Both the position numbers and the translations under genes were made by a program. From a virus, in the IMG/VR virus record IMGVR_UViG_3300045988_054096, positions 55,944 to 119,943 of that record: a stretch of DNA of 64,000 nt; one strand, written 5' to 3'. Within the stretch, counting starts at the first letter, position 1; every line of letters begins with the position of its first letter. Below are positions 1 to 64,000 of the stretch, piece after piece. The notes below the pieces were generated by a model that saw only the letters and a program-made list of their open reading frames with translations, was not told where the DNA came from and ran no database searches.

Positions 1-310
1 CAGGAGTATTGATTACAGTTAATCCTTTCTTAATAGCCATACCACTTCTAGGACGGACCTGTACCTCATACCCTTCTGGAATCGCTCCGAATATGCCAGT
101 AGGGATAACAGTACGTGCCATAGGTTCTAACCTTAGCATGGTTAGTGGATGTCCTTCACCTGCGAATATAATTCCACCATCTCCATAAATCTTTAAGGGA
201 TTATCTGGAGATACTCTACTAAAATCAGCTCTCAAATCGCAGCCTGCATCAGTTGGGCAGGTATATTCCGGATTCTTGTTATTAGAATTGTTGTAAATAG
301 GTACTTTCAT
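1..310 (-). CDS. dut: dUTP diphosphatase (dUTPase), N-terminal part; gene continues past window start
   Basis: minus-strand translation from ATG 308-310: MKVPIYNN...[35 protein letters not shown], with dUTPase motifs RPRSG and the G-rich uracil-binding beta hairpin; ATG overlaps stop of upstream gene. Confidence 0.65.
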
Positions 311-1017
311 TGTTCAAAAGTTTTAGGTTGAAATTTATTATTATCTATCACTAAATACTGTTTAACACCCAAAGCATCACAAAACCATATCTCACTCTGT
401 CCAATCGTATTATGAGTATGATATATCCCTTTTTGGACTGGAGTGTGTCCAACTACTTGGTTCCATTCTTCAATATTACATTTACATAATGTTTGTGGCC
501 TAATCCATACTGGAGGTTGTGTTTCTGAGTCACCATAGCAATCCCCGTAATAATTTGGAGTAAATCCAAATAGTTCTGATGGTTCTAGGGAGTTTATATC
601 ATGAACAGAATCTATCCCGGAGTTTTTCATCCAAACGTCTGATACTCCAGCATGAGAGAAGATAGTTTTCAGTTCCTCATCAATGTAAACCCACTGAGTT
701 AGTTTCAGGAACCTTTCTTTAAACTCGGGTTGAGCCATAACATTCCAAACCTGACCATTCCATCCAGAACATTCTGCCCAATAATAGCCAAGATGCTGAG
801 TATCGTGATTACCTCTCAGGAGGATAACTTTATCTGGATTACTCCCCTTATATGTCAATATTTCTTCCAAGTTACTCAGCTGTTGTTCAGCACTAATGCC
901 TTCATGTGTTGAAACATAGTCTCCTAGAAAGATAATCTTATCTGGATTCTCCTTCTCAATTATTTCTTTCCAGAACGGTCTGCCATGTGTATCTCCTAAT
1001 ACAAGAATCTTACTCAT
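307..1017 (-). CDS. calcineurin-like metallophosphoesterase (Ser/Thr phosphatase family)
   Basis: ORF track 236 aa; GDTHG...GDYV...GNHD phosphoesterase motifs. Confidence 0.65.
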
Positions 1018-1303
1018 ATTGTTTATTATTTAGATAATTAAGTAATTCCTCAGAAACGTTTCCACTTTCTGAATAGAATGCCTTAATTGGTTTTCCACTC
1101 TTAAGTACAATTGCAAAAGGATCTAAGGATGCTCCCCAATAGTTCTTTAGAGCCCATCCATCTTTCCTTCCTTTCTTAGTACTAATATCAATAAAGTTAA
1201 AGGTTAGAGAATCATTACTAAACTCTCTAACCTTCTCAATTTGTTTCTCGTCACTATAGACAACTGATACTTCTATCATAGTAATAATAGATATACTCCG
1301 CAA
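1010..1303 (-). CDS. hypothetical protein
   Basis: 97 aa ORF, overlapping start/stop with neighbours (operon packing). Confidence 0.3.
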   Translation of the reverse strand: MRSISIITMIEVSVVYSDEKQIEKVREFSNDSLTFNFIDISTKKGRKDGWALKNYWGASLDPFAIVLKSGKPIKAFYSESGNVSEELLNYLNNKQYE

Positions 1304-1650
1304 AATATTCCTACCAATCCATCCAGAATTAAGAAGTTGATAGCTCCTCTTTTAAATTCTTCTGGATTAATAGGAAGCATAATTGAAATGTTTGGTATCT
1401 CTGACTTATTTAGCGTATGAGCCATTACTAATTTAATGATACTCAATACTACTAAAACTACTGCCAATAAACTCATGCATCCGTCCTCATTTTTAAACTT
1501 TCTCGTATATTACAGTTATAGAGCCTTCTCCCCCTCTGGTAATGAAGGCTGGCTTATAACCCTCTACTATCATAGCATTGAGAGCCTTTTCAAGCTCTCC
1601 TGCTGTTCTATAAGTACTTACTTTGTATTGTTCCATATTATTTAATTTAT

Positions 1651-3897
1651 TTATTCACAACGAGACCAAGAACACTTACTACAATGTTCACAACCTCCTT
1701 CTCTTATAATATCTGAGCCACACTCAGGACACTTACCCTCTACTTCTGCAGGTAAATATTTACTCAAAACTCTACACATCGCTGAGGAGAATGATGTAAT
1801 GTTCTGATTTACTTTTTTAGCAGTCTTGATAATGTACTTGATACTTATTCCATGTCTTAATAGCATAGAACTGTACAAAGTTGCAGCTTTCTCTTCAACA
1901 TTTATATCGGTATCTAGTAGATTATCAATATGTAAGAACTCAGAATTAAGGCTATACTTACCTTTTTCAATCTTAGTGATGGTACCTTTATGTTGAGGCA
2001 ATTTCACCCAATTAGTAAGTCTGAATACAAACACTTCATATGGCTGATTGTCAAGTAATCCTACACAAACTACAAAGTGTTCTCCTTGAGATTTAACTGT
2101 ATAACAATCGCACTCTAAGTCCTTTGGTCTTTTCGGAGCCAAAGTATTCGGAATGTCTATTGGCTTCTCAGTTGTTAGGATGCCTTCTCGATAACATCCA
2201 GATCTGTAGACAGTTACTCCCTTCAGCCCGTTCTTCCAGCCCTCTATATAAATGTTATACACATCATCAATAGTAGCTTCTTTGGGAAGATTGATAGTAG
2301 AACTAATACTCGCATCAGTGTACTTCTGCAATACACCTTGCATCTTAATCCTATCAATAGGAGCTATATCCTTAGACTCTACAAAGTAGTCAGGTAGTGT
2401 AGCTAATCCTTTTGCAGGTACTGCAAAGAAATCCTCTACTATTTTAGCATCCACTTCATAATAGGTATCCTCACCATTAAGAGATTGAGTTCTTCTTGTA
2501 TAATGCAAGGCAAAGTTAGGTTCTACACCAGTACTTACCTGCAACATAGTAGCTATACTACCTGTAGGAGCACAGGTTAATAACTGACTATTATGAAGTC
2601 CATACTTACTTATATCCTCTATCACAGACTGTGGTAAACCTATACTGTTAATAAAGGAAGATTCTGCAAGTAATTTCGGATTACATTCAGGATACATTCC
2701 CTTATCTATCGCCAGAGATAAAGACTCTCCAACAGCTGCCTGTGCTATCGTCTTGTAGACTTCCTGAGTCATTCCTAGAGCAGAAACTGAACCATAGATA
2801 AGTCCTAATTTGATAAGCATATCAGCCAATCCCATAGTTCCTAGACCGATTTGTCTCCAGTTTCTAACAGAGTTCCTCTGTTCTTCTAGAGGATGTAGAG
2901 CAGCTCCTTCGTCCAGCACATCATTCAGGGCCCTCACGGCTTTCTTTACAGCATCAACAAGAGAAGGATAATCAATTGTAGCTTCATTAGTAAAGGGATT
3001 CAATACAAATTCACTAAGATTGATGCTACCTAACAAACAGGAACCTCCTGCTGGTAATGGCTCCTCAGCACACGGATTAACCCCAGCATAGCTAAATCGC
3101 TCATCATTGTTAAGCATATTATATCCAGTGATTCTATCCCAGTAAAGCATACCTGGTTCTGCCCATTCCCAATTCCTTTTGGCTAAGAGCTTTAATAAAT
3201 CTCTTGCCTTAAAAGCCTTGGTAATAGTGCCAGTTTCTTCACTTGTAAATTCAGTTATCCAGTCTTCGTCATGTATAGCAGCCTCCATAAAATCATCAGA
3301 AACTCTGATACTAATATTGGCCTTTTCACACACTCCTTGCTTGGTCTTGAGGTTAATAAACTCCTCAATATCTGGATGTTTACAGCTAATACTAATCATC
3401 AAAGCCCCTCTTCTTCCAGCTTGACCAATGAGTCCTGTTACTTGACTATATAAGTCCATGAAGCTCACAGCACCAGAAGTACTCTTAGCCGCATTATGTA
3501 CAATAGCTCCTTTAGGTCTTAGGTTACTGATGTCAATTCCGCATCCGCCTCCATAGCTATATGTTCTAGCTAGTTTAGCAGCAGTGTTAAATATGGACTC
3601 TATATTGTCCTCTGGAGGAGTAATTACATAACAATTACTGTAAGTAACTCTTCTTCCAGTGACTCCTCTACTAGCCAGAATCCTACCTCCAAAGATAAAT
3701 TTCTTATCTTTTATAAGCTCACGAACATCTTTGTTACCTCCACTTACTCTATCTAACCATTCTTCAAATGTTTCTCCATTCACTTGGTACTTTTTATGCC
3801 AAATGTCAAGAGATAGTTGATTTTCACTAAGCCATTCTTTCTCTGTCATAATTTGTAAATTAGAGTACAAATATAAGCAAAAATATTGAGAAATCAA
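1651..3897 (-). CDS. nrdJ: ribonucleotide reductase, class II (adenosylcobalamin-dependent, NrdJ-like)
   Basis: 748 aa; active-site finger loop GVNPCAEEPLPAGGSCLLGSINL matches RNR NPCGE...C.LGSINL; C-terminal CPECG...CEHCSKC zinc ribbon typical of class II; no in-frame TAG; TAA stop. Confidence 0.75.
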   Translation of the reverse strand: MISQYFCLYLYSNLQIMTEKEWLSENQLSLDIWHKKYQVNGETFEEWLDRVSGGNKDVRELIKDKKFIFGGRILASRGVTGRRVTYSNCYVITPPEDNIESIFNTAAKLARTYSYGGGCGIDISNLRPKGAIVHNAAKSTSGAVSFMDLYSQVTGLIGQAGRRGALMISISCKHPDIEEFINLKTKQGVCEKANISIRVSDDFMEAAIHDEDWITEFTSEETGTITKAFKARDLLKLLAKRNWEWAEPGMLYWDRITGYNMLNNDERFSYAGVNPCAEEPLPAGGSCLLGSINLSEFVLNPFTNEATIDYPSLVDAVKKAVRALNDVLDEGAALHPLEEQRNSVRNWRQIGLGTMGLADMLIKLGLIYGSVSALGMTQEVYKTIAQAAVGESLSLAIDKGMYPECNPKLLAESSFINSIGLPQSVIEDISKYGLHNSQLLTCAPTGSIATMLQVSTGVEPNFALHYTRRTQSLNGEDTYYEVDAKIVEDFFAVPAKGLATLPDYFVESKDIAPIDRIKMQGVLQKYTDASISSTINLPKEATIDDVYNIYIEGWKNGLKGVTVYRSGCYREGILTTEKPIDIPNTLAPKRPKDLECDCYTVKSQGEHFVVCVGLLDNQPYEVFVFRLTNWVKLPQHKGTITKIEKGKYSLNSEFLHIDNLLDTDINVEEKAATLYSSMLLRHGISIKYIIKTAKKVNQNITSFSSAMCRVLSKYLPAEVEGKCPECGSDIIREGGCEHCSKCSWSRCE

Positions 3898-3901
3898 AAT
3901 A

Positions 3902-4684
3902 TTAAGATAACCTCAATATCTGCTTTAATAGCAAGGTTTTCTCTGTTTTGTTTAGTATATCCCTAGTATCTGCGTTAGATATTAACTCGGTAAAGGCATT
4001 GTAAACATTAAACATATTCGTGGTCTCTCCAGGACGCACATAATATGGAGAGTCTTCCTTCTCATACAAGAGTTTATATGCATCAATGGCAACACTAGTT
4101 GCTAACTTTACTTTACCATATCCAGAGCTATAAGAATCTACAAGGGTATGTCTAACCCACGATCCAAGGCTTTCATTTATGAGCTTAGTGTCATATGGAA
4201 CCTCAATTCCTGATAGCTTGTCAAGCCATGCCTTAATATCAGATGTTTGTTCCATTAGAGGTTGAACACATTTAAAGCTAAAGGGTTTTTCAGGCTCGAC
4301 TTCCTGCACGTTCAAGAATGTAGGATTGAAGACACACAGATTAAGACAAGCCATATTAAGTGCTCCTCTATAGATCTTGGCGACAGGTTTTCTAGCATCA
4401 AGACCATACACTAATCCTATTACTTCCTGGTGATTATCAAAGCTATATTCCTCTGGCATTACGGCCTGTACCCAGACACGGTTAAATACAGTATCTTCTA
4501 GGTTCAAATCCTCCTTCTTTGTAATACTTATTTGGTCAGGCAACTTAGCTTGGATCCTAAAGTCGTTTGTAAACTTAGACATTCTTTCTAAGAAAGGAGT
4601 AACATATGCTTCAGTGCTAAGATACTCCTTTCCTTTTATAATAGTTGCCTTACCTTTTAAAAGTTCATCAATCGTCAATTCCAT
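3902..4684 (-). CDS. hypothetical protein
   Basis: 260 aa ORF. Confidence 0.3.
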   Translation of the reverse strand: MELTIDELLKGKATIIKGKEYLSTEAYVTPFLERMSKFTNDFRIQAKLPDQISITKKEDLNLEDTVFNRVWVQAVMPEEYSFDNHQEVIGLVYGLDARKPVAKIYRGALNMACLNLCVFNPTFLNVQEVEPEKPFSFKCVQPLMEQTSDIKAWLDKLSGIEVPYDTKLINESLGSWVRHTLVDSYSSGYGKVKLATSVAIDAYKLLYEKEDSPYYVRPGETTNMFNVYNAFTELISNADTRDILNKTEKTLLLKQILRLS

Positions 4685-5135
4685 TATTAGATATATCAGA
4701 CAATTCTGTGTAAAAGTCTATCTCTCTTACTACAACTCCTCCCCAATCTAGATAGTCATCATACAACTTCATAGCCTGCTTAATATCTTCCTCAGAATAT
4801 TCTGGAAATAATCCTTTTATTCCAGAAACAGTATCCTCATACTCGTACCCTGACTCCTCAGCTTCATATAGACGATCAGATATACTTTCCCAATCCTCTT
4901 CACTGATCACACAGTTAGAAGGATCGTGCTCTTCCTCTATTTGAGCTTTTAATTTGTCAGCTAGTTCGGAGGTAGAGCACACCCCAATGGTATGCTCCCA
5001 TGCGTCTTCATAAAATCCTCCAAACTCTACTACTACGTATACCTTAGAACGCATCGTCATCAAATACACCAAGGTCGTTAATAGGATCAACTCGCTCAGG
5101 TACAGCTTCTGGCTCAGGAACCGGAGCAGGATCAT
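4668..5135 (-). CDS. hypothetical protein (acidic)
   Basis: 155 aa ORF. Confidence 0.3.
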   Translation of the reverse strand: MILLRFLSQKLYLSELILLTTLVYLMTMRSKVYVVVEFGGFYEDAWEHTIGVCSTSELADKLKAQIEEEHDPSNCVISEEDWESISDRLYEAEESGYEYEDTVSGIKGLFPEYSEEDIKQAMKLYDDYLDWGGVVVREIDFYTELSDISNNGIDD

Positions 5136-5304
5136 TTACTTCACCTTTTAGATATGCATCCAGCTCTTTACGAGTAATTCCTTCTAATGCCATACATTGA
5201 GCCTTAGATAGATACTCTGTTCCCTTATAAGTTACAGGAACAGCATTTTTGTTTGGTTTGTAGTTCTCAAAGCTGTAGAACTTTTTTAAGTCTTTCTTGT
5301 TCAT
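5044..5304 (-). CDS. hypothetical protein
   Basis: 86 aa ORF. Confidence 0.25.
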   Translation of the reverse strand: MNKKDLKKFYSFENYKPNKNAVPVTYKGTEYLSKAQCMALEGITRKELDAYLKGEVNDPAPVPEPEAVPERVDPINDLGVFDDDAF

Positions 5305-5316
5305 AATACGTACAAA

Positions 5317-6867
5317 TTAGAGATTTTCAAATGTTCCTCTTAATAAACTTCCTCCAACCATAAGGTCATAAGACAATCCATAAGAGTTTCTACTAAAGTT
5401 ATAGTTTGCATAATCTGAAGCTCCAAATAGACTCAATACATTTCTATAATCTAATCTCTTACATGAGTTTAGAGAATTAGAGTGAAGGTCACCTTTAATG
5501 AAATGTACTTTATCTGAATGAATACCTTGATCATGCAGCCATTCATACAACATCACCTTAGATTTATCATCTAAGTTCAGAGGCAATCCTTTCTTCATAT
5601 ACTGATCATCTTTACCATGACAGCATATAAAGGTCTCTCCATCTTGCTCAAATATTCCAAAGAACTCTTCCCAGAACGTAGTAGTAACATTCGGGAATTG
5701 AGCATTTATGAGAGCAAGTAATGCCTTATTACACATATACTCGAAGTTACCTCCATGATTACCACATGGAACAGAGAAAACATTCAGCTTAGAGCAGAAC
5801 TTATTCTCCTTAGCAGCTAGAGTTCCTATAAACCACATCATCAATTCTATGAATTTATTGGCTTGTTCTCTAGCATCCATGTTTTCTGGCATATCATGGT
5901 CGAGCCTAGCAGTCTTTCCAAAGAATCCAGAACAGTCAATATTATCCCCCATAAGGACCACATTAATTGTTCCATAGTCGCTAAGACGTTTAAGTCTCAC
6001 TAAAACTTCAGACAAACGTCTCTTAGCTTCATCAAATCCATAGCCTTTGTTCTCCTTATACATTGCTCCAGAGGTTACAGCTGCCCCAAGATGGAGATCA
6101 GATATATAAAGATTAATGCTTGGATTGGAATTCGGAACCTCCTCTATTATAGTAGGATTTATATTCTCAGGCAAATTAATAACGAACTCAGATGCCATTC
6201 TTAGTTGCCTCTTCAAATCAAGATTTTCCTGAGCATACTTCTTTAACAGCTTCTCATTATTCTTGATTTGATCCTCCTCTGCCTTTCTTAAGAAACTATT
6301 CTCTTTCTCACGAAGTTGAATATCTCTCAATTCATCTTCTGAACATTCCTCAAACATATGAGGAGCAAATGGAGCAGATGCTTTGGTAATATTAAAGGCT
6401 CTAAGAATCCTCTTAAAGTCTACAAGAGACAGATCGACAAAATGTCGAGACACTACTCGTTGAGTAAGGGCATCTCCATAGTATGAATACAACCTGTGGA
6501 TTGTGTTCATTTCCTCTCTAGTCAGTCTGCCACACAACGGAGCTTTATCCCTTCTAAAGATTTGGTACTTATAGTACTTTATCCTTCCATGCTCATCTCG
6601 TATATAAGATGTTTCAGCACGATCATCTGTCTCAACTTCCTCTTCAACAGGAGCTTCCCTATGCCTAGCTACTACCTCATTATAGAGGCTTATCAAGTCT
6701 CGTACATCTTCAGATTCTTCATCATTCTGCCTTTTCAATGCAGAAATAGTGTTTACTATACTGTTATAGCTAAGACCATTATCCAAACAAAATTGGGACA
6801 ATCTTTTTCCACTATCTCTGACTGCCAGCAAGATGTCTGTGTACTTCTTTACTGTAGATTGTTTCAT
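5317..6867 (-). CDS. metallophosphoesterase-domain protein (SbcD/MPP-like) with N-terminal helical region
   Basis: 516 aa; DLHLG...GDNID...GNHG motifs in C-terminal half. Confidence 0.45.
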   Translation of the reverse strand: MKQSTVKKYTDILLAVRDSGKRLSQFCLDNGLSYNSIVNTISALKRQNDEESEDVRDLISLYNEVVARHREAPVEEEVETDDRAETSYIRDEHGRIKYYKYQIFRRDKAPLCGRLTREEMNTIHRLYSYYGDALTQRVVSRHFVDLSLVDFKRILRAFNITKASAPFAPHMFEECSEDELRDIQLREKENSFLRKAEEDQIKNNEKLLKKYAQENLDLKRQLRMASEFVINLPENINPTIIEEVPNSNPSINLYISDLHLGAAVTSGAMYKENKGYGFDEAKRRLSEVLVRLKRLSDYGTINVVLMGDNIDCSGFFGKTARLDHDMPENMDAREQANKFIELMMWFIGTLAAKENKFCSKLNVFSVPCGNHGGNFEYMCNKALLALINAQFPNVTTTFWEEFFGIFEQDGETFICCHGKDDQYMKKGLPLNLDDKSKVMLYEWLHDQGIHSDKVHFIKGDLHSNSLNSCKRLDYRNVLSLFGASDYANYNFSRNSYGLSYDLMVGGSLLRGTFENL

Positions 6868-6913
6868 TTATTTTTAATTGATTTATTCAACTTTATTTAG
6901 GTAGTTACACCGG

Positions 6914-6951
6914 TATAAAAAAAAATAAGCGGCTGTCCGAAGACAACCGCT
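6914..6951 (-). terminator. rho-independent terminator (hairpin AAGCGGTTGTCTTCGGACAGCCGCTT followed by T9 on minus strand)
   Basis: GC hairpin 6926-6951 with A-run 6916-6925 on plus strand = U-tract after the hairpin on minus strand, immediately downstream of gene 6981..7532. Confidence 0.55.
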
Positions 6952-6980
6952 TTCTAGATTTATAAGTTTAGAGTATGGAA

Positions 6981-7532
6981 TTAACCTCTCTCGATACCGA
7001 ATACGAGATAAGTTCCAACACGAGAACTCTTAGATGGAGTATATGCAGCATGGAATGCAACAGGCTGACCCTCAACAACTTGCTTAGTATAAGTACAAGT
7101 CAAACTTCCCTTATATCCCTTCTTAGCATAGAGTTCCTTAGCAAGCTCCTTAGCTTTAGCCTTAGTTTCATCAGTTTCAGCAAGCACTGCACCAGTTGCA
7201 TCGTCAATAAGCTGATAAATAGTCTTATACTTACGTGTCCCCTTCTCGTTCTTAACATCGTCAATACGATAAGGACGTTCACGAGTATCAGCTACAGCAG
7301 CCTCTTCAGTGATTACAAATCCTACACCAGCAACATTCTTAGACTTCTTAGCAAGATAGTCTAGCATAAACTGCTTCTTATCAGCATCAGTAATTCCGTT
7401 TACTTGTTTCTTACGGAACATCTTATATGCTTGTGTTGCATCACCCATAATGTCAAACGGAGCTTTTGCCAATGCCTCTTCTTTAGTTACTCCAGTTACT
7501 TCCATTCTCTTAAAGTTCATAATTTGTGTCAT
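6981..7532 (-). CDS. hypothetical protein
   Basis: 183 aa ORF. Confidence 0.3.
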   Translation of the reverse strand: MTQIMNFKRMEVTGVTKEEALAKAPFDIMGDATQAYKMFRKKQVNGITDADKKQFMLDYLAKKSKNVAGVGFVITEEAAVADTRERPYRIDDVKNEKGTRKYKTIYQLIDDATGAVLAETDETKAKAKELAKELYAKKGYKGSLTCTYTKQVVEGQPVAFHAAYTPSKSSRVGTYLVFGIERG

Positions 7533-7814
7533 AATTCAATAGATTTTAAAAGGTTTATATTTCAAAAAACATTAATTCGTATCAACATCTTTCATCTAAC
7601 ATCACAAAATTACTATTTCTTATTGAATTACCAAAATAATAACCTGTAAAATTATCTTAAACCTCTAAATCTTTATCTCTTGCTTTCTCAAACCTTGGTA
7701 CTGCAAATATAGTTATAATTTGAAGTGTCCCAAACGTGAGGAAGTTACAAATCCGTTAAATAGTGTTAATGGATTTTATCTACACAAATTCTCTAACCTT
7801 ATCTATTGCTGCCG

Positions 7815-8153
7815 TTAGAACGGCAACCAGCAAGATAAAATCTCTTTCACCTTAGCTGGAATTTTTTTGTCCTCAATCCCAAATGTTGGGAATTGCTTGC
7901 ATCCATATGCAAAATCAGAACATACTACTGCCAGGCCTTTTATTTGGTCTTCTGGAATACCATCAGCCAACTTTCGTATTACTTGATAGTGAGTAACATC
8001 TGGTTTCTTTTCCTTCAGCTTTTCCGTAAGATAGCACACTAAGGAAATCAAGGCAAACTTGGTATTTATGTCAGTATTAAGATACCCTGTGGTAAAGTAC
8101 TGACCATACATCCTTTGCATTTCTTCATACGGAGGAGTTTTAATTATGTCCAT
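7815..8153 (-). CDS. hypothetical protein
   Basis: 112 aa ORF; stop overlapped by an imperfect hairpin TTGCTGCCGTTAGAACGGCAACCAGCAA (7806-7833). Confidence 0.3.
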   Translation of the reverse strand: MDIIKTPPYEEMQRMYGQYFTTGYLNTDINTKFALISLVCYLTEKLKEKKPDVTHYQVIRKLADGIPEDQIKGLAVVCSDFAYGCKQFPTFGIEDKKIPAKVKEILSCWLPF

Positions 8154-8156
8154 AAG

Positions 8157-9233
8157 TCAATCAAAACGATAACCTTTACTGTAATAATGAGCAGCTAATC
8201 TTAAGAGGAACTTAAATTCATTCCATCCTTTATTAAAATCTGCTTTAGATAGCTTATAAACTTTGGTGTAATAATCCGGAATAGTCGATACTACAAGGCA
8301 ATTAGATTGCACACTACAGTTCTTCATTCCATAGAACTTATCAGCTACCAAAGTCATCAACCAGCTGTACAAGGAAAGTTCCCTGTGATAATGGAATTTC
8401 TCAAAGTTGTTACCAAACTCTGAGAGTATCTTTCCGATAGTTTTAACATCATTGACAACTACAACATTAGACTCGGTATCAATGGTATAATTATCTAACT
8501 TAGCTTTAATTCTAAAGATAAATGGTTCATATTCGGGAACTTTGACTTGGACATCAAGCAAAATTGCTTGCTCGTTTTCAGAAATTGGATCTACCACAAT
8601 ACCTTTTGGATGTAGCAATTTTTGGATAGATTTATTTCTTTTCAGGGCTTCAACGCATTGTAATACCCTTTCCCTACTCTTAGGATCAAGATATATGGGA
8701 ACCTTGTCATCCACATACTTGCTTCCCCATTCATAGGCTCTTCGTTGAGCATAATAGTCCTCACACTTAATACGGAGAGTTTCCATTTTATCAGCATCCA
8801 TCTTTCCCTTGTAGTAGTCAATCTTATTAGATGCTGCAATTATTTCGTCAGCGGTTACAACACCATTAGCTTCAAACAAGGGATATAATTCGTCAGCCAT
8901 GAAACCAGCTTTAGCTGTAGGTCTATTTACATTATCTACTAAGATAAAGCTTTCAGGTTGTAATACTAATTGATGAACTGCTGATCCAAAGATCAGTGCA
9001 TCACTATACTTATTATGTTTACTCAATCCTTCAAAGAAGGCTTCTGGATCATTGTCTTGATATGGATTTAGCAAGGAGAGTCTAGAATTACTGATATATC
9101 CACTAAACTTTTCACTAAAGTATTCGGCATCATCAATCTTCTGCAACCTTAGTGTATCCATTAGTGGGATAATTTCAATACTATCTAAGTACTTCTCGTC
9201 TATAATCATCCACGAGGTCTTTAAAGTAATCAA
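8157..9233 (-). CDS. putative nuclease (PD-(D/E)XK-like), function uncertain
   Basis: 358 aa; GSAVH and D...E.K-like segments; weak. Confidence 0.25.
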   Translation of the reverse strand: MITLKTSWMIIDEKYLDSIEIIPLMDTLRLQKIDDAEYFSEKFSGYISNSRLSLLNPYQDNDPEAFFEGLSKHNKYSDALIFGSAVHQLVLQPESFILVDNVNRPTAKAGFMADELYPLFEANGVVTADEIIAASNKIDYYKGKMDADKMETLRIKCEDYYAQRRAYEWGSKYVDDKVPIYLDPKSRERVLQCVEALKRNKSIQKLLHPKGIVVDPISENEQAILLDVQVKVPEYEPFIFRIKAKLDNYTIDTESNVVVVNDVKTIGKILSEFGNNFEKFHYHRELSLYSWLMTLVADKFYGMKNCSVQSNCLVVSTIPDYYTKVYKLSKADFNKGWNEFKFLLRLAAHYYSKGYRFD

Positions 9234-9726
9234 ACATGGTATCTTTAAACAGAAAATAACTCTCTTCTATTTCCTCCTTATCAAGACTGAAAATTCGGCC
9301 AACTGGTCCCCACTTACGATTATGTTTACCATCTATAAGCAGACATGGTACACCATTAAGATTTAGGTCAATGAAATTGGATATACTATCATCTACAAAT
9401 ACATCAACCCTTCCTTTAATGCGAGGAGCTTTACTAGAAAGCTGGCAAGGAATTTGATATATTGGAGCTGGAGGTAATCCGTTCTCTACTAGAAACTGTC
9501 TTGACCATGTTTTTGGATGCACCCTCTTAGTGCAATACAGGGTAGGAACGAAATTAGGCCTATGGATGATTGGAAGATTCATCCAAAAGTCCTTATCGTT
9601 TATAAGTATTCTACTAACATTCTTGGTAATTTCACTATCTCTCTTAGGAGTTCCAAACCTCTTAAGGTAGGGACCAATGAAGTCACATATTGTGTCATCA
9701 ATGTCCAATCCAATCTTTAATCTCAT
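9181..9726 (-). CDS. 5'(3')-deoxyribonucleotidase (HAD superfamily, NT5C-like)
   Basis: 181 aa; N-terminal IGLDIDDTICDF = HAD motif I DxDxT as in NT5C family. Confidence 0.55.
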   Translation of the reverse strand: MRLKIGLDIDDTICDFIGPYLKRFGTPKRDSEITKNVSRILINDKDFWMNLPIIHRPNFVPTLYCTKRVHPKTWSRQFLVENGLPPAPIYQIPCQLSSKAPRIKGRVDVFVDDSISNFIDLNLNGVPCLLIDGKHNRKWGPVGRIFSLDKEEIEESYFLFKDTMFDYFKDLVDDYRREVLR

Positions 9727-9932
9727 AATTCTTCAACGTCTGTTATTCTTCCTATTAAAATGTCGTTGTTGTTAAGGTCATCCTTAAAGGTATCCCAATC
9801 GTCACTATCAGAATAGTCTTCGTACATAAGCATCAACTTCTCCTTACAATCAGCAAGGGAGGTAGCCATAATTATGTGCTTATCTACTTTGGATTTCTGA
9901 ATGTCACAATACGGGACAATGTATTTGTTCAT
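9723..9932 (-). CDS. hypothetical protein
   Basis: 69 aa ORF. Confidence 0.25.
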   Translation of the reverse strand: MNKYIVPYCDIQKSKVDKHIIMATSLADCKEKLMLMYEDYSDSDDWDTFKDDLNNNDILIGRITDVEEL

Positions 9933-10414
9933 TTTCTCGTGCTATGGTAATTTTCTAATAACTTATAAAAAAACTCAACGTCTATAACAGCAACAGTTCC
10001 CTTGCTGTTTTCTCCAGCTTGTGCTGCTTTCTTCCAGATCAGAACAAAGTCTCTAGGGTCTGGACACTCAGATTTTATGTTGAAATAATTTGGAAAATTC
10101 GCGCAGTGTTTGGATTGTATAGCAACCTCTAGTTCACCGGAGGGGTCAGCAATATCTACCTTATTCGCATCTAACTTCTTAGACTCTCCGGCAGATCTAC
10201 ACACGTTCTCATATCCTATGTTTTTAAGTCTTTCAACAATTTCATACTCCAAGTCCTTACCTTTATTTTTAGATTTCTTGGCACGATAATACCTTGCAGT
10301 ATAATCATCAAGCCATTCAAACTTTATTCCATCCTTACCACTACCTCCAGGCTTATTGCATCTAATTTTAATAGCTGCTATAGATACTCCCGTTTCTTGA
10401 CTAGCTTCCTCCAT
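9929..10414 (-). CDS. hypothetical protein (possible nuclease/resolvase-like)
   Basis: 161 aa; basic, E..D..ExK-like segment DIADPSGELEVAIQSKH; weak. Confidence 0.25.
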   Translation of the reverse strand: MEEASQETGVSIAAIKIRCNKPGGSGKDGIKFEWLDDYTARYYRAKKSKNKGKDLEYEIVERLKNIGYENVCRSAGESKKLDANKVDIADPSGELEVAIQSKHCANFPNYFNIKSECPDPRDFVLIWKKAAQAGENSKGTVAVIDVEFFYKLLENYHSTRK

Positions 10415-10467
10415 AGAGTTAAAGTCCTTAGTAGTTCCGTCTTTAAAAGTAGCTCTACAAGCTGTGT

Positions 10468-11499
10468 TTAAGTCTTTCTTCTATCCCTTAGCCATAAAAC
10501 AAATTTTTTAATTAAGTTCAAAGTTTCTTTTCTTCCGTGATCCTTGTAAAAGTCAGAAATGTCTTTACTCCCGCACTCTTTTGGAATGCAGACATATACA
10601 AGTTCTGGATGTTCTCTTCTAATTTTAGCCATGTTATATAAGCCTGGTCTATCATTATCATAGAACACTACTATGTTTTCGAATCTACTCTTTAGTTCTT
10701 CAAGCACAGCATCCGAGATAAACAAGTTCTCACTATTAGGTGCACACGCAGTAATACCACATGAATATAAGCACATAACATCCTTTAGCGACTTGGTAAT
10801 CACTAATAACTTCCCACTTTTTGGAAGCTGATCGTATCCCTGAATCTTCTTACTCGGCCAATTAGTAATAAATCTAAAGGATGTTCTTTTAGGAAAATAA
10901 CATCTCCAAAGCTCAATCCCCTGATACTTCTTACCATAATAGCCAAAGATAGGGCAGTGTTGTTGTGATTTGGCAACCAACTGTCCATTCAAGAAGACGT
11001 GTTTACAGGAATAAACATTAAAGCGTTTAAGGGTTTCCAGAGTTATTCCATACTTTCCCCACCACTTCAGTTCTAAGTCAGTAAAATCTTGTACCTCTAC
11101 CTGTATCTTTGACATTTCCTTATCCTGCATTCTGACAGGGTGTTCATTAATCTTTCCAGAGTTTTTCTGAAGAGACTTATCTCGCACAATCCCCATGTCA
11201 TTGGCAATTATTCTAAGAGCCTCAAAATAATCACAATGAAACATCTCTTGGACTACCCCAAATATATTCAGATGTTGTCCAGTAGCGAAGTCCTTAAAGA
11301 TTAGAGTGTTAGATCCATTCCTATAGAAGCTACAAGTAGGTCTTCTATCCTTTCTTAGAGGAGATCTAAACAATCCTTTCTTTACAGGCACATGAAGATA
11401 ATACTCCATAAGTTGCTCCTCAGAAAACCTAGACAAGATCAACTCTTTTGTAATCTTAGGTTTAAACGAGAAATCCACATTCATATTCCTTATTATCAA
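10468..11499 (-). CDS. DNA primase (TOPRIM domain, DnaG-like)
   Basis: 343 aa; TOPRIM DxD motif VVFYDNDRPG, N-terminal Cys/His zinc-binding-like region. Confidence 0.5.
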   Translation of the reverse strand: MIIRNMNVDFSFKPKITKELILSRFSEEQLMEYYLHVPVKKGLFRSPLRKDRRPTCSFYRNGSNTLIFKDFATGQHLNIFGVVQEMFHCDYFEALRIIANDMGIVRDKSLQKNSGKINEHPVRMQDKEMSKIQVEVQDFTDLELKWWGKYGITLETLKRFNVYSCKHVFLNGQLVAKSQQHCPIFGYYGKKYQGIELWRCYFPKRTSFRFITNWPSKKIQGYDQLPKSGKLLVITKSLKDVMCLYSCGITACAPNSENLFISDAVLEELKSRFENIVVFYDNDRPGLYNMAKIRREHPELVYVCIPKECGSKDISDFYKDHGRKETLNLIKKFVLWLRDRRKT

Positions 11500-11569
11500 A
11501 ATACAAATTTAGTAAATTTCTAGTAAAACCCAAAACAGAGCGACCTACTTGATAAATAGGTAGCTCTAA

Positions 11570-12328
11570 TTAATTATCAAGCAGTGATTCGAAGTCTAAG
11601 TCCTCAGAACCTCCTGATACTCCATCTACGTCAGCGGCTGTAGCAGAATCAGCATCGCTCATATCAGTCGGCTTGGCAGAAGCCAACTCAGATTTCTTTG
11701 CTTCCTCATAGGAAGAGAAAAACAGATTTGGACCAAACGGAGTCACCATCCATGTATACCATTCTCCGACCTGTACTCCATTAGAAGCAGCTCTCTTTTC
11801 GTCAGTAGCCTGAGCAATACCAACACAGTTAGGAAGTGTAGCATACATATGTCCCTTGCTGTTTCTTCCAACAAGCTTCATGCTTGTAGTAGTCTTATTA
11901 GCAACTTTGTCTATCATGGCCTTAAATGCCTTGATAAATTCATCGAATGTCTTACACTTATCTACCACTGAGCTAAACTTCTCAATAAGATCTGGAGCGA
12001 AGGCATGACCAATAGCAGCCAATTTATAACATGTTTGTTCCCATCTACTCGGTAACTGACGCTTACCTCCATTAGGCATATCAGAGCTACCTCTTTCTAC
12101 TGCCTTAGGGTCATTTATATCAAAGAAGAAGGTGCTATCGTTATAGATACCCTCGTCGTTACCAAAGGTAATAACAAGACTCTTCCACGGATTTCCGTCG
12201 GCACTAGTACCTTCCTTTATTTCAGTTCCTTTAATGGTTACATTGTCGTTAATTGTATAGGGCTTAAGATAAGATACGCTGTTAGCTGGTTTTACTTGTG
12301 CAAATGAATTAAAATTGAATGCAGACAT
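11570..12328 (-). CDS. hypothetical protein with acidic C-terminal tail (possible ssDNA-binding protein)
   Basis: 252 aa ending SEDLDFESLLDN, resembling acidic tails of phage SSBs; speculative. Confidence 0.3.
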   Translation of the reverse strand: MSAFNFNSFAQVKPANSVSYLKPYTINDNVTIKGTEIKEGTSADGNPWKSLVITFGNDEGIYNDSTFFFDINDPKAVERGSSDMPNGGKRQLPSRWEQTCYKLAAIGHAFAPDLIEKFSSVVDKCKTFDEFIKAFKAMIDKVANKTTTSMKLVGRNSKGHMYATLPNCVGIAQATDEKRAASNGVQVGEWYTWMVTPFGPNLFFSSYEEAKKSELASAKPTDMSDADSATAADVDGVSGGSEDLDFESLLDN

Positions 12329-12339
12329 ATTAAATCAAA

Positions 12340-12963
12340 TTAGAGTTTGAAAAAGTTTGAATCTATCTCAGTGATATTTGCATCTTCGTCATCTACTAAT
12401 TCTTTTACATCTAAATCAAAGGGGAGATCCTCATCCTCTCCTCCTTCTACACTAACATTATCATCTCCAATTAACTGCTCTGGTTTAACAGACTCGGATG
12501 TGAGTATAAATAACCCTGGCTTACTTGGATGAGGAACAAGAATAAATTCCTCTCCATACTTGACTAGCTCTTCCCTATTATGTCCTCTACAAGCAACTGT
12601 ATTGGATTTCGTGAGCTTATTTCCTGAGCTTATCCCAAAGGCAACACTTGTGCCTATAACTGGAACATCACCTCCCTTTCCTTGCTCATATCTGATGTTG
12701 AGCTTAGAATCTGTGTCAAGTCCCATGAGTTCAACAGCAGCATTGTTCAATCTATACTTATTGCCCTCCAAAATTAACTTTGGCTCTTTATCTTCGTCTT
12801 GTACAACCTTCTTCTTAGCAGAAGGTTTCACTGCTTTGAGATCAGAATTATCAATACTTCTATCAATAAGTCTTGTTTCCAAAATCTCACCTGTGTCCGT
12901 ATTAACGGACATTTCATAGGTGAGCTTTACAGTGAAAGTTTCTTTCTTAATTGTATCAGCCAT
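12340..12963 (-). CDS. hypothetical protein (acidic C-terminus)
   Basis: 207 aa ORF. Confidence 0.3.
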   Translation of the reverse strand: MADTIKKETFTVKLTYEMSVNTDTGEILETRLIDRSIDNSDLKAVKPSAKKKVVQDEDKEPKLILEGNKYRLNNAAVELMGLDTDSKLNIRYEQGKGGDVPVIGTSVAFGISSGNKLTKSNTVACRGHNREELVKYGEEFILVPHPSKPGLFILTSESVKPEQLIGDDNVSVEGGEDEDLPFDLDVKELVDDEDANITEIDSNFFKL

Positions 12964-13655
12964 TAATCTTCCTCGTTATATTCCTTGATTCTATTAATAA
13001 CTAGATCTAAGTCATTGTCAATTAATATCTCAGGGAACAGTCCCATAGGAGTCTTGGCTGTACAAGTTCCGTCAGAATTGGTAACAAACTTATACTCGGT
13101 CTTGTTATCTTCATTCTGTATAACTCTAGTAAACAAAACATAGGTAAACAATCCTTCAAGTGTAATTACACTATCCAACATCTTACCTTGAGTTTTTATT
13201 TTGTAGTAAGGATTGATATTGTCTCCAGTATTCTCACTATGAGTAAGAACACACACTGTTAGGTCATCACGCATACTCATAGCAGCCTTAAGAGCCTCAT
13301 ATGCGTGCTTAGCCATGTCGGTAAACTTACCATATCCCTTTTCATCTACTCTAGCCATTGCCTCAAAAGCTTGAAGATACTGATAATCGTCAATAATCAG
13401 AGTCTTAATATGTGGCATCTTCTTATCAACAATTGCCATTATCTTCTTTATGTTGTCAATATTAGCAGTGGTGTAGAAGTTACCAGAAATCTCATTACCT
13501 GCAATCTTTAAATCAGGATACTTCTTCTTAGCGCCCTTTATTCCAGGTCTCTTACCAGTAGTACTGATGATAAACGTTTCCTCTGGATTAAGATTCCTAA
13601 TACTAGAGGTCTTTCCACTTCCACTTTCGCCAACGATTGCTATTAATTCTGCCAT
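12963..13655 (-). CDS. RecA-like P-loop ATPase (Sak4-like recombination ATPase candidate)
   Basis: 230 aa; Walker A GESGSGKT near N-terminus, Walker B LIIDD. Confidence 0.4.
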   Translation of the reverse strand: MAELIAIVGESGSGKTSSIRNLNPEETFIISTTGKRPGIKGAKKKYPDLKIAGNEISGNFYTTANIDNIKKIMAIVDKKMPHIKTLIIDDYQYLQAFEAMARVDEKGYGKFTDMAKHAYEALKAAMSMRDDLTVCVLTHSENTGDNINPYYKIKTQGKMLDSVITLEGLFTYVLFTRVIQNEDNKTEYKFVTNSDGTCTAKTPMGLFPEILIDNDLDLVINRIKEYNEED

Positions 13656-14728
13656 TATAAGATAAATTTAGATTTTTGAGTGATTTGTACATTATCTTCT
13701 ACATCTAATAGCCAATCTGAATTACTATACTTTTCATAATCATATATCTCTTCAGGCCTAGGTAATTCTGCAAATAAACCAGTCCGACCATAGAAGGCAC
13801 AACCCACTTCTACATCGGCTTCGCCATACCTATTCTTCAACACAGTGATTACTCTGAAATTCTGCTGAAGTGCCTTAATATCATATCCTCGATAGCTAGT
13901 TAGCTTTTCTCTATGAGGATTAAATATTGAGATGATTACTTCACTATCCTGAGCTGGAGCTCCAGTATCCTTAGTATCATCAATCCTAAGATTATTCAAA
14001 CCTTCCTTTCTTCTATCCATAGAAGTAGAACTTCTATTAGCCTGCATAATAACTACAGGACTAATCTTACACATATTTCTAAGTGTAACGAGGTAAGAGG
14101 ATATTAAGTCCATTTCCTCCTTTAAAGTTCTTCCATTTGTTCTTCTTGCTAATGACAAGTGGTCAATAATCACAAGGTGAACCAGGTTCTCATTATTAGG
14201 ACGATAGATCTTTCGGTTCTCTATTTCTTCAAATGTTCCTCTCTTTTGTAGCTCTTTCATAAGAGTAGAATATAGACTATCAGCGCTAAGAGACTTATCA
14301 TATACCTTAACAACCTGCTCTACTTGATGTAACCAGGGCAGGCACTCTTTAACTATTTGATAGTTTTCATCACTTAGTCTATAATTCTTCTTTCTTGACA
14401 ATAGCTCTTTTACAGACAATTCTACATGATACTTCTCAAAGATATACATACTCAAGAGCTTAGCGTAAAGCATTTCGGCAGACATCTCTAATGAGAAATA
14501 GGTAACTGCGAAGTTACCATCGTCTAGATGCTCCATCAATGGCTCGTATATATAAGAATACAAAACCAATGAAGTCTTACCAGAGCCAGTTGGAGAAAAT
14601 ACGAGAGTATAAGTAGATTGTGTTACTCCATCAATCACCTCTTCGAGTTTAGGTAAGCCCATAGAATAACCCCAGTTTTTACCTTCTCTACCAAAAGTGA
14701 TTTGGTGCATAAGAGAGTTAGTAATCAT
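13655..14728 (-). CDS. DnaB-like replicative helicase (RecA-fold C-terminal domain)
   Basis: 357 aa; Walker A SPTGSGKTS, Walker B VIIDHLS, DnaB-type arginine finger region. Confidence 0.55.
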   Translation of the reverse strand: MITNSLMHQITFGREGKNWGYSMGLPKLEEVIDGVTQSTYTLVFSPTGSGKTSLVLYSYIYEPLMEHLDDGNFAVTYFSLEMSAEMLYAKLLSMYIFEKYHVELSVKELLSRKKNYRLSDENYQIVKECLPWLHQVEQVVKVYDKSLSADSLYSTLMKELQKRGTFEEIENRKIYRPNNENLVHLVIIDHLSLARRTNGRTLKEEMDLISSYLVTLRNMCKISPVVIMQANRSSTSMDRRKEGLNNLRIDDTKDTGAPAQDSEVIISIFNPHREKLTSYRGYDIKALQQNFRVITVLKNRYGEADVEVGCAFYGRTGLFAELPRPEEIYDYEKYSNSDWLLDVEDNVQITQKSKFIL

Positions 14729-15366
14729 AGCATTTTGACGGATTCATAATTAATATTACCTTCTCCATCTTTTAATGCTTGTAATTCCAGCCACCTTTGG
14801 TCTATAATGAAGCTGGCCAGAGTATAGTTGATGATGTTGTGCTCTTTTGCCCACCTAACTAACTCTATGATATGATTATGACGTTCAGGGTTCCATCCAA
14901 TGTTTCTTCCATACTTGAAATAAGCATCTTCCAATGAGTCGAACTTTTTGCTAACAGACCTTAATCCAACTACATTGCCCTGAACCGATCCAAATTGAGG
15001 ATATTCCTCGAACAGTTCCTTTCCTAACTCAAAAGAACATTTATATAATGTCTTGATGAATATTTTGTTAAACGGGATGGAGTATGGATCGAATGCTTCC
15101 CCTTCCTCTGGAATCTTATATGATTTTAGAATGATACCCTTCTCCTGTAAAGACAGTAATATCTCCCTTAGCTTAGTTCCACAGTCATAGAGCAGTTCTA
15201 TATAACTCTTAAAGAGTTCTTCCGTATCTTCGTCCTGCAGTATGAGCAAAGTTCTTACAATCATTAGCTCATTGGGAGTAATTCTGTACTTAGTGAGTAA
15301 GGCAATCTCCTCCTCTAAGTTTAATGTCAAATTTTTCAATATCAGTTTACAGTTATAATTGCACAA
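14725..15366 (-). CDS. hypothetical protein
   Basis: 213 aa ORF overlapping stop/start with helicase genes. Confidence 0.3.
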   Translation of the reverse strand: MCNYNCKLILKNLTLNLEEEIALLTKYRITPNELMIVRTLLILQDEDTEELFKSYIELLYDCGTKLREILLSLQEKGIILKSYKIPEEGEAFDPYSIPFNKIFIKTLYKCSFELGKELFEEYPQFGSVQGNVVGLRSVSKKFDSLEDAYFKYGRNIGWNPERHNHIIELVRWAKEHNIINYTLASFIIDQRWLELQALKDGEGNINYESVKML

Positions 15367-15580
15367 GGTACATCTGTAAACTGTAATACGGTACTACTCT
15401 TTCGAGTTTTTATTAATTACATACGGGCTAAGAAACTCTGACATTAATTCACATCCCCTTTCTCGCATTTTAACAATATCATATAACTTCCCTTCATATT
15501 CAATTGGTTCATTTCCTTCGTAACTTCCTAATATCATTAATAATGCCAAGAGTTCCACTTGCTTTTCTTGAATCATGTTT

Positions 15581-16864
15581 TTAATATCTAAATGTAAAAT
15601 CCTTTATCTTTTTAACATACGGTTTAGGCTCATCACCTTGCAATACTGCATCAAGTCCATTCTCATCTATGGTGATAAATGGGCTATTTTTATGAGAATT
15701 TGCAAACCACTTAGTCTCAATCGTTTGATCAATGACTATGTTAAATATTTCTGCAAGTTTATCTCCTTCCTTTCTTATGGTTCTTCCTCTTCTCTGTATC
15801 GACTTTGTTTCTGACGAATCGAGTCCTAGGATAATAGCTACTGACAATCCTTTAATGTCAGCACCCTCATTCAGTTTCACGCAAGAGTTAATAACTCCAG
15901 ATTCTTGGCGTTCAAACTCTTCTAAAGTGATTCTGTTCTTTTTCTTGGAACTATTCTTTCCAGTGTAGACAACCCCATATCCAATGGACTCAGCCATCTT
16001 TACATTACTAGAGAAAGTAATTATCTTAGCACCAGGTCTAGCCTCAATGATTTTCCTAGCTATCTCTAGTTTCTTCGGATGATTATTGATAAATGCTTTT
16101 CTCTGCTGTATGGTTCTTATAAAACCAATTGCATGAATTGTTATCATTCTGAATGCGTGCTTTCTCTCTTCTTCAGAGGCACCAGGTTTGCATATAGCAT
16201 CCCTATATTTAGCACGATTTCTAAAACCATCCTTTCCTATCATAGACATTGCAAGACCAAAATCGTAATTAAAGAACTCAAAATGTTCCACAAATTCACT
16301 ATTCAGAGCTTTATACTCATTTATGTCATCAACATCTATAAGGACTTGATATTCCTTAAAGTTTGATAGCCATCCATTTATGAGAGCTTCTTCTGTTGTA
16401 ACTCTATCAATAACAGGACAATACTTAGCAATGATTTCATGTTTACCATCTAACCTCTCAAAGGTCGCAGTCAATCCAAGAATATATCTATACTCAACGG
16501 TGTTGAATATTTCTTGAAAAGTATCAGAAGCATAACGATGGGCTTCATCAATAATAAGAATATCACATTTCCATTTTCTCTTAATGACAGTGTTAACTAT
16601 CTGTACATCAGAGTTTAAACTAAGCTGATTATTGTCAAGATGTTGTAACCATTGTATCCGTAGGTTATCGGTGGGTACTACTACGAGTACCCTAAGATCC
16701 CGATACTTATTCAATACGGATTTTATACACTTTATGGCTGTCCAAGTTTTTCCAAAACCAGTAGCAAATTCAAAGGTTCCCTTGCATTTGCTCTTAATCC
16801 ACTTCACTCTAGCCTCTTCTTGTCTTTCGTCACGAGTCTGTTGTTTAAACAACATTTCTGGCAT
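15581..16864 (-). CDS. superfamily II DNA/RNA helicase (DEAH)
   Basis: 427 aa; motif I TGFGKT, motif II IIDEAHR. Confidence 0.55.
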   Translation of the reverse strand: MPEMLFKQQTRDERQEEARVKWIKSKCKGTFEFATGFGKTWTAIKCIKSVLNKYRDLRVLVVVPTDNLRIQWLQHLDNNQLSLNSDVQIVNTVIKRKWKCDILIIDEAHRYASDTFQEIFNTVEYRYILGLTATFERLDGKHEIIAKYCPVIDRVTTEEALINGWLSNFKEYQVLIDVDDINEYKALNSEFVEHFEFFNYDFGLAMSMIGKDGFRNRAKYRDAICKPGASEEERKHAFRMITIHAIGFIRTIQQRKAFINNHPKKLEIARKIIEARPGAKIITFSSNVKMAESIGYGVVYTGKNSSKKKNRITLEEFERQESGVINSCVKLNEGADIKGLSVAIILGLDSSETKSIQRRGRTIRKEGDKLAEIFNIVIDQTIETKWFANSHKNSPFITIDENGLDAVLQGDEPKPYVKKIKDFTFRY

Positions 16865-16962
16865 AATCTAACAATATACATAGTAAAGCACTATAGCCAT
16901 CTATATATGTATTAATTAAATTACAGCAGTTTGGAAGAAAATTTATGTACCAAGAATACAGA

Positions 16963-17832
16963 TTAAGCATCAAGAGTAATACCTCTTTCGTTTGCAACGA
17001 GCTCAATCTGACGCATTCTTTCTTGCCACTGTTCAATGTGGAACTGAACCTCGTCCTCTAATCTAAACAATACCTTGTTTCTCAACACAGTAAGCTGATC
17101 AGTAGTAAGGTCAGAATACTTCTTAGGTTTAAGATTAACCATTGCACGCAATTCACTAAAGTTAAGTCCTGTAGGCTTTACAGTAAGTCTAACAGTAGGC
17201 TTAATATTAAGACGTTCCTTAATTACTTCAAGTTTACTACGTGTATTACCGTCTTTGTCCTTCTCATCAAACTCCTTCATTTCTGCTGGAGTCAAATATA
17301 CACCCATGTTCAGAATGAAGCTAAAGGTGATATGTTTGTTGTCAAAGTGTCCCAGTCTATCAAGACCTCCATCCAATACTTCCTCAATAGAAATTCTCTC
17401 AAACTCTCTGGGAAGTCCTCCAGTAATAGTTGCGATAGAAATGCTATCAAGTTCGTTAGAAGGAAACTCATCCTTTCTAGCATTCATACAAGAACGAATA
17501 TCTTGAATATAAAGATGTCTAGGATATGGCTTTCCATCAGCACATAGTGCTCCAGACTCTAACTTACGAAGGAATAACTCAACATTACACTTTCTTCTCT
17601 GGTCCTCGATAATGTTCAGAAGGACATATCTTCCAGGATTTAACTTATCTTCACTATAGAGCATGGACTTACAATGCTTATAGAAAGTATTCAGCTGTTC
17701 AGGAGTAGCATCTACTAGACGTATTTCCTCCTGAGTCTCATCAGACTTTCTGGCAAGTTTCCATACAAAAGATTTAGTGTCGTTATTCTTAGCCTCTATA
17801 GCTTCCATAAGTTTTTCTCTCATCACTGTCAT
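16963..17832 (-). CDS. hypothetical protein
   Basis: 289 aa ORF. Confidence 0.3.
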   Translation of the reverse strand: MTVMREKLMEAIEAKNNDTKSFVWKLARKSDETQEEIRLVDATPEQLNTFYKHCKSMLYSEDKLNPGRYVLLNIIEDQRRKCNVELFLRKLESGALCADGKPYPRHLYIQDIRSCMNARKDEFPSNELDSISIATITGGLPREFERISIEEVLDGGLDRLGHFDNKHITFSFILNMGVYLTPAEMKEFDEKDKDGNTRSKLEVIKERLNIKPTVRLTVKPTGLNFSELRAMVNLKPKKYSDLTTDQLTVLRNKVLFRLEDEVQFHIEQWQERMRQIELVANERGITLDA

Positions 17833-17875
17833 AATCCAATATTATTTCTCATACTAATTAAATTTTATAGGTTAT

Positions 17876-18184
17876 CTACATTATATACTTGTTCTTATCT
17901 TTCTCCTTAGGCTTAGATACAAATTTATCAAATTGTATACCACTGTAATTGTAGGGAATCATTTTCTCTCCATCAAACCACTTGTCTACACCAGCTCTGA
18001 TTTCAAAGAAGTTTAGGTATCCTACCTCATCAATGTCAATCATGCGATGGTTCCAGTTTGGGTATCTAGTACACATGACATACTTTGTATCCTTAAGTAT
18101 CTCTTCATCTAAACACTCAAATACGTAAGTAACATATCCTAGAGTGTCTACTTCCTTAGCGACTAATCGAGCTAATATGGTCAT
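17876..18184 (-). CDS. hypothetical protein
   Basis: 102 aa ORF. Confidence 0.25.
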   Translation of the reverse strand: MTILARLVAKEVDTLGYVTYVFECLDEEILKDTKYVMCTRYPNWNHRMIDIDEVGYLNFFEIRAGVDKWFDGEKMIPYNYSGIQFDKFVSKPKEKDKNKYIM

Positions 18185-18350
18185 GCTTCAGCATTGCAGC
18201 CATCTCTGTAGTAAGTACAGCCATACGCTGCAAAATTAGATGCACATTTACCAATCTCGGGAAAGCAAGGGTATCTTTGGCATTGCTTGCACTTCCTGTT
18301 CGGAAACTTCAGCTTAACTCCAAACTTATCCTTTTCAATCCCAACAGGAT

Positions 18351-18773
18351 TCATTTTAACAATAGCCATACTAATAATCCAACACCAACTGTAACACCAC
18401 CAACCTTCCAAACCAATAGAGCATTGTTCTTTCTCTTTATCTCCTTGTTCAGTTGTTCAATCTTAAGACTATAAGACTCGGTTAGTCCTTCGTAGTTTCT
18501 CAACTGCAAAGTTCTAAGTGAATCTGTTTTAAGCAACAACTCATTGTCTAGCTTATAGTTAGAGATTTGTTTAAAGAGAAGGTCATTCTCTCTTAAAAGT
18601 TTTTGATGTTCAACAAAGATTAAATTTGCTTCCTTTAACTGATTAGGGGTTATCAATACTATCGAGTCTTTCTCTATTCTGCTTGAGATATTCTGTGAAA
18701 AACACGTAGTCGTCATTGACAGAATTAGAAAGAATAATATCACGAATTTCTTCATAGTTCTTTTCGTTATCAC
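18351..18773 (-). CDS. secreted/lipoprotein-like protein with C-terminal TM (u-spanin- or o-spanin-like)
   Basis: 140 aa; signal peptide MKKFVILFFLILSMTTTC, coiled coil, C-terminal TM VGGVTVGVGLLVWLLL; embedded/overlapping arrangement with 18643..19008. Confidence 0.3.
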   Translation of the reverse strand: MITKRTMKKFVILFFLILSMTTTCFSQNISSRIEKDSIVLITPNQLKEANLIFVEHQKLLRENDLLFKQISNYKLDNELLLKTDSLRTLQLRNYEGLTESYSLKIEQLNKEIKRKNNALLVWKVGGVTVGVGLLVWLLLK

Positions 18774-19008
18774 TTATTTTAATAGTAATAGTATTAATTG
18801 AACTCCTAACTGAATCTCGAGTTTGTCGAAGAGTGGAGAGCTCTAACTCTAACGAATCTATCCTCTCAGTATAGATGCTAAAGTCAGGCTCTTCACTCCT
18901 TGGTCTACTTAATAAGATAAACCCTAAAGCAAGATTAATTGTTATAGAAAGAATTAGGACTGCTTTCCATGCTTTTTGCATTTGCCCTTGTTCTGATTGT
19001 TCAGCCAA
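18643..19008 (-). CDS. type II membrane protein with coiled coil (i-spanin-like)
   Basis: 121 aa; N-terminal TM AVLILSITINLALGFILL then periplasmic coiled coil; 3' end overlaps next ORF by ~130 nt in another frame. Confidence 0.3.
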   Translation of the reverse strand: MAEQSEQGQMQKAWKAVLILSITINLALGFILLSRPRSEEPDFSIYTERIDSLELELSTLRQTRDSVRSSINTITIKISDNEKNYEEIRDIILSNSVNDDYVFFTEYLKQNRERLDSIDNP

Positions 19009-19526
19009 GCTAGATAGGTGTTTACATTATCAAGGAATTTCGGATCCTTCTGCACACCTTCTACAACAATCTTCTCTACTTCTGAGAAATTCTCCTTAAG
19101 ACCTTCCATCTTCTTTCTCTTCAGATAACGTTCCTTAGAATCGTTATAGCCCTGAATATAGACATCAGGATTGGCCTTCAGATACTCAGCTTCCTGCTTC
19201 AGGAAAGCCTCTACCAAGGTCTCATTAATATAACCAGGATCAGTTACATACAGTACAGGCACAGAATTTCGCGCTCTAGCTACTGCTTTTAGCACGCCTA
19301 CCTTCTCAACAAACTCGTCTTCAGGATTGCAGATGGAAACACCAATACGGATTCCCTTCTCAACTGTTCCTACACAGTTGGCCTCAATTCCGTCTGGGCA
19401 GATGATAAGAGGAAGTTGACCACTCTCATTAACCAAACCATTAGTTACTGCTGCAACCACAAAGTGATGAGTTCTACCTGCGTAATCAACAAACGAATCC
19501 TTAAGTACATTAACGTGTTCTTTCAT
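18954..19526 (-). CDS. hypothetical protein
   Basis: 190 aa ORF. Confidence 0.3.
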   Translation of the reverse strand: MKEHVNVLKDSFVDYAGRTHHFVVAAVTNGLVNESGQLPLIICPDGIEANCVGTVEKGIRIGVSICNPEDEFVEKVGVLKAVARARNSVPVLYVTDPGYINETLVEAFLKQEAEYLKANPDVYIQGYNDSKERYLKRKKMEGLKENFSEVEKIVVEGVQKDPKFLDNVNTYLAWLNNQNKGKCKKHGKQS

Positions 19527-19805
19527 TTTTTCTTAAATTTTTTCTTTTTGACATTTGGTTCATATACAGGGAGATTATTCTCCCTTATAAATTCGTAAGG
19601 AGCTCCTATAAGAGAGATTTCTTTCTCAATTACATAGTCCTTATAATATTTAAGTGCATTTCGACACTTTATGTGTAATAGTCTATCAGTCTTAAAGAAC
19701 CTACTTCCTAATACACAGAATCCCCACTTCCAATACTTATTTATACAAACTTCGTAGAGGAAATATGGTAGTACCTCTATTCGAGAGCCGTCGTATACAT
19801 ACGTC

Positions 19806-20258
19806 TTAGGTTCCTGGCCAGAACGGTCTTTCATTCGGGGCATAGGTCTTCCCATTATAGACATACTTGGTAACTAGACACTCATTGTATCCAGTTTTAC
19901 GGTTTTTCGAATAGTAATTGAAGAGAATATCTCCAACTTCGTGTTGCATACACTCAGTTGAATATGTAGTGTGAGGAAACTTCTTATTCTTCTTCAGATA
20001 TATAATAAGCTTTGCTCTCACTGGTATACTCTTCCGAGGAACACTGTGGAAATGAATTCTTTCCTTGTGTTTGCAACGTTCTGATCGTAGTACTCTCTTC
20101 TCATATGGAGTCTTTGTCCACACATTCTTGTCTCTCGGAGCAGCGTGTGGAGGACGGATTCCCAACTCAATCATCAGTTCATCGTCGTGAACATCAACCC
20201 AGCGATCTTCTTCACGCTGAGGTGCCTTAGAAGGACTTTTAACATTTTCTTGTTTCAT
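19806..20258 (-). CDS. hypothetical protein
   Basis: 150 aa ORF. Confidence 0.3.
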   Translation of the reverse strand: MKQENVKSPSKAPQREEDRWVDVHDDELMIELGIRPPHAAPRDKNVWTKTPYEKRVLRSERCKHKERIHFHSVPRKSIPVRAKLIIYLKKNKKFPHTTYSTECMQHEVGDILFNYYSKNRKTGYNECLVTKYVYNGKTYAPNERPFWPGT

Positions 20259-20356
20259 GCGTGTATATTACCACACTTAGTACTTTATAAATAACATACT
20301 TGTAATCATACAAGATATGTTGACACACTCGCTTACATCTAGGACAAACCATTGTC

Positions 20357-20830
20357 TTAGTGATTGGATAAATTATTCTTTTCATATTTTGAGAAAAATG
20401 AATTAATCATACCTTTCACATACTCATTGTCATCACGATTATACATCTCATTCCAATCTCCATTCCTATATAACCATTTGAGGTTTCTACTAGTAATGTC
20501 TCTTACAACATACTTCTTGAGATAGGTAACATCACCTTCATTTACAACACCTCCACCAGAGATGGAGATGCAATAATGTTCACAGGTTTGTTTTCCAGTA
20601 ACAGAGTTTGGAAGACACATATTCTGGACTTCGCTGTTAATACAGGCTTCGTCTTTCCTCTTGTAATCGTAGATAACAAGATCATACTTAATCCTTAGTT
20701 TGTCAAGGTGACAAGCAATCAGATATGCAACGTAACAACATCCTCCACTATTTATACTGTAGAGTTTATCAAGACAGCTGCACAGACAATCTAGTGAATA
20801 TTTAAGATCGTGAACGTTTACAAGCCGCAT
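20357..20830 (-). CDS. hypothetical Cys-rich protein
   Basis: 157 aa ORF with many Cys. Confidence 0.3.
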   Translation of the reverse strand: MRLVNVHDLKYSLDCLCSCLDKLYSINSGGCCYVAYLIACHLDKLRIKYDLVIYDYKRKDEACINSEVQNMCLPNSVTGKQTCEHYCISISGGGVVNEGDVTYLKKYVVRDITSRNLKWLYRNGDWNEMYNRDDNEYVKGMINSFFSKYEKNNLSNH

Positions 20831-21086
20831 AAAGCTTTAAGTGAATCTAGTTCCTCTTTAAATTCTTCAAAGTAAGTCAGAAGCCTAATTGACTCCTCAT
20901 TATGCTTACAGCACACTCTGTAGTGCGCTATCTTCTTAATGGCATATTCTAGACCAATGCCATAGGCGACGTTCTTGAACTCTAGCCTAGCTTCTTTTCC
21001 CTTAGGTTGAACCTTGTATAGTAACTCAAGATCATACTTAGGGCAAGAGTCACTAACAGGAGTTAGTCTAAAGTCCTTTTCTTCTA

Positions 21087-21410
21087 TTACCATTCAGGAT
21101 TATAATTGATATAGAACTCCTTATCTATAACATAATCAATAAAGATCTTAGGGCACTGTTTAACGGATCTTAGTAATTCGTTAGAGTCTGGATCATAGAA
21201 GTCCATGACAGGCTTTCCATTCTCATAACGTATTACAACTTTCCTAACAGAGTCAGGAGTTTTTTCTGACGTAAAGGTAATAGTGGCACTATCTCTGCTA
21301 ATCCATTCAGACAGAGCTTCGTCCAACTCGAAAGTGGACTTGTACCCTTTGGCTCCAAGAGATATATACCAACGACCCTTTACAACCTTTAGGTAAATTT
21401 TATGGTTCAT
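21087..21410 (-). CDS. hypothetical protein
   Basis: 107 aa ORF. Confidence 0.3.
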   Translation of the reverse strand: MNHKIYLKVVKGRWYISLGAKGYKSTFELDEALSEWISRDSATITFTSEKTPDSVRKVVIRYENGKPVMDFYDPDSNELLRSVKQCPKIFIDYVIDKEFYINYNPEW

Positions 21411-21649
21411 TTCTCTAACTTCTTACATATAAAGTCAGCAATACTTCCGATTGGTTCTTTCAATATAGAAAGTTCCTCGTCAGTAACTTCAACATCATAC
21501 GTCCTTTCTACATACCCCATAAGGTCTATAGCATCAAGACTGTCTAACCCAGCATCATTAGCTAGACTAGACTTTTCGTCTAGCTCTACTGGATACCCAA
21601 GATCGGAAGTAATGAAGTTGATTATACTAGCTATAACTTCTTCTCTCAT
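21407..21649 (-). CDS. acpP: acyl carrier protein
   Basis: 80 aa; phosphopantetheine attachment motif LGLDSLDAIDL. Confidence 0.75.
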   Translation of the reverse strand: MREEVIASIINFITSDLGYPVELDEKSSLANDAGLDSLDAIDLMGYVERTYDVEVTDEELSILKEPIGSIADFICKKLEK

Positions 21650-22812
21650 GATTCTACACTAATTAACAGAGAGCTATTAGTTCCTCCTAGCCCAAATGAA
21701 TTGCTTAGTATCATTTTAGGTTTGGTTTCTACTAACTCTTTTCTAATATTCAATCCCATTGAAAAGTCAGCAGTATTTATGTTTGGAGGAATAAATCCCT
21801 CTCTAGCTGCAAGAAGAGAATATATCACCTCACTTGCGCCAGCCATCCACATCTCATGCCCAGTTAGTGCTTTAGTAGCACTAATATAGGGAGAGTTTCC
21901 AAACACTACTTTTATTGCATCAGCTTCTATTTTATCCCCTTCCCTAGTACCAGTAGCATGAGCACTTATAAGAGAAACATCTTCCGGATATACATCTCCC
22001 AAAGCTTTCTTCATACAAGATATTTGAGATTCAGTAGTACTAACCACTAACTCTCCAGAGGATGTAGCACCATACCCAATTATTTCTCCGTATATTTTAG
22101 CTCCTCTAGAGAGCGCATAGTCGAGATCTTCTAGAACTAGACAAGCAGCTCCCCCACTAGGAACTAATCCACTTCTCATCTCATCAAAAGGTCTCACTGC
22201 TTCCTCCGGATTTGGACTAACAGAGAAGTTTCCAAGAGCATCAAACGCAAATACTGAATATTCATTGACCTCTTGACATCCTCCACATAGTATTGCTGGT
22301 TCAATTCCTTGCTTTATAAGAGCATATGCAACTCCTATAGCATGACCTCCAGAGGCACAAGCTCCTCCAACAGAGAATGACGTTCCTCTCAACTTAAAAA
22401 GGTTGGTAATAACTGCTGTAGGATTGGAATTTAGAGTCTTAATGACATGAGTTGGTCCAAGTTTTGATGTTTTGGTGTGCTTTCTCCACATATCAATGGA
22501 TTCAGCCATAGCTCTAGAACTACTATCATTTCCAATAATAACACCACAATCTGTAAGACCATCTGAATCAGTAAGTGCTTCTGATGCTGCCACGTAAGCA
22601 TATTTACTTTCATCTGACATGAATCTTTGAAGTGGTCTCGGAATGAAAGGCTCCTGTAACTTACCAGTGAGAGTAGATCGAAATCCTATATCAGTCCTAG
22701 GTGTATCAGCGACAAGTCCACACTTTCCACTACGAAGTGATTTCAGAACTTCCTCCTTACCAACACCAAGACAGGAATATATTCCTATCCCAGTAATGAC
22801 AACTCTCTTCAT
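21646..22812 (-). CDS. fabF: beta-ketoacyl-ACP synthase (KAS I/II, FabF/FabB-like)
   Basis: 388 aa; active-site GGACASG Cys, HATGT His, C-terminal NSFGLGGTNSSLLI; start overlaps ACP stop. Confidence 0.8.
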   Translation of the reverse strand: MKRVVITGIGIYSCLGVGKEEVLKSLRSGKCGLVADTPRTDIGFRSTLTGKLQEPFIPRPLQRFMSDESKYAYVAASEALTDSDGLTDCGVIIGNDSSSRAMAESIDMWRKHTKTSKLGPTHVIKTLNSNPTAVITNLFKLRGTSFSVGGACASGGHAIGVAYALIKQGIEPAILCGGCQEVNEYSVFAFDALGNFSVSPNPEEAVRPFDEMRSGLVPSGGAACLVLEDLDYALSRGAKIYGEIIGYGATSSGELVVSTTESQISCMKKALGDVYPEDVSLISAHATGTREGDKIEADAIKVVFGNSPYISATKALTGHEMWMAGASEVIYSLLAAREGFIPPNINTADFSMGLNIRKELVETKPKMILSNSFGLGGTNSSLLISVES

Positions 22813-23114
22813 CGAACAGGAATTAAATAGTATTTCACTCCATTGATCAGCTTCTTAAAGAAGCCTAAGTCCACTGTTGATTCAATACGAAGTACCTCAT
22901 CAGGGTAAGTATAGACCTTCAACTTGCCATCTTCTTTTAAGAAGTAACACAGTGCCTCTTCATTAGAAGTATCTGTGATTATACAGATCTGGTTATCACT
23001 AGGCTTAAGTATATCCATTATTCCAGAGTCTGACTCCTTTATAGGATATATCTTGCCATCAAACTCCAGATGCCACTTAGAGTTTGCTTTTACAATTTTA
23101 ATAGTTTTAACCAT
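22809..23114 (-). CDS. hypothetical protein
   Basis: 101 aa ORF. Confidence 0.3.
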   Translation of the reverse strand: MVKTIKIVKANSKWHLEFDGKIYPIKESDSGIMDILKPSDNQICIITDTSNEEALCYFLKEDGKLKVYTYPDEVLRIESTVDLGFFKKLINGVKYYLIPVR

Positions 23115-23230
23115 TATGCCCCAGTAATTACCCTCTGTTTGATGCCTCCAGGACGAGTGGTTGCATCTTTATACTTCTGATCTTGTTTATCCCACCAAGC
23201 CTTGGCTAGTTCGAGATTCTTTAACTTTTT

Positions 23231-23950
23231 CTTATACTTCATTTAGTTCTTTATTTAAAAGATTAATAACTTGTTCATCAGAGAGTCTATAATCAACTTC
23301 TATAAGTTTAATATTAGATCTCTTACATAAAGCTCTTAGCAGATTATCTCTAGTCTACTATTTATTGAAATCAGCTACTCCTCCTGAATGAAAGAACGGA
23401 ATATATTGATAATGCTGTACTCCATTGTATTCAATTATATACTTCTTGTTATTAGCAAAAACTACAAAGTCAGGTATAATAATATTTATTCCATTTATAG
23501 TTTTGGGAAGCACTATTCTGACCTAACTTTTATAGGAATACTCATTATCCTCTAGGTATTTCCTAATAAGAGATTCTCCAGAAGTTTCCTAACACCTAGG
23601 GCATCCACATCCCATTAAATGATTATGAGGAGTAACTAGGAAGATACCATGTTTAGGGCAAGTAACTTCAATATAAGAATGCATACCAGTGTATTTCCCA
23701 TATTTAAATCTACTTCCCCATCTAATGTAAGCTCTGCGCTCAAATTCTTCCTAGGAAATTCGGCTGTTTATTCCCCTCTGTTCATAAGAACACTTACGAC
23801 ATCCTCTACCAGACAAATGGTCGCTAGGAGTCTACTAAAATTCTCCATGAATAGGGCAGATTATAGTTACCTTAGTCTTATTCCCCTAATAATTAACTCT
23901 AGAATAATCATAGAAATCTCCATGAACTTTTCTTGCTTTCTCTATAAACT
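23231..23950 (-). CDS. homing-endonuclease-like protein (duplicated CPxHGxF(QQ)TPxxHLxGxGCPxC zinc ribbons + DUF559/PD-(D/E)XK-like C-terminal domain), TAG-recoded
   Basis: single minus-strand frame gives coherent ~235 aa protein ...KVHGDFYDYSRVNY*GNKTKVTIICPIHGEF**TPSDHLSGRGCRKC...CPKHGIFLVTPHNHLMGCGCPRC*ET...PDFVVFANNKKYIIEYNGVQHY...FNK**TRD...NEV with 8 in-frame TAG (incl. two TAG-TAG pairs) and TAA stop at 23231-23233; start codon not resolved. Confidence 0.5.
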
Positions 23951-23979
23951 ACCTGTTTGTTAATTTCTTTTCATCTTTA

Positions 23980-24498
23980 TTATTGATTTTTTGTATTAAG
24001 TAAATCTGCATATTTTACAGCCTCTTTTAGGCTCTTTCCTTCATAGAATCCTTGAAATATATTATTGATGTAAGATTTAGTATTTATATCCATTTTAATT
24101 TTAGGACTATACTTCTTCCACCAATCTATTTCATTTCTAGGATTTCCTCCATAAGTTCTGCAGGCGGCTAGATAATCACAAGCTAACTCTATAGCATATT
24201 TCCTTGGCATCTCAGCAGGAATGCCTCCATCATCAAGACTATGAATCCAATATTCATAGTGATGAGGATTTCTTCCTCTATGATGCAAGAATGTTTCAGA
24301 ATAGCCATTGATGTTTCTCTCATTAGCCAAGAAACTGATTTTATCATCCCAATACTTTATTGAGCGACTAAACTCAGTCCAGTTAAACTTAGACAAATCA
24401 TGCATTATTCCTTGCCAATATAAGCCAACCTGAAAACAATAATAGGCTACCCAAAACTTATGTGTTAATATTCTTTTCAATAGTTTTAATCCCACCAT
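23980..24498 (-). CDS. hypothetical protein
   Basis: 172 aa ORF. Confidence 0.3.
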   Translation of the reverse strand: MVGLKLLKRILTHKFWVAYYCFQVGLYWQGIMHDLSKFNWTEFSRSIKYWDDKISFLANERNINGYSETFLHHRGRNPHHYEYWIHSLDDGGIPAEMPRKYAIELACDYLAACRTYGGNPRNEIDWWKKYSPKIKMDINTKSYINNIFQGFYEGKSLKEAVKYADLLNTKNQ

Positions 24499-24899
24499 GT
24501 CTGCATTCTGTACAGCCTTAACTTATTATATAGGTACCAAGCCTTTGCTTGACGCAAGTAATCTCTCATTGTTGGTTCCTCTAATTTGAGAAAAGTTCCA
24601 AATCTACTAGCATTTTTAATGTTGACGTACTTAACCAGAGTCCATTTGTTGGGATTACCAAGTCCTCCCCATGAAACAGCACTATCTTCCTCCATGATAA
24701 TCCCAAGAAGTTTAATAGCAAGTTTCACTTCTCTAGCAACTCTTTCTGACCCTACAGCTACAGGTTTATCACTAGAATAGAACTCATACATTCTATTCAG
24801 CATTTCTCTCTCAATTTCCAAGTTAAATCCAAAGTCCCAAGGCTGGAACTTCATAGCTGATTTAATTAACTTCTTGTTCTTATTCTTTCTTAGTTTCAT
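24486..24899 (-). CDS. hypothetical protein
   Basis: 137 aa ORF. Confidence 0.3.
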   Translation of the reverse strand: MKLRKNKNKKLIKSAMKFQPWDFGFNLEIEREMLNRMYEFYSSDKPVAVGSERVAREVKLAIKLLGIIMEEDSAVSWGGLGNPNKWTLVKYVNIKNASRFGTFLKLEEPTMRDYLRQAKAWYLYNKLRLYRMQTWWD

Positions 24900-25309
24900 A
24901 ATTTCTGCGAGGCTGCAACAGCCAATTTATCTGCACGTTCATTCCACTTATCACCACTATGTCCTTTAACGTGTTTAAATTCGACATTTGGACATAGTTG
25001 TTTAACACGTTCGAATTGTTTATCGAACTCTTCCCACAGCTTTACATTCTTCTTTCTTTTCCAACCAAGAGATGCACACCCTATGCAATACATACTGTCG
25101 GATATAATAGTGAGAGAGTCAATCGGATTCTTTATGAGTCTAAGCCCAATTATCATAGCAGCAACTTCAGCTTTATTATTAGTACCTTCCAAAAACATTT
25201 TAGAATATTCTAAGATAGGACGGTCATTTTTTAAAATTACTATTCCAATTCCCATTTGGTCTTTGACTGAGCTATAAGCTCCATCTGTGTATATCGTATA
25301 ATTATCCAT
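24896..25309 (-). CDS. rnhA: ribonuclease H (RNase HI)
   Basis: 137 aa; YTDGAYSS...TNNKAEVAAMIIGL...ISDSMY...HVKGHSGDKWNERADKLA matches RNase H catalytic DEDD pattern. Confidence 0.75.
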   Translation of the reverse strand: MDNYTIYTDGAYSSVKDQMGIGIVILKNDRPILEYSKMFLEGTNNKAEVAAMIIGLRLIKNPIDSLTIISDSMYCIGCASLGWKRKKNVKLWEEFDKQFERVKQLCPNVEFKHVKGHSGDKWNERADKLAVAASQKL

Positions 25310-25844
25310 ATTCCCATAAATAATTGTAAGCAGATTTACGTTTTCCAGAGCAACACATAGAAATCAAAGAGTGATTATTTACTCCTATCGTCTTAACAGC
25401 TTCAGCCATACTAGAGTATATTGCTATTACTTCTCCATCAAATGATCTCTGGATAACTTTCTTCTTTCTAGCAGAGTTACCTTTCTCAATTACATTACTA
25501 TAATTTAGATTATTAAGGCTTGTTGACCATTCTAAGTTAGTAGCTCTATTGTTTGACTTATCCTCATCAATATGGTTGACCTGTGGAAGATTCTCTGGGT
25601 TAGGTATAAACGCCTCAGCTACTAACCTGTGAATCTTTGGATTTTTCTTCTTTCCATCCCTCGACAAAGATACGTACAAATATCCTGCACCATCCGAATT
25701 TGGTTTTAAAATCTTTTCTGGGATGGTTCTATGACCAGTTATCTTATGTGAAACGACTCTTGCAAGGCTTTTCACATTACCTATGTTACTAACTTGATAC
25801 AAACCTTCATAATCCTTAATATCCTTCCAAATTTCATTCATCAC
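25302..25844 (-). CDS. HNH homing endonuclease (NUMOD4 + HNH_3)
   Basis: 180 aa; WKDIKDYEGLYQVSNIGNVKSL NUMOD4-like N-terminus; VNHIDEDKSNNRATNLEW HNH motif. Confidence 0.7.
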   Translation of the reverse strand: MMNEIWKDIKDYEGLYQVSNIGNVKSLARVVSHKITGHRTIPEKILKPNSDGAGYLYVSLSRDGKKKNPKIHRLVAEAFIPNPENLPQVNHIDEDKSNNRATNLEWSTSLNNLNYSNVIEKGNSARKKKVIQRSFDGEVIAIYSSMAEAVKTIGVNNHSLISMCCSGKRKSAYNYLWEYG

Positions 25845-25859
25845 ATATCAATGTATAAT

Positions 25860-26096
25860 TCATAATATAGATACGCTCCAGTTAGTTATTACAGTGTATA
25901 ATAGAAATGTTATAACCCAGAATATAATAAAATATCCAAAAACTTCCATTACAGAATCAAGATACTTAATATCAGAAAGATCCCAATATCCTCTACGTTT
26001 ATACTGATTGCGTTTCGACTTGTAATGTAAGTACGCTACTACTAATATTATAACTACTAGTAGTACAATTAGTAAAAATAAACTTCCAACTGTCAT
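25860..26096 (-). CDS. small membrane protein
   Basis: 78 aa, two TM helices. Confidence 0.3.
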   Translation of the reverse strand: MTVGSLFLLIVLLVVIILVVAYLHYKSKRNQYKRRGYWDLSDIKYLDSVMEVFGYFIIFWVITFLLYTVITNWSVSIL

Positions 26097-26100
26097 AATC

Positions 26101-26150
26101 TAAAAAAAAATAGCCCCTGCAAGAGTATATGACTACTCTCACAGGGGCTT
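26101..26150 (-). terminator. rho-independent terminator
   Basis: hairpin AGCCCCTG...CAGGGGCT (26112-26149) followed on minus strand by T9 (plus-strand A-run 26102-26110); downstream of gene 26156..26461. Confidence 0.5.
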
Positions 26151-26155
26151 AAACC

Positions 26156-26461
26156 TTATGATTTGAGATAGTCTACTATTGCTTGTAACTTATTAGCATC
26201 TTCTTTCTTAAATATAAATTCGTCAAAATCCCCATATATGGAACGGTGACCGAAAATATACTTAATAGCATTCTTTATACGTTTCCAGAAGGAGTCTGGT
26301 TTTAAGTGAATCCAAAGATAAACGTCCCCTCCTCTCTCAGGGAAGTAGTTAAATGTTAATTGATGCTCTGGACTATCACATTGACATATAAAAGATTTGC
26401 TTTCCATATCTGCTAAATAATTTACAAGGTAGTATCCATCTACTTTACCTTTATATTTCAT
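26156..26461 (-). CDS. hypothetical protein
   Basis: 101 aa ORF. Confidence 0.3.
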   Translation of the reverse strand: MKYKGKVDGYYLVNYLADMESKSFICQCDSPEHQLTFNYFPERGGDVYLWIHLKPDSFWKRIKNAIKYIFGHRSIYGDFDEFIFKKEDANKLQAIVDYLKS

Positions 26462-26706
26462 ACTAATAAATTAAAAAGCTCCCTAACTGCGCTCTTGACA
26501 TTACATCGTGGACCGTAGGATTTTACACCAGGGGGATTCAGGTTTGGAGCTTAGCTACTATAATCCCTTATTCACCATGTCCTATTCTCTTGAGAGTTTC
26601 AGAAGGTTCCTCATAGAACCTATCTACAGGCACTATGATTTCGTGTCCTGCGCCTTCTTCAACCTTGGAATCAATAATCTTTAAAGACCACAGAGCTTGA
26701 ATAAAT

Positions 26707-27228
26707 CTAAGCTCTGGATTCTTGCACAGAGTTTCCCTCAGAAGCTCCAACAGCTTTTGGTTGGATTTTATTCTTTCGCTTACGTTTTTGTCCATGATAA
26801 AATTCTCCTTTAAACGAATCCTCGTTGAATCCTAGTCTATCACGAGTGATGATATTCAGTTGTTCCTCTTTTTCCTTTCTCTTAGCCTCTATTTTATAGA
26901 GGATCCACTTATTTTCTTCCTCTTTTCGTTTTTCTTGTTCCCTTTCAAGTTTCCTTCGCATCTTTGCTTGTTCAGCAAAGTACCTATAACATTCTTTGGA
27001 ACCTCGCTCACAAGTATAGCTATCACACTTGTACACTGGAGATATATAGTCGTCAGGTTTTATGCCCTTAGAAGCTAGCTCAAACCTTAGTTTTATGGCT
27101 AGTGTTTTATTGATATAACCTCCAGAGTCCATAATATGTCTATATCGTCTGTAACCAATTCTTCCATAGATGTAGGCATTAACTCTCCAACTGGAATCTA
27201 TTATCTTATAAAGAGGGGTTGGGATCAT
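26707..27228 (-). CDS. hypothetical protein; reading frame stays open ~45 codons upstream of its ATG and may be the C-terminal part of a gene continuing from 27347..27616 through a frameshift
   Basis: 173 aa ORF; upstream in-frame sequence LKLLHGYVDEHEETPGERWPNEYYFDDDRVLQKRERKGRKNKL looks protein-like and abuts the stop of ORF 27347..27616. Confidence 0.3.
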   Translation of the reverse strand: MIPTPLYKIIDSSWRVNAYIYGRIGYRRYRHIMDSGGYINKTLAIKLRFELASKGIKPDDYISPVYKCDSYTCERGSKECYRYFAEQAKMRRKLEREQEKRKEEENKWILYKIEAKRKEKEEQLNIITRDRLGFNEDSFKGEFYHGQKRKRKNKIQPKAVGASEGNSVQESRA

Positions 27229-27346
27229 TTTAGTTATTTTTACGAGTTTATTTTTCCTTCCCTTACGTTCTCGCTTTTGTAGAACCCTATCATCGTCAAA
27301 GTAATACTCATTAGGCCAGCGTTCGCCAGGAGTCTCTTCATGCTCA

Positions 27347-27616
27347 TCAACATACCCATGTAGTAGTTTTAATGGACGGAGAGAACCGTTCTCTTATCTT
27401 TTTAAACACGTATTGATAGTCTTTTCCAACAGACTTTTCCAAGAAGTTATCTATCCATCTATAGAAACTTCTATTAAAATGATCCCAGTAACAATAACCG
27501 TACTGATATTTTAGTCTTTTGCTATGTCTATTTACAGAAGACCTCATACTTCTATGTGTTGGAAGACATATATCCTCCCAATCACTACAATTGTATTGAT
27601 TCAAATGAAGTTTCAT
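27347..27616 (-). CDS. hypothetical protein (possible N-terminal part of frameshift-split gene)
   Basis: 89 aa ORF. Confidence 0.3.
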   Translation of the reverse strand: MKLHLNQYNCSDWEDICLPTHRSMRSSVNRHSKRLKYQYGYCYWDHFNRSFYRWIDNFLEKSVGKDYQYVFKKIRERFSPSIKTTTWVC

Positions 27617-27638
27617 ATAAAAATCTTTGGAATATTAG

Positions 27639-27718
27639 TACTGGGACTCAAACCCACACGGGCATTACTGCCCATCAGATTTTAAGTCTGATGCGTCTAC
27701 CAATTCCGCCATCCCAGC
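27639..27718 (-). tRNA. tRNA-Leu (anticodon UAA), type II
   Basis: cloverleaf GCTGGGATGGCGGAATTGGTAGACGC...anticodon loop CTTAAAA...GGGTTTGAGTCCCAGT; long variable arm. Confidence 0.7.
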
Positions 27719-27756
27719 ATAAAGTGCTAAGAATACTCCTAGTACTCAGTAATTTA

Positions 27757-28881
27757 TTAGAATGCAAGACCGCCTCTATACAGCGAAGGTCTGTTCTCCA
27801 AGTTGAGTATCTTGAAGTAATACCTATCACCATCTCCTGTTTCAGTCACAAGAATACCATCTGCAGTAAGAGGTTCAACTACTAAGCCATAACCTCCAAA
27901 CGGGTCTCCGGGTCTTAACAAGTCTGCGGCAGTCATCGAGCTTACTCGTCTACGATAAATATCAAGATCATCTTCATCAAGCGTATATTCTTTACCCTCA
28001 CTGTCCTTATCCTTAGTACCAACCTTAGCCAAAGTATCCCTGAAGATAGCAACAGAGTTTTCTTCACTTGCGTTGTAATAACTATACTGAACAGAATAGG
28101 AATATTGCGCTTGTTCTACGTTTATGAAGTTCTTGAAATCATTGATAGAGCACTTATGAATATTAAGCTCCTCAACTATACTCTTAAGAATGTCAATCGT
28201 AGATATAGCTAAGGAATCAATGAAGGTAAGTACTTCTTGTACTCTACTCTTATCCTCTAGACAATCATTCAAGTACTCCATGATTACGTCTGTGGACAGA
28301 TTTCCAAATGACTTCTTATATCTGATTCTTGAGGGGCGACCAATGAAGTTCTCATTGATGTACAACTTGTTTGTAGTCAAGAGAAAGACTCTCCTATAAG
28401 GACTGTTAAATACACCATCCATTATGGATAGAAGTTCAAGATCATATCCTTTTCCTGTATCAAAATTCTTCTCAAATTCATCAAAGAATAACACACAAGG
28501 ACTGTTAATCTTAGAAATAAAATCAGCAAGTCCAGGATACGGAGCATTAATCAAAATTACAGGAAGCTTAGTTTTATTTGCTATAATTTTAGCAGTAATA
28601 GTTTTACCAGTTCCCTTAACTCTATTGAACAAAATTCCAAGATTGGAAGTTGTGTTCTCGAAGGTAGTCATAATATGTTCTATCAGCTTCGATTCCATAC
28701 CGTAAATCTTGAAATCGAAATGAAATTCATCAGCAAAATCTTCCAAAAAGATTTCATGACGATCGGGATCAAAATTCATAGTGTAAACACGTTTAGGTAA
28801 CTTATCAATTATCTGAATCGTGTCATCAACTTGCTTAAGGACTCTTCCGTTCTTAAGCCAAACAATGTTAGGTGTACTCAT
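27757..28881 (-). CDS. AAA+ ATPase
   Basis: 374 aa; Walker A GTGKT, Walker B VLFFDEFE. Confidence 0.5.
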   Translation of the reverse strand: MSTPNIVWLKNGRVLKQVDDTIQIIDKLPKRVYTMNFDPDRHEIFLEDFADEFHFDFKIYGMESKLIEHIMTTFENTTSNLGILFNRVKGTGKTITAKIIANKTKLPVILINAPYPGLADFISKINSPCVLFFDEFEKNFDTGKGYDLELLSIMDGVFNSPYRRVFLLTTNKLYINENFIGRPSRIRYKKSFGNLSTDVIMEYLNDCLEDKSRVQEVLTFIDSLAISTIDILKSIVEELNIHKCSINDFKNFINVEQAQYSYSVQYSYYNASEENSVAIFRDTLAKVGTKDKDSEGKEYTLDEDDLDIYRRRVSSMTAADLLRPGDPFGGYGLVVEPLTADGILVTETGDGDRYYFKILNLENRPSLYRGGLAF

Positions 28882-28892
28882 TTAAGTTATAT

Positions 28893-29378
28893 TTAGAATA
28901 TACAACACATGGAAGCAATAAAGAACATAATGGAAGTTATACAGCCTATGATCACCCTAGCAGCGGAGGTATCAGTAAAGTCTCCATTGTTTTTCTCGTC
29001 TGTTTCCTTAATTTGGTTCAATACTTTAACCATAATTACAGCAACTGTGATTAATAGGAAGAATCCTACTATAAGTCCAATTATGTCCTTGTACAGGATT
29101 TTCCAAGATAGCATAAAAATAGCAGACTTCCCTAAATTGGACTCTGCTAACTTTATTGTATTGTCACTAATTGCTTTGAATGTCTCATTGACAGCTATTC
29201 CAATTTCGGTTCCTATGCTGGAATCGTCATTGTCATCGCTTACAACAGCATTTTCTCTCACATACTTTTGAGTTTCTTCAGGGAGATTCTTGAAACAATC
29301 CTCTGAAATCGTTACAGTTTCTGCAAACATTCCCACACTACATATCATAGCCATGAAAATAAAAATTAATCTTTTCAT
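28893..29378 (-). CDS. membrane protein with signal peptide
   Basis: 161 aa; N-terminal signal, two C-terminal TM segments. Confidence 0.35.
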   Translation of the reverse strand: MKRLIFIFMAMICSVGMFAETVTISEDCFKNLPEETQKYVRENAVVSDDNDDSSIGTEIGIAVNETFKAISDNTIKLAESNLGKSAIFMLSWKILYKDIIGLIVGFFLLITVAVIMVKVLNQIKETDEKNNGDFTDTSAARVIIGCITSIMFFIASMCCIF

Positions 29379-29400
29379 CTATATTACTATTAAAAGTTTG

Positions 29401-29482
29401 TAGGGCCGGAGGGACTCGAACCCTCACACCCGAAGGCGACAGATCCTAAATCTGTTGCGGCTACCAGTTACGCCACGACCCC
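29401..29482 (-). tRNA. tRNA-Leu (anticodon UAG)
   Basis: GGGGTCGTGGCGTAACTGGTAGCCGC...loop TTTAGGA...GAGGGTTCGAGTCCCTCCGGCCCT. Confidence 0.65.
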
Positions 29483-29644
29483 AAAATTTAGAACACCTTT
29501 GCTAGATTACCTACTTATCTAATCTAACTAAGAGTCAGCTCTCTTTTAACCATCAAAAGAGCAGTAGGAATGTATTAACCTTCAACATCATTGGACTAGT
29601 CCAGCTAGCTATTAACCAACTTAGCTTGATTTATAATGCAAGAG

Positions 29645-29673
29645 AATACTTGCTGCAAGTGTTCTTGTTATGT
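29645..29673 (+). promoter_or_regulatory. variant copy of conserved intergenic motif (ACTTGCTGCAAGTGTTCTTGTTATG)
   Basis: matches consensus aaTTGCTGTnnGTnnTCTTaTta found at 8 other intergenic sites; directly after stop of gene 29681..29971. Confidence 0.3.
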
Positions 29674-29680
29674 CTAGTAA

Positions 29681-29971
29681 TTAGTTCGTGTTAAATCCGT
29701 AACCAAATCCTAGTCTAGTAGTTATATACTTGCCTATGTCACCAAGTTTCTTTCTAAGCCTTGAAACAGTAGTGTCAACTGCTCTTAAGGAAACTTCTGA
29801 GTCCCATACAGCTTGCATAATCTCCTTTCTTGTATAAATTTTATCTCTATTCTTTAGAAAGAATACCAATAGGTTATATACTGTTTTAGTAAGATTTACT
29901 TCTACTCCCTCTAAATAGCACTCTTTCTTGTCCAAATCTACTACCAGAGTTTTAAATTCTATTTTATTCAT
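29681..29971 (-). CDS. winged-helix DNA-binding protein (OmpR/PhoB C-terminal effector-like)
   Basis: 96 aa; YTRKEIMQAVWDSEVSLRAVDTTVSRLRKKL...TRLGFGY pattern of trans_reg_C. Confidence 0.55.
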   Translation of the reverse strand: MNKIEFKTLVVDLDKKECYLEGVEVNLTKTVYNLLVFFLKNRDKIYTRKEIMQAVWDSEVSLRAVDTTVSRLRKKLGDIGKYITTRLGFGYGFNTN

Positions 29972-30594
29972 TTTCCTATCTTAGTTTCTTCATCATATTT
30001 CCGATAACGATAATAACTTCTTTCTCCACATTTATTCTTAGATTTATAAGTATCTAATTGTGAATCACAGTTAGGACATATACATCTAAGATTATCCCTC
30101 TTATTATTAGAAGCGTGACCATCTATATGATCCAGAACAAACACTAGAGGTTTCCCATTCCACTCTGGTTTCATTCCACATATAGCACAAACTCCTCCCT
30201 GTTCTTGAAGTATATCGTCTTTGAAATGTTTAGGAATATAATTGGCTCGCATTATAGAAGGATCCCCATCTAGTATTTTTTGATAGCCTATTTTATGATT
30301 ATATTCTAGTCCACATTCAGCACAACAGAACTTATTGGAATATCCACTTACCTTTTTAAATTCTTTTCCACAGTTCGCGCAGACTCTTGTAGGAACCTTT
30401 ATAACTCCTTTATTGAAAGTTTCTCTATCGTTAACAACTCTTCTTTGTGGAAGTTCAATTCCAAGTCTTAGTGCAACTTTTTTAATATTAGATCCACTGC
30501 AATTATATCTTCTTCCTATTTCTTCATAGCTTAATTTTTCGACTAATATCAATTGTTCTAAGTTTTCTTTCTCTGATTCCCATTTACTTTTCAT
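29968..30594 (-). CDS. HNH endonuclease with N-terminal HTH
   Basis: 208 aa; HTH EIGRRYNCSGSNIKKVALRLG; C-terminal CAICG...VLDHIDGHASNNKRDNLRCICPNC HNH motif. Confidence 0.55.
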   Translation of the reverse strand: MKSKWESEKENLEQLILVEKLSYEEIGRRYNCSGSNIKKVALRLGIELPQRRVVNDRETFNKGVIKVPTRVCANCGKEFKKVSGYSNKFCCAECGLEYNHKIGYQKILDGDPSIMRANYIPKHFKDDILQEQGGVCAICGMKPEWNGKPLVFVLDHIDGHASNNKRDNLRCICPNCDSQLDTYKSKNKCGERSYYRYRKYDEETKIGK

Positions 30595-30706
30595 AATTCA
30601 TATAATTTGTTCAAATATACGAATAATAAATTTCGAATCAAAGTAAGATTACGAATATTTGCTTAAGCTGTTGAACTTAGGAGTAGATATAAGGTCTTAA
30701 ATTTGG

Positions 30707-30781
30707 TACACCCGGTGGGATTCAAACCCACAACCTACGCCTTAGAAGGGCGTTGCTGCTATTCAGTTGAGCTACGGGTGC
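30707..30781 (-). tRNA. tRNA-Arg (anticodon UCU)
   Basis: GCACCCGTAGCTCAACTGAAT...loop CTTCTAA...GTGGGTTTGAATCCCACCGGGTGT. Confidence 0.6.
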
Positions 30782-30883
30782 CTATAAGCAGGGCAATTTA
30801 GTTTTTCAGGTCATTTCGGACTCTCTTCGAAAAGTTTTATAGTGCTATACGCTATAACCACTCGCCCTACTGTCAGAACACTT

Positions 30884-30952
30884 ACTTTTGGGATTCGAAC
30901 CTCTTAATTAGAAATTAAGTGTGCTACCATTACACCACATATCCTATAAAAT
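30884..30952 (-). tRNA. tRNA-like, nominal anticodon UCU, Gln-type D-arm, weak T-stem/acceptor (possible pseudo-tRNA)
   Basis: GGATATGTGGTGTAATGGTAGCACACTTAATTTCTAATTAAGAGGTTCGAATCCC; D-arm identical class to tRNA-Gln and the CUA suppressor; acceptor pairing not found. Confidence 0.3.
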
Positions 30953-31039
30953 GGCGGATAATAGAAAGTAAATATAATAACTCTTAATAACTATCCCAAG
31001 TTAAAAAGTGTTAATCAAAAGATAGCTTGTTGAAGGAAA

Positions 31040-32956
31040 TTACTTCACTTCTTCAAACGTTTCAGGCTTCTCCTCTGACTCTGGCTTTGTCTCGATAGCC
31101 TTCTTGCCAAACATATCCTTGAAGGTCTCCTTCAAAGGAATGCTACGGAGCAGATCCAATGCAGGATTCAAGTTCTCGGCAGTCTTAGCCATGAAGTTAC
31201 CTGCGGTATTCTCGTTACCATACACAGTAACCTCACCAAGATGAACGTGTTCAAACATCTGAGCAGATGCTTCGGCAATACCCTTAAGCTGATCAACAGT
31301 CTTATACTGTACAATCATCTGCGGAGTCATACCACACTCAATCATCTTCTCAACTGCCTTAGCAGGAGCTAACTCAATTGCAGTAATCTTATCAGCTTCA
31401 GCCATAAGAGATGCTCTCTTACCTTCTGCCTCAGCTAACAGTTTCTTCTTGGTACCTTCAGCCTCTGCCTCCATGATTTGCTGAGTAGCTTGAGCTTTCG
31501 CTTCGGCTTCCTTAGTAATCTTAGCTGCTTCCGCTTCTGCTTCCAAGATGGCCTTCTGCTTGATTGCCTCTGCCTCAATTGTAACTTGTTCCTTCTTCTT
31601 CTGAGCAGGAACAATTACTTCGGCGTGCAATTTTGCTTCAGTTGCCTTAGCTGCAACCTCATTAACTTCAACTTGCTTTTCCTCACGAGTCTTAGCAACT
31701 TCCATTTCTGCATTGACCTTAGATACACCTGCTACACGCTGTGCTTCTGCCTCAGCCTTAGCAGCTTCTCCCTTAGCCTTAGATACTTCAATGGTTGCTG
31801 TCTGTTCAGCTACGCCAGCTTGCTTGTCAGCCTCAGCCGCACGCTGTCTCTTCAGAGATTCATACTCTGCAACCTTAGCTTCCTGCTCATTGATAGCCTT
31901 CTGAGTTTCTGCTTCCTGCTCTTGCTCGGCTTTAGCCATACGAATTTGCTTCTGAGCCTCTGCCTCTGCTTGAGCTGAAGCTGCTTCTGCTTCAGATTTA
32001 GCTACAGATGCTACTGCTTCTGCCTTACGAGCTGCTGTAGCTGCTTCTGCTTCAGCCTGTGCCTTAGCTACATTAGCTGCCTTCTCAGCCTGCTGATTTG
32101 CTACACCAGATTCCTTAACCTTGTCAGCTTCTGCCAACTTGATTTCCTTCTCCTGGTTAATTTCAGCTACACGTACCTCTTGCTGTTGCTTAGTTTCAGC
32201 TACCTGAGTGGCTCTTTCCTTCTCTGCATTTGCTACAGCAATTTGACGCTCCTTCTCAGTATCTGCGATCTGGATGTCTCCTTTCTTCTTCTCTTCAGCA
32301 ATGTCAGCAAGTGCCTGAGCTTCTGCCTTAGTAGCAGCTTTCTTACCAAGATTTCTGATGTAGTTTGCATCATCAGTAATATCAGCATTGTTGATATTGA
32401 TGATACTGAAACCAACCTTGTTCAACTCAGTTTCAATATTCTCTTTAGCTTTGCCCAAGAACTTAACACGGTCAGCATTGATTTCTTCAATAGTCATTGT
32501 AGCCATCAGACTTCTTACCTCACCAATAAGAATATCCTTGATTTGGTCAGAAATTTCTTGTGGACTTGACGTTAAGAATCTACTTGCTGCATTCTGCATA
32601 AGAGTGTCAGTAGTTCCAATACCAGTCGTTAAAGTCACAGGAATAGTAACCTTAATCATCTGACTAGAAACTCCTGCTACAGATGCCTGAATTTGAATAG
32701 GTTTAAGAGACATCTTCCTCCAATCCTGGATCACAGGGAATACAAATGTACCTCCACCATGAATAATCTTGGAAGGAAGAATCACAGTTTCACTCTTCCC
32801 AGTAGTGGGATTGGTTACTGACTTCTTGCCAGCTTTACCAAACACTACTAAGATTTCATCACTTGCGCAACGACGATAGCGCGACATCAGACTAATAAGG
32901 GTCAAGATCACGAGAACTACTATAATTCCCGCGATAATTAAACTTGAAGTAAGCAT
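31040..32956 (-). CDS. flotillin-like protein (SPFH/band-7 domain with long Ala/Glu/Lys-rich coiled coil)
   Basis: 638 aa; N-terminal TM, SPFH domain, extended AEAEA/KAEAEA coiled-coil repeats (source of spurious plus-strand shadow ORFs). Confidence 0.55.
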   Translation of the reverse strand: MLTSSLIIAGIIVVLVILTLISLMSRYRRCASDEILVVFGKAGKKSVTNPTTGKSETVILPSKIIHGGGTFVFPVIQDWRKMSLKPIQIQASVAGVSSQMIKVTIPVTLTTGIGTTDTLMQNAASRFLTSSPQEISDQIKDILIGEVRSLMATMTIEEINADRVKFLGKAKENIETELNKVGFSIININNADITDDANYIRNLGKKAATKAEAQALADIAEEKKKGDIQIADTEKERQIAVANAEKERATQVAETKQQQEVRVAEINQEKEIKLAEADKVKESGVANQQAEKAANVAKAQAEAEAATAARKAEAVASVAKSEAEAASAQAEAEAQKQIRMAKAEQEQEAETQKAINEQEAKVAEYESLKRQRAAEADKQAGVAEQTATIEVSKAKGEAAKAEAEAQRVAGVSKVNAEMEVAKTREEKQVEVNEVAAKATEAKLHAEVIVPAQKKKEQVTIEAEAIKQKAILEAEAEAAKITKEAEAKAQATQQIMEAEAEGTKKKLLAEAEGKRASLMAEADKITAIELAPAKAVEKMIECGMTPQMIVQYKTVDQLKGIAEASAQMFEHVHLGEVTVYGNENTAGNFMAKTAENLNPALDLLRSIPLKETFKDMFGKKAIETKPESEEKPETFEEVK

Positions 32957-32972
32957 TAATTAAAAAATTATT

Positions 32973-33470
32973 TTAAGAAATGTAATAAATTCCATCCTTG
33001 TAAGAGGTTATTTTTAGGATTTCTCCAGGCTGTACCTCTCTATCAGCCTTACAGATTATTTCTATATAATCAGGGTTGCAAATAACACAGCTACATAGTC
33101 CATTCTCAAGAGGACAATAAATAGTTACTGACCTCCCCACTAACTCATCGCCTTCTTTCCTAGTAGGTTCTGAATTAAACTTCATACATAGTTTATAGAC
33201 TAGATATAGAATAAACATAAGAGCAATACCAGCAACACAGGCTATAGCAATCGTAATTGCAGTGACTTTACCTATAACCATGAGCCACCCAGAAAATCCC
33301 ATAGCAAAGTGAATCAGTCCCTTAAATGACAGAAGATCACTAACACTGAAATCAACGTTTCCATCAAAGTCCACGTCAAGGTCAGTATCAGAGATTCCAA
33401 GATTAGATAAGATAAACTGAACGATAAATATGCCATAGGATATTATACCCAAGATGTAATACCATTCCAT
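32973..33470 (-). CDS. NfeD-like membrane protein (partner of flotillin)
   Basis: 165 aa; multiple TM helices then C-terminal beta-rich domain; immediately upstream of flotillin as in yqiJ-yqiK pairs. Confidence 0.35.
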   Translation of the reverse strand: MEWYYILGIISYGIFIVQFILSNLGISDTDLDVDFDGNVDFSVSDLLSFKGLIHFAMGFSGWLMVIGKVTAITIAIACVAGIALMFILYLVYKLCMKFNSEPTRKEGDELVGRSVTIYCPLENGLCSCVICNPDYIEIICKADREVQPGEILKITSYKDGIYYIS

Positions 33471-33473
33471 AGA

Positions 33474-33818
33474 TCAAAAGGTTAAATTATTAGGAAACAA
33501 CTCATTCTCGAAATCGACATCATTCCCTATATAATCGCCATTAGCAGACTGATTAGCAACAAGAGCTCTCAGTCTTACTGTACCCATGAATACAGACTTG
33601 GCAATAGGTTCTGGATAAACCCTTTTAAGAAGAGTCTGGATATTTATACGGCTATCTATATAATTACTGAAATCTTCTGCATACATTAAAATAGCATTGA
33701 AGATATATAGCCACAATTCAATCTTCTTAAAATTATAGGTAGGACGAAGCAGTCTAAATTCAATAGTCTTGTTTACTTTGTAACAGATAAGGTTGATGAA
33801 GTTTACCCAATAATACAA
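33474..33818 (-). CDS. hypothetical protein (TTG start in track; true start uncertain)
   Basis: 114 aa ORF. Confidence 0.25.
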   Translation of the reverse strand: MYYWVNFINLICYKVNKTIEFRLLRPTYNFKKIELWLYIFNAILMYAEDFSNYIDSRINIQTLLKRVYPEPIAKSVFMGTVRLRALVANQSANGDYIGNDVDFENELFPNNLTF

Positions 33819-33984
33819 ATGTTATAGCAAGTTCTTTATCTTGCATCCTAGAGTTTCCCCTAGGTATCGGACTATATCATCATCTACATGAGATGTTGGG
33901 CGCTCGTGGGCACATTATATTCTCCTAATAGAGTTTCAGTGCCTAGTCTCTGAACCTTCTAGAGTTGTTAAGCTCTAGCTCGGC

Positions 33985-34461
33985 TTAGGATTGCCTTGTA
34001 AAATCAGCAACTTTGCAACATAAATTTTTGAAATCAGAGTCGGATAATCCATTTTTCATGATATTAATGGGTTTGTATACCCACTGTACATTTCCAATTT
34101 CATATCCTTTGTCAGAATCAATTCTATCAACTGAAGCATTGGATTCCCCTTTCGGAGTATCTACTACTTGTAGGTCTATACCTGTATAAGCACATTTGAA
34201 GTTTTGCTTCTGCAATACTTTATATAGATCTTCCAAGGTCACACTACAATCAATAATTTTACCTCCACGAATAAGATTATCTTTTATAGAGGATAACCAT
34301 ACAACATGCATTCCGTTTTCATCAAAATAGCCTCTGGACTTTCGCTTATCTGGATAATTATTTTTCCTTCCACACTTTCTACAACATTTAAATTGCATTT
34401 TCTCTAGTTCTGAAAGGCGTTTATAATCAATATTTCCACATCTGCATTGAAATTTTACCAT
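33985..34461 (-). CDS. HNH endonuclease
   Basis: 158 aa; N-terminal Cys cluster, C-terminal ASVDRIDSDKGYEIGNVQWV HNH motif. Confidence 0.5.
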   Translation of the reverse strand: MVKFQCRCGNIDYKRLSELEKMQFKCCRKCGRKNNYPDKRKSRGYFDENGMHVVWLSSIKDNLIRGGKIIDCSVTLEDLYKVLQKQNFKCAYTGIDLQVVDTPKGESNASVDRIDSDKGYEIGNVQWVYKPINIMKNGLSDSDFKNLCCKVADFTRQS

Positions 34462-34652
34462 ATATCTATCTTGATGTTTAACAAAATCATCCTCTAAAAT
34501 GGTGATAGCATCTATCCCCTATAATAGGGATATTTTTGATAACTTCCTCGTTTTAATTCTGTATTTTTCATATTACAAATATACTAATTTTATTTAGGTT
34601 TCCCTAAATTCACCCAATTTATTTTTCTAATTGTCTCCAATTAGCCACGCCA

Positions 34653-35549
34653 TTACTTTCGACGTGTAGGTATTCTCCATTTAGCTCTCCTCTCAACGTC
34701 ATTAGGATGAGTGAGATCGCCAAGGAAGGGTCTTCCCACAAGATCCTTGTACATCTGACCAAAGTCACGATATGGTCTCAACTTTGAGCAATAATCCTTT
34801 CCATTAGCTTTGTATTCAGAACTTCTAAAGGTTAATGGTGGGACTAGTTGAGAAATGTCCTTTTCCAATAACCTGCAAAGCGCTTGAGCTCTGATAATTG
34901 CATTGGGATCCAATGGAAACCCTCCAAGGTGGATATGTAGAGAACACTCCTTGTTAAAAGCAGTATACTCTTTTAAACTCTTCAATTCTTGTTTTAGAAG
35001 AGACAATCCATCATTACCATTAAGGACAACCGTAGAGTACTCTAATCCGGAGATTGATCCATCTCGCAAAGGAATTAGTCCGTCCCTGAAACAAATATCC
35101 TCTGGTATGTATCCCATAGAAGTTTCAAATTCTAACCCAAATGTATACTTCAGGTACTTAGACAGAGTGTATTCAGTATCCTTATCAAGCACCCTCTGTT
35201 TTCCATCGAAAAGGCAAAAGCTTTCAACAGCTTCATATCTTTTATCAAAGGAATACGGAAACCCTCCTTGTCCTTTTACATTTGTCTCATAAACAAGAGC
35301 TTCTTCTGGAAAATCAATAGTAGATATGTATATGCCTTTACTCTGACTATACACTAAGTGATCTTTCAAGAGCTCTTTATCTCCCCTAAAGACTTCCGTT
35401 CCACTAGAAGTTTCAATCATAACATCTACCACAGTCTCTCGTCTACTAGAATAACCCAATACGACCAGCCCGGGAAGATGTTTCACTACAACACGTTCAC
35501 ATTCTGAAAGTGGTAGAAATTGTTTAGTTATTTCATCAAAGACTTGCAT
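34653..35549 (-). CDS. amidoligase (glutamine-synthetase-like COOH-NH2 ligase, Pfam Amidoligase_2-like)
   Basis: 298 aa; FGLEFE...RDGSISGLEY...CSLHIHLGG signature. Confidence 0.55.
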   Translation of the reverse strand: MQVFDEITKQFLPLSECERVVVKHLPGLVVLGYSSRRETVVDVMIETSSGTEVFRGDKELLKDHLVYSQSKGIYISTIDFPEEALVYETNVKGQGGFPYSFDKRYEAVESFCLFDGKQRVLDKDTEYTLSKYLKYTFGLEFETSMGYIPEDICFRDGLIPLRDGSISGLEYSTVVLNGNDGLSLLKQELKSLKEYTAFNKECSLHIHLGGFPLDPNAIIRAQALCRLLEKDISQLVPPLTFRSSEYKANGKDYCSKLRPYRDFGQMYKDLVGRPFLGDLTHPNDVERRAKWRIPTRRK

Positions 35550-36871
35550 TCTTCTCGTATGGTTTTGAAATTAAGTTCTAGTTTGTCCTGAAACTTAGAC
35601 TCCAATGGTTCAGTATCTCTACGATAACTTGTTGATTGTCTCATTCCAGAACAAAATTGAGTGGTAGTTACAGATGTTAGCTGTTGAAGTGTACCTGTAA
35701 ATAGAATAGATCCAGTAGGAGAAATGGTCTTATACCATAGATCTCCTCGACAGAAAACTCCATCAACACTAAGGTACCTAATCACATTCTCAAATTTCCT
35801 GCTAAACTTGCTTTCAGACAATCTAGTTTCTTTCCTAAGTCTCGTTAAGAACTTAAAGCAGTTACTATTCTTCATAGCAACTCCATTAAAGAACCAGATG
35901 TCTATTCCTCTTTTTTGTTTAGATTCAACACGACCAAATCTATTGACACACAGCTTGCCATGGATACGTTTCCCTTTATAGGAATAGGTATTATCTAACA
36001 AATTGCAGCTAAGATAATTGTCATAAACAAAAGTGTCATCAGAATAATCATAGTCATCCCACTTTCCGAGATAGTCCCTGCTGTATGGAAAGGCATTGTA
36101 TGTTGGAACTACTGCTACTTCTTTAGTTTGGATACATTTCTCTCTACTATACTCCTTAATAGTTACTAGAGCAGATCCACTAAACTCTAGAAGCTCATTG
36201 CTCCGAACTGAATACGTTGTACAATCTTTCCTCAATGCAAGCAGATAGATTCCAATAGAAGAGAATACTAACTCCCTTTTGGCTTTGTCTATGCAGAAAT
36301 ACAATGGACGCTCTACCTCCGCTTCCTTGGAATAGGTATGCTTTTTAGAAGCTCCCTTAAACAGAAGTACTCTTGGAGAAATTCCTCGATAATCAACAAT
36401 AGCGAACGCTGACCCTCCATTATATTCATCGAGTACATCATAACCAGCGTAATAAAAGATTCTAGCCATGACCTGAGAATCAGTTAATCCAGTAATGTCA
36501 ATATCAGGAATATACTTCTCAGCAAGTTCCTTGTAGTTGTAGATAGTTCCATTGTGGATTACTACAAACTTTACAACCCCACCTTCGGTTAAGACAACTG
36601 GTTGAGCTGTCTCCTTAGATATTACCCCAACAGAGGCTTTTCTACAGTGCAAGAGAGCTATTCTAGCTGTCTTAACATTGTTCAAAAAGTCACTATCCGG
36701 AAAATAGTTAGCGAACAATTTAGTCTTGTCAACACCATAATCACATTTACCGTCTATAAAGACACCACAAGAGTCTCCACCTCGGGCATCATTAGCAATG
36801 CCCAAGGTACAAAACGTAGAATAATCAAACTCCCTCGGAGTTTGATTAATAATTCCAGCAATTCCACACAT
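35528..36871 (-). CDS. class II (Ntn) glutamine amidotransferase
   Basis: 447 aa beginning MCGIAGI (N-terminal nucleophile Cys2); overlaps neighbours. Confidence 0.65.
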   Translation of the reverse strand: MCGIAGIINQTPREFDYSTFCTLGIANDARGGDSCGVFIDGKCDYGVDKTKLFANYFPDSDFLNNVKTARIALLHCRKASVGVISKETAQPVVLTEGGVVKFVVIHNGTIYNYKELAEKYIPDIDITGLTDSQVMARIFYYAGYDVLDEYNGGSAFAIVDYRGISPRVLLFKGASKKHTYSKEAEVERPLYFCIDKAKRELVFSSIGIYLLALRKDCTTYSVRSNELLEFSGSALVTIKEYSREKCIQTKEVAVVPTYNAFPYSRDYLGKWDDYDYSDDTFVYDNYLSCNLLDNTYSYKGKRIHGKLCVNRFGRVESKQKRGIDIWFFNGVAMKNSNCFKFLTRLRKETRLSESKFSRKFENVIRYLSVDGVFCRGDLWYKTISPTGSILFTGTLQQLTSVTTTQFCSGMRQSTSYRRDTEPLESKFQDKLELNFKTIREECKSLMK

Positions 36872-36874
36872 AGG

Positions 36875-37660
36875 TTATATGATGTTATACTCAGAGATAA
36901 CTCTCTTAGCAAGTTCTAAATCACTATTGTTTATTACACTACAAGCAATCGCAGGACTTATGAGAGTACTTCCTTTAGAGCAGTGGTATATTGCTTTTGA
37001 AAGCTGGTCCCATACAAAGTTCAAAGTTTCTACATCCTTCATCATAGCACCGCTCAATACCCTATACTCTACACCATATGGAGTGAGTCTAAAACATCCT
37101 GCCTTACCATACAAAGAACGTCTTCTCTTATCCCTATCCCTCACAACAGATGGAATGCCAAGATACATATCTAAGTACTTAACCAATGCTACAGATGTGT
37201 CAATGTTGTTATTAGCATACCCAATGTGGAAGCCACAGCTCCTGAGGTTAGTTTTGTTTCCTTCTGGTTTAGGATTAGCCTCTTCTGTATAAGCATTGTA
37301 GTCTACATCACATCCAAAGAGTTTAGCCTGAGGACTTCTCAATTGACTAGCGTCTACCGTTTTCGATGCTGCACAGAGTATTCCGAGATCGGGATTAATG
37401 TTCTTAACAAATTTATCAATATATGCCTTCATATACTCAATGTTGTTTATGAAGGATATCCTATCATTAACAGGAGGTATATTAAACTCCGCTACGATGT
37501 TGTCGGTTTCCAACCCAAATCCACTCGGCATATCTGCTGCTACATAAGGATTTCCCTTCTCTCCAGGGATCAATCCAATAGAAGACACAACCTTCTTTGT
37601 TTTCTCATTTATGATAAACAATTCAGGATCTGCTCCTATAGTTATATTATTTATTCTCAT
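36875..37660 (-). CDS. second amidoligase-like / COOH-NH2 ligase-like protein
   Basis: 261 aa; GADPELF...SCGFHIGY...GVEYRVL resemble ligase motifs; weak. Confidence 0.3.
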   Translation of the reverse strand: MRINNITIGADPELFIINEKTKKVVSSIGLIPGEKGNPYVAADMPSGFGLETDNIVAEFNIPPVNDRISFINNIEYMKAYIDKFVKNINPDLGILCAASKTVDASQLRSPQAKLFGCDVDYNAYTEEANPKPEGNKTNLRSCGFHIGYANNNIDTSVALVKYLDMYLGIPSVVRDRDKRRRSLYGKAGCFRLTPYGVEYRVLSGAMMKDVETLNFVWDQLSKAIYHCSKGSTLISPAIACSVINNSDLELAKRVISEYNII

Positions 37661-38367
37661 CTACTAAACGTTTTACAAGATCACTAATCATTTTTGCGAC
37701 AGGAGAGTCCGGTATCATCTCTGGATGTCCTTGTACTGCAAGGCACTTAGGGAAACCCTCTTTGTGATATAGAACAATTTCAGGTTCTCCGTTCTTTATA
37801 ATGGTATCCTGGTCTATTTTTTCTCCTACATACTCATGAGATCTTCTCTGTTGTAAACAACACATCATAATCTACCCTATTCAGATTATAGGGATACTGC
37901 ATTTGATGATGTGTTGATGTAATCTGATATAGTGTATCGCCATCACTAATCTCGTGCGTATATCCTATGGCATGATTCCAACAATGCTGCACAAGAATAC
38001 CACCGTTCATAACACACAAGAATTGAGAACCTCGGCATATTCCCAAACACAATTGTGTAGGTTTGACTGACTCGAAGATTTTCTTTTCAGCAAGGTCACG
38101 CTTCTTATTACTGTGAGTATATCGATCCCTCTCACATCCATACTCTTAGGCATGAATGGAAGATTCGAAGTGTAAATTACAAATTTTACCATTCTTAGGA
38201 GTATAGTTGCTATCCATTGGTTCTGTTAAATAGAACAGATCGACTTCTTTCCAAGTAGCCATCACTAGCTTTTCACCAGGAGGTAATTCTATAGTTAGAG
38301 TACCTCCAAACTGTCTTGCTCTCTGATTTTCAGTACATGAAAAAAAGCGTTGGAAGCAATCCCGCAA
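37647..38367 (-). pseudogene. class I glutamine amidotransferase-like / peptidase C26 (gamma-glutamyl hydrolase-like), disrupted by in-frame TAA (38148-38150) and a frameshift near 37860
   Basis: fragments in track (73, 72, 73 aa) join as ...ESSIHA*EYGCERDRYTHSNKKRDLAEKKIFESVKPTQLCLGICRGSQFLCVMNGGILVQH...HHQ... then shifted ...GEPEIVLYHKEGFPKCLAVQGHPE; conserved GICRG(S/M)Q Cys and HPE His present. Confidence 0.45.
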
Positions 38368-38404
38368 CCAACGCTACAATTAACAATCTTTTCCTCATAA
38401 ATAT

Positions 38405-38478
38405 TAAAAGTTTGCACGGGCTGAAGGACTTGAACCCCCGACATTCGGTTTTGGAGACCGACGTTCTAACCAACTGAA
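38405..38478 (-). tRNA. tRNA-Trp (anticodon CCA)
   Basis: GCGGGCTTAGTTCAGTTGGTTAGAAC...loop CTCCAAA...GGGGGTTCAAGTCCTTCAGCCCGT. Confidence 0.65.
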
Positions 38479-38683
38479 CTAAGCCCGCATGAAGCTGGGG
38501 TTTACTTTTACTTCTAACCCCAGCTGTAAAAGAAGGTCGCTACGCCTGACCCACACCCGACGTAGCCTAGGCAATAAAGATACGCTTAATACAAGGGCTA
38601 AACTTACATGTTATTAATAGACTCTAATAACAAAGCCTCGGTGTTACGTTGTACTCACTTGTGCACCAGCAGTACTTCCTATG

Positions 38684-38790
38684 CGGAGGTGGCAGGACTC
38701 GAACCCGCACGCCGTGTTACCGACTACTGGTGGTTTTCCTACTACTCATATGAGTAGCTCGACTATCTCTTTACCATATCATTACTGACT
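38684..38790 (-). other. tRNA-like 3' module (T-arm GCGGGTTCGAGTCCTGC + acceptor-like CACCTCCGCA) preceded by a 16-nt perfect hairpin; no matching 5' acceptor found
   Basis: seen on minus strand; could be a fourth permuted Y-RNA-like element or a tRNA remnant. Confidence 0.2.
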
Positions 38791-38882
38791 TAGGTAGCTG
38801 GTGTATAGTCTGTACACATTTAGGAATTAATTCCACTTAGCTCGGGATTATTATCATTTATAGGGCTGATACCTTCCCCGAA

Positions 38883-39327
38883 TTAGCCAGCTTCTACTTC
38901 AGAAGTTTCCTCCTGAGCACTCGTACCCCAATCTAATGTTACTATATATTTATCCCACTTGTCTGTTAACGTAAGAGTATTCTTAACATTAATAATACTT
39001 GTAGGAATTTCATACATAGTTCCTTCTACCGTCACTATAAATAGTACATCACAACTAGTATTGTCAAATGGTCTAGTTTTAGAAGTTCCAGAAGAACCTC
39101 CACAATTCTTCAATAGGACCTCATAGTTTCCAGATTCTTTTCTAAACTAAGTTGTTTTTACAGATACTCGTAGTAACTTTCCATCTTTATCCACTACTAA
39201 ATCGTATTTTTGGGTATCGTTAAGTGGCAGTAATACAGGAATACAATTAGCAGTATAATATGCTATTGCTCTTCCTAGTCCCACATTACCCTAATGTGAT
39301 TTGTAATTAGATGTCCAAGGATTCATA
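38883..39327 (-). CDS. hypothetical protein, TAG-recoded (2 in-frame TAG)
   Basis: ATG at 39325-39327; MNPWTSNYKSH*GNVGLGRAIAYYTANCIPVLLPLNDTQKYDLVVDKDGKLLRVSVKTT*FRKESGNYEVLLKNCGGSSG... continuous into track ORF 38883..39113; TAA stop. Confidence 0.5.
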
Positions 39328-39376
39328 ACACTAAATTTTTTTTTTAATTTCAAGACCACTCCCTTACCAATTAGGG

Positions 39377-39655
39377 TTACACCTCCAGCTTTAGTACTGA
39401 CTTATTCCACCAGTCTGTTAAGTCTTTAAAAGTAAATCCAAATTCATCTTCAAATTTTTCTTCTGGGACAGATTCAACATTTAGGTTTACTGCCCAGTGC
39501 CAACAAGCCCTCATTTCTTCTTCGTCTATAGGCTTTTCACACAACCATGTATCATCTAGAACCATGTCTAGAAAGACTTCATGTAATTGTTTAAATACAT
39601 TTATTTTCTCAATAGTTTCCATAAGCGGAGAGGCTGGGTTCCGACCCCAATGCAC
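39377..39655 (-). CDS. hypothetical protein
   Basis: 92 aa ORF. Confidence 0.3.
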   Translation of the reverse strand: MHWGRNPASPLMETIEKINVFKQLHEVFLDMVLDDTWLCEKPIDEEEMRACWHWAVNLNVESVPEEKFEDEFGFTFKDLTDWWNKSVLKLEV

Positions 39656-39712
39656 CGAAATGCACGATCAGATTAGCAGTCTGTCCTTGCTCCATTGCAA
39701 GTTGCTCTCTCC
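39626..39712 (-). tRNA. tRNA-Ser-like (anticodon GCU), type II, non-canonical T-loop
   Basis: GGAGAGAGCAACTTGCAATGGAGCAAG...loop CTGCTAA...long variable hairpin GTGCATTTCGGTGCAT...GGGGTCGGAACCC...CCTCTCC. Confidence 0.45.
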
Positions 39713-39742
39713 AAAAGGTCTGGGTTAATCCAGACCACAAAT

Positions 39743-39973
39743 TTACTGCTTAGCTATATGTGCGACAGTAGCAAGATAAGCCTGTTCAAAGAACTTGCGG
39801 ACTTCCGGGTTGTCTACCATAACTCGTGCAAGCAAGTTACAGAGATCCTCTCCAGTACCAGCAATCATAGTAGAAGTTACTTCACCATTATCTACTACGC
39901 AGAACACGCTTTCAACCTTCGGTTGGCTAGAAAATAATTCAATGCCAGCCTTTTTCAAATCTTTTTCTTTCAT
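39743..39973 (-). CDS. hypothetical protein
   Basis: 76 aa ORF. Confidence 0.3.
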   Translation of the reverse strand: MKEKDLKKAGIELFSSQPKVESVFCVVDNGEVTSTMIAGTGEDLCNLLARVMVDNPEVRKFFEQAYLATVAHIAKQ

Positions 39974-40003
39974 TTTATCTATATTAAAGTGTTAAAGTAC
40001 TTG

Positions 40004-40077
40004 GGTGTTGTACTGGACTCGAACCAGTGACTACAAGTGCCACAAACTTGCGTTCTACCAACTGAACTAATAACACC
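40004..40077 (-). tRNA. tRNA-His (anticodon GUG) with encoded G-1
   Basis: G-GTGTTATTAGTTCAGTTGGTAGAAC...loop TTGTGGC...ACTGGTTCGAGTCCAGTACAACAC-C; extra 5' G pairs with C73. Confidence 0.65.
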
Positions 40078-40083
40078 ATGTGG

Positions 40084-40158
40084 AGGCTAGAGTCAGATTC
40101 GAACTGACGAAACACCGGTTTTGCAGACCGTGGGATTAGACCACTCTCCCATCTAGCC
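40084..40158 (-). tRNA. tRNA-Cys (anticodon GCA), CCA encoded
   Basis: GGCTAGATGGGAGAGTGGTCTAATCCC...loop CTGCAAA...GTCAGTTCGAATCTGACTCTAGCCTCCA. Confidence 0.65.
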
Positions 40159-40209
40159 AATTACAGAGTACAATTTCTAAACATTACAATTTAAAAGATT
40201 GGTGTTTGA

Positions 40210-40238
40210 AATGAGTTGCTGTTTGTACTCTTCTACTA
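40210..40238 (+). promoter_or_regulatory. conserved intergenic motif copy (GAGTTGCTGTTTGTACTCTTCTACTAACG)
   Basis: consensus aaTTGCTGTnnGTnnTCTTaTta; ~57 nt upstream (minus-strand sense) of tRNA-Cys 5' end. Confidence 0.35.
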
Positions 40239-40451
40239 ACGATTTTCTAAACGTAATCACTACGTGTAGTATAGGTTTAAAGATAGTTTAGAATATGCTT
40301 TTGAGCGTGAGCTCCCACCGCCTGAAGCTCTAAGTGTTCTTGGCTCTCAACTCAGATAAGGCTTATCTGTATAGAATCACCGCCTATTCTATATCTAACA
40401 TACTCCCTTATGGACTAACCACTTGGCCTTTTTGAAGTGAAACTATCTTTC

Positions 40452-40646
40452 TTATTCCTTTATGTAAAGCCCACAATGGCATACATCTTTCTCTCTATAA
40501 TCAGAACATGGACAATGTTTATCATAAGATTCATTATGACATGGACATTCCCCATCACAGATATTTATTCTTTTGATAATAGCTTCTGCAATCTTCTGAT
40601 TTACTTTCCATCCTTCCTTACAATTTGCTTTTACCTCCTCTAATGT
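40452..40646 (-). CDS. small Cys-rich (metal-binding-like) protein; track ORF start at 40700 overlaps tmRNA 3' end so internal Met (MTLEEV...) is the likely start
   Basis: CDGECPCH...CPCSD...CHCG pattern. Confidence 0.3.
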   Translation of the reverse strand, partial: TLEEVKANCKEGWKVNQKIAEAIIKRINICDGECPCHNESYDKHCPCSDYREKDVCHCGLYIKE

Positions 40647-40665
40647 CATAACATACAAGTTAAAG

Positions 40666-41152
40666 TGGAGATGGAGGGAATCGAACCCTCGTCCAAACAA
40701 TCCTTAATAATAAGATAACGTGTGTCTCTATTTTATTTATCAGCTGTTGAGGTTCAGCTTATTTAGTTATATGACACTAACAAACTAGGGCTGACCAGAA
40801 TGTCAACGCTCCACCACCTACTTTTTAACGCTAAAGCAGGAAAACGAGTGTTTGTGGTGAGTCAACCACGCAGGCACACATCCCTTCTGTTTAAAGACAA
40901 TAATAGGAGATTCAGCTCTACTAACCTGTGGCTTTCGAGTTAAGCACAGTGGCTTATATCCTTCTGCTGTACACCTCTTCCGTTTCTAGGTCTCTCCCTG
41001 TAACCCGACTCAACACATCAACAGCTGAGCCAGCTGCTTAGGCAGCCATTCTTACTTCATTGTAGTTTGCATTTATTGTTTTCCTTCGTTTAAAGAGATC
41101 GCGCTCTACACGTCTTATTACCTCGTAATCGTTGTCAATACCAAGCATCCCC
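40666..41152 (-). ncRNA. ssrA: tmRNA (ssrA), ~487 nt, tag peptide ANYNEVRMAA
   Basis: 5' GGGGATGCTTGGTATTGACAACG pairs with 3' CATCTCC-A; 3' end TTTGGACGAGGGTTCGATTCCCTCCATCTCCA closely matches tmRNA consensus GGACG.GGGTTC.A.TCCC.CCA.CTCCA; internal frame GCA AAC TAC AAT GAA GTA AGA ATG GCT GCC TAA (41070 to 41038) followed by hairpin GCAGCTGGCTCAGCTG. Confidence 0.6.
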
Positions 41153-41158
41153 AATAAT

Positions 41159-41277
41159 CAGAAATCTATTCAACTTGTCTTTTGCTCTGCCAACTGAGCT
41201 ACCTCCTGTTTATAATGTCTAGTCAGGAGGATGAGACTCGAACTCATGACTCAAAGATCCCTTCAATAGCTTTGCTG
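41159..41277 (-). ncRNA. Y-RNA-like (YrlA-like) RNA with permuted tRNA-like domain
   Basis: minus strand 5'-CAGCAAAGCTATT GAAGGGA TCTTT GAGTC ATGAG TTCGAGT CTCAT CCTCCTG A [CTAGACATTATAAA] CAGGAGG TA GCTC AGTTGGCA GAGC A AAAGA CAAGTTG AATAGATTTCTG-3': T-arm + 3' acceptor precede 5' acceptor + D-arm; AAAGA/TCTTT and CAGCAAAGCTATT/AATAGATTTCTG form a long terminal stem with 7x7 internal loop where an anticodon arm would be. Confidence 0.45.
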
Positions 41278-41298
41278 TTAGATTTCTTATTAGTGAAG

Positions 41299-41372
41299 TT
41301 GGGAGAACGGGATTCGAACCCGCAACCTCTACATCCCAAATGTAGTAGACTAGCCTATTGTCCTATCTCCCA
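41299..41372 (-). tRNA. tRNA-Pro (anticodon UGG)
   Basis: TGGGAGATAGGACAATAGGCTAGTCTACTACA TTTGGGA TGTAGAGGTTGCGGGTTCGAATCCCGTTCTCCCA. Confidence 0.6.
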
Positions 41373-41425
41373 ATAAGTGCAGAATACTTCTTCTTAGCTT
41401 TATCAAATCCCAAAATTGATGCTCA

Positions 41426-41454
41426 AGAAAATTGCTGTAAGTATTCTTATTATT
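41426..41454 (+). promoter_or_regulatory. conserved intergenic motif copy (AAAATTGCTGTAAGTATTCTTATTATTAA)
   Basis: between tRNA-Ile and tRNA-Pro; ~54 nt upstream of tRNA-Pro 5' end on minus strand. Confidence 0.35.
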
Positions 41455-41470
41455 AAATCAAAAAGGCGAG

Positions 41471-41544
41471 TTGGGTGACTGGGACTTGAACCCAGAACCT
41501 CCTGATTATCAGTCAGGTGCGCTGACCAGTTGCGCCATCACCCA
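41471..41544 (-). tRNA. tRNA-Ile (anticodon GAU)
   Basis: TGGGTGATGGCGCAACTGGTCAGCGCACCTGA CTGATAA TCAGGAGGTTCTGGGTTCAAGTCCCAGTCACCCA. Confidence 0.65.
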
Positions 41545-41597
41545 ATATACAGAAGACCTGTTTTAGCGTTTTCAATTTACAAGATTGATGCTTAAAC

Positions 41598-41626
41598 AAA
41601 GTTGCTGTAGGTCTTCTTATTAATAT
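41598..41626 (+). promoter_or_regulatory. conserved intergenic motif copy (CAAAGTTGCTGTAGGTCTTCTTATTAATA)
   Basis: directly after stop of gene 41629..43077 and ~60 nt upstream of tRNA-Ile 5' end. Confidence 0.35.
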
Positions 41627-41628
41627 GT

Positions 41629-43077
41629 TTAGTCTTTATAATCGTCTATTGATCCATCACAATGTTCCTCCATCATCTTAATGAATCTTCTCATCGTTTC
41701 CTCATTCTTCGGAAGATGTAGAATGTCAAGTAAAGAGTCAACAAACTTCTTCTCAGGAGTTACTGACATATCCTTAGTTCTGGATAGCTCTACCTGACGC
41801 AGATAGGATTGAACTGAATACTTAATGTCGTCGGCCTTAACCTCGCACTGATTGGCAAGAACCATCATTGATTTAACTTTCTCGATGATTTCAGCCATAA
41901 ATGCTGGAGCTATATGACTAGCCTCAATAAACTTACATACATCAGTAAGGTCATCAAGAATAGTATAACATCCAATCTCAAATGACTTTCTAATGAATTG
42001 TTCTGCGGTTTCAGCGTCAAGAGGACCCATAGAGATGATAGTTCCTACACGCTTTCCTCTCAGGAAAGTAGGTTCTATAAGCTCAATATGATTAGTAGTG
42101 AACAAAGTAATGACATTCATGTCCTTAGTATCACCACCATCAAGAGTGTTCAGAATATCCTGCATGGCAGAATCACGATTTCCTCTCGTGACTTGATCAA
42201 TATCCTCAACAAAGATTAAGACCCCATGTCCAGACTGATCAATTATCTTGGACATTCTCAAAGCCTCTGCAAGCAACTTTGGATCCTTTAGATAAATAAA
42301 CATCCAATTATTAGCAACAGCCTTCTTAGCCAACTTAAAGGCTAACAAAGTTTTACCTGTACCATAACCACCTTCTAACAAGGCTCCGAACTTCAAAGGA
42401 ATACCTTTCTCCAAGCACATTGTTGGATTCATAATTCTAGCATAGATTGGTCTGAGAGCATATTCAGTTTCTTTGCTAAGAACCATGAGTTGACGGTCAA
42501 TACCGCTAAGGTCGAGTATCTTTGGATCATTAATGTCTGAAATTTCCAAAGCCTGTCCTTTGTAAATGGAATTTGTTCTCAAATTGTGCTTAGTAACCTC
42601 AATAATATCATCCATTAAGGACGAGAAACGGAACTGACACTTACCAGTAATAACCAAGTCATGTGTACTACTATCGTAGTTAATGTTAATGCTAGAGCCT
42701 TCTCCAAGTCCTTCTAATGAGATGTCGCCATATGGAGCTTTAACCCTTGTTCCGTCTGCAAGAGTAATGTCCACGGTCTGAACACTTGATTCACCAGATG
42801 GATTCCGTTGTTCTTTTGAAACAACTGCTCCAAAGACTTGAGAGATAGCTTGGTTAAGCTGATAAATACCATCATTACGAAAGCAACGGATCCTATAGTT
42901 GATCTTTGCCATCTTTTTGGATTGCTTGAGCTCATTGTCAATGTAATCAAGTGCATCAGCATACTTGATTCCAGGCTGAGACATGATCTTCACAAACTTG
43001 TCTTTCATAGCCATTTCATACTGATTTACTTTCTGTTCTAACACTGAACTCTTGCCTCCTTGAATAATTTCTTCCAT
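41629..43077 (-). CDS. AAA+ ATPase
   Basis: 482 aa; Walker A GGYGTGKT, Walker B LIFVEDID. Confidence 0.5.
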   Translation of the reverse strand: MEEIIQGGKSSVLEQKVNQYEMAMKDKFVKIMSQPGIKYADALDYIDNELKQSKKMAKINYRIRCFRNDGIYQLNQAISQVFGAVVSKEQRNPSGESSVQTVDITLADGTRVKAPYGDISLEGLGEGSSININYDSSTHDLVITGKCQFRFSSLMDDIIEVTKHNLRTNSIYKGQALEISDINDPKILDLSGIDRQLMVLSKETEYALRPIYARIMNPTMCLEKGIPLKFGALLEGGYGTGKTLLAFKLAKKAVANNWMFIYLKDPKLLAEALRMSKIIDQSGHGVLIFVEDIDQVTRGNRDSAMQDILNTLDGGDTKDMNVITLFTTNHIELIEPTFLRGKRVGTIISMGPLDAETAEQFIRKSFEIGCYTILDDLTDVCKFIEASHIAPAFMAEIIEKVKSMMVLANQCEVKADDIKYSVQSYLRQVELSRTKDMSVTPEKKFVDSLLDILHLPKNEETMRRFIKMMEEHCDGSIDDYKD

Positions 43078-43341
43078 CTAAAAATAATTTAAAATTTCAG
43101 TTTACTTATTTTCCTTTTCATTGCTCGATAGTTATCAAGCGTAGTTGTTAAACATCCCAAACATAGAGTACCATTATCTTTAGTAATAGTCAAATTCTTT
43201 TCCTCTATGGTAGAACTAATAGTATGACTCTTAACTGCTTCGTCAAGAACAGATAGTCTTATAGCTGTATTCTTGCAAAACACTATATCCTTCTCAGGAA
43301 TATAAATTACGTCATACCCTTGAATTTCTCCTACTACATAC

Positions 43342-43539
43342 CTATCGCACATTTGCATACACCATTATTCCTACTATAAGTAGGATTACCAGAACAAGTG
43401 CTATAGGTATCCACAGAGGTGATAATACCCATAACCAAGACCATGTTATTACTCCACACAATTTTAACACAATGAAGGCTACTAACAAAATAGATAGTAC
43501 ACCTGGACCTTGATAAATTATTTGCTTCTCCATAATCAT
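43342..43539 (-). CDS. small membrane protein
   Basis: 65 aa, two TM helices. Confidence 0.3.
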   Translation of the reverse strand: MIMEKQIIYQGPGVLSILLVAFIVLKLCGVITWSWLWVLSPLWIPIALVLVILLIVGIMVYANVR

Positions 43540-43553
43540 TTAGATATTTCTTG

Positions 43554-43626
43554 AGGCCCCACTCGGATTCGAACCGAGGTTTCAAGATTACAAATCTAGT
43601 GTTCTAACCAACTAAACTATAAGGCC
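43554..43626 (-). tRNA. tRNA-Thr (anticodon UGU)
   Basis: GGCCTTATAGTTTAGTTGGTTAGAACACTAGA TTTGTAA TCTTGAAACCTCGGTTCGAATCCGAGTGGGGCC. Confidence 0.6.
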
Positions 43627-43718
43627 AATTAAGTGAGGAAGAAAAGATTCGAACTTTCAAAACAATCATACCTAGAATTTGATCTGCTTTACCATTTTGC
43701 ATACTTCCTCATTAAGAG

Positions 43719-43791
43719 CGGAGGGTAGGGGACTCGAACCCCTACTCCCAAGATTAGTTATCCTGTGCTTTAACCATTAAGCTAACCCTCC
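43719..43791 (-). tRNA. tRNA with atypical anticodon loop UAACUAA (nominal anticodon ACU with A33; loop contains CUA); identity undetermined
   Basis: otherwise perfect 73-nt cloverleaf GGAGGGTTAGCTTAATGGTTAAAGCACAGGA TAACTAA TCTTGGGAGTAGGGGTTCGAGTCCCCTACCCTCC-G. Confidence 0.45.
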
Positions 43792-43862
43792 AAGGACTAA
43801 CTTGAAAATCCTCAATGATAGCCCTTGGTTGTGAGAAATGCGTTCAATAGACTTATGCTTAA

Positions 43863-44001
43863 GCTCTTTATTTATGCCTTGCGTGTTAAACCACTTCACC
43901 AATGCCCCATGTTAGTAAAATATAAATAGAGGGGCATAGGGGATTCGAACCCCCGATAGCAAGGTTTAATAATTATTCATTATCAGTAAATATCCACTGG
44001 C
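43863..44001 (-). ncRNA. Y-RNA-like RNA with permuted tRNA-like domain (third copy)
   Basis: T-arm GGGGGTTCGAATCCCCT + 3' acceptor ATGCCCC, 22-nt linker, then 5' acceptor GGGGCAT + D-arm TGGTGAAGTGGTTTAACAC; flanking CCTTGC/GCAAGG terminal stem. Confidence 0.35.
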
Positions 44002-44110
44002 TTCTCACTCTAACGCTAAAGCTAAAGCTCTCGACTCAATGCTGACGCTAAAATCTAGGATTATTTTAGGCTAAGTCTTAAGCTAAAGCTCTAGTCGATA
44101 TTTGTCTTAT
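43990..44110. repeat. short direct repeats AAGCTAAAGCTCT(C/A)G(A/T)C and GCTAAAG/GCTAAAA iterations
   Basis: seen at ~44012-44032 and ~44076-44098, between gene 44114..44905 and the Y-RNA-like element. Confidence 0.4.
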
Positions 44111-44113
44111 TTA

Positions 44114-44905
44114 TTATTCTCCGTAGTGTAAGAAGTTAATCATGCCTTCAACATCCAAGTTTGGATCCTCAGATTCCACATCATTAACTTCTTTCAGTGC
44201 TTCAATAACAGCAGCCAAAAGCTGACTTCTACGACGAAGTAACTCAGCACGCTGTCTTTGAGTCCACGCTCCTGTAAACTTCTGAAGAGTATAGTCTCCT
44301 GTTTCCACAGTTCTCTTCTTGATAGTTGTCTTAGCATTGTAGTTTGCAGGCAACTTAGCAGGATCGAGATTCGGATCTTTCAGGATGACTTCCTCAGACT
44401 CAGTAGTACGAGTTACACCTGTCTGCATAGGAGTTTGGAAGATTTCTCTACCAGCATACTCACCATCAGTGCAAGGTTCCCACACTTCTGCATCAGAACG
44501 AACAGGAATGTTGTTGTACATTTCTTCCCACTCTTTCTTAGTGAGAACAGTCTTCAATCTCATAAGGTCAAGAGCAGTTAGGAAACCGAAAGAGACATTG
44601 CCTACTTTCAGTTCTACTTTCTTAGCACCCTTAGAGTTGGTAGATTCTATAGAGAAGAGATTCTTCAGGTAAGGAACAGCATTTTCCTCAAACCATTGTA
44701 ACTTCTCATCTACAGTTGTTGCTACCTTAGTAGTACCCATGTAACGGGCATCTTCTTGATATCCTTCACGAGGTTTGAACGTTTTCTTGATTCCTTCAAA
44801 CATTCCTTGTTTGTTCTTGAAGAATGCGAAGTAATCACCAACCATACGATTGAATTGTGCTGCGCCATGTTCTACCTTGGCCAGCAAAGTGTTCATCTTT
44901 AACAT
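44114..44905 (-). CDS. hypothetical protein
   Basis: 263 aa ORF immediately downstream of Ro60-like gene. Confidence 0.3.
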   Translation of the reverse strand: MLKMNTLLAKVEHGAAQFNRMVGDYFAFFKNKQGMFEGIKKTFKPREGYQEDARYMGTTKVATTVDEKLQWFEENAVPYLKNLFSIESTNSKGAKKVELKVGNVSFGFLTALDLMRLKTVLTKKEWEEMYNNIPVRSDAEVWEPCTDGEYAGREIFQTPMQTGVTRTTESEEVILKDPNLDPAKLPANYNAKTTIKKRTVETGDYTLQKFTGAWTQRQRAELLRRRSQLLAAVIEALKEVNDVESEDPNLDVEGMINFLHYGE

Positions 44906-44907
44906 AC

Positions 44908-46650
44908 TTATTTCTTTTTACTTGTTTTACGTTTCGGTTTATTTACTACGACTTGCAATCTGTTCAACAAGTCCTGATCCATTGCAACCATGAAGAGTTC
45001 TTCTGCATTCTTTGGAGTACGTTTCATAGTACCAGTTCCCACGATGAATGCTACGGCTGATGGATCATAGCCAGACATATAGAAGAAGTTTGGAGCATCT
45101 GCAAAGTCTTCAAACTTAACTGCGTTTCCACTACCATAATAGTAATTAGGAATATCCCACATAATTAATTTGAAGTTCTTCACATACTCTTCGCTGAATC
45201 CAGCTTCCTTTAAGCGTCTGATAGCAGTTTGGAAGTTCGTACTGTCATTCCCACTTCCATATCTAGCAGGATTCAACTCCCCATCAGACACAAGAAGCAA
45301 TCCAGTTGGAAAGTCTTCATCCTTAACTCCTCTCTGTTTAAGATTGATAAACAAATCTATAACAGATTGGAAGTTAGTTCCACCATAGGCTTCACATCTA
45401 TCGTTGATATACTTATCAACTGGTGTGTCACCTTTCCACTGATGTAACTTACATTTGTCTGCAAACTCTGCAAATGAGTTGGTAAACGGACCAGTCAAGA
45501 ACTCAGAGAAATACAACGCCATAGATTTGCCTATATCATAAGCTGATACATTACATCCTCTAGCCTTAGAAGTCATAGAAGAGGAAGTATCTCTTACAAC
45601 AAGGAGTCTAGAATTAGTGTTAACTCCTTCCTTACCAGTCTTTACAAGCTGTGCAAACTGTGCATTGATTGTGTTCTCCTTATAGTCCTCAATGTGGTAA
45701 CAATTATAGCCACTACCAAGAGGAGTGAACAATTCAAATACAAAGCCTGTATACTTCGCAACTGGTTTAGACTGTATCCACTTAGAATACTTCTCAGTAA
45801 GATTGTGATTCTTCAGGAACTCAGAACCAACGAGAATAGCCAATGCTCTACCAGCAATATGATCGAAGTTAATCTTATCATACAACTGTTGAGAAATCAG
45901 CTGTTGCCATTGGTGAGCTTTTCCCTCAGATTTCATCTTACGATAAGCCTTATAAGCAGACTCTTTCTCCAAATCTGGAGAGAACTTACGAGCTATCCAT
46001 CTACCAATTAAGGTATCAGCCTGAGACTCCACAGTCTTACAGTTCTTGTTAGTACGGATAGCAGGCATATACTTTCTTACCAAGTGAGTAGTCTCTGGAT
46101 TTGTGAATCCAGCAGCTATTACAAGGAAGAAGAAATTCCAATCAAGCTTTCTGCCTTCCCACCCATGATACTGTAAGTCAAGGGATAACATCTGGAAGAC
46201 ATCTTTCCAAGAACCAGCGGCAACGAAGTATGCAAAGTTTGCTTTGAACGTCTTCGGTTGGTTGATAGCCAACCACAACATTCTCATAATGCCTTCGTTC
46301 TTCAAACCCTGTCCTCTCTGTACTTCCAACTCTTCGATAGAACCATCATCCTTTACTACCTTTGACTTACGAGTAATCAATCTGATATACACTGCAAGTT
46401 TCAGACACAACTTCGGATCAAGGCTCCAGAGCAACTCCATGTCCTTTGCTACTTCCTTATAAGAGCGAGGCTCTTTAAAGTATGATATGGCAGCGAAGTT
46501 ATCTACAAAGTCATTGCCAGAAGTGTTGTACTTCTTAGCTCCATTTCCAGATTGGACTACAGAAGTTTCCTTCATCCCTTCTTTCAGAAATTGATTTTCA
46601 GTTCCCTTGTTGGTATCCATAAGGGAACTAAGTTTCTTTTCAAATACCAT
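44908..46650 (-). CDS. rsr: Ro60/Rsr ortholog (TROVE-like helical N-terminal region + C-terminal von Willebrand A domain)
   Basis: 580 aa; vWA MIDAS DTSSSM, GGTNF, LLLVSDGE, and C-terminal MSGYDPSAVAFIVG closely parallels Ro60 DVSASM...GGTDCS...MCGFDTGALDVI; no in-frame TAG. Confidence 0.5.
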   Translation of the reverse strand: MVFEKKLSSLMDTNKGTENQFLKEGMKETSVVQSGNGAKKYNTSGNDFVDNFAAISYFKEPRSYKEVAKDMELLWSLDPKLCLKLAVYIRLITRKSKVVKDDGSIEELEVQRGQGLKNEGIMRMLWLAINQPKTFKANFAYFVAAGSWKDVFQMLSLDLQYHGWEGRKLDWNFFFLVIAAGFTNPETTHLVRKYMPAIRTNKNCKTVESQADTLIGRWIARKFSPDLEKESAYKAYRKMKSEGKAHQWQQLISQQLYDKINFDHIAGRALAILVGSEFLKNHNLTEKYSKWIQSKPVAKYTGFVFELFTPLGSGYNCYHIEDYKENTINAQFAQLVKTGKEGVNTNSRLLVVRDTSSSMTSKARGCNVSAYDIGKSMALYFSEFLTGPFTNSFAEFADKCKLHQWKGDTPVDKYINDRCEAYGGTNFQSVIDLFINLKQRGVKDEDFPTGLLLVSDGELNPARYGSGNDSTNFQTAIRRLKEAGFSEEYVKNFKLIMWDIPNYYYGSGNAVKFEDFADAPNFFYMSGYDPSAVAFIVGTGTMKRTPKNAEELFMVAMDQDLLNRLQVVVNKPKRKTSKKK

Positions 46651-46898
46651 TTTGCTTTACTTTTATAAAGTTACTTATTCTTAATAGCTCTTATTATACA
46701 TTCAATACCATCAAACATTACACCCAGGATTATTATAAATCCTATAAAGTGCCAAAAATCTCCTAGTATGTATTGTACTACTTCCATACTTATTATTAAT
46801 TATTAGTTCAGTGTCGAGAATCGAACTCGAATTAACCATTCACCTCAGCGATAGGAGCATACTCCCTTTGAGTATGTCCTTTAAACATCATAATCTTG

Positions 46899-47033
46899 TT
46901 GTCTTTAAGCTGCTTTCTTAGGTTCAACCTTCGGCTGCACATAAGGAATCATGCCGCTTGGAGTCCACACATAAGGATTGGCACTGTTTTCTAAGTACCA
47001 CTTAACTGCTTTCTTCAACAATTTAATCATAAT
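46899..47033 (-). CDS. small peptide (44 aa), paralog of 47068..47160
   Basis: MIKLLKKAVKWYLENSANPYVWTPSGMIPYVQPKVEPKKAA vs MLKYLKKIAKWYFEAYAKMYPNGYYPSTL; each followed by ATCTACAAATCT motif. Confidence 0.25.
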
Positions 47034-47206
47034 GAAAAAAGTTTAATTAATAATGAGTTAATCTACAAATCTTACAACGTAGAAGGATAGTATCCATTTG
47101 GATACATCTTGGCATACGCTTCGAAATACCACTTTGCAATCTTTTTCAAATACTTCAACATACAATTTAGTTTAGTTAATATCAATTTTATCTACAAATC
47201 TAAAAG

Positions 47207-47279
47207 TTGCGGGAGTGGGAGTCGAACCCACGACCATCGGCTTATGAGACCGCTAAGCTACCACTGCTAACATCCCGCA
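47207..47279 (-). tRNA. tRNA-Met/Ile2 (anticodon CAU), elongator-type
   Basis: GCGGGATGTTAGCAGTGGTAGCT...loop CTCATAA...GTGGGTTCGACTCCCACTCCCGC. Confidence 0.5.
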
Positions 47280-47455
47280 ATATAAAGGCTGTATCGTCGC
47301 CTTGTACGGAGGACTTTTATTGCCAGCTCCAGAAGGTTGATCAGACACAACTGTTTGGTATAAGCCATTACGCTGTTATAGTCCAACTTCGAGCGGTTTT
47401 ATCTCTACTTCACTTAGATGCCCAGACTAAGACCCGGTATCAAGTTTTGAACCTG

Positions 47456-47520
47456 CGGTGCATACGGGAATCGAACCCGTGATAGACAGTCACGTATCCT
47501 AGCCGTTAGACCAATGCACC
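47456..47520 (-). tRNA. short (65 nt) tRNA-Asp-like (anticodon GUC); anticodon stem and T-stem share nucleotides, possibly atypical or degenerate
   Basis: GGTGCATTGGTCTAACGGCTAGGATA CGTGA CTGTCTA TCACG GGTTCGATTCCCGTATGCACC-G. Confidence 0.35.
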
Positions 47521-47709
47521 TTAGAGCAGTTCTTGTTCAAACAATTCAACATGGTTATAAGCCCCTCCCCAACTAAGAGGAAATTCATTCTCTTTCTCCT
47601 TTTTATATTCTGCTGCCTGAGTGTAATATGGGAAACTCTTACAAGTTACCTTATAATTTTGAGGAGCATTCATTGGATGAAAGATTACCACTACTGTATA
47701 TACCTTCAT
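47521..47709 (-). CDS. hypothetical protein
   Basis: 62 aa ORF. Confidence 0.25.
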   Translation of the reverse strand: MKVYTVVVIFHPMNAPQNYKVTCKSFPYYTQAAEYKKEKENEFPLSWGGAYNHVELFEQELL

Positions 47710-47766
47710 AATTTACTAAAATTTCAGAAGACTGTTATAATTCCTCCTTTCAAACTAGAACACTGA

Positions 47767-47795
47767 GCAAATTGCTGTTAGTCTTCTTGCAAATA
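47767..47795 (+). promoter_or_regulatory. conserved intergenic motif copy (CAAATTGCTGTTAGTCTTCTTGCAAATAT)
   Basis: consensus match; ~63 nt upstream of ORF 47709 on minus strand. Confidence 0.35.
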
Positions 47796-47864
47796 TAAAA
47801 TGGAAAACTTAAAGTTCAAAAATCAGAATACCATCTTTTTATTCTAAACCACACTTTAGAAATA

Positions 47865-47893
47865 CAAAATTTGCTGTTGGTATTCTTATACTC
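47865..47893 (+). promoter_or_regulatory. conserved intergenic motif copy (CAAAATTTGCTGTTGGTATTCTTATACTC)
   Basis: consensus match. Confidence 0.35.
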
Positions 47894-47899
47894 GTAACG

Positions 47900-48365
47900 C
47901 AAACAGTCCTACATTTCTGCAAGCCTTGATGCAAATATTTTCGTTCTTAGGGTGCTGTTACACCAAATGCTCTAAGGGCGGTTACTGACATTGAACGTAT
48001 ATGTGCATTGACTTATTTACACATTAGCCTAGTTCGTTCTCCTAGTAAAGGCTAAGGGTATCACGTACCCTCTCGATCTTAATTCCAGGTTCCTCTCGTA
48101 CTGTTGGAACTTATCAATAACTGACTCCGACACTTAATATCACATTGAGCAACGTATAGGAACCCTCGCCATTTCAGACTTGGAATACTACTCTCCGAGA
48201 TTAATGCTTATATCTCCCTGTGGTTCTACGGAAGGACCAGTAAGTTCTATACCTTCACGCTTGTCTACATTGTGTTAGCTAGACACAACTTATGGGATTT
48301 CCCATTAACTTCCACTCGCAACTCTTTAAATGATGGCTACTTCCAAGCCTACATCCCCAAGAACT
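47900..48365 (-). other. ~460-nt non-coding region, candidate structured RNA
   Basis: no ORF >30 codons in any frame even allowing TAG read-through; contains sarcin-ricin-like CAGTACGAGAGGAACC and several GC-richer helices; flanked by motif copy and tRNAs. Confidence 0.25.
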
Positions 48366-48800
48366 TTATTCAAATTTCGGAATGTCAGAACGATCATCAT
48401 AATATCCCTCATCTCCAACGAGAGTAGCAAGACATCCATGCATATAAGGAATCAAATCAGGATGATTCTTATAACACATAAATAGTTGCCAGCTCATAGA
48501 AAGGCTGTTACCACTATGACCTTTGTCAAAGAATGGCAGATTGTCCTTTATATTTGTAATAAGTTCAAAGACATCACTACCATATCTCTCATTTATCATT
48601 TTCACAACATCATCTGCTGACACATCCTTAAAGTATTCAGCAAACGACAGAGCTTGTGCTATACAACCCATTTCATATCCATACAAATCATCTTCTTCAA
48701 AAGAATGATCAGTACCTGCTTTGAACAGACGATTGAATCTTTCAATTCTGTCTTGAAACTCCTGTGGGAGTTGATCTTTTGTTAATTTCTCGTAATCCAT
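48366..48800 (-). CDS. hypothetical protein
   Basis: 144 aa ORF. Confidence 0.3.
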   Translation of the reverse strand: MDYEKLTKDQLPQEFQDRIERFNRLFKAGTDHSFEEDDLYGYEMGCIAQALSFAEYFKDVSADDVVKMINERYGSDVFELITNIKDNLPFFDKGHSGNSLSMSWQLFMCYKNHPDLIPYMHGCLATLVGDEGYYDDRSDIPKFE

Positions 48801-48819
48801 AATCTTAAATTTGCTTTAG

Positions 48820-48892
<73 letters not shown>

Positions 48893-48899
48893 ATGTTAG

Positions 48900-48974
48900 T
48901 ACTCCCTGATAGATTCGAACTATCGACCTTTACCTTGTAAGGGTATTGCTCTGAACCAACTGAGCTAAGAGAGT
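48900..48974 (-). tRNA. tRNA-Val (anticodon UAC)
   Basis: ACTCTCTTAGCTCAGTTGGTTCAGAGCAATACC CTTACAA GGTAAAGGTCGATAGTTCGAATCTATCAGGGAGT. Confidence 0.6.
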
Positions 48975-48978
48975 ATAG

Positions 48979-49051
48979 TGCCTCCAGAAGGACTCGAACC
49001 TTCAGTCCACGGTTTAAGAGACCGTTGCTTTAACCAATTCAGCTATAGGGG
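48979..49051 (-). tRNA. tRNA-Lys (anticodon CUU)
   Basis: GCCCCTATAGCTGAATTGGTTAAAGCAACGGT CTCTTAA ACCGTGGACTGAAGGTTCGAGTCCTTCTGGAGGC. Confidence 0.6.
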
Positions 49052-49060
49052 CAATGCTTG

Positions 49061-49131
49061 TTCTCCCACTAGGAGTCGGACCTAGGTCTCAGAATTAAAA
49101 GTTCTGAGCTCTACCGTTGAGCTATGGGAGA
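49061..49131 (-). tRNA. tRNA-Lys (anticodon UUU)
   Basis: TCTCCCATAGCTCAACGGTAGAGCTCAGAA CTTTTAA TTCTGAGACCTAGGTCCGACTCCTAGTGGGAGA. Confidence 0.6.
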
Positions 49132-49599
49132 GAGAGTGTTCCCAGTCTAAAAGCCGTGGCTAATAGGTGGGAACTAGCATATATGCTAGAACTGCCTAGG
49201 AAGGCAGTAAAGGAAGAAAAGAGAGACTAGCTTGTGTAGGCTTACCTCTACCATACATAGTCTTAGTCTCTGTCACTACATAAAGTAGCCTGTACTCGTT
49301 ACATAAATGAGTGAGCCAACTCCAGCAGTTTCTTGTTGAAACTCTTTCAAAGTCACCAGTTTATAGATTACTGGAAACTGAGGTACTTTACTAAAGTGAG
49401 AATACATGAACCTTGTTAGTCTCAAGGTCCTCGTTCACCTGAGCTGCTATTCGCATAGCATCACCGATTTTATCAAATGTTGTAGCCCTGTTAGGGTTAC
49501 TTACAATAATGATTTCTCCGTCTTGTCCTTGCCTTATAAAGGCTTTAGGACTAATCTTTAAAATGTACATATTCTTCTATTTTTAGGTTAATATTGTGT

Positions 49600-49677
49600 A
49601 CTGGTGGAAGGACTTGAACCTTCGACCTTGATGGTATAAGCATCCTGCGCTAACCGACTGCGCCACACAGTGTAGAC
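49600..49677 (-). tRNA. tRNA-like with anticodon UAU (Ile?), imperfect acceptor
   Basis: CACTGTGTGGCGCAGTCGGTTAGCGCAGGATG CTTATAC CATCAAGGTCGAAGGTTCAAGTCCTTCCACCAGT. Confidence 0.35.
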
Positions 49678-49890
49678 ACACACGAAGTGTGCATTGTCTC
49701 TTTAAGGATAGAGACTATCCTGCCAGGTCGGGTCATTGTAATGAGTCTACAGCAAGTGTGTCAGCTGATAGTGTGTCAACAGCTACAGTATCAACCTTTA
49801 CTGAATCAACTTGTTCAACATTCTTTGCAGTGTTACCACATGAAGTGAACATTGCTCCACACATCAGTGCAAAACTAATTAAAAGTGCTT

Positions 49891-50620
49891 TCATTTTAAA
49901 ATATTATTTAATAATGTTATTATTTGATCTTGAGAATAAGTATAAGGAATTTCAACTAGATTTAGTTTCTATTCCTCACAGTATCTTCTAAGATCCTCAT
50001 CTCTTACTTTCTACTTTAGGAAGTCTCTTTCAGCCTTTTCCTAATCCCCTGTAAACGGAATAGGTATATAATGCTATCTACCATTATATTCTATTACAAT
50101 CTACTTGCTTGGAATATAGAAGTCAACAATTATTTTCTTTCTGGATCTAAAGTTTCCTTCTAATTCATACTAAGACAGGTAGTTAATTTGTCCTCCATCA
50201 AGATAGCTTGATATAAGCCTCTCTCCGTGACTTTCTTTACACTTCGGACATCCATGTCCATATATGTGTATGCCTGGTGTCTGAAGGAATGAACCGTGTA
50301 TAGGACATATTATTTCTACCTTTTGATGTTGTCCGCAGTACTTTAGAGTAATCATACTTGTCCTTATGAACCTACTTGGCTTTCCTTATGAAATCTTCCT
50401 AAGTATCAGACTTAGCCTTACGCATCTTCTCCCTTCCACATTTTGGACATCCTGACCCACTCAGGAAAGAATTTGCGCTCTTTTCAAATTGTCCATGTAT
50501 AGGACAAATTACAGTTATTTTATCTCTACTACTAACATAAACGGACTAAGAGTAATCGTAGTCCTAGGTAGGATAAATTTCCTTAGCTTTCTAGATAAAC
50601 TCTTCTGTAGTTAGCTTTCT
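49891..50620 (-). CDS. second homing-endonuclease-like gene (paralog of 23231..23950), TAG-recoded and split by a frameshift near 50345
   Basis: MRKLTTEEFI*KAKEIYPT*DYDYS*SVYVSSRDKITVICPIHGQFEKS...GCPKCGREK...DT*EDFIRKAK*VHKDKYDYSKV / frame change / KYCGQHQKVEIICPIHGSFLQTPGIHIYGHGCPKC (track ORF 50170..50355) then read-through ...NYLS*YELEGNFRSRKKIIVDFYIPSK*IVIEYNGR*HYIPIP... to TGA at 49891-49893. Confidence 0.4.
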
Positions 50621-50631
50621 CATTTCTAATG

Positions 50632-51078
50632 TTACTTAGCTCCATCACACAACGAGAATAAATAGTCAAATTTGTTAACATTTTGAATAAATGTCTCACA
50701 TTCTGACTTCAATCCAGCATATAATGGATTTTCAGGAATTTGTTTGTAGAAGCTAAGAGTTCCTGCTTTTACTTCATCAACGAATTGTTGAGCATTCTAA
50801 GCATTACCTGGATCTCCTTTAACATCACTCGGTCCTAAATGTACACTTAGTACTCCCATGATGCCTTCTGCAACAGTATCCTAATAATCTGAGATAACTT
50901 CTAAGAACTCATCCAAATACACATGGACGTTCTTCTTAGGAGCTGCCCAGTGTAAGTTCTTACATTTTGTTTTCCATCCTTCCAACTTACAGATAAAGTC
51001 GAGGAAAGGTTTAAGGCCTGATACCTATCCTCCATTCTGAAATACTGGAGTTCTTGGAACTAGTGGTACTATACTCAT
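50632..51078 (-). CDS. Dps/ferritin-like protein, TAG-recoded (3 in-frame TAG)
   Basis: MSIVPLVPRTPVFQNGG*VSGLKPFLDFICKLEGWKTKCKNLHWAAPKKNVHVYLDEFLEVISDY*DTVAEGIMGVLSVHLGPSDVKGDPGNA*NAQQFVDEVKAGTLSFYKQI...CDGAK, TAA stop; Dps-like LHW...YLDEF...D.VAE pattern. Confidence 0.55.
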
Positions 51079-51133
51079 TCTAAAAATGCATTTTTAATTG
51101 TTAATAAATAGAATCTATTTGCTACATCCAAAG

Positions 51134-51205
51134 TTGGAGCAAGAGGACTCGAACCTCTACTGTAAGATTCAAAATCTTATGTGCTAACCATTACACCATG
51201 CTCCA
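51134..51205 (-). tRNA. tRNA-Gln (anticodon UUG)
   Basis: TGGAGCATGGTGTAATGGTTAGCACATAAGA TTTTGAA TCTTACAGTAGAGGTTCGAGTCCTCTTGCTCCA. Confidence 0.65.
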
Positions 51206-51272
51206 ATTTATTCTAGATTAGACTTATAATAGTCTATCCAATAATCAGCCTCCATATCTTCGAAGATCTCTT

Positions 51273-51455
51273 TCAGTTCTTCACCGGACAGATTTTCATA
51301 CGGATCGTCCATATTAGGTAACTAATTTGATTAACTAAATAACGTTTAAACCTCTTAAATAGAGATTCTTCTTCATAGCATTCCCATAGTGAACTATACT
51401 CCAAATCATCTAAGTTGGAGCAATGTAGAAGAAAGTCTTTACAATCGTGGTTCAT
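51273..51455 (-). CDS. hypothetical protein
   Basis: 60 aa ORF. Confidence 0.25.
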   Translation of the reverse strand: MNHDCKDFLLHCSNLDDLEYSSLWECYEEESLFKRFKRYLVNQISYLIWTIRMKICPVKN

Positions 51456-51576
51456 TTTCTCCCTTTTCTATGTTTTTTGTTTAAACATTTAACATAAAAT
51501 GGTGTAGTTTTTAATTCCACTACAGGCCTCTCAAGTAACTCCTTTAGACAAGTGAGTTCTAGGTAATCTATTCCAT

Positions 51577-52032
51577 TCATATCTCTAAATTATTTTCTAT
51601 TCGTTTAACTTTATCAACATAGGTTGGATCTGTTGCATACTTGATTCTTATAAGGAAATCATAGTAATCCTCACCATCTCTATGTTTGTACTCAATCATG
51701 TTTTTATATCCTTCTATACAATCAGTCCAGTGATCAAATGAATAATATTCTTTTCTCTTGCTATTATACAATCCGAACAGATTATTTCTTTTGATACAGT
51801 GAGCTGATGTGTAGTTTCCACTCTCTAACTTAGCTTGAGCTAGCACGATTCGTGGGTGCTTTATATTATAATACTCTAAGGCTAAATATAGAGTTGAATC
51901 ACTTAACTCTTTATGCAGAAATGAAGTATCTTGGACTTCAATTCTTGTTTGTTGAGGAATTACCTCAATATCGTGGAAACTCATGGATATGAAGCAAAAT
52001 AAAATTATTAGTAATATTCTTTTCATAAACAC
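51577..52032 (-). CDS. secreted peptidoglycan hydrolase (mannosyl-glycoprotein endo-beta-N-acetylglucosaminidase family) - endolysin candidate
   Basis: 151 aa; signal peptide MFMKRILLIILFCFISMS; VLAQAKLESGNYTSAHCIKRNNLFGL matches glucosaminidase AQAxLESGWG...NNLFGI motif. Confidence 0.55.
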   Translation of the reverse strand: MFMKRILLIILFCFISMSFHDIEVIPQQTRIEVQDTSFLHKELSDSTLYLALEYYNIKHPRIVLAQAKLESGNYTSAHCIKRNNLFGLYNSKRKEYYSFDHWTDCIEGYKNMIEYKHRDGEDYYDFLIRIKYATDPTYVDKVKRIENNLEI

Positions 52033-52041
52033 AAGTTTTAG

Positions 52042-52125
52042 TGGGAGAGGTAGGACTCGAACCTACAGTCCTCGAAAGGAGCGGATTTACAGTCCGCACG
52101 GCTACCAATTACCGGTTACTCTCCC
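52042..52125 (-). tRNA. tRNA-Tyr (anticodon GUA), type II
   Basis: GGGAGAGTAACCGGTAATTGGTAGCCGTGCGGA CTGTAAA TCCGCTCCTTTCGAGGACTGTAGGTTCGAGTCCTACCTCTCCC. Confidence 0.65.
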
Positions 52126-52179
52126 AAATGATAGTTCATTAGTTACGAAGGAGAACTATCAAGCCTTCAAAACGGTTAG

Positions 52180-52779
52180 CTAACCAAAAAGAGTATTCAA
52201 TTGCTCCTTTAACGCATTAAGTCTTTGGATAGTAATTGTTAACTTTTCATGCTTTGCTTTTAAATTACTGTACTGTATTTTCTGCAAAGTTACTGTATTT
52301 TTCAACGACTTATTCTCAGAGAGAAGCTTTTTATTTTCATCCCATATACTATCTGCTAGATTAAATTCTTCAGATCTTTCCTTAATCGTAGCTTCTAGTT
52401 TAGCTATTTTTCCTACTGCCTCTATAAGTTTTTTCTCAGCTTTCTGAGAGGCATTCATAAATGCAGTCATGGAAGAAGAAACCTCTGGATACACTAGAAG
52501 TAAACTTCTTAGATATGGAATAATTGTATCTTCTCCGAGAGTTGCAGATACTCCAATACTAGTTTTTATCACATAAAAGCCAACAGATGTTTTAACAATA
52601 TCAATATCCTTTAGCTTTACTTCTGCATTAAAGTGATCAGCGAATCTTACTATAATTTCAAATTCCTTTCCATAAGATACCTTGTAGTACCTAGAGTTAT
52701 ACAATTTCGATTGATGCTCCAGTTTACCAACACGAGCAAGGTACCTTTTAATTGATTCATCTCTTTTGCTCTTTAACAT
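52180..52779 (-). CDS. hypothetical coiled-coil protein
   Basis: 199 aa ORF. Confidence 0.3.
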   Translation of the reverse strand: MLKSKRDESIKRYLARVGKLEHQSKLYNSRYYKVSYGKEFEIIVRFADHFNAEVKLKDIDIVKTSVGFYVIKTSIGVSATLGEDTIIPYLRSLLLVYPEVSSSMTAFMNASQKAEKKLIEAVGKIAKLEATIKERSEEFNLADSIWDENKKLLSENKSLKNTVTLQKIQYSNLKAKHEKLTITIQRLNALKEQLNTLFG

Positions 52780-53099
52780 ATTATTTAATCTTTTGGGTTA
52801 TCAAAGATAATCCAAAGTAATCCTACAGCTTTGACTAGAAGAGCTGCCTACTGCAAGATCTAGCATATAATAGGTACTACGTTCTGTACTGAACTATATG
52901 ATAGAATTACTTTGGTGATAGTTTTAGGCTAGAAACTAACAAACCTACTCAATCAAAAAGATGGAACCTGTGCGTTTCGCTATACCATCATTACTCTGCA
53001 TCACGTCCACAGGCGACGCTATGGCATATCCCCAATTTTCCATAGTGGTGCTCAGACAGTTTTAGGCCGCAACCTAAGAACTGTGGTGGGTAGCACGAG

Positions 53100-53175
53100 T
53101 GGGAGCTGACTGAATCGAACAGATCGCCTAGGGTTTTTCAGACCCTCGTGCAATAACCATCTACACCAAGCTCCC
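53100..53175 (-). tRNA. tRNA-Phe (anticodon GAA)
   Basis: GGGAGCTTGGTGTAGATGGTTATTGCACGAGGGT CTGAAAA ACCCTAGGCGATCTGTTCGATTCAGTCAGCTCCC; weak T-stem. Confidence 0.5.
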
Positions 53176-53259
53176 TTAAAGACTTACTATCTTCACAGAC
53201 TGTAAGCCAAATAGTTACAAAACAATTTCATGCCAAACAATTCATCAATCGGAAAGAGT

Positions 53260-53331
53260 GGACCGTGTGGGACTCGAACCCCGACTTCAGCTTGCAAAGC
53301 TAACGTGTTAGCCAATTACACTACACAGCCC
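53260..53331 (-). tRNA. tRNA-Ala (anticodon UGC)
   Basis: GGGCTGTGTAGTGTAATTGGCTAACACGTTAGC TTTGCAA GCTGAAGTCGGGGTTCGAGTCCCACACGGTCC. Confidence 0.5.
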
Positions 53332-53549
53332 ATTATAAATGTTAGTACTGTACACTTCTTACGTCTTATATGGAATACTTTTCCGTTGCTTTGAGACTGA
53401 CCTTACACTGTTGTATATTACTGAGCTACAGCAGGCACTCTGAAATTTCTAATCCCTCAAACCATATATGACAGCCACTTACATTTTCGCAATCATAGTG
53501 GACGACATTTCCCTCGCACAGTAGGGTATTACTCTTTCTCTGATTACTA

Positions 53550-53644
53550 ACAGAAAATCAGATATGTATTCATTTAAAGTGCTCTAAACCAGCTGAGCTA
53601 TACCCGACGAATCGGATAGCAGGATTCGAACCTACGACCCCTTG
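53550..53644 (-). ncRNA. Y-RNA-like RNA with permuted tRNA-like domain (second copy)
   Basis: minus strand: TTCATTAATG...GTAGG TTCGAAT CCTGC TATCCGA T [TCG] TCGGGTA TA GCTC AGCTGGTTTA GAGC A CTTTAAATGAA; 3' tRNA half precedes 5' half with 3-4 nt linker; termini TTCATT/AATGAA pair. Confidence 0.4.
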
Positions 53645-53663
53645 CTTGGAAGGCATTAATGAA

Positions 53664-53692
53664 AAACAATTGCTGTTACATATCTTATTAGC
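53664..53692 (+). promoter_or_regulatory. conserved intergenic motif copy (AAACAATTGCTGTTACATATCTTATTAGC)
   Basis: abuts 5' end of Y-RNA-like element and follows stop of gene 53694..53939. Confidence 0.35.
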
Positions 53693-53693
53693 A

Positions 53694-53939
53694 TTATCCT
53701 AAAAACTTTATACCACCTACACACGTATGATATGACTTCTTACCATTCTTTTCTAAGATATAGTAGTAATCCCTATAAGTATAAGACATACCTATAAGGG
53801 TTTTTACTTCTCCTGTAGGCTCTACTACTACTTGCTGGCCAAAATGCTTACCACATTCTCTAAACCATTCTGGGAAGTCTTTATCGAAGCCATCCTTGAT
53901 TTCATTATTGGCTAAGGCAGACCCGTCGTAAATACCCAC
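53694..53939 (-). CDS. hypothetical protein
   Basis: 81 aa ORF. Confidence 0.25.
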   Translation of the reverse strand: MGIYDGSALANNEIKDGFDKDFPEWFRECGKHFGQQVVVEPTGEVKTLIGMSYTYRDYYYILEKNGKKSYHTCVGGIKFLG

Positions 53940-54075
53940 CTCTTCCCCCCCCCATTATCATAATCCTCAATTCTATGAAAATCTTTCTTGTAGTGTTCAT
54001 ATTCCCAAATACAATACCTATCTCTATAAGTTCTATCTTTGGGATCTTTAGCCAAAGCGGGTTCAGCTAATTTCT

Positions 54076-54456
54076 TTAATTCTTCGATAAGCTCCTTTCT
54101 ACCCATGTTGATGATTTAGTTTTTACTGGCTTGGTTTCAACAAGATTTACAAACCGGCATTCAAGCATTTTCACACCAGTTTCTACAAACTCTACATCCC
54201 ACCCTCTGTATCCACTATCTCCAATAATCTTTACGGGAGTTCCAGCAGGATATATAATCATCTCATTAAAATTGTTAGGAGTTTTATACCATTCCTTTGG
54301 CTCTCCTAAATAAACAATATCTCCAATCTTCATTTTGATATAATTTTTACATTTTGCGCACGCTACTGGATTCGAACCAGTGATGGGGCTTTTGCCACGG
54401 CAGATTAACAGTCTGCTGCCTTCGTCCACTCGGCCAAACGTACAGAATGCTACCAA
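54076..54456 (-). CDS. hypothetical protein
   Basis: 126 aa ORF; note 3' region overlaps tRNA at 54357..54443 so true start is probably downstream. Confidence 0.2.
   Translation of the reverse strand: MVAFCTFGRVDEGSRLLICRGKSPITGSNPVACAKCKNYIKMKIGDIVYLGEPKEWYKTPNNFNEMIIYPAGTPVKIIGDSGYRGWDVEFVETGVKMLECRFVNLVETKPVKTKSSTWVERSLSKN
54357..54443 (-). tRNA. type II (long variable arm, Ser-like GCC...GGC D-arm) tRNA carrying anticodon GUU (Asn codons)
   Basis: GTACGTTTGGCCGAGTGGACGAAGGCAGCAGA CTGTTAA TCTGCCGTGGCAAAAGCCCCATCACTGGTTCGAATCCAGTAGCGTGC-G; perfect anticodon stem. Confidence 0.45.
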
Positions 54457-54624
54457 TTAATCAAGATGATCCCAACATCTATTCAGATTAATTGTAGCCG
54501 AGCCATTTTATTCTAGTAAAAATGACTAAACACCTAAGACTCTATCACCTCAAGTCTTACAGAGGTACAGAATTAGCAGTATGTAAACCCGGCAGCTTAT
54601 CGCATAGCCCTTGCGTGGGAATAG

Positions 54625-54696
54625 TAGTGCTACTGAGAATCGAACTCAGATTTCTACCTTGAGAGGGCAGTTACCTAACCGTTAGTAGATAGCACC
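54625..54696 (-). tRNA. tRNA-Glu (anticodon CUC)
   Basis: GGTGCTATCTACTAACGGTTAGGTAACTGCC CTCTCAA GGTAGAAATCTGAGTTCGATTCTCAGTAGCACT. Confidence 0.5.
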
Positions 54697-54877
54697 ATAC
54701 CAGAGTGCAATCACCCACTTGTCTGACCTAACGTCGCAGAGACCAATTTACGGCATTCATAACCCAAAGTATGCGTAGGGCTGCTCTCTAAGAGCAGAAT
54801 CAAAGTAATACAGAGTACATTTAGGGATTTGAACCCATTCCTTTAAAGTGTGACAAACTTCATTGTTAAACCATAGA

Positions 54878-54906
54878 AATTGCTGATGTACTCTTGTTAT
54901 TAACCC
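54878..54906 (+). promoter_or_regulatory. conserved intergenic motif copy, variant (GAAATTGCTGATGTACTCTTGTTATTAAC)
   Basis: consensus match with one substitution. Confidence 0.3.
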
Positions 54907-55013
54907 AAAAACAATCATCAAAGAAATCAGATAGCGTTTTGTGCTAATTATTTTACCTCGCTAACACTGACGAGTCTCTTTATAAAACCCAAAATTATAA
55001 GAAATCAGTATAA

Positions 55014-55042
55014 TTAATTTTGCTGTACGCTATCTTATAATC
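55014..55042 (+). promoter_or_regulatory. conserved intergenic motif copy (AATTTTGCTGTACGCTATCTTATAATCTA)
   Basis: consensus match. Confidence 0.35.
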
Positions 55043-55066
55043 TAATTCAAAAAGTCATGTTTTTGA

Positions 55067-55138
55067 GCGGGGATAACGGACTCGAACCGTCGCCTCAACC
55101 TTGGAAGGGTTTTATGCTACCACTAACACCAATCCCGC
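55067..55138 (-). tRNA. tRNA-Gly (anticodon UCC)
   Basis: GCGGGATTGGTGTTAGTGGTAGCATAAAACC CTTCCAA GGTTGAGGCGACGGTTCGAGTCCGTTATCCCCGC. Confidence 0.5.
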
Positions 55139-55445
55139 GAAAGATTTCAATGCAAAAGTAGTAATAACTCCAGAAACTCCAAATCTAGATTATGTTAATT
55201 TTTGTAAAATCTCTAATCTATTGGTTTTCAGTAATTATTACTACTCTATGCTCAGTATTCCACATAAGGTGGATTGTTATCATCAGAATCATGCTTCTCA
55301 CACAGCCACCAGATGAATGCAGTGGCTAAGATAAAGAGTATTGTTACATACATACTTTTAATTTTTCGTTACAGAAAACAAAGATAGTAATAGATCTGGA
55401 TTGCTCCAAAAATATTACTATCTAAGTTGTTATTTTAGGGTGTAT

Positions 55446-55865
55446 TTAGAGTTTCTTATACAGTCCCTTGTACGGAGCAAAGACTTCAAAGCCGTTACTT
55501 TTCAGTAAATTTACAGCTTCCTCAATTTCCTTACTCTTGAGCACTTCTTCTCTCTTCTTTCGAGCATAATGAGCACTTGCATACCCGTTTGCCTTCTTTT
55601 GATAACGAACATAAATACCCTGAAGTGTCTGATGATGAATTGGAAGCTGATTCTTCCATGTCCACATATCACCTTCCACTCTTACTAAAAGGCCAGAGTT
55701 TCTAAATTCCGCAAAGAACAAAGGATTTGATGGAATGCCACAGGCCTTGAGCGCATTCCGGAAATCTTCCTCAGCTAAGGGAAGATCTCCAGATTGAATA
55801 CTGTGCTTTCTGAACTCGTTTAGTGCCGCTATGTGATCCATGGCGACAAAGGCATTCTTTCTCAT
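55446..55865 (-). CDS. hypothetical protein
   Basis: 139 aa ORF. Confidence 0.3.
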   Translation of the reverse strand: MRKNAFVAMDHIAALNEFRKHSIQSGDLPLAEEDFRNALKACGIPSNPLFFAEFRNSGLLVRVEGDMWTWKNQLPIHHQTLQGIYVRYQKKANGYASAHYARKKREEVLKSKEIEEAVNLLKSNGFEVFAPYKGLYKKL

Positions 55866-56251
55866 AACTCGGCAGTGTTCAAAAGGTTGTACAGTGTGTT
55901 CTTCAAACTCTCAACGATTACCTCGTCGTTAAGCTGCCGACCTTGGAACTTGTCCAAAATGGCATTACGAATGCCCTTTCTCTTTGCCATTTCCTTGTCA
56001 TATTCAGCCTTTCTCTTTGCCATTTCCTTGTCATATTCAGCCTTTCGCGCATCATACAGAACTTTCTCTTTCTTCCTGTCCTCCTTCTGAAGATTGATGT
56101 ATGTTTTCTCTGGCTCTACAGGAGTGCCTGGAAGAACAACATCACAAAGTCCATAGTTCTTATTGGCTTGAACTTGTACTTTGTAGGGAGAAAAGCCATT
56201 CTTGTTGTTTGTAACTTTAAGATTCAAAACGATAGATTTTGCTCCTATCAT
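55862..56251 (-). CDS. hypothetical protein with internal duplicated peptide KEMAKRKAEYDKEMAKRK
   Basis: 129 aa ORF spanning the 33-bp tandem repeat. Confidence 0.3.
   Translation of the reverse strand: MIGAKSIVLNLKVTNNKNGFSPYKVQVQANKNYGLCDVVLPGTPVEPEKTYINLQKEDRKKEKVLYDARKAEYDKEMAKRKAEYDKEMAKRKGIRNAILDKFQGRQLNDEVIVESLKNTLYNLLNTAEL
55978..56043. repeat. perfect 33-bp tandem duplication (TTCTCTTTGCCATTTCCTTGTCATATTCAGCCT x2)
   Basis: two identical adjacent copies 55978-56010 and 56011-56043 inside a coding region. Confidence 0.8.
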
Positions 56252-56379
56252 AGCTATTTACCCTCTAGCAGGATTTATTAGTGCTAGAATTAAATTCCGT
56301 TTACTTTCCTCCGGCAACGTCAACTAAGTTTAACCACGTGTTACTGGTCTTCGCACGAGCTTAGCAAAGGTTAAAATAG

Positions 56380-56465
56380 TGAGAGTGAGACGAGTCGAAC
56401 GTCTCTTTGAGAATCAAACTCCATAGTATTATCCGAGTATAGTCACTAGTAAACTATACACTCCC
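56380..56465 (-). tRNA. tRNA-like, type II length (86 nt), anticodon arm not resolved
   Basis: GGGAGTG TA TAGTTTACTAGTGACTAT...variable hairpin TTTGATTCTCAAA...AGACGTTCGACTCGTCT CACTCTC; good acceptor/T-arm. Confidence 0.35.
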
Positions 56466-56530
56466 TTGATGGCTACAGCTTCGCATTCTGTAGCCTTACC
56501 CAAAATTGGGATTCATGGTTGCAATTGTAG

Positions 56531-56605
56531 TAGGGAGTGTTGGATTTGAACCAGCATCACTACATTATGGACCTGATAGTATGTTCACCATTACACCAAC
56601 TCCCA
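56531..56605 (-). tRNA. tRNA-like, anticodon arm not resolved
   Basis: TGGGAGTTGGTGTAATGGTGAACAT...GCTGGTTCAAATCCAACACTCCCT; acceptor and T-arm present. Confidence 0.3.
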
Positions 56606-56652
56606 TAAAATCCTACTATCTTCACAGACTGTAGGATCGAAACAACCAAAGA

Positions 56653-56901
56653 TTACTCTTTCTCTGTGCTATCAGCAATCATTTTAAGCACAGCCTTAAG
56701 TGCTGCAGGACCAGATCCTTCTTTTCTGAGAATAACTGCTGCCATAGCTGAGAATAATGCCTTCTTAGCTATTTCTTCCGGAAGCTTCTTCAGTGTGTCT
56801 TTGATATCATCTGGAGATAAAATACCTGCACTACCCATTGATGCAAAACGCAATGCTTCATCTAGCTGTTCTTCTGTCAAAATAATTTTCTTTTCGTTCA
56901 T
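56653..56901 (-). CDS. hypothetical protein
   Basis: 82 aa ORF. Confidence 0.3.
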   Translation of the reverse strand: MNEKKIILTEEQLDEALRFASMGSAGILSPDDIKDTLKKLPEEIAKKALFSAMAAVILRKEGSGPAALKAVLKMIADSTEKE

Positions 56902-57169
56902 AATCTTAAATATTTAAGTGATCATTTAAAAGTTAATTCATTAATTTATAGAAGAGCTTATATCCTGATAAAGTATATAACTCTCTGATAGACAAAGTAG
57001 CACGACACAGATAGTATAATACTGTACAAATAACTATCCATGCTAGTGTTACTCCAAGACCCTTATCGACAATACTGTCAATACCTCCTATGAACAACAT
57101 TATCGTAAGTGCTGTTGTCCATAACAGAATACCTTTTAATATCTTCTTCATATTCTTATTGTTTTCAAG

Positions 57170-57634
57170 TTATACAAACTTAAATGTATGAAATTCTTCC
57201 AGTTCGAGTGTTATTAGCTCTTTATAGAAGTGTTCCACAAAGTGTTCTGCTTGTTCTCTTTCTTTAAAAATCCAATGATTTGAAAGTAAGCCATGTCCAC
57301 AATACACGCCATCATTCTCAAACCCTAACTTTCCTTCCCATATTGTTTTAGCAGTATCAATGTAGACGTTAAACATTTGATCATCTATCATTATTTTCCC
57401 AGCATATGTTCCGTGGTTTGGCTTAGAGCAAGGTCGTGCTAAAACGATTTCTGGGACATAATAAAGCCCAGAAGTGAGTTCTACTTTCCTTCCTCTTGAC
57501 ATAAACTTATACACAACAGAAAGTTTGGAGTAAAGATCTGAGCAATTAGCTGGAAGTGATGTAGGAAGAGCAACCATAAGAGTATAATCATTTACAATTT
57601 CCTCTTCTGGAAATGCTCTTAAAGTTATATCCAT
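57170..57634 (-). CDS. hypothetical protein
   Basis: 154 aa ORF. Confidence 0.3.
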   Translation of the reverse strand: MDITLRAFPEEEIVNDYTLMVALPTSLPANCSDLYSKLSVVYKFMSRGRKVELTSGLYYVPEIVLARPCSKPNHGTYAGKIMIDDQMFNVYIDTAKTIWEGKLGFENDGVYCGHGLLSNHWIFKEREQAEHFVEHFYKELITLELEEFHTFKFV

Positions 57635-57799
57635 ATTTTTATTGTTTTTGGATTTGCGTTTTACAGCTTAAACCTTACTGTCTCTAATCTGAGCTGGCCG
57701 ATTAGAGCTTATAAGTAAGGAACTAGCTGTCCTCAACGGCTTGGAAAGTTATTTAAGTTTTTGTGTACATTAGCTATACCAAATCTCTGGATACATGGC

Positions 57800-58090
57800 T
57801 TATTTTGATTTAATGATTAATGTGTAATCATCCGGTATGTCTGGCTCTCCCTCTTGTTCAAAGAATATGATACTGATTTCGTTATCATACTCTTTAAAAA
57901 TACGGTTTGTTAAATACTCTTTCTGCTCTTTGGTCAACTGACCGTTGAAGCAGATAGCATTTGCTGGCGTGTCATCCTCATTGTCATTCTCTAGATTCAT
58001 TTCACCTAAGTAGAGAACTACACTAGCACGGACACTAGGAATGTAATCCAATTTGTCTTCTGTTGCTGTTAAAATAATTAATGTTTTCAT
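57800..58090 (-). CDS. hypothetical acidic protein
   Basis: 96 aa ORF. Confidence 0.3.
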   Translation of the reverse strand: MKTLIILTATEDKLDYIPSVRASVVLYLGEMNLENDNEDDTPANAICFNGQLTKEQKEYLTNRIFKEYDNEISIIFFEQEGEPDIPDDYTLIIKSK

Positions 58091-58119
58091 TGTTCTGGGT
58101 TTTAAATGTTAATAATTAG

Positions 58120-58191
58120 TACCTCTACCAAGAGTCGAACTTGGATCTTATGATTCGTAGTCATACATTCTATCCATTGAACTATAGAGGC
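58120..58191 (-). tRNA. tRNA-Arg (anticodon ACG)
   Basis: GCCTCTATAGTTCAATGGATAGAATGTATGA CTACGAA TCATAAGATCCAAGTTCGACTCTTGGTAGAGGT. Confidence 0.6.
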
Positions 58192-58866
58192 AGGTGAGCA
58201 ACCGTGTTTCACAACAGAGTTACTCTGAATATTGAAAAATATTTTAGAAAATGAAGCAAGCATAGAACTTGCTATTGTAATCGTGTTACAAACATTAGTT
58301 TCGCAATAGCTACTTATCTCCCCACCTCGTAAAGGTTGTTTGCATAGAGAGATTTTTCACCAGCTATATCGGATGCTGGTGATGGAGTTTCAACCATTCT
58401 ACTTAAATATATTGGGATTTAACAGTTCCCTACTGTCAGCTTTCAGAATAAGGCTAGCTACTTATTCCTCCATTACTACTGTCTTGGTTTACTAATTTAC
58501 ACATGACTTTTCCCTACTACTTCCTCTGTCAAGTAATTATCCTCCCAAGGAATGTCCCTATAGTAGTTTTAACTTACAATTAGTTTTAGTAAGTGGTTAA
58601 TCATATAACAGTCAGTTTTGATAGACACTTATTATAGATTCCGGACTCTACGACAGTTATCAATCATGTGTAGGTAGTTTACAGAACTCTACCAAACTCT
58701 AAACGCAGCCTTTTTTCACTTCGGTGGTCTATGCTGCCTAACCACGCCTACATACGTAGGTATTCGCTTTAAATAATCATAATGATGGAAGTTTAAAGTA
58801 TATACGCTTCCAAACTATTTTGTTAAACAATAAACGCCTGTCTATTCCAGGCTGCCAATAGGTATT

Positions 58867-59118
58867 TCACCTACACAAATCTATATCATTGTCTGCTCCA
58901 TTTCGAACATACAACTTATAGATTTCTCGGTCTAACTCCTTTAAGGAATCAATCCGAATTTGAGCCCAAGTATTCCAAGGATCATCGCATAACATCTCAG
59001 TATACCAATCAATCTGGTTACTAATAGATATTAACAACGACTCAATGGTTGTACAATTGAACTCTATGAAAAGGCTTTCAAGATTTTTCATATCTGTGAA
59101 ATTTAAAGGGTGAAACAA
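58867..59118 (-). CDS. hypothetical protein
   Basis: 83 aa ORF. Confidence 0.3.
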   Translation of the reverse strand: MFHPLNFTDMKNLESLFIEFNCTTIESLLISISNQIDWYTEMLCDDPWNTWAQIRIDSLKELDREIYKLYVRNGADNDIDLCR

Positions 59119-59436
59119 TTAATAAACATATTTCCCTACCTTTTTATAAAATTGGTAGTTAACCTATACACTACCAGGTTCCTAACACTTACACTTTGAT
59201 ACCCTTGTTAGGGTATTTCGTATCAATTTTCAGATGCTCGTCAGAAAGTTTTTAGTGCTAAAATATTTTTGTACTCTCTAATTTATGTTTGTAACATATT
59301 TTTGTTTGATACTATTATCTCACAAATTCTGAGTGAAAATTATTTTTGTTCAATTTTCAATGAAAAGTGGGTGTGATTTGTAGAGAGAAAGCCATTTGAT
59401 GCATGGTTTTCACCATCGCAGCTCACTCACATCACA

Positions 59437-59700
59437 TCAATTGAACATCATGTATACAACCACACAAATTGCTACAACACAAAGTATAAAGAATATAGTC
59501 TGTTCTTTCTCTGTAGGCTCGTCCATGATCTAAACTATTAAAACTTTAAGTATCTTCCACCAATCTCCTATACATTTCAACATCCAATATCCTATTATAC
59601 CTTTTGGATAAAAAGTATCAGGATAAATGGATTGGAGACTCCCATCCTCATTGCGAATCAGAGAGTCCCCAACCTTAGTTCCACGAATGCACTTTATCAT
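59437..59700 (-). CDS. small membrane protein, TAG-recoded (1 in-frame TAG), start overlaps upstream stop (ATGA)
   Basis: MIKCIRGTKVGDSLIRNEDGSLQSIYPDTFYPKGIIGYWMLKCIGDWWKILKVLIV*IMDEPTEKEQTIFFILCVVAICVVVYMMFN, TGA stop; C-terminal TM. Confidence 0.35.
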
Positions 59701-60170
59701 GCAGCAGCTACTACAATGTCAATTGTAGGAATCTGCGTATTCATGAGACTAGTAGTGCCAAAGCGAAGAGTACGAATAGTTTCCATGTTCGTTACCTTCA
59801 CTGTCTTACCGGCCAGTGCACGCATAGCTTCCTCAACAGTACCATGCTTACGATACTCTTCAGCTGCAGTACCAAGAGTAAACTTACGTTCACCTGTACT
59901 TGTACCGTCCTCGTTGTACACAGTACGAGACTTAGTAAACGTGGAAGGATAGAACCTCTTCGCATTGCCGTCAGCCAGAGTTACCCAGATATACTGAGCA
60001 GTATTATCACCAATTTTCTGCTCATATACTTCGAACTCCGTTGGGAATGTAAACTGATCACCAACTTCCAGTGCTACGTTTTCCAAACTACGTACACCAC
60101 CCTTAAAACCAGTGACTTTCTTGTCACCATTTGCGAGAGCTCTTGCTTTCTCGACTTCTAACTTTGCCAT
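59697..60170 (-). CDS. hypothetical protein
   Basis: 157 aa ORF. Confidence 0.3.
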   Translation of the reverse strand: MAKLEVEKARALANGDKKVTGFKGGVRSLENVALEVGDQFTFPTEFEVYEQKIGDNTAQYIWVTLADGNAKRFYPSTFTKSRTVYNEDGTSTGERKFTLGTAAEEYRKHGTVEEAMRALAGKTVKVTNMETIRTLRFGTTSLMNTQIPTIDIVVAAA

Positions 60171-60323
60171 AATACAAAAGTTTTAAATGATTAATAAATA
60201 AAGTTATATTCTCTTTTTAAGTGTGAGAAATATGATTTCACTTTTAAATGAAAAAAGAAAATTTTTGAAGCGAAGTCTATACGCTAAGTTAATGTCGCCG
60301 TCTATACACTTGGCTAGGTTATA

Positions 60324-60340
60324 AGAGTGTAAGTATATTT
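60324..60340. repeat. direct repeat TATATTTGGCTAGGTT (copy 1; related copy at 60297-60312)
   Basis: identical 16-17 nt copy at 61424-61440; the pair brackets the GC-rich ORF 60719..61174. Confidence 0.6.
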
Positions 60341-60372
60341 GGCTAGGTTGTTTATCAGATAAAATTAGTTAT

Positions 60373-60648
60373 TTAGATAATAGTAGAGAAAAGCTAAGGA
60401 AAAGAAAAGGGCAAATCCCACTAATGTGAGAAATGCCCTTTATTCTATCGTTTGAGTTTCAGTTGCTGAAATCTTGCTCTGGCTTTTCTTCCATTATCAT
60501 ATCTTTCAATGATAATAGAAACTGGGGAAGAAATTTCTATTGTATAGGAGAATGCGAATTGTCCAAGAATAGTTATTCTTCTTCCGTATTTGTCGATGAA
60601 TTGTCCACGAATCTGACCAGTGCAATTTGCTTGATTGTAAGTTTTCAT
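60373..60648 (-). CDS. hypothetical protein; track ORF ends at TAG and may continue through 3 TAG codons to TAA at 60373-60375
   Basis: ...QQLKLKR*NKGHFSH*WDLPFSFP*LFSTII then TAA. Confidence 0.25.
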
Positions 60649-60718
60649 AATGTGTAAATGTTAGGAGTGAATGAATAAAAGAGCAGTTTAACGACTTGCT
60701 TAGGTCGGTGGAATTAGA

Positions 60719-61174
60719 TTATTCCATGAAGTTCAGTTCCACAAGGAAGCTGGCAACAGTCCGACCGTCTTTGGTCAGCGATGCGTAAGGCACGCGATTG
60801 ACGACGACCTTCTTGTCCTTGCAGCCATCCACAATGGCTTGCAGGATTTCCCCATTGGTGTTGTGTGCAGCAATCTGCTCACGACAGAACTTGTTGAAAG
60901 TTCCGTCAGGAGTAACTACCGTACCGTCTGCCTTAACACGGCTGCGAAGCACAGTGCTAAGGAACAGACTGCCCACACTAGTGGTCAGCACAGGATTGAG
61001 GTAGGCATCTTTCGACACCTTGCCGTCCATCTCGGCTTTCTCGTAAGAGAAGCCCGAAACGGTGAATTGCACATTGTGCTGGAATGGAGAGTTGCCCCGC
61101 TTGATGCTTGTAGAAGCGTTAGCGGTTTGAACTTCGTTTGCCTCGGCTGTCTGGAAACCAGTAAGTCTTGCCAT
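60719..61174 (-). CDS. hypothetical protein encoded in a GC-rich (about 50 percent) island
   Basis: 151 aa ORF; local composition sharply different from the ~33 percent GC of the rest of the window; no TAG. Confidence 0.35.
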   Translation of the reverse strand: MARLTGFQTAEANEVQTANASTSIKRGNSPFQHNVQFTVSGFSYEKAEMDGKVSKDAYLNPVLTTSVGSLFLSTVLRSRVKADGTVVTPDGTFNKFCREQIAAHNTNGEILQAIVDGCKDKKVVVNRVPYASLTKDGRTVASFLVELNFME

Positions 61175-61423
61175 AATGTAAAGTGTTAGGTCTGTGGTTG
61201 CAGTTAGTGAACCACCAAGTTTAGCCCATTTGCTTTGAAACAGGCAAAGTCGTGCAGTAGCTTAACGTCCGACTGCAAACGGGACGCTACTCGAAGCCGC
61301 TGACGACGAGGACGAGCTGACAGTGCTCGATTCGATATATGTATATATATCTATATAATTATAGTTGTATATATAGGATAGGTTTTATATTTATAGTGTC
61401 ATAAAATTTTCGAAGAAAATTTT

Positions 61424-61440
61424 TATATTTGGCTAGGTTA
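61424..61440. repeat. direct repeat TATATTTGGCTAGGTTA (copy 2)
   Basis: matches 60324-60340 and 60297-60312; adjacent AT-rich TATATA low-complexity stretch 61318-61400. Confidence 0.6.
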
Positions 61441-61666
61441 TAATCATTTTCATTTTCCATTTGAGACCCCGGAGGGGGTGAAAATGGTAGTGTACTCCCC
61501 CGTATATAACATTCTAAAAATTTTATTTATAGAATATTATTCAGCCAATATATAATCTCTACCTTACTGTATATAGAGAATCCTATCTTAAATTCGGAGA
61601 CAAATAATACATTTCATCCGGAGTCATATTATTATCATACATTTCTTTTACCAATGGAATAATTCT

Positions 61667-62002
61667 CTAACGAATTTCGTTTTTATTAGTAAAGTATTGG
61701 TAATCCAATTCACTTTCCAAACCCATAGGGGAGGGGGATTTTAATATCTTATCATTTAAATATTCTACTACATGGAACTCACTTTGATTATATTGTCTAT
61801 GTCCGAACTCGTGCATAATAACATTCTCTATGTGAGAATCGTTTGATTGTTCTCTATTCATATTAATGTTAAGAGCTATGGTTTCTCTCTTAGATATTCC
61901 TTTCTTACTAGTTACATCATCAAACAACTTAAATACATTATCATCTTTAATAGATGTAGTAGCTCCAAGTATTCTGTCTAATTCTATTGGATCATATTCC
62001 AA
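61667..62002 (-). CDS. HEXXH zinc-metallopeptidase-like protein (ImmA/IrrE-like?); apparent TTG start, possibly fused by frameshift with upstream ORF 62003..62158
   Basis: 111 aa with HEFGH motif; upstream 50-codon ORF ends TGA overlapping. Confidence 0.35.
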   Translation of the reverse strand: MEYDPIELDRILGATTSIKDDNVFKLFDDVTSKKGISKRETIALNINMNREQSNDSHIENVIMHEFGHRQYNQSEFHVVEYLNDKILKSPSPMGLESELDYQYFTNKNEIR

Positions 62003-62157
62003 TCCTTCTTCTTCTAAATCTATTTACCCAGAAATCACTATAATAGAATCGTTCTACACTTTCTAGAACTTCATCTAGTCTGCCTCCTAAGTAGCTAGAT
62101 ACCTCCTTATAAGTATCAATACATTGTGGTCTTGAAATAAGTTTATTTAGTTCCATA

Positions 62158-62194
62158 ACAAAAAAAAATGCTAGCCAATAATCTGACTAGCATT
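62158..62194 (-). terminator. rho-independent terminator
   Basis: hairpin ATGCTAGTCAGATTATTGGCTAGCAT followed by T9 on minus strand (plus-strand A-run 62159-62168); downstream of the suppressor tRNA. Confidence 0.5.
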
Positions 62195-62400
62195 TGCTCT
62201 CTAATTTTAATACGCATCAGTACTTAACCGATAGTTCATTTATCTTATCTAACCAATCTAGTACAAATTGCTCATTTTGCAGTTTAGCTTTTTCAATTTG
62301 ACTCATCAATTCCTCTAACATTCCAATAGACAGTTGGCACATATTCCAAAGTCTATTCTTTTCATTTGCATAAATCATAATGTCATAAAAGTATAAGTTA

Positions 62401-62470
62401 GTCCTCCCCCAAGGATTCGAACCCTGACCAAGTGGGTTAGAGCCACCTGTGCTACCATTACACCAGAGGA
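62401..62470 (-). tRNA. amber suppressor tRNA (anticodon CUA), Gln-like body
   Basis: TCCTCTGGTGTAATGGTAGCACAGGTGG CTCTAAC CCACTTGGTCAGGGTTCGAATCCTTGGGGGAGGA-C; perfect anticodon stem, loop C-U-CUA-A-C; D-arm GGTGTAATGGTAGCAC shared with tRNA-Gln(UUG) at 51134-51205. Confidence 0.65.
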
Positions 62471-62506
62471 GAATAAGGTTGCAGGAATTTCACCTGCAAA
62501 GTATTA

Positions 62507-62947
62507 TTAGAATCTGTTATAGACATCAACCAATTCATTGATTTTATCTTTAAGATGATCACAAATTATTTGTGAAGATTGGCCAATCATTTCACTAACT
62601 TCAGCAGCTTCTTCTTCAGTAAAAGTATCCTGATTTAGAAGTTCATCAAATCTTTGTATATCAAAGTACTGATCCATTTCTTCAGCAGCTTCAACGAATA
62701 AGCAATCATCAAGCTCTTCAATACGTTCTTTATATTCTTTGATAATCTCCTTTATGCAGGAATCATCAAATCCTTCAACAGCATCTTCATTGTCAGAAGT
62801 TATACTAATGTTAATAACTCCATCTTTCTTGTTTAGAGCAATTTTAGTGCCATTCACTTCTAAACTCTCTTCAGCCCCATCTGGAATTGCTACATTAAAT
62901 ATATTGATGAGGTCAAATAATGCTTTAACTTCTTGTAGATTTTTCAT
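62507..62947 (-). CDS. hypothetical acidic protein
   Basis: 146 aa ORF. Confidence 0.3.
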   Translation of the reverse strand: MKNLQEVKALFDLINIFNVAIPDGAEESLEVNGTKIALNKKDGVINISITSDNEDAVEGFDDSCIKEIIKEYKERIEELDDCLFVEAAEEMDQYFDIQRFDELLNQDTFTEEEAAEVSEMIGQSSQIICDHLKDKINELVDVYNRF

Positions 62948-63109
62948 GTTGTTTTATTTTACACTGCAAATATATACAGTATTTCAGTAAGTAAAAAGTT
63001 AATTATTGTTATTTCTTATTATCTTTTGTTTCACTACTGCAAGTATAGTAACTAAATCTAGAATATAAAAGTGAATTTATCTTAAAAGATATTAATCTTA
63101 CTCTCGTTC

Positions 63110-63310
63110 TTATAATTGATATTCTCTTAGATTATTATAGGAGATTTCTACACCTCTATCTATATAGAATCTTACATCTCCATCTTTAGAAAGATGTCTA
63201 TCACATTCTTCCTCAGAAGGGAAATGATCAAGTTCAAATCTAATAGTTTTTAAAGGTCTAGAATGTTTACCTTTAGTCCAAATCCATACGTCAATCATAA
63301 AATTTCTCAT
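63110..63310 (-). CDS. hypothetical protein
   Basis: 66 aa ORF. Confidence 0.25.
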   Translation of the reverse strand: MRNFMIDVWIWTKGKHSRPLKTIRFELDHFPSEEECDRHLSKDGDVRFYIDRGVEISYNNLREYQL

Positions 63311-63340
63311 AGTAATTAAGTTTTAAAAATCGTTAGTTAT

Positions 63341-64000
63341 AAGTTTATCTACAAATCTATAGTATACCTCCATTCTTTAAAGTGAATCCCTATGCTGTCC
63401 ATTCAGGAACAGTCTACATATTAAAATCTATCATCTTTGGTCTTCTTAGCCAGTCTAGACCAACATTACCAGGAGCTACATCGTCTACAACTACTTGTCC
63501 ATTTGTGTAAGCTCTATACTATACATTTGGGTCGTTAACTCTTCTAAATCCAGACCTCTCCATAGCTCTATCTAATTTACTAGCGTACTTTGGAAATGTC
63601 TATTCAGTTAAGATTCTTAGTTTTCTCTAAACATAAGTAGGTAATTTGGTTCCTCTGTCTTTTACATATCCTATATACTTACTCGGAACTGTGTTAGGTA
63701 TCTAGTTCCTAGCAGCCATTTCTTCTACTGGAATTGAAGTCATTTTACCAACAGTAGTTGGAGTATTATCAACAACTACAGCTTCTGCACCTCCGCCTAT
63801 AGGATTCTTAGAATACTATTTAAGAGTTCCTAAAGCTCCATTCTTAGAAGGAGCTCTGAATACTCCTTTAGTAAGTCTATTATAGAGCTATGCAGACTTT
63901 CTTCCAGCTGTACCGACTGCTCCTGCTATTCCCGCACCTGCCACATTACTAGCATAATCAAAATTAGATTGTATAGCAGCCTAACCTTCTGGAGTTGTAT
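63341..64000 (-). CDS. Gly/Ala-rich structural-like protein (tail fibre/virion protein candidate), heavily TAG-recoded, 5' part beyond window end
   Basis: one minus-strand frame reads ...NVAGAGIAGAVGTAGRKSA*LYNRLTKGVFRAPSKNGALGTLK*YSKNPIGGGAEAVVVDNTPTTVGKMTSIPVEEMAARN*IPNTVPSKYIGYVKDRGTKLPTYV*RKL...GGIL*ICR then TAA; 10 in-frame TAG, no TAA/TGA. Confidence 0.5.

Follow-up and report, generated by a model that had tools for sequence, protein, structure and literature searches.

Cassettes that combine two ATP-dependent amide-bond ligases with a glutamine-splitting enzyme are already described in phages. The phiEco32-type amidoligase cassette was reportedly set out by Iyer, Abhiman, Burroughs and Aravind in 2009 in Mol Biosyst 5:1636, which is also said to be the source of the families PF12224 and PF14395. 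The crAss-like phage cr108_1 and phages phi14:2 (Cellulophaga), EK010 (Escherichia) and TL (Pseudomonas) draw on the same families, a type-2 ligase, an Ntn class-II glutamine amidotransferase (GAT-II), an Amidoligase_2 enzyme and a GATase1/C26 protein, whose joint function is predicted; phi14:2 has the ligase, GAT-II and amidoligase core without GATase1. We found no experiments on any member of the cassette in the literature. A RimK-like ATP-grasp protein and a gamma-glutamyl cyclotransferase (GGCT) adjoin the cassette in cr108_1, phi14:2, Lbo-JY46, EK010 and TL.

We analyzed a related locus in the window, the whole 64,000-nt stretch of viral DNA studied here. Its source phage (~170 kb, from metagenome assemblies) has numerous tRNA genes and appears to use TAG as a sense codon; INPHARED held no near-identical phage, the sole match being a tRNA-Trp. 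The locus probably represents a phiEco32/crAss-type amidoligase cassette with three intact genes, among them an intron-split amidoligase, and a recently inactivated hydrolase; its chemistry would be glutamyl-type amide ligation (Table 1). Kinship to the proposed phage combinations of amidoligase, GAT-II and gamma-glutamyl hydrolase, suggested in a first-pass annotation, is supported by both HMMs and synteny. The genes of both ligase types and of GAT-II are adjacent and share one orientation, and the consecutive, overlapping minus-strand arrangement noted earlier is borne out. In cr108_1 and the related L007, L008, L009, L010 and L011, GATase1 is followed by the COOH-NH2 ligase, then GAT-II and then the amidoligase, and comparison with cr108_1, phi14:2, L007 and L008 agrees with a cassette. 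L008, a relative 97% identical to the window, is colinear with it over 38143–34662 (L008 2232–5730) and 33815–31000 (L008 5731–8531). The cluster spans about 38143–33474; the bounds first given, 34653–38367, have to be moved at both ends, as the amidoligase runs 1.2 kb beyond and homology to the hydrolase begins only at 38143.

Table 1. Predicted features of the cassette region in the window.
Feature	Coordinates	Strand	Basis
Amidoligase_2 exon 2, 113 codons + stop, start YYWVNFINL...TIEFR	33474..33815	-	L008 colinearity
Group I intron, 846 nt, interrupting the amidoligase RY motif between its two invariant residues	33816..34661	-	Rfam, L008 comparison
HNH / endonuclease VII-type homing endonuclease ORF, 158 aa, intron-encoded	33985..34461	-	PHROG
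Amidoligase_2 exon 1, 296 codons, end ...AKWRIPTR, last base U	34662..35549	-	L008 colinearity; alignment with intronless homologues
Stand-alone class-II (Ntn) glutamine amidotransferase, 447 aa	35528..36871	-	
COOH-NH2 ligase type 2, phiEco32-like, GCS/GS fold, 261 aa, intact	36875..37660	-	PF14395, PHROG 3815
C26/GATase1 (gamma-glutamyl-hydrolase-type) pseudogene	37647..38143	-	alignments with L008, L007, cr108_1
Gene A remnant, first 16 codons (MVKFVIYTSNLPFMPK), fused to hydrolase codon 44	38144..38192	-	homologous N-termini
Small lipoprotein pseudogene, phrog_12728	38193..38398	-	alignment with L004, L005, L012

Pfam and PHROG profiles uphold the families assigned at first reading; NCBIfam matches were all sub-threshold and domain-level. 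The 261-aa protein described as ligase-like is a COOH-NH2 ligase by PF14395 (40.1 bits, E 3.3e-10, gathering cutoff 25) and by PHROG 3815 'COOH.NH2 ligase' (E 1.9e-61), which covers residues 2–260 of 261. It is 50% identical to cr108_1 gp032, and 313 deposited phage genomes encode the type-2 ligase, LUZ24-like and phiEco32-like groups included. The same ligase also occurs in crAss-like gut phages. A PDB sequence search with this protein and Amidoligase_2 returned no matches. The three intact genes, type-2 ligase, Ntn glutaminase and Amidoligase_2, are under purifying selection: against L008 they have dN/dS values of 0.10–0.40 (n=3), the ligase value of 0.40 resting on only 5 substitutions. These low ratios mostly reflect history preceding the deletion described below.

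The MCGIAGI start had pointed to an Ntn glutamine amidotransferase, an assignment confirmed by the GATase_6/7 profiles (E 1.8e-14 and 2.2e-10). The N-terminal glutaminase domain (~1–250) is followed by a disordered linker (255–281) and a C-terminal beta-rich domain without known relative; no fused acceptor or synthase domain like those of PurF, GlmS, AsnB and GltS is present. The nucleophilic Cys just after the Met, the Ntn alpha-beta-beta-alpha fold and the Arg, Asn-Gly and Asp of the glutamine site place the enzyme in class II, and its active-site residues are conserved. It could, alternatively, be an EgtC-like gamma-glutamyl amidohydrolase or peptidase that removes a gamma-glutamyl group installed by a GCS-like ligase, a protect/deprotect scheme without an ammonia donor. 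We find this somewhat doubtful: the PurF/AsnB-type residues that bind free glutamine are conserved, although EgtC keeps them too, and among sequence HMMs the asparagine synthase and GlmS glutaminase domains come out on top.

The hydrolase, by comparison with the intact 209-aa L008 gene, has lost its start codon and first 43 codons at the nucleotide level, and in a protein alignment with L007 and cr108_1 (A2) the N-terminal part, including the GGEDVDP strand, is missing. A ~1.9-kb deletion relative to L008 removed these codons together with two upstream genes, A and B. N-termini like that of gene A occur in L007 (MNKILVYTSNLTSKPKS), L008 and L012; the gene-B family is shared with crAss-like phages, and neither blastp nor a small HMM found gene A or B homologues in EK010 and TL. 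The peptide MVKFVIY, tried as the hydrolase N-terminus, was discarded, as it belongs to the N-terminus of gene A. The frame of the hydrolase is further shifted by the loss of 5 nt, a single AACAG copy, within 37853–37848, leading to a premature TGA at 37836–37834; the frameshift suspected near 37860 is thus real and lies near 37850. The TAA, in contrast, had been misplaced: thought to interrupt the P-x-x-YGE motif of the hydrolase in frame at 38148–38150, it occupies 38148–38146 in the foreign sequence of the gene A remnant, in a different frame, 2 nt upstream of the deletion junction. ORF 38367–38146 likewise fails as the N-terminus of the hydrolase, being mostly lipoprotein pseudogene sequence. 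This chimeric ORF joins a lipoprotein gene, frameshifted and truncated at its 3' end, to the opening 49 nt of gene A read out of frame. The lipoprotein pseudogene has a T7 run at 38346–38340, against T6 in the intact copy of L012, and its last 29 codons are gone (115-nt deletion); once repaired, the 96-aa protein matches phrog_12728 along its entire length (E 3.7e-23).

The motifs GICRGSQ, HHQ and GHPE, on which a peptidase-C26/GATase1 homolog had been proposed, do persist in the fragments and with them the Cys-His-Glu triad, but no complete ORF remains. The first part of the hydrolase differs from L008 by 12 synonymous and 3 nonsynonymous substitutions, which indicates that inactivation was recent. 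The hydrolase lesions recur in L004, L005 and L006, and L007–L011 have intact copies. From its shared lesions, we read the hydrolase as a recent, 5'-deleted and frameshifted pseudogene. The contrary view, that all four genes work and that the TAA and frameshift are sequencing errors or are bypassed by readthrough or programmed frameshifting, draws on a conceptual translation that can be aligned to cr108_1 gp031 across the two lesions, on the surviving catalytic motifs and on the recoding of one stop codon, TAG, in this phage. We consider it extremely improbable, since it is contradicted by the L008 comparison: homology, as noted, starts after the lost codons, the TAA sits in another gene's sequence, the 5-nt direct-repeat loss involves no slippery site, and three further assemblies carry identical lesions. 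Recoding or readthrough of TAA was also rejected for itself, as the phage has no UUA-anticodon tRNA to read UAA, TAA as sense is needless anywhere in the cassette and this TAA is not hydrolase sequence.

The amidoligase had been recognized in part. Its family stands, but the 298-aa ORF 34653–35549 taken for the whole gene represents exon 1 only, and by itself scores 16.3 bits with PF12224, under the cutoff of 22. A provisional spliced protein with the junction 2 residues off reached 25.4 bits (profile 74–241 of 245), and the final 409-aa version matches PHROG 2443 'amidoligase enzyme' (E 1.9e-14). The provisional junction ...RIP|YYW was replaced by ...PTR|YYW once L007 and L008, both intronless, were aligned; the predicted ligated exons read ...CCUACACGU|UAUUAUUGG. 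Automatic gene calls divide the amidoligase into 298 aa and 114 aa. The spliced protein is colinear with intronless homologues, running through the junction against the 411-aa L008 amidoligase with a 2-residue length gap and 13 nonsynonymous differences. Its motifs G.EFE, RDGS..G.E, C.LH.H, RY and T.EFR are colinear with those of homologues (alignment A3), in which E137, F138, E139, T140, R159–S162, H202, H204, R295, Y296, E314, F315 and R316 are invariant in 4 sequences.

The intervening sequence, missed by the first-pass annotation, is predicted to be a mobile, self-splicing group I intron with an HNH endonuclease ORF. Exactly 846 nt are missing in L008, which joins 5730|5731 where the window has 34662|33815 and so has an uninterrupted amidoligase; L009, L012 and L007 are also intronless. 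L010 and L011 carry the same intron at the same site, beside intact hydrolase genes. The intron is 88–92% identical to that of L011, and the flanking genes 72–78%. RF00028 scores 31.9 bits (E 2.5e-5) on the intron and 32.4 bits (E 6.1e-7) on its 3' half, short of the gathering score of 50; Rfam gave nothing meaningful for the 5' 200 nt alone, and the 5' half (P2 to P5) yielded no convincing model. P1 would pair CACGU|CG with UGGCGUG, with a U.G pair at the 5' splice site, and P10 would pair UAUUAU with GUAAUG; the 3' end, ...CAUUUG, has the terminal G. AGACUA and GAUAUAGUC align to the P7/J8-7 core of RF00028, and an extra hairpin between P7 and P3' is of P7.1 type. The endonuclease ORF matches PHROG 1035 'endonuclease VII' (E 7.3e-17) and PHROG 3118 'HNH endonuclease' (E 2.3e-14), with no match in Pfam.

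An alternative is that the 846-nt insertion simply killed the amidoligase and that the entire cassette is decaying, its four genes non-functional or becoming so. Such decay would fit the loss of the linked genes A, B and hydrolase, the broken lipoprotein gene next to them, the Rfam score below the curated threshold, and the GAT-II of the cultured Pseudomonas phage TL, which is annotated only as fragments and indicates that cassette components can be lost. However, the insertion has group I hallmarks (U.G, P10, terminal G, P7/J8-7 core, P7.1-type hairpin), is base-precise and keeps the exons in frame; it recurs in L010 and L011 beside an intact hydrolase, and the exons have a dN/dS of 0.10 against L008. 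We therefore regard decay as very unlikely and retain the reading of a split amidoligase in a cassette of effectively three genes.

We infer that this cassette would serve glutamate/glutamine-centred amide ligation; the locus adds no new chemistry. Each GS/GCS-fold ligase would activate a carboxylate with ATP as an acyl-phosphate and join it to an amine, while the Ntn enzyme, lacking a fused synthase domain, would hydrolyze glutamine to feed ammonia to one ligase for amidation, or handle a gamma-glutamyl intermediate. Together they may build a small glutamyl- or glutaminyl-type amide-linked product or attach it to a target. The hydrolase would have been an accessory trimming or recycling step, lost in the lineage of the window phage through the one large deletion and the 5-nt repeat slippage.

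Rather than acting on peptide or cell wall, the cassette could target nucleic acid, decorating phage DNA or nucleotides with an amino-acid-derived group. The cassette lies within the replication module, beside UDG, in cr108_1 and phi14:2, and in viral metagenomes amidoligases and amidotransferases are encountered together with genes for thymidine hypermodification (PMC8989533). Yet a scan of 61 window ORFs detected no thymidylate-synthase-like, 5-HMUDK or aGPT-Pplase family, NfeD-like and SPFH membrane proteins come after the cassette in the window clade, and the published proposal for phiEco32, as quoted in PMC10580990, is cell-wall modification. A nucleic-acid target is thus unlikely.

The lineage with the triple loss is found in several assemblies, and its two ligases and Ntn glutaminase are intact: the hydrolase and two neighbours can go while these remain. 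We tentatively suggest, as one possibility, a natural triple knock-out of A, B and hydrolase in which the three core genes suffice by themselves as an amidating ligation module, the hydrolase and gene-B family being a dispensable eraser or regulator. If so, L008-like and window-like phages would offer a ready-made genetic contrast for finding the product of a widespread cassette, present in hundreds of phages, the window and L008 being a near-isogenic pair useful in that search. Loss of gene B and the hydrolase may have left the remaining genes unable to yield the ancestral product. The RY motif of the amidoligase would be a homing site for a mobile intron, and at such loci gene calls and first readings can take deletion junctions for in-frame stops.

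A functional parallel is the MurT/GatD pair, a glutamine-dependent amidating ligase that amidates iso-glutamate in peptidoglycan (PMC3267633). The logic is shared, an ATP-dependent ligase activating a carboxylate and a separate glutaminase subunit giving ammonia, but MurT has a Mur-ligase fold and GatD is a class-I GATase, whereas the window has GS/GCS-fold ligases and a class-II glutaminase; lacking sequence relationship to the cassette, the pair is an analogy only. Among phiEco32-type cassettes, cr108_1 gp031–gp034 has the gene order of the window, whereas the EK010/TL-type order (ligase, GATase1, amidoligase, GAT-II) differs. Unlike these cassettes, that of the window has a pseudogene for a hydrolase and an intron-split amidoligase. 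It also differs from cr108_1, phi14:2, EK010 and TL in its neighbours, with no RimK-like ATP-grasp/GGCT among the 61 window ORFs of >=70 aa (E <= 1e-4), or in the flanks of L007–L012; this companion is frequent though not universal.

Phage group I introns with HNH homing endonucleases include those of T4 nrdB (I-TevIII) and SPO1 DNA polymerase (I-HmuI); to our knowledge, an amidoligase has not been reported previously as an intron host. Such introns are reviewed in PMC3984707. Unlike the T4 and SPO1 introns, that of the window sits in an amidoligase gene and scores below the Rfam threshold, its splicing and endonuclease activity being predicted. By our own reading, its hairpin between P7 and P3' resembles the P7.1/P7.2 of subgroup IA. 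Like other phage HNH introns, it interrupts an enzyme gene between two highly conserved codons, carries a free-standing endonuclease ORF in a peripheral loop, and is patchy among close relatives, with an identity above that of its flanks.

The locus is a member of an already described amidoligase cassette, reportedly set out in 2009 by Iyer et al.; its Pfam families take their names from the cassette. What is new locally is a mobile group I intron within the RY motif of the amidoligase and the recent deletion of the hydrolase along with two upstream genes; the outcome is a natural three-gene version of the cassette, found in several assemblies. We hold this anatomy with high confidence. The first-pass annotation was right about the cassette type, as the HMM matches and the gene order in the crAss-like phage cr108_1 bear out, and about the protein families and a frameshift in the hydrolase; its TAA-interrupted hydrolase, its hydrolase ORF and its limits for the amidoligase did not survive.

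Coordinates of the cassette and of other features of the window
Feature	Position	Strand	Evidence or detail
Small lipoprotein gene, broken	38398-38193	-	full-length match of the repaired version to phrog_12728, E 3.7e-23
Gene A remnant, first 16 codons (49 nt)	38192-38144	-	MVKFVIYTSNLPFMPK; homologous starts in L008, L012
Peptidase_C26/GATase fragments	between 38052 and 37647	-	HMM match
COOH-NH2 ligase type 2, phiEco32-like, 261 aa	37660-36875	-	PF14395, 40.1 bits (cutoff 25)
GAT-II, 447 aa, N-terminus MCGIAGI	36871-35528	-	GATase_6/7, E 1.8e-14 and 2.2e-10
Intron-encoded endonuclease-motif ORF, endonuclease VII/HNH type, 158 aa	34461-33985	-	PHROG E 7.3e-17
114-aa ORF with YYWVNFINL...TIEFR	just downstream of 298-aa ORF	-	amidoligase-family C-terminal signature
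NfeD-like membrane protein (165 aa) and 638-aa SPFH/Band_7 flotillin-like protein	31040-33470	-	directly after cassette
Beta-ketoacyl synthase	21646-22812	-	Pfam E 2e-24 and 1e-22
tRNA-Ser(UGA), intron-split	39386-38683	-	5' exon 39386-39352, intron 39351-38739, 3' exon 38738-38683
PD-(D/E)XK endonuclease (PF11645), encoded in tRNA-Ser intron	39327-38884	-	two in-frame TAG within domain
tmRNA, phage-encoded	40663-41152	-	Rfam 97.2 bits
tRNA(CUA) amber-suppressor genes (n = 2)	43633-43710; 62401-62472		

All long ORFs at the cassette coordinates lie on the minus strand. HMM searches directly back three of the four proposed families, including the glutamine amidotransferase (GAT-II) and the ligase-like 261-aa protein, which also matches PHROG 3815 end to end (E 1.9e-61), but the 298-aa amidoligase ORF alone reaches only 16.3 bits against a Pfam cutoff of 22. 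The GAT-II active-site residues Cys2, Arg77, Asn107-Gly108 and Asp131 are kept across 42 homologues, and in its AlphaFold model (pLDDT 87) a disordered linker connects two domains. The ligase, GAT-II and spliced amidoligase are all full length; their dN/dS values against L008, a relative with 97% nucleotide identity, are 0.40 (from only 5 substitutions), 0.13 and 0.10, respectively, and stem mostly from the time before the deletion.

The amidoligase continues beyond the 298-aa ORF. When it is joined to the downstream piece, the Pfam match rises to 25.4 bits and covers profile positions 74-241 of 245, and tblastn yields an unbroken alignment across the junction with each of cr108_1 and Cellulophaga phage phi14:2. 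An alignment that includes three intronless homologues puts the junction between R and Y, both invariant, of ...KW(R/N)(I/V)PTR^YYW.NFINL. Comparison with L008 decisively sets the limits of the insertion: L008 is colinear with the window to 34662 and then from 33815, with no sequence between, which fixes the insertion at exactly 34661-33816 (846 nt). The intronless site in L008 reads ...ACACGT^TATTAT.... The splice sites look like those of a group I intron: the terminal U of the 5' exon is paired with G in a 7-bp P1 helix, the guide GUAAUG could form P10 with UAUUAU, the first six bases of exon 2, and the last intron base is G. The predicted ligated exon junction is ...CCUACACGU^UAUUAUUGG. The Rfam Intron_gpI match at 34125-33847 is sub-threshold (31.9 bits, E 2.5e-5); the 3' half of the intron alone scores 32.4 bits (E 6.1e-7) and aligns with P5'/P4', P6, P7, P8, J8/7 and P9. 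The predicted spliced protein of 409 aa is colinear through the junction with the 411-aa L008 protein, with a 2-residue length difference and 13 nonsynonymous differences.

The intron is mobile: L008, L009, L012 and L007 lack it (GAT-II identity to the window 98%, 86%, 67% and 45%), and L010 and L011 (77%) have it in the identical position; its identity between the window and L011 is 88-92%, whereas the flanking genes share only 72-78%.

Intact hydrolases of 206-210 aa lie upstream of the ligase in L007, L008, L009, L010 and L011, and a conceptual translation of the hydrolase in the window aligns with cr108_1 gp031 across both of its lesions. Homology to the L008 hydrolase starts only at 38143, 128 nt inside the gene, and is preceded by the first codons of gene A, which in relatives lies two genes upstream (N-terminal counterparts MSNKFLVYTSNLPFMPK in L008 and MVKFVIYTSNLPFMPKS in L012). 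Therefore, about 1.9 kb have been deleted, comprising the remainder of gene A (349 aa), the whole of gene B (255 aa) and the 5'-most 43 codons of the hydrolase. The TAA said to interrupt the hydrolase in frame is gene A sequence, out of frame and 2 nt before the deletion junction; it lies at 38148-38146, the annotated position being 2 nt off. The ORF at 38367-38146, taken as the hydrolase N-terminus, is a chimera that joins remnants of the lipoprotein gene and of gene A, both broken and unrelated to each other. The frameshift is genuine: one AACAG copy of AACAGAACAG is missing within 37853-37848, and this 5-nt loss creates a TGA at 37836-37834. Both the junction and the 5-nt deletion recur in three other assemblies with an identical GAT-II protein (L004, L005, L006), so the lesions are not one-off errors. 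In the first part of the remnant, differences from L008 are mostly synonymous (12 versus 3 nonsynonymous), indicating that inactivation was recent.

In the lipoprotein gene, a T7 run replaces the T6 of the intact L012 copy, and 115 nt present in L005, L006 and L012 are missing. The boundary of this gene with gene A (window 38193; L004:4539-4705; L005:1-121) varies among assemblies: L005, L006 and L012 hold the full 115 nt, and L004 carries 31 nt from the beginning of gene A a second time, giving 26-nt direct repeats. Judged by these repeats, the window boundary looks like a deletion between them; the variation may be true population variation or an assembly artefact. Gene A itself (L008:262-1311; L007:3784-4809) is conserved and about 345 aa long; throughout this phage clade its place is always two genes ahead of the hydrolase. 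A profile search found no family match for it; Met, Leu, Gly and Asn abound in its C-terminal region, as in ...LLPLLMMNQNGGALGMNPMMLMMLTDKGEG.... Two hypothetical proteins of cr108_1 show a weak relationship to gene B (blastp 1e-7; profile scores of 27.9 and 19.4 bits), and thus the deletion may have taken a conserved companion. In L012, a 67%-identity relative, an insertion of about 1 kb splits the hydrolase gene into 87 aa and 122 aa (L012:2545-4189); it contains a group I intron match (L012:2751-3013, 41.9 bits, E 1.3e-7) and an ORF of 248 aa that runs in the opposite direction. Different lineages have introns in different cassette genes.

A second group I intron, of 613 nt, lies after anticodon position 34 of tRNA-Ser(UGA) (Rfam 61.1 bits at 38945-38742, above threshold). 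ARAGORN misses the gene as it stands and finds a 91-nt tRNA-Ser(tga) after in-silico removal of the intron. The PF11645 match of its endonuclease covers both TAG codons, scoring 55.1 bits when read through versus 36.5 for the fragment; because of this and the two amber-suppressor tRNA genes, the sequence suggests that the phage reads TAG as sense, at least in some genes. No cassette gene requires this. The tmRNA gene measures about 490 nt, whereas the model has 374 positions; ARAGORN predicts an atypical tag peptide (VQQKDISHCA), and a second, overlapping match, to permuted tmRNA, lies at 41038-41358. An insertion within the gene is possible. The NfeD-like and SPFH pair is kept in L008, L009 and L012, and the SPFH/Band_7 protein has a long Ala/Glu/Lys-rich coiled region. 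The beta-ketoacyl synthase and an acyl-carrier-protein-like (PP-binding) ORF elsewhere in the window, perhaps the adjacent 21407-21649, are unusual auxiliary genes.

The chemistry of the cassette is a much more tentative matter. Its recurring partners, a RimK-like glutamate ligase, a gamma-glutamyl cyclotransferase (GGCT) and the C26 hydrolase, point to glutamate/glutamine-centred amide chemistry. In the mechanism that we favour, two ATP-dependent acyl-phosphate ligations would be combined with an Ntn enzyme that would give glutamine-derived ammonia or handle a gamma-glutamyl group; the hydrolase, in phages that have it, would trim the product. A literature search found no experimental study of cassette members, and a sequence search of the PDB no solved relative of either ligase. 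Cell-wall modification blocking superinfection has been proposed for the cassette (Iyer et al., 2009, as quoted in PMC10580990), and such genes have been possibly tied to DNA hypermodification clusters (PMC8989533); a scan of 61 window ORFs detected no hypermodification genes.

Deposited phage genomes with the type-2 ligase number 313. In cr108_1, gp031-034 comprise the four families in the same order as in the window, with a RimK-like ATP-grasp protein and the two hypothetical proteins upstream. Phage phi14:2 has GGCT, ATP-grasp, ligase, GAT-II and amidoligase, and the phiEco32-like Escherichia phage EK010 and the LUZ24-like Pseudomonas phage TL have ligase, a small protein, amidoligase, GAT-II and ATP-grasp. 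In the cultured phage TL (6505-7606), GAT-II is annotated as two misc_features only, labelled 'similar to N-terminal / C-terminal part' of a LUZ24 protein, and is apparently disrupted. Cassette components have thus been lost elsewhere too, as the fragments annotated for GAT-II in TL and the lack of GATase1 in phi14:2 illustrate.

Follow-up and report, generated by a model that had tools for sequence, protein, structure and literature searches.

The window analysed here, a stretch of 64,000 nt from the IMG/VR virus record IMGVR_UViG_3300045988_054096, harbors a one-piece tmRNA gene of 487 nt on its minus strand (40666..41152), which was identified by ARAGORN, by the Rfam model RF00023 and by comparison with 98 distinct homologues. 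Along the minus strand, the neighborhood starts with a DUF2828 (TROVE-like) plus DUF7788 protein and a DUF7873 protein, followed by several tRNAs and a small ORF, an AAA ATPase, tRNA-Ile, tRNA-Pro, a YrlA-like RNA, the tmRNA and a Cys-rich ORF of 65 aa; all features given below lie on this strand. The tRNA-Pro(UGG) gene (41298..41372) is located upstream of the tmRNA in the same array and the YrlA-like RNA (41159..41289) directly upstream of it. The Cys-rich ORF (40452..40649, ATG at 40649 and stop at 40452), for which we found no Pfam match, begins 16 nt past the 3' end of the tmRNA; the initial annotation had put the tmRNA about 5 nt from the stop of this ORF, which is wrong, as it is the start of the ORF that faces the tmRNA. 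The minus-strand placement of the tmRNA had not been mentioned there. Two of the tRNAs further upstream in the array are odd, one having the anticodon CUA and the other being a tRNA-Ser with the anticodon ACU. When we scanned for promoters and terminators, the terminator-like matches were the tmRNA's own hairpins, and the promoter search was of a kind that does not cover Bacteroides promoters.

Both of the detection checks proposed in the initial annotation were positive. ARAGORN called a tmRNA at 40665-41152 (minus strand), and RF00023, a model of 374 positions with a gathering score of 47, was matched in full (model 1-374) by 40663-41152 with 97.2 bits (E = 1e-36), far above the chance level. 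We numbered the RNA such that position p corresponds to window coordinate 41153 - p, which places G1 at 41152 and the discriminator A487 at 40666. Judged by these two ends, the originally noted position of 40666-41152 is exact, and both ARAGORN and Rfam agree with it. The gene is also long for a tmRNA, as had been remarked, with 487 nt against the 374 positions of the Rfam model. The acceptor pairing of GGGGATG with CATCTCC-A was found in the sequence as described, comprising 7 bp with the G3:U wobble included, and the 3' tRNA-like end UUUGGACGAGGGUUCGAUUCCCUCCAUCUCCA does match the Rfam consensus nearly base for base in the alignment. The phage thus carries a genuine one-piece tmRNA of full length. 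The CCA end is not encoded in the genome, where CUCCA is directly followed by CUU, so it must come post-transcriptionally; a CCA-adding enzyme has been reported in a related Zeta phage (PMC12386605), and none was found among the 40 window ORFs scanned. A second Rfam match, to the permuted tmRNA model RF04321 at 41038-41358 (48.4 bits versus 47), was rejected as an artefact made up of the tRNA-Pro T-arm and the 5' half of the standard tmRNA. Its alignment skips 140 nt and ends in this 5' half, and the tRNA-Pro that is misused as the "acceptor piece" scores 64.8 bits as RF00005 and is also an ARAGORN call.

We gathered relatives of the gene through the neighboring AAA-ATPase gene, through two DNA patterns searched against IMG/VR and through one pattern searched against metagenome assemblies. 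The tmRNA 5' half was found at 146 loci, 127 of which contain full-length copies, and 98 of these are distinct; besides these 98, there are about 20 incomplete copies. The full-length homologues range from 487 to 598 nt, the copy in the window being the shortest, and they are located on contigs mostly of 90-340 kb (largely 165-192 kb), many of them with the label human gut metagenome. The flanking tRNAs share the strand of the tmRNA at each of the 41 loci for which this was examined. The ATPase neighbor also led to a more distant clade with tmRNAs at the same genomic position, whose lengths are 331 nt (L003, L004 and L006), 463 nt (L005) and 263 nt (L010); the tag is ARVINMTPAYQAAA in the copies of 331 and 463 nt. 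In two further loci (L032 and L007), the T-loop of the tmRNA is split by a group I intron (94 and 87 bits). ARAGORN finds the tmRNA in only one of the 41 loci, namely, the window itself, and the type represented by L025 falls under the Rfam cut-off with 26.9 bits. In the phage GenBank collection, the only matches were a fragment without annotation (MT837398) and, in a Chryseobacterium phage, the conserved 3' end of its tmRNA. A scan with the 21-base PK2 motif over 32 million contigs of 185,579 species returned no chromosomal ssrA donor; the motif occurs in two of these contigs, both of them MAG contigs with a tmRNA 5' half, which we take to be phage DNA binned into MAGs.

The tag frame lies at 41038..41070 and consists of ten codons (GCA AAC UAC AAU GAA GUA AGA AUG GCU GCC) followed by UAA, with the resume codon GCA at 41068-41070 and the stop at 41038-41040. 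The resume codon is placed at this GCA by the Rfam alignment, in which AAUAAAU followed by GCA AAC falls on the consensus resume region; AAUAAAU directly precedes the resume codon, with an A at position -4. All 98 distinct homologues retain this frame, with tags of 9-11 (possibly up to 13) codons that differ in length by whole codons. The tag ANYNEVRMAA read in the initial annotation therefore holds on three grounds, that is, resume placement, conservation of the frame, and whole-codon length changes together with a UAA that is always found in a hairpin loop. Among the relatives, the tags include ANNSVRLAA, AEIAPVRMAA, ATYSEVRMAA, AERSD[YV]RMAA, GNTEVRMAA, GETEGYLRMAA and others, and all of the 98 variants end in RMAA except for one that ends in RLAA. 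The AGA AUG codons show no synonymous variation, their columns being invariant in an alignment of 26 sequences. The stable hairpin described with the tag does exist (GGCUGC-CUAA-GCAGCU); however, it does not follow the stop codon, since the UAA lies in its loop, as is always the case among the relatives. ARAGORN assigned a different tag, VQQKDISHCA (40940..40972), which we consider spurious: it is located inside a variable hairpin and has no counterpart in the relatives, its frame is interrupted by an in-frame UAG (GUA CAG UAG) in the closest relative, L002, and in L016 and L001 an unrelated sequence stands in place of this region. In Bacteroides, the native tag is GETNYALAA (bioRxiv 10.1101/2025.03.18.644028), and the comparison with the host SsrA tag that had been suggested shows that the phage tag (...RMAA) differs from it (...ALAA) at the two residues preceding the final Ala-Ala. 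Because of these two changed residues, recognition by host proteases is not assured. As some of the phage tags start with GETEG.. or GNTE.., their sequences point to capture of the tmRNA from a Bacteroidales host and to a later change at tag positions -4 and -3 that became fixed. The RMAA ending may either alter protease recognition or reflect a constraint at the RNA level.

The secondary structure was drawn on the window's RNA, and pairs were counted in the alignment of 26 sequences. As drawn, pairing is found in 80.2% of the cells, against 40-50% when the 3' partners are slid by 1-3 columns, and compensatory changes occur at 36 pairs, a number that none of 500 shuffles reached. A scan for column-pair covariation recovered P2, P5 and the T-arm, and gave a noisy signal in the variable region owing to the misalignment of the modules by MAFFT. 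The same misalignment accounts for the low scores of helices 12, 14 and 16-19 of the drawn structure, one of the low-scoring helices having been counted one base out of register (the correct pairing is RNA 256-259/267-270). The 5' strand of the acceptor stem P1, GGGGAUG (41146..41152), pairs with CAUCUCC at 40667-40673; this helix (helix 1) is 95.6% paired, with G3:U in 24 of the 26 sequences and shifted by one column in the alignment in the other two, and has compensatory changes at three pairs (GGGCCUA/UAGGUCC, GGGCCUG/CAGGUCC and GGGCCAU/AUGGUCC). The determinants of alanine identity, the G3:U70 pair and the discriminator A, are both present. The T-arm GAGGG-UUCGAUU-CCCUC (40674..40690, RNA 463-479; helix 21) is 100% paired with three compensatory pairs. 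The 5' strand of the long P2 helix (41108..41134, RNA 19-45) pairs with RNA 430-459 (window 40694-40723), and its segments (helices 2-4) are 89%, 99.6% and 100% paired with nine compensatory pairs.

At the PK1 position there is a hairpin, AGAG-CGCGAU-CUCU (41094..41107, RNA 46-59), whose stem (helices 5-6) is invariant in the main group and longer in L025 and L027 (AGAGUU/AACUCU). Neither by eye nor in the covariation scan did we find a second stem of PK1, the pairing from loop to downstream sequence being at most 2 bp, and the Rfam alignment marks the positions of this stem as non-canonical. Since a hairpin can take the place of PK1 in E. coli, the missing second stem is a variation rather than a disqualifier and leaves the tmRNA call intact. 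Next come the P5 hairpin with the stop codon in its loop (41032..41047, RNA 106-121; helix 7), which is 100% paired and has one compensatory change from U:A to A:U, and a further hairpin (41007..41031, RNA 122-126 with 142-146; helix 8), which is 99.2% paired with two compensatory pairs. These are followed by a PK2-like pseudoknot (40905..41006; helices 9, 10 and 13). Its stem 1 is formed by RNA 148-151 with 161-164 (GGUU/GACC), and its stem 2 by RNA 155-160 with 243-248 (GGGAGA/UCUCCU), about 90 nt downstream; the long third loop contains the variable hairpin (RNA 181-209) and a small hairpin (RNA 227-230 with 236-239). Of the 14 variants listed, 13 form stem 2 with 5-6 bp, and in the fourteenth, L016, the top duplex is another 5-bp match, with GGAGA/UCUCC present as well; in L046, the stem is fully compensated (GGAAGG/CCUUCC). 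Judged from these sequence comparisons, one pseudoknot after the tag is well supported.

A module common to only some of the relatives follows at 40817..40897, with helices from an MFE fold at RNA 256-259/267-270, 274-277/302-305, 284-288/295-299 and 313-320/329-336. Comparison of these helices with L002, L043, L053 and L041 gave GUGGU/ACCAC versus GAGAU/AUCUC and CCUGCUUU/AAAGUAGG versus CUCCA/UGGAG; this comparative support was obtained by inspection only, the automatic alignment being out of register for helices 14-17. Three 3' helices (40742..40807; RNA 346-351/358-363, 373-376/387-390 and 394-398/407-411; helices 18-20) have partial comparative support, for example GCUG/CAGC versus GCUAG/CUAGC. 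In relatives, the middle one of them encloses an insert of 40-110 nt, the lack of which makes the window copy the shortest. Between lineages, the helices of this 3' region behave as modules that are exchanged, extended or lost. The initial annotation had asked for PK1-PK4 around the tag frame; what we found is one pseudoknot after the tag, a hairpin only at the PK1 position and, in the roughly 180 nt 3' of the supported pseudoknot, helices with partial comparative support.

The YrlA-like RNA ends at 41159/41160, 7 nt before the 5' end of the tmRNA, which agrees with the spacing that had been given for a Y-RNA-like element, and its fold has the YrlA architecture, with a 9-bp terminal stem (AGAAAUCUA/UAGAUUUCU) and a permuted tRNA-like core. 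Against RF02553, it reaches 33.8 bits where the gathering score is 69 (E = 4e-5, 1.6 kb searched), and the DUF2828 (TROVE-like) gene 3.6 kb upstream scores 28.5 bits, just below the cut-off of 29. A general linkage between tmRNA and Y RNA is ruled out, since the adjacency is specific to a subclade: the YrlA-like RNA is near the tmRNA in eight of the 146 loci, all belonging to the window's subclade; the gap measures 7-21 nt, and 120 nt in one case. In two more loci, the element is 10 kb away from the tmRNA, and elsewhere it is distant or was not detected. We therefore consider the two RNAs as neighbors in an array and not as a functional unit.

A contig listed as zeta_1 (OLOE01000004), which is a published Zeta crAss-like phage and for which Bacteroides is the predicted host, carries a 551-nt tmRNA of the window's family (72.7 bits). 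Phages of the Zeta group have genomes of 145-192 kb with many tRNAs, including suppressors, many group I introns and crAss-type replication genes (PMC7886860). The window has 26 tRNA genes by ARAGORN and two more by Rfam only, two of the tRNAs having the anticodon CUA, as well as one group I intron and a rich replication module, and its primase is closest, among named records, to those of crAss-like phages (35% identity). In gene content and sequence, the phage thus fits the published description of Zeta crAss-like phages. No tmRNA is mentioned in the two Zeta-phage papers (PMC7886860 and PMC12386605), in both of which only tRNAscan-SE was used.

All the elements needed for trans-translation are present in this RNA, namely, an acceptor stem with alanine identity, the T-arm, P2, the resume codon GCA, the tag, the stop codon in the P5 loop and at least one pseudoknot. 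It is therefore likely that the gene is a functional one-piece tmRNA (ssrA) of a large Zeta crAss-like phage of Bacteroides, which serves in ribosome rescue by means of the host SmpB. We found no match to SmpB (PF01668) in the 40 window ORFs scanned against Pfam, and nothing by tblastn, a search of limited reach, with E. coli SmpB as the query in 748 kb of DNA consisting of partial genomes. The host SmpB is accordingly assumed to be the partner, as no phage smpB was found in the DNA searched. Under this scheme, the tmRNA would be co-transcribed with the tRNAs, cut out by RNase P and 3' processing enzymes, supplied with CCA by a CCA-adding enzyme, charged with alanine by the host AlaRS through G3:U70, and bound by the host SmpB. 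The charged tmRNA would then enter ribosomes stalled on broken or stop-less mRNAs, where translation would switch to the tag frame at GCA, add ANYNEVRMAA and release at UAA, and the tag, which still ends in Ala-Ala, would direct the product to proteolysis. The demand for rescue may be raised by truncated mRNAs, by damage to tRNAs or mRNAs, and by suppressor-tRNA read-through. The selective benefit that we infer is that ribosomes would probably stay available during infection.

Since the ending of the tag differs from that of the host, the phage tmRNA could instead serve to replace or out-compete the host tmRNA, so that the RMAA ending, and perhaps extra RNA domains, give rescued proteins another fate; this could be slower degradation by ClpXP, escape from an adaptor or a different protease. 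The ending is RMAA or RLAA in all 98 variants versus GETNYALAA in Bacteroides, the GETEG../GNTE.. starts suggest that the tag descends from one of Bacteroidales type and has acquired a fixed change at -4/-3, and the RNAs exceed the 374 positions of the Rfam model by 30-60%. However, the final Ala-Ala, which is the part of the E. coli tag that matters most for ClpX, is kept, the exchange of Leu for Met is conservative, and the invariance of AGA AUG even at synonymous positions suggests that the constraint could be on the RNA and not on the peptide. We consider such a take-over unlikely, and the same small chance is given to the proposal that an expanded, phage-specific tmRNA lineage redirects trans-translation, for example by capturing the host SmpB and changing the protease or adaptor that sees the rescued proteins. 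Suppressor tRNAs raise tmRNA tagging in E. coli, and the main task of the phage tmRNA might likewise be to rescue ribosomes driven past UAG to the 3' ends of mRNAs by the phage's amber-suppressor tRNAs. The two tRNAs with the anticodon CUA in the window's array would agree with this, as would a CUA tRNA near the tmRNA in both L025 and L027 and the frequent recoding of TAG or TGA in Zeta phages (PMC7886860). However, OLOE01000004 has the tmRNA, yet is listed with the standard code and without a suppressor tRNA, which weakens the link, and a suppressor occurs in only three of 41 loci, whose flanks are short. The window's own long ORFs show no sign of TAG recoding, and we regard a role mainly in suppression as quite improbable.

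The RNA might also act as a decoy that titrates the host SmpB or alanyl-tRNA synthetase, thereby blocking the host's trans-translation, and would then not tag proteins itself. There is a precedent in the TLD-only molecule of mycobacteriophage DS6A, for which such a role has been suggested (PMC4131195), and the lack of an SmpB match in the 40 window ORFs and in the 748 kb searched would be in line with it. However, a decoy needs only the tRNA-like domain, whereas this family has also kept the context of the resume codon, the tag in frame, the stop within the P5 loop and the pseudoknot, all with compensatory changes, which makes this reading very unlikely. Temperate phages often integrate into ssrA and carry off its 3' end, so the gene could also be thought of as a piece of host ssrA left from an integration site, a decaying passenger or an assembly chimera. 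Yet the gene is complete, including a 5' half of its own, its evolution shows compensatory changes, and its 146 loci are mostly located on independent large phage contigs and, where examined, lie within tRNA arrays without exception, while the 21-base motif is present in two of 32 million genome-collection contigs, both of them from MAGs. We therefore consider a remnant or chimera extremely unlikely.

A functional phage tmRNA engaged in ribosome rescue, the reading we prefer, resembles the bacterial one-piece tmRNAs (RF00023) such as Bacteroides ssrA in its tRNA-like domain with G3:U70, T-arm and long P2, in the resume codon, in the short tag ending in Ala-Ala, in the stop in the P5 loop and in the pseudoknot after the tag; in addition, the GETEG.. 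or GNTE.. starts of some relatives' tags are like that of the Bacteroides tag. Unlike Bacteroides ssrA, however, the phage gene is part of a tRNA array, measures 487-598 nt, has only a hairpin at the PK1 position, consists of interchangeable modules in the region after the tag, encodes a tag ending in RMAA instead of ALAA, and does not encode CCA. The interrupted genes L032 and L007 are comparable to other intron-containing tmRNA genes, a group I intron in the tmRNA T-loop having been reported for Clostridium botulinum, whereas the window's gene is uninterrupted. The RNA upstream is similar to YrlA/Ro60 (Rsr) modules in having a terminal stem and a permuted tRNA-like core, with the DUF2828 TROVE-like gene 3.6 kb upstream, and differs from YrlA in scoring below the Rfam cut-off and in being adjacent to a tmRNA in one subclade. 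Phage tmRNAs as such are known from mycobacteriophages (Bxz1, Cali, Catera and others) and Bacillus phage G (PMC4131195) as well as from huge phages (PMC7162821), and the present one shares with them a large, tRNA-rich phage genome and a presumed support of translation in infection. It differs from them in belonging to the Zeta crAss-like phages of Bacteroides, and while huge phages sometimes encode SmpB too, none was found here in the DNA searched. ARAGORN, which was used in earlier surveys of phage tmRNAs and in Pharokka, misses all but one of the 41 loci. What is new here is therefore not the kind of gene but the Zeta lineage, the size range with the modular build, the PK1 hairpin, the invariant RMAA and the near-total failure of ARAGORN.

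A conserved ribosome-rescue RNA in the Zeta crAss-like group widens the picture of phage translation equipment. Since ARAGORN recovers so few of these genes and one subgroup falls under the Rfam cut-off, published counts of phage tmRNAs are probably too low. The range of 263-598 nt within the family, together with the PK1 hairpin, the modular inserts and the T-loop introns, shows which parts of a tmRNA are dispensable. If trans-translation is indeed redirected by this lineage, phage take-over would extend to ribosome rescue in the group of phages that is most abundant in the human gut.

Group I introns occur both in the window and within the tmRNA genes of two relatives. Those of the relatives lie at 7740-7977 of locus L032 (94.4 bits), where the 3' exon resumes near 8620, and at 13436-13687 of locus L007 (87.3 bits), and both are inserted in the tmRNA T-loop, directly 3' of GGUU. 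The intron of the window is found at 38742-38945 on the minus strand, and scores 61.1 bits in Rfam, where the cut-off is 50. Its surroundings span 37647-39284; the reading frames beside it are a small endonuclease-like ORF and four short overlapping ones that resemble fragments of a glutamine-amidotransferase-like gene.

The tmRNA copies of the L026 type (7390-7955 in that locus) carry a different sequence in place of the acceptor 3' strand (..CCCGUUGGCGUUA), so that the acceptor stem is unable to form, and these copies may be dead or interrupted genes. A mini-tmRNA of 263 nt, which is devoid of most of the post-tag region, is present in L010 (12238-12500), a locus of the more distant clade. 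Other small-RNA matches in the relatives' loci are to abiF RNA in five of them (L004-L007 and L010, at about 5336-6336; 50 bits, cut-off 37), to RAGATH-34 (L025, 7097-7194; 86.9 bits) and a sub-threshold twister-P1-like match that adjoins the tmRNA of L091 (3253-3315).

The window also matches the permuted tmRNA family RF04321 at 41038-41358 (-), scoring 48.4 against a cut-off of 47; we rejected this match as artefactual, since it arises where a tRNA happens to precede a standard tmRNA. The same artefact reaches 58.6 bits in the relative's locus L002 (Rfam). Such tRNA-tmRNA arrangements are a pitfall for automatic annotation.

Two minus-strand tRNAs with the anticodon CUA (43633-43710 and 62401-62472), labelled 'Pyl' by ARAGORN, are amber suppressors. 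The window's own long ORFs give no sign of TAG read-through, TAG being the stop in 5 of 61, and any recoding would have to be confined to late genes beyond the window limits.

Among the protein genes, adjacent glutamine amidotransferase and phiEco32-like COOH-NH2 ligase genes (35528-37660), a beta-ketoacyl synthase gene (21646-22812) and a gene for a 638-aa SPFH/Band-7 protein (31040-32956), each on the minus strand, are unusual accessories for a phage replication region. A 65-aa ORF at 40452-40649 (-), with the pattern CPC-x12-CPC-x10-CHC, has no Pfam match; its cysteine spacing may be reminiscent of the ferredoxin-thioredoxin reductase catalytic subunit.

The YrlA-like RNA at 41159-41289 (-) has a terminal stem, and its tRNA-like core is permuted. 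A gene for a DUF2828 (TROVE-like) plus DUF7788 protein (44908-46650), likewise on the minus strand, lies 3.6 kb upstream of it. DUF2828 proteins are present in 349 phage records, many from tRNA-rich phages, and the RNA and protein of the window could be a phage module of the Ro/Y-RNA type.

Follow-up and report, generated by a model that had tools for sequence, protein, structure and literature searches.

A Ro60-fold protein gene and handle-bearing small RNAs in a phage tRNA array: a probable Y-RNA-like ribonucleoprotein

The 64,000-nucleotide stretch of viral DNA analyzed here (the window), part of a large gut phage, probably encodes a Y-RNA-like ribonucleoprotein (RNP) made of a protein from a distinct Ro60-fold family and of small RNAs with a distinct terminal element, the handle, to which the protein would bind. 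The pairing of the Ro60-fold gene with handle RNAs recurs in unrelated phages and in some bacteria. The observation of the initial annotation, permuted tRNA-like elements in the company of a protein with a vWA domain, is confirmed, and its interpretation as Ro60 with Y RNAs is supported in part. The setting it described, a tRNA/tmRNA array in a recoded Bacteroidota-type phage, was borne out as well: TAG is recoded in some of the phage's genes, and the closest relatives were found in Bacteroides and Alistipes genome bins.

The protein gene and its neighbors

All genes in the region examined lie on the minus strand, among them the following three:

44908..46650, minus strand: Ro60-fold protein gene, 580 aa, DUF2828/DUF7788; N-terminal helical domain and C-terminal vWA domain with a complete MIDAS motif
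44114..44905, minus strand: DUF7873 gene, 263 aa, directly downstream of the Ro60-like gene (Pfam DUF7873, 103.8 bits)
41629..43077, minus strand: AAA+ ATPase gene, 482 aa, a syntenic downstream neighbor (Pfam AAA, 50.5 bits)

The 580-aa protein has the Ro60 fold, a TROVE-like helical domain joined to a vWA/MIDAS domain, and Ro60 is its sole full-length structural match. The vWA motifs DTSSSM, GGTNF and VSDGE were all found as first quoted, and residues D354, S356, S358, T425 and D456 are unchanged across 62 homologues, an invariance that indicates a complete MIDAS signature. Orthology to Ro60/Rsr, as originally claimed, does not hold by sequence: a Pfam search returned no TROVE match, HMM comparison with the solved Ro60 proteins gave no match to any of them, and the protein is assigned to DUF2828/DUF7788 and to PHROG 850.

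The DUF7873 gene product shows weak similarity to Ribosomal_L5e/L18 (Pfam, E=0.013); its gene travels in one clade together with one of the permuted elements described below (E3), and the protein is possibly an accessory component of the system. The AAA+ ATPase gene keeps the same order relative to the Ro60-like gene in the related loci L002, L003 and L005, and its product could conceivably be a partner of the vWA/MIDAS protein.

Handle RNAs and permuted tRNA-like elements

A regular expression for the permuted core (T-arm, 7-nt 3' acceptor strand, linker, fully complementary 5' acceptor strand, D-arm) matched exactly three times on the two strands of the 64 kb: in E1 (core 41247-41184, 15-nt linker), E2 (core 53635-53581, with a UUCG tetraloop as linker) and E3 (core 43954-43883, 22-nt linker). 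The permuted cloverleaf is present in the RNAfold minimum-free-energy folds of all three, in agreement with the YrlA-type layout proposed for them, and their stability z-scores (-0.67, -0.86 and -2.05) are unremarkable and not significant. The Rfam YrlA model (RF02553, gathering score 69) aligns over its full length, 1-114, to E1 (41159-41273) and E2 (53551-53663), at 33.8 bits each (E=3e-4 in a 14-kb scan), which is about half of the threshold, and gave no match to E3. The extended terminal helix with internal loops that had been described for the three elements is found in E1 and E2, which have a 9-bp outer stem, while that of E3 comprises only 6 bp (CCUUGC/GCAAGG). Across 80 related viral loci, permuted cores occur 48 times on the gene strand and once on the opposite strand, a contrast that excludes chance.

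E1 and E2 share with at least seven further short RNAs of the window a common denominator that the initial annotation had missed. This handle has the consensus 5' AGAnnnC-UUACAGCAA ... GnnnUCU-G 3': a terminal stem of 7-9 bp, in which the outer and inner pairs are conserved and the middle pairs covary freely, and a single-stranded UUACAGCAA right after the 5' strand, with the 3' strand followed by a G. Eight exact units and one variant were found, all on the minus strand and all within 40.1-55.1 kb; they are listed here together with E3, with scores from R1, an independent covariance model whose training set was 60 viral units, all from outside the window:

40165..40231, minus strand: short handle RNA, 67 nt (R1 67 bits, E=1.7e-10), ending 6 nt before tRNA-Cys; loop CUUUUAA, tRNA-Lys(UUU)-like
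41160..41287, minus strand: E1, handle RNA with a permuted tRNA-like interior, ending 7 nt ahead of the tmRNA 5' end
41381..41447, minus strand: short handle RNA, 67 nt (R1 56.8 bits, E=2e-8), ending 8 nt before tRNA-Pro
41551..41617, minus strand: short handle RNA, 67 nt (R1 68.2 bits, E=1e-10), with an anticodon-arm-like hairpin (5-bp stem, loop CUUGUAA); 3' end 6 nt before tRNA-Ile
43863..44001, minus strand: E3, permuted tRNA-like element without the ACAGCAA handle; core 43883-43954
47726..47787, minus strand: short handle RNA, 62 nt (R1 40.4 bits)
47825..47886, minus strand: short handle RNA, 62 nt (R1 48.1 bits; Rfam Dicty_Class_I_RNA 21.9 bits)
53560..53685, minus strand: E2, handle RNA around a complete permuted tRNA mimic, acceptor stem closed by a UUCG tetraloop
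54812..54894, minus strand: variant handle RNA with motif UCAGCAA (R1 24.5 bits, E=0.07); 6-bp hairpin with a 7-nt loop, and T-arm-like GGG-UUCAAAU-CCC
54929..55035, minus strand: handle RNA with an 82-nt interior; 9-bp stem AGAUAGCGU/ACGCUAUCU, ACAGCAA and 3' G

Six of the window handle RNAs are recovered by R1, with up to 68 bits. A scan that requires pairing contributed to finding the units, which biases statistics on their stems; free of this bias are the contrasts between strands and with shuffles, the conservation of the flanking letters, and R1 itself. The interiors differ from unit to unit: some are anticodon-arm-like hairpins, others permuted tRNA-like domains, and one relative has an ordinary tRNA in this place. 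Anticodon-arm-like hairpins are present in 46 of 143 short units, compared with 8.1 in shuffles, and 21 of the 46 have the loop CUUUUAA. When 32 hybrids were aligned with MAFFT, RNAalifold recovered the terminal stem, T arm, acceptor and D arm, with double changes at 18 of 20 pairs.

The complete E1 unit, 41160-41287, corrects the boundaries given at first (41159-41277). Its interior consists of a T-arm, a 7-bp acceptor with a 15-nt closing loop, a D-arm and a 5-bp anticodon-stem analogue running into a rod; the order tRNA-Pro, E1, tmRNA is syntenic in L001, L002 and L005, where the acceptor and T stems carry compensatory changes. The full E2 unit spans 53560-53685, so that the interval originally assigned to it, 53550-53644, truncates the 5' strand. 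E2 has an anticodon-loop-like CUUCCAA, with the handle interrupting the anticodon stem in its 5' strand, and its positional homologue (L002, 2323-2455) differs in stem sequences. E3 belongs to a conserved stretch of non-coding sequence that follows the DUF7873 gene, and element and gene are co-conserved in about 21 viral loci. Its acceptor shows compensatory changes (ATGCCCC/GGGGCAT vs ACGCGCC/GGCGCGT), as does its anticodon analogue, and its relatives have acceptor-loop insertions of up to about 150 nt; as it carries no handle, E3 may not be a ligand. The tmRNA next to E1 is an ordinary one-piece gene at 40663-41152 (Rfam, 97 bits). A match to permuted tmRNA (RF04321) at 41038-41358, 48.4 bits against a cut-off of 47, runs from within tRNA-Pro across E1 into the 5' part of the one-piece tmRNA and was judged an artefact.

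Distribution of handle units and competing explanations

Since the protein gene lies inside a tRNA array, proximity in the window is by itself weak evidence, and it is other genomes that carry the argument. Among 80 viral loci with the protein gene (997 kb), the gene strand holds 378 handle units, against 20 for the opposite strand and 27 for shuffled sequence, and 77 of the 80 loci have at least one unit; many units form tight tandem arrays that begin at the stop codon of the protein gene. Units lie less than 1 kb from the gene in cyanophage Lbo-JY46, Felixounavirus wV8, Listeria phages LMTA-34 and CKA15, Enterococcus phage VRE9_2 and Bacillus phage MrDarsey, and they follow the gene in Saprospiraceae genome assemblies, one of which is a complete chromosome. 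In Listeria CKA15, R1 placed three units in an unannotated 396-nt gap directly upstream of CKA15_055. In the reverse direction, the RNA pattern alone retrieved 12 viral stretches, at least eight of them on contigs that carry the gene, which in three of the 12 lies 150-280 nt upstream of the pattern. There are no units within 8 kb of the Erwinia jumbo phage homologue, and several Myxococcota and Proteobacteria loci with the gene have none by the strict handle motif.

It is conceivable, if rather unlikely, that the units are cis-acting processing or stabilizing signals of polycistronic tRNA transcripts (endonuclease sites, leader hairpins), unrelated to the protein and co-occurring with it by way of the tRNA arrays. 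Such a role would fit the units that stop 6-8 nt before tRNA or tmRNA 5' ends in the window and in L002, and one L051 unit that encloses an ordinary tRNA. However, at some of the loci with units near the gene no tRNA lies within 6 kb, in Lbo-JY46 and several Bacteroidota loci the gene is immediately followed by tandem arrays that contain no tRNA, and units are absent both from the window tRNAs at 27-31, 38 and 56-62 kb and from the 25-tRNA region of phage T5, the negative control. Furthermore, the related Dictyostelium Class I RNAs, in which stem and motif are retained, are stable, independently transcribed and cytoplasmic (PMC7919456).

That the locus encodes a true orthologue of Ro60/Rsr together with YrlA Y RNAs, of the kind known from Salmonella, mycobacteriophages and Thermus phage phiLo, and merely too diverged for sequence models, appears improbable. 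The exclusive structural match to Ro60 and the end-to-end YrlA alignments of E1 and E2 (39.4 bits on a relative) are in its favor, as is the arrangement of gene and RNAs on the same strand a few kb apart, as in rsr/yrlA (PMC4201824). The lack of matches in the TROVE and HMM searches speaks against it, as does the standing of DUF2828/DUF7788 as a separate family in Pfam. GNCGAA(N)G, the Ro60-binding motif that defines YrlA (PMC4201824), is absent from the window RNAs, which instead of the CGAA of Ro60 ligands have the invariant ACAGCAA. Moreover, almost all of the YrlA score is supplied by the tRNA-like core, and most members of the RNA family have no tRNA-like domain.

There is very little probability that the permuted elements are real tRNA genes from which the handle is excised, the ends being joined at the anticodon arm and the acceptor loop opened by RNase P/Z. 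The permuted tRNA genes of Cyanidioschyzon merolae offer a model for such maturation, E2-type units have all arms and retain an anticodon-like loop of the canonical 7 nt, an ACCA- or ACUA-like start is common in long acceptor loops, and RtcB or RNA ligases occur near the gene in some related phages. Nevertheless, stable tetraloops (UUCG, UACG) close the acceptor in E2-type units, E1-type units have no anticodon loop, the anticodon-like triplet varies between positional orthologues (UCC in E2, GUC in L002), and the same handle also flanks short hairpins that cannot become tRNAs. Functionless, decaying duplications of tRNAs in tandem, in which one copy's 3' half adjoins the 5' half of the next copy, would be the simplest origin of the layout, with complementary acceptor and anticodon-stem halves arising automatically, but are scarcely credible given the 48:1 strand bias of the cores, 35 of 48 of which lie within handles, the compensatory changes in all helices among syntenic orthologues, an identity of at most 70%, the background level, between the un-permuted sequences and any tRNA of the phage, and the lack of overlap of called tRNAs with either half.

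The proposed ribonucleoprotein and known systems

In the ribonucleoprotein that we favor, the candidate ligands of the 580-aa protein are the at least nine small RNAs presumably co-transcribed with the tRNA array. The handle would be the protein-binding site, a counterpart of the Ro60-binding helix in Y RNAs, and the variable interior an effector module, in the form of an anticodon-arm mimic (short RNAs), a permuted tRNA body without anticodon loop (E1) or an entire permuted tRNA mimic (E2). For several units, RNase P might set the 3' end as it cuts the tRNA or tmRNA that starts 6-8 nt downstream. We infer that the particle acts on tRNA-directed processes during infection, in a role analogous to that of Rsr/YrlA in RNA repair and quality control. 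More speculatively, it could be a decoy or tether for enzymes that read tRNA shape or anticodon loops, possibly anticodon nucleases, repair enzymes or exonucleases.

There is a close resemblance between the handle and the Class I RNAs of dictyostelid social amoebae (RF01414; PMC7919456), whose consensus the handle matches, always under the Rfam threshold: phage units score 22-39 bits on the Class I model, over its full length and on the gene strand only, and none reaches the gathering score of 41.5. Both families have a terminal stem of 6-7 bp with conserved outer G-C and A-U pairs, an inner C-G and covarying middle pairs, (C)CUUACAGCAA immediately 3' of the 5' stem strand, a 3' end in UCUG, and a variable AU-rich interior; their members are about 60 nt long and encoded by multi-copy genes. 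In the phage units the stem-motif spacing is one nucleotide shorter, the interior may hold large tRNA-like domains, and processing would be from polycistronic transcripts, unlike expression from the DUSE promoters of Class I genes. For Class I RNA, the 2021 paper cites a single direct binder, the RRM protein Rnp1A/CIBP (PMC7919456). With permuted two-piece tmRNA genes (RF04321) the permuted elements share the order T-arm and 3' acceptor strand, intervening segment, 5' acceptor strand, and E3 relatives also share long insertions in that segment; unlike those genes, they have neither a tag reading frame nor pseudoknots.

Compared with the Ro60/Rsr-YrlA systems of Salmonella, Mycobacterium smegmatis, mycobacteriophages and Thermus phage phiLo, the phage system has the same protein plan, a ring-type helical domain with a vWA/MIDAS fold, a protein gene accompanied on its own strand by several genes for small RNAs, and an association with tRNA and RNA-repair genes. 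As in YrlA, the RNAs combine a terminal-stem module with an effector module, which in some of them is a tRNA mimic in the order T-arm, closed acceptor stem, D-arm; the 7-bp acceptor stems recall M. smegmatis YrlA, which is cleaved by RNase P (PMC4201824). The differences are a protein family, DUF2828/DUF7788, in which TROVE is not detectable by sequence; a handle of stem, UUACAGCAA and UCUG in place of GNCGAA(N)G; far more RNA genes per genome, at least nine here and up to about ten in tandem elsewhere; a majority of RNAs of about 60 nt with anticodon-arm-like hairpins rather than tRNA bodies; an anticodon loop in some mimics; and the embedding in phage tRNA arrays.

Two members of the DUF2828 family likewise lie directly beside tRNA genes. 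Bas63 gp130, a Felixounavirus homologue, is described as Ro60-like, is encoded upstream of tRNA genes and counters ppl defence (PMC11482910); Listeria phage CKA15_055 is Rsr-like by HHpred and is found in virions, and the three non-coding regions with the highest transcription are located upstream of its gene, within 2 kb (PMC12282133). The possibility of Y RNAs among the RNAs nearby was raised as speculation in both studies (PMC11482910, PMC12282133). Neither paper identified these RNAs, and in the literature consulted there is no earlier description of the handle family with its consensus and distribution or of the tRNA mimics embedded in it.

A Ro60-like fold outside the TROVE family

Particles of Ro60 and Y RNA form a classic RNA surveillance system, still poorly understood, in which Ro60 binds Y RNA on its outer surface and the ends of misfolded RNAs in its cavity. 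The initial annotation had described the 580-aa product of the minus-strand gene at 44908-46650 as a Ro60 ortholog. In the strict sense that label is not borne out by sequence comparison: with hmmscan at E ≤ 1 the protein matches only DUF7788 in its C-terminal part (Pfam, 36.8 bits, cut-off 27.1) and DUF2828 in its N-terminal part (28.5 bits, slightly below the cut-off of 29), TROVE (PF05731) being absent, and no Ro60 was retrieved from all PDB chains at E ≤ 10, either by phmmer with the single sequence or with a 62-sequence profile. Close homologues carry precomputed Pfam matches to both DUF2828 and DUF7788, the protein falls into PHROG 850 ("RNA-binding protein", E=2.8e-33), and scans against Pfam, NCBIfam and PADLOC yielded neither TROVE nor any named family or defence system.

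The resemblance of its vWA motifs to those of Ro60 holds, with the MIDAS residues DxSxS...T...D (D354-T-S356-S-S358, T425, D456) invariant across 62 homologues, and so does the Ro60-type architecture. An AlphaFold2 model built from the 62-sequence alignment is confident (pLDDT 89.6, pTM 0.89) and contains both the helical-repeat domain and the vWA domain of Ro60; its top nine Foldseek matches in the PDB, over about 580 aligned columns, are all Ro60 entries, including those from Xenopus, human and Thermus phage phiRo60 (9KOP), and matches to the vWA domain only come after them. On the basis of the Ro60 matches, the invariant MIDAS and the missing TROVE and PDB sequence matches, we conclude that the protein is, according to the model, of the Ro60 fold, in a family that sequence methods keep apart from TROVE. 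An AAA+ ATPase gene (41629-43077, minus strand) is kept 1-2 kb downstream of this vWA/MIDAS gene in related phages; as AAA+/vWA pairs often cooperate, the ATPase may, by analogy, be its partner.

Permuted tRNA-like elements and handle RNAs in the window

All genes called in the window are on the minus strand, and 26 tRNAs and one tmRNA were called between 27.6 and 62.5 kb, to which Rfam adds three tRNA-like matches and a group I intron. The intron match (38742-38945, minus strand; 61.1 bits, gathering score 50) adjoins tRNA-Trp. The tRNA-model matches, at 49599-49671, 47456-47520 and 30890-30944 (-), exceed the Rfam gathering score and were not called by ARAGORN; the two short ones, of 65 and 55 nt, could represent truncated or atypical tRNAs.

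Both strands of the 64 kb were scanned for a permuted tRNA core, defined as a T stem of 5 bp whose loop is of the UUCRANN type, then 7 nt of 3' acceptor strand, a linker of 3-79 nt, a 5' acceptor strand complementary at every position, two nucleotides and a D-arm. There are exactly three matches, the elements (E1-E3) already singled out in the initial annotation:

Permuted tRNA-like cores in the window
41247-41184, minus strand, core of E1, 15-nt linker
53635-53581, minus strand, core of E2, UUCG linker
43954-43883, minus strand, core of E3, 22-nt linker

In all three the minimum-free-energy structure computed by RNAfold is the permuted cloverleaf, and their thermodynamic z-scores give no signal, the stabilities being ordinary. 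YrlA genes lie on the strand of the Ro60 gene, about 4 kb from it at most; here, likewise on the strand of the Ro60-like gene, E3 and E1 lie 0.9 kb and 3.6 kb downstream of it and E2 lies 6.9 kb upstream. The order of V/T-arm, closed acceptor stem and D-arm is that of YrlA, and covariation supports it. The assignment to YrlA itself does not stand in the strict sense: the Rfam model (RF02553) can be aligned over its whole length with E1 (41159-41273) and E2 (53551-53663) at 33.8 bits each, about half the gathering score of 69 bits (best relative, 39.4 bits), with a score that stems from the T-arm, closed acceptor and D-arm, and it has no match to E3. The motif GNCGAA(N0-1)G near the 5' end of YrlA, the presumed Rsr contact (PMC4201824), is absent, the aligned positions reading AGCUAUUG in E1 and CAUUAAUG in E2.

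In its place E1 and E2 share a different terminal element with at least seven further RNAs of the window, here termed the handle: a terminal stem, of 9 bp in E1 and E2, with ACAGCAA directly after the 5' strand and G after the 3' strand, its conserved 5' motif being UUACAGCAA. E3 carries no ACAGCAA handle. The window contains eight exact units closed by this handle and one variant, all on the minus strand and all at 40.1-55.1 kb:

Handle RNA units in the window
55035-54929, minus strand, exact motif
54894-54812, minus strand, variant motif UCAGCAA
53685-53560, minus strand, E2, exact motif
47886-47825, minus strand, exact motif
47787-47726, minus strand, exact motif
41617-41551, minus strand, exact motif, anticodon-arm-like hairpin
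41447-41381, minus strand, exact motif
41287-41160, minus strand, E1, exact motif
40231-40165, minus strand, exact motif, anticodon-arm-like hairpin

The six middle pairs of the stem differ in every copy with perfect compensation (for example AAUCUA/UAGAUU, AUACUU/AAGUAU, AGACCU/AGGUCU, GUACAA/UUGUAC, UAGCGU/ACGCUA, UAUGUA/UACAUA and AUACCA/UGGUAU). Four units stop 6-8 nt short of the 5' ends of tRNA-Ile, tRNA-Pro, the tmRNA and tRNA-Cys, a spacing at which RNase P cleavage of the downstream tRNA or tmRNA would set their 3' tails. A possible tenth unit (29665-29490, minus strand) has the variant motif GCAGCAA, a 9-bp stem AGAACACUU/AGGUGUUCU, a 151-nt interior and A, not G, after the stem, and ends directly upstream of tRNA-Leu(UAG).

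The interiors often mimic tRNAs or parts of them. E1-type RNAs have a 5-bp analogue of the anticodon stem that runs on as a rod into the handle. E2-type RNAs retain a canonical 7-nt anticodon-like loop (CUUCCAA in E2, CUUGUAA in many relatives), a tetraloop closes the acceptor and the handle interrupts the anticodon stem in its 5' strand; such an RNA, going by its sequence, is a complete circular permutation of a tRNA. Anticodon-arm-like hairpins, defined by at least 4 bp and a 7-nt YU-NNN-R-N loop, occur in 46 of 143 distinct short units versus 8.1 in shuffled interiors, and 21 of the 46 have the loop CUUUUAA of tRNA-Lys(UUU), a substrate of several anticodon nucleases. This mimicry hints at a phage-host conflict over tRNAs. 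At one comparison locus (L051, 2935-3050) a handle unit surrounds an ordinary, non-permuted tRNA (2961-3033, Rfam tRNA 53.4 bits), and the handle can therefore flank a complete tRNA.

The tmRNA of the window is of the one-piece type (40663-41152, minus strand; RF00023 positions 1-374, 97 bits). Its tag is VQQKDISHCA according to ARAGORN and ANYNEVRMAA according to the resume codon of the Rfam alignment, while ARAGORN gives ANYSEVKMAA for the orthologous tmRNA of locus L005; the ARAGORN tag is probably wrong for the window and for L002. The model tmRNA_permuted (RF04321) matches 41038-41358 on the minus strand (48.4 bits, gathering score 47), starting inside tRNA-Pro, crossing E1 and ending in the 5' part of the standard tmRNA; this looks like an artefact of a tRNA T-arm adjoining an ordinary tmRNA, and E1-E3 contain no tag reading frame. 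The proposal that the phage is recoded holds in part. TAG seems to be a sense codon in some genes, since two frames (24014-23235 and 63998-63348, both minus strand; 260 and 217 codons), open save for 9 and 10 in-frame TAG, give plausible proteins when TAG is read as sense and two tRNAs have a CUA anticodon (43633-43710, 62401-62472). The Ro60-like gene has no in-frame TAG.

Linkage of the RNAs to the gene in other genomes

We examined 80 viral loci (997 kb) around homologues of the Ro60-like protein with 43-84% identity, scanning for ACAGCAA that follows, at a distance of 0-2 nt, one arm of a stem no shorter than 7 bp. The scan yielded 378 units on the gene strand versus 20 on the opposite strand and 27 in shuffles, and 77 of the 80 loci had at least one; counted by itself, the heptamer is present 497 times on the gene strand and 75 times on the other. 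Tandem arrays are common, with spacers of 4-5 nt and a start at the stop codon of the Ro60-like gene. For 281 distinct units the consensus reads A-A-G-A-n-n-n-C-U-U-ACAGCAA ... G-n-n-n-U-C-U-G, in which ACAGCAA was imposed by the scan, and is hence invariant by construction, and AGA, C, UCU and G were not; the C-U-U ahead of ACAGCAA is found at 69%, 58% and 54%.

A covariance model (R1), trained on 60 short viral units, none of them from the window or from named phages, matches six window units on the minus strand only (24-68 bits) and detects units in every named phage tested but the Erwinia jumbo phage. In Listeria phages LMTA-34 and CKA15, Enterococcus phage VRE9_2 and Bacillus phage MrDarsey, units are found no more than 1 kb away from the gene; in Leptolyngbya phage Lbo-JY46 a tandem array, of which the model finds five units, directly follows the homologous gene; and in Felixounavirus wV8 a handle surrounds a permuted tRNA-like core 1 kb downstream of it. 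A minus-strand hypothetical CDS of wV8 (gp048, 13990-14247) overlaps this plus-strand RNA (14023-14148), and the CDS call may be spurious. Saprospiraceae assemblies, one of them a complete 8-Mb chromosome, have one to several units directly after a homologue with 27-33% identity. Some of the unit-bearing loci of named phages and Saprospiraceae have no tRNA within 6 kb. In a negative control, the first 50 kb of phage T5, with its 25-tRNA region, contain no homologue and no unit in the tRNA region, and R1 finds none in T5 or the Erwinia phage. The seven "stable RNAs with unknown functions" annotated in the tRNA region of T5 (30284-33949), some called tRNA-like, and its RNAX (40848-41566) have no ACAGCAA handle. 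In the reverse direction, a strict pattern for the RNA only retrieved 12 stretches from the viral collection, five on contigs already known to bear the gene, three with the gene 150-280 nt upstream and four too short to show whether the gene is there. Readings of the handle as a ribozyme or an RNase III site were dropped, given this gene-linked distribution and no Rfam support.

The same loci bear on the origin of E1-E3. The initial annotation had allowed that they might be truncated tRNA pseudogenes, and remnants of tandem tRNAs would indeed place a T-arm before a D-arm. Once the permutation is undone, E1-E3 share no more than 70% identity with any tRNA of the phage and are therefore not recent pseudogenes. 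The 80 loci contain 48 strict permuted cores on the gene strand versus 1 on the opposite strand, 35 of the 48 enclosed by handles, and this strand bias, the compensatory changes and the low identity to tRNAs led us to reject an origin from tandem-tRNA remnants. In a MAFFT alignment of 32 hybrids of handle and tRNA-like core, RNAalifold arrives at the terminal stem, the acceptor stem and both the T and D arms, with double compensatory changes at 18 of 20 pairs in sequences pre-selected for pairing; because of this pre-selection we rank synteny as the stronger evidence, the order tRNA-Pro, E1, tmRNA being kept in loci L001, L002 and L005 with differing T and acceptor stems. E3 is co-conserved in about 21 loci, with compensatory changes, with the adjoining DUF7873 gene (44114-44905, minus strand), which is missing from L002 and L005 among the related loci. 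The DUF7873 protein shows weak similarity (E=0.013) to L5e/L18, a family of ribosomal proteins that bind 5S rRNA. In many relatives of E3 located about 250-450 nt past the DUF7873 stop codon (L022-L041 and L046), the acceptor "loop" carries a conserved insert, up to about 150 nt long, that separates ACGCGCC from GGCGCGU, a layout resembling that of permuted two-piece tmRNA genes.

A proposed second Ro/Y-like system and the dictyostelid Class I RNAs

The Ro60 fold, the gene-linked distribution of the RNAs, their covariation and a handle that matches a stable class of eukaryotic RNAs make a second Ro/Y-like system, comprising a DUF2828/DUF7788 protein of the Ro60 fold and a large family of handle RNAs that mimic tRNAs and anticodon arms, the best-supported reading. 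The observation made in the initial annotation is correct and its functional analogy reasonable. We infer that the protein would bind these RNAs, that the RNAs would be processed and that the system would serve in counter-defence. Mycobacteriophages and Thermus phage phiLo encode genuine TROVE Ro60 proteins with CGAA-motif Y RNAs; the family described here is a second one of the same fold, unrelated in sequence. It is widespread among phages rich in tRNAs that infect Proteobacteria, Firmicutes, Cyanobacteria and Bacteroidota, and some bacteria have it too. The handle RNAs are a concrete set of candidate partners for it, and the handle itself is a defined candidate for the element that is recognized.

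Two studies deal with homologues of the protein. The PhageMaP preprint describes Bas63 gp130, a Felixounavirus homologue encoded upstream of tRNA genes, as structurally similar to Ro60 and as countering the ppl defence system, and its authors speculated that some "tRNAs" are Y RNAs (PMC11482910). A multi-omics study of Listeria phage CKA15 found CKA15_055, Rsr-like by HHpred, in virions; its gene lies no more than 2 kb downstream of three non-coding regions with very high transcription, which, the authors suggested, might be Y RNAs (PMC12282133). According to the covariance model, the unannotated gap immediately upstream of CKA15_055 holds three handle units (25,289-25,553). The region that the authors name, 26,236-26,727, has as its positional counterpart the ROOL RNA of the sister phage LMTA-34, a locus that corresponds to the most transcribed region reported for CKA15. 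The handle RNAs may offer candidate explanations for the activity of the Felixounavirus homologue against ppl and for the Listeria homologue being packaged in virions and encoded beside the most transcribed non-coding regions. In LMTA-34 the tRNA array upstream of the Ro60-like gene includes the ROOL RNA (10032-10583; 88.5 bits, slightly short of its gathering score, 99.1), about 1 kb from the gene, and a drum RNA (7545-7643; 50.2 bits, over its gathering score), about 4 kb from it; on the downstream side, genes for RtcB and RNA ligase follow at a distance of 1.3-5 kb. We found no description of the handle RNAs in the literature on DUF2828/Ro60-like proteins or on the ACAGCAA motif.

No Rfam family covers the handle RNAs, and the sole model that matches them repeatedly is Dicty_Class_I_RNA (RF01414), which describes an abundant eukaryotic RNA class from Dictyostelium whose mechanism has been unknown since 2004. 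It gives 39.3, 30.7, 26.2 and 19.2 bits on the Lbo-JY46 array, twelve full-length matches of 27-36 bits in six viral loci, on the gene strand only, and at best 21.9 bits in the window; no phage unit reaches the gathering score of 41.5, the overall top being the 39.3 bits of Lbo-JY46. Class I RNAs, deemed unique to dictyostelids and of unknown mechanism by Kjellin et al. in 2021, have a 6-bp terminal stem preserved through compensatory changes, an invariant 5' G and an 11-nt motif CCUUACAGCAA with near-invariant U3, C6, C9, A10 and A11, the first nucleotide of which pairs into the stem, and are about 60 nt long with a variable interior (PMC7919456). Phage units likewise have a short terminal stem with compensatory changes and the 11-nt motif beside its 5' strand, the ACAGCAA part being fixed by our scan. 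The Rfam consensus, GaUcuC-CUUACAGCAAU...GagAuC-UG, has one C more than the phage units and shares with theirs 5' GA...C, UUACAGCAA and 3' ...UCUG. The 42-65 nt of Class I compare with 62-67 nt for the short window units, measured as stem-to-stem DNA intervals and not as mature ends, and are exceeded by the long ones (107-128 nt). Class I genes have a DUSE promoter about 60 nt upstream and a dictyostelid host, whereas the handle RNAs are encoded by phages and bacteria in polycistronic tRNA arrays.

This near-identity of the handles leads to a direct hypothesis for the eukaryotic class, which we put forward tentatively and consider rather unlikely, with convergence as the alternative: RNAs with the stem/UUACAGCAA/UCUG handle would be homologous to dictyostelid Class I RNAs and would share the conserved function of binding a Ro60-fold DUF2828/DUF7788 protein. 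If so, the variable interiors, here often mimics of tRNAs or anticodon arms, would set the targets, and Class I RNAs would not be a dictyostelid invention tied to multicellularity; they would represent the eukaryotic branch of a second system, ancient or horizontally acquired, that resembles the one of Ro and Y RNA.
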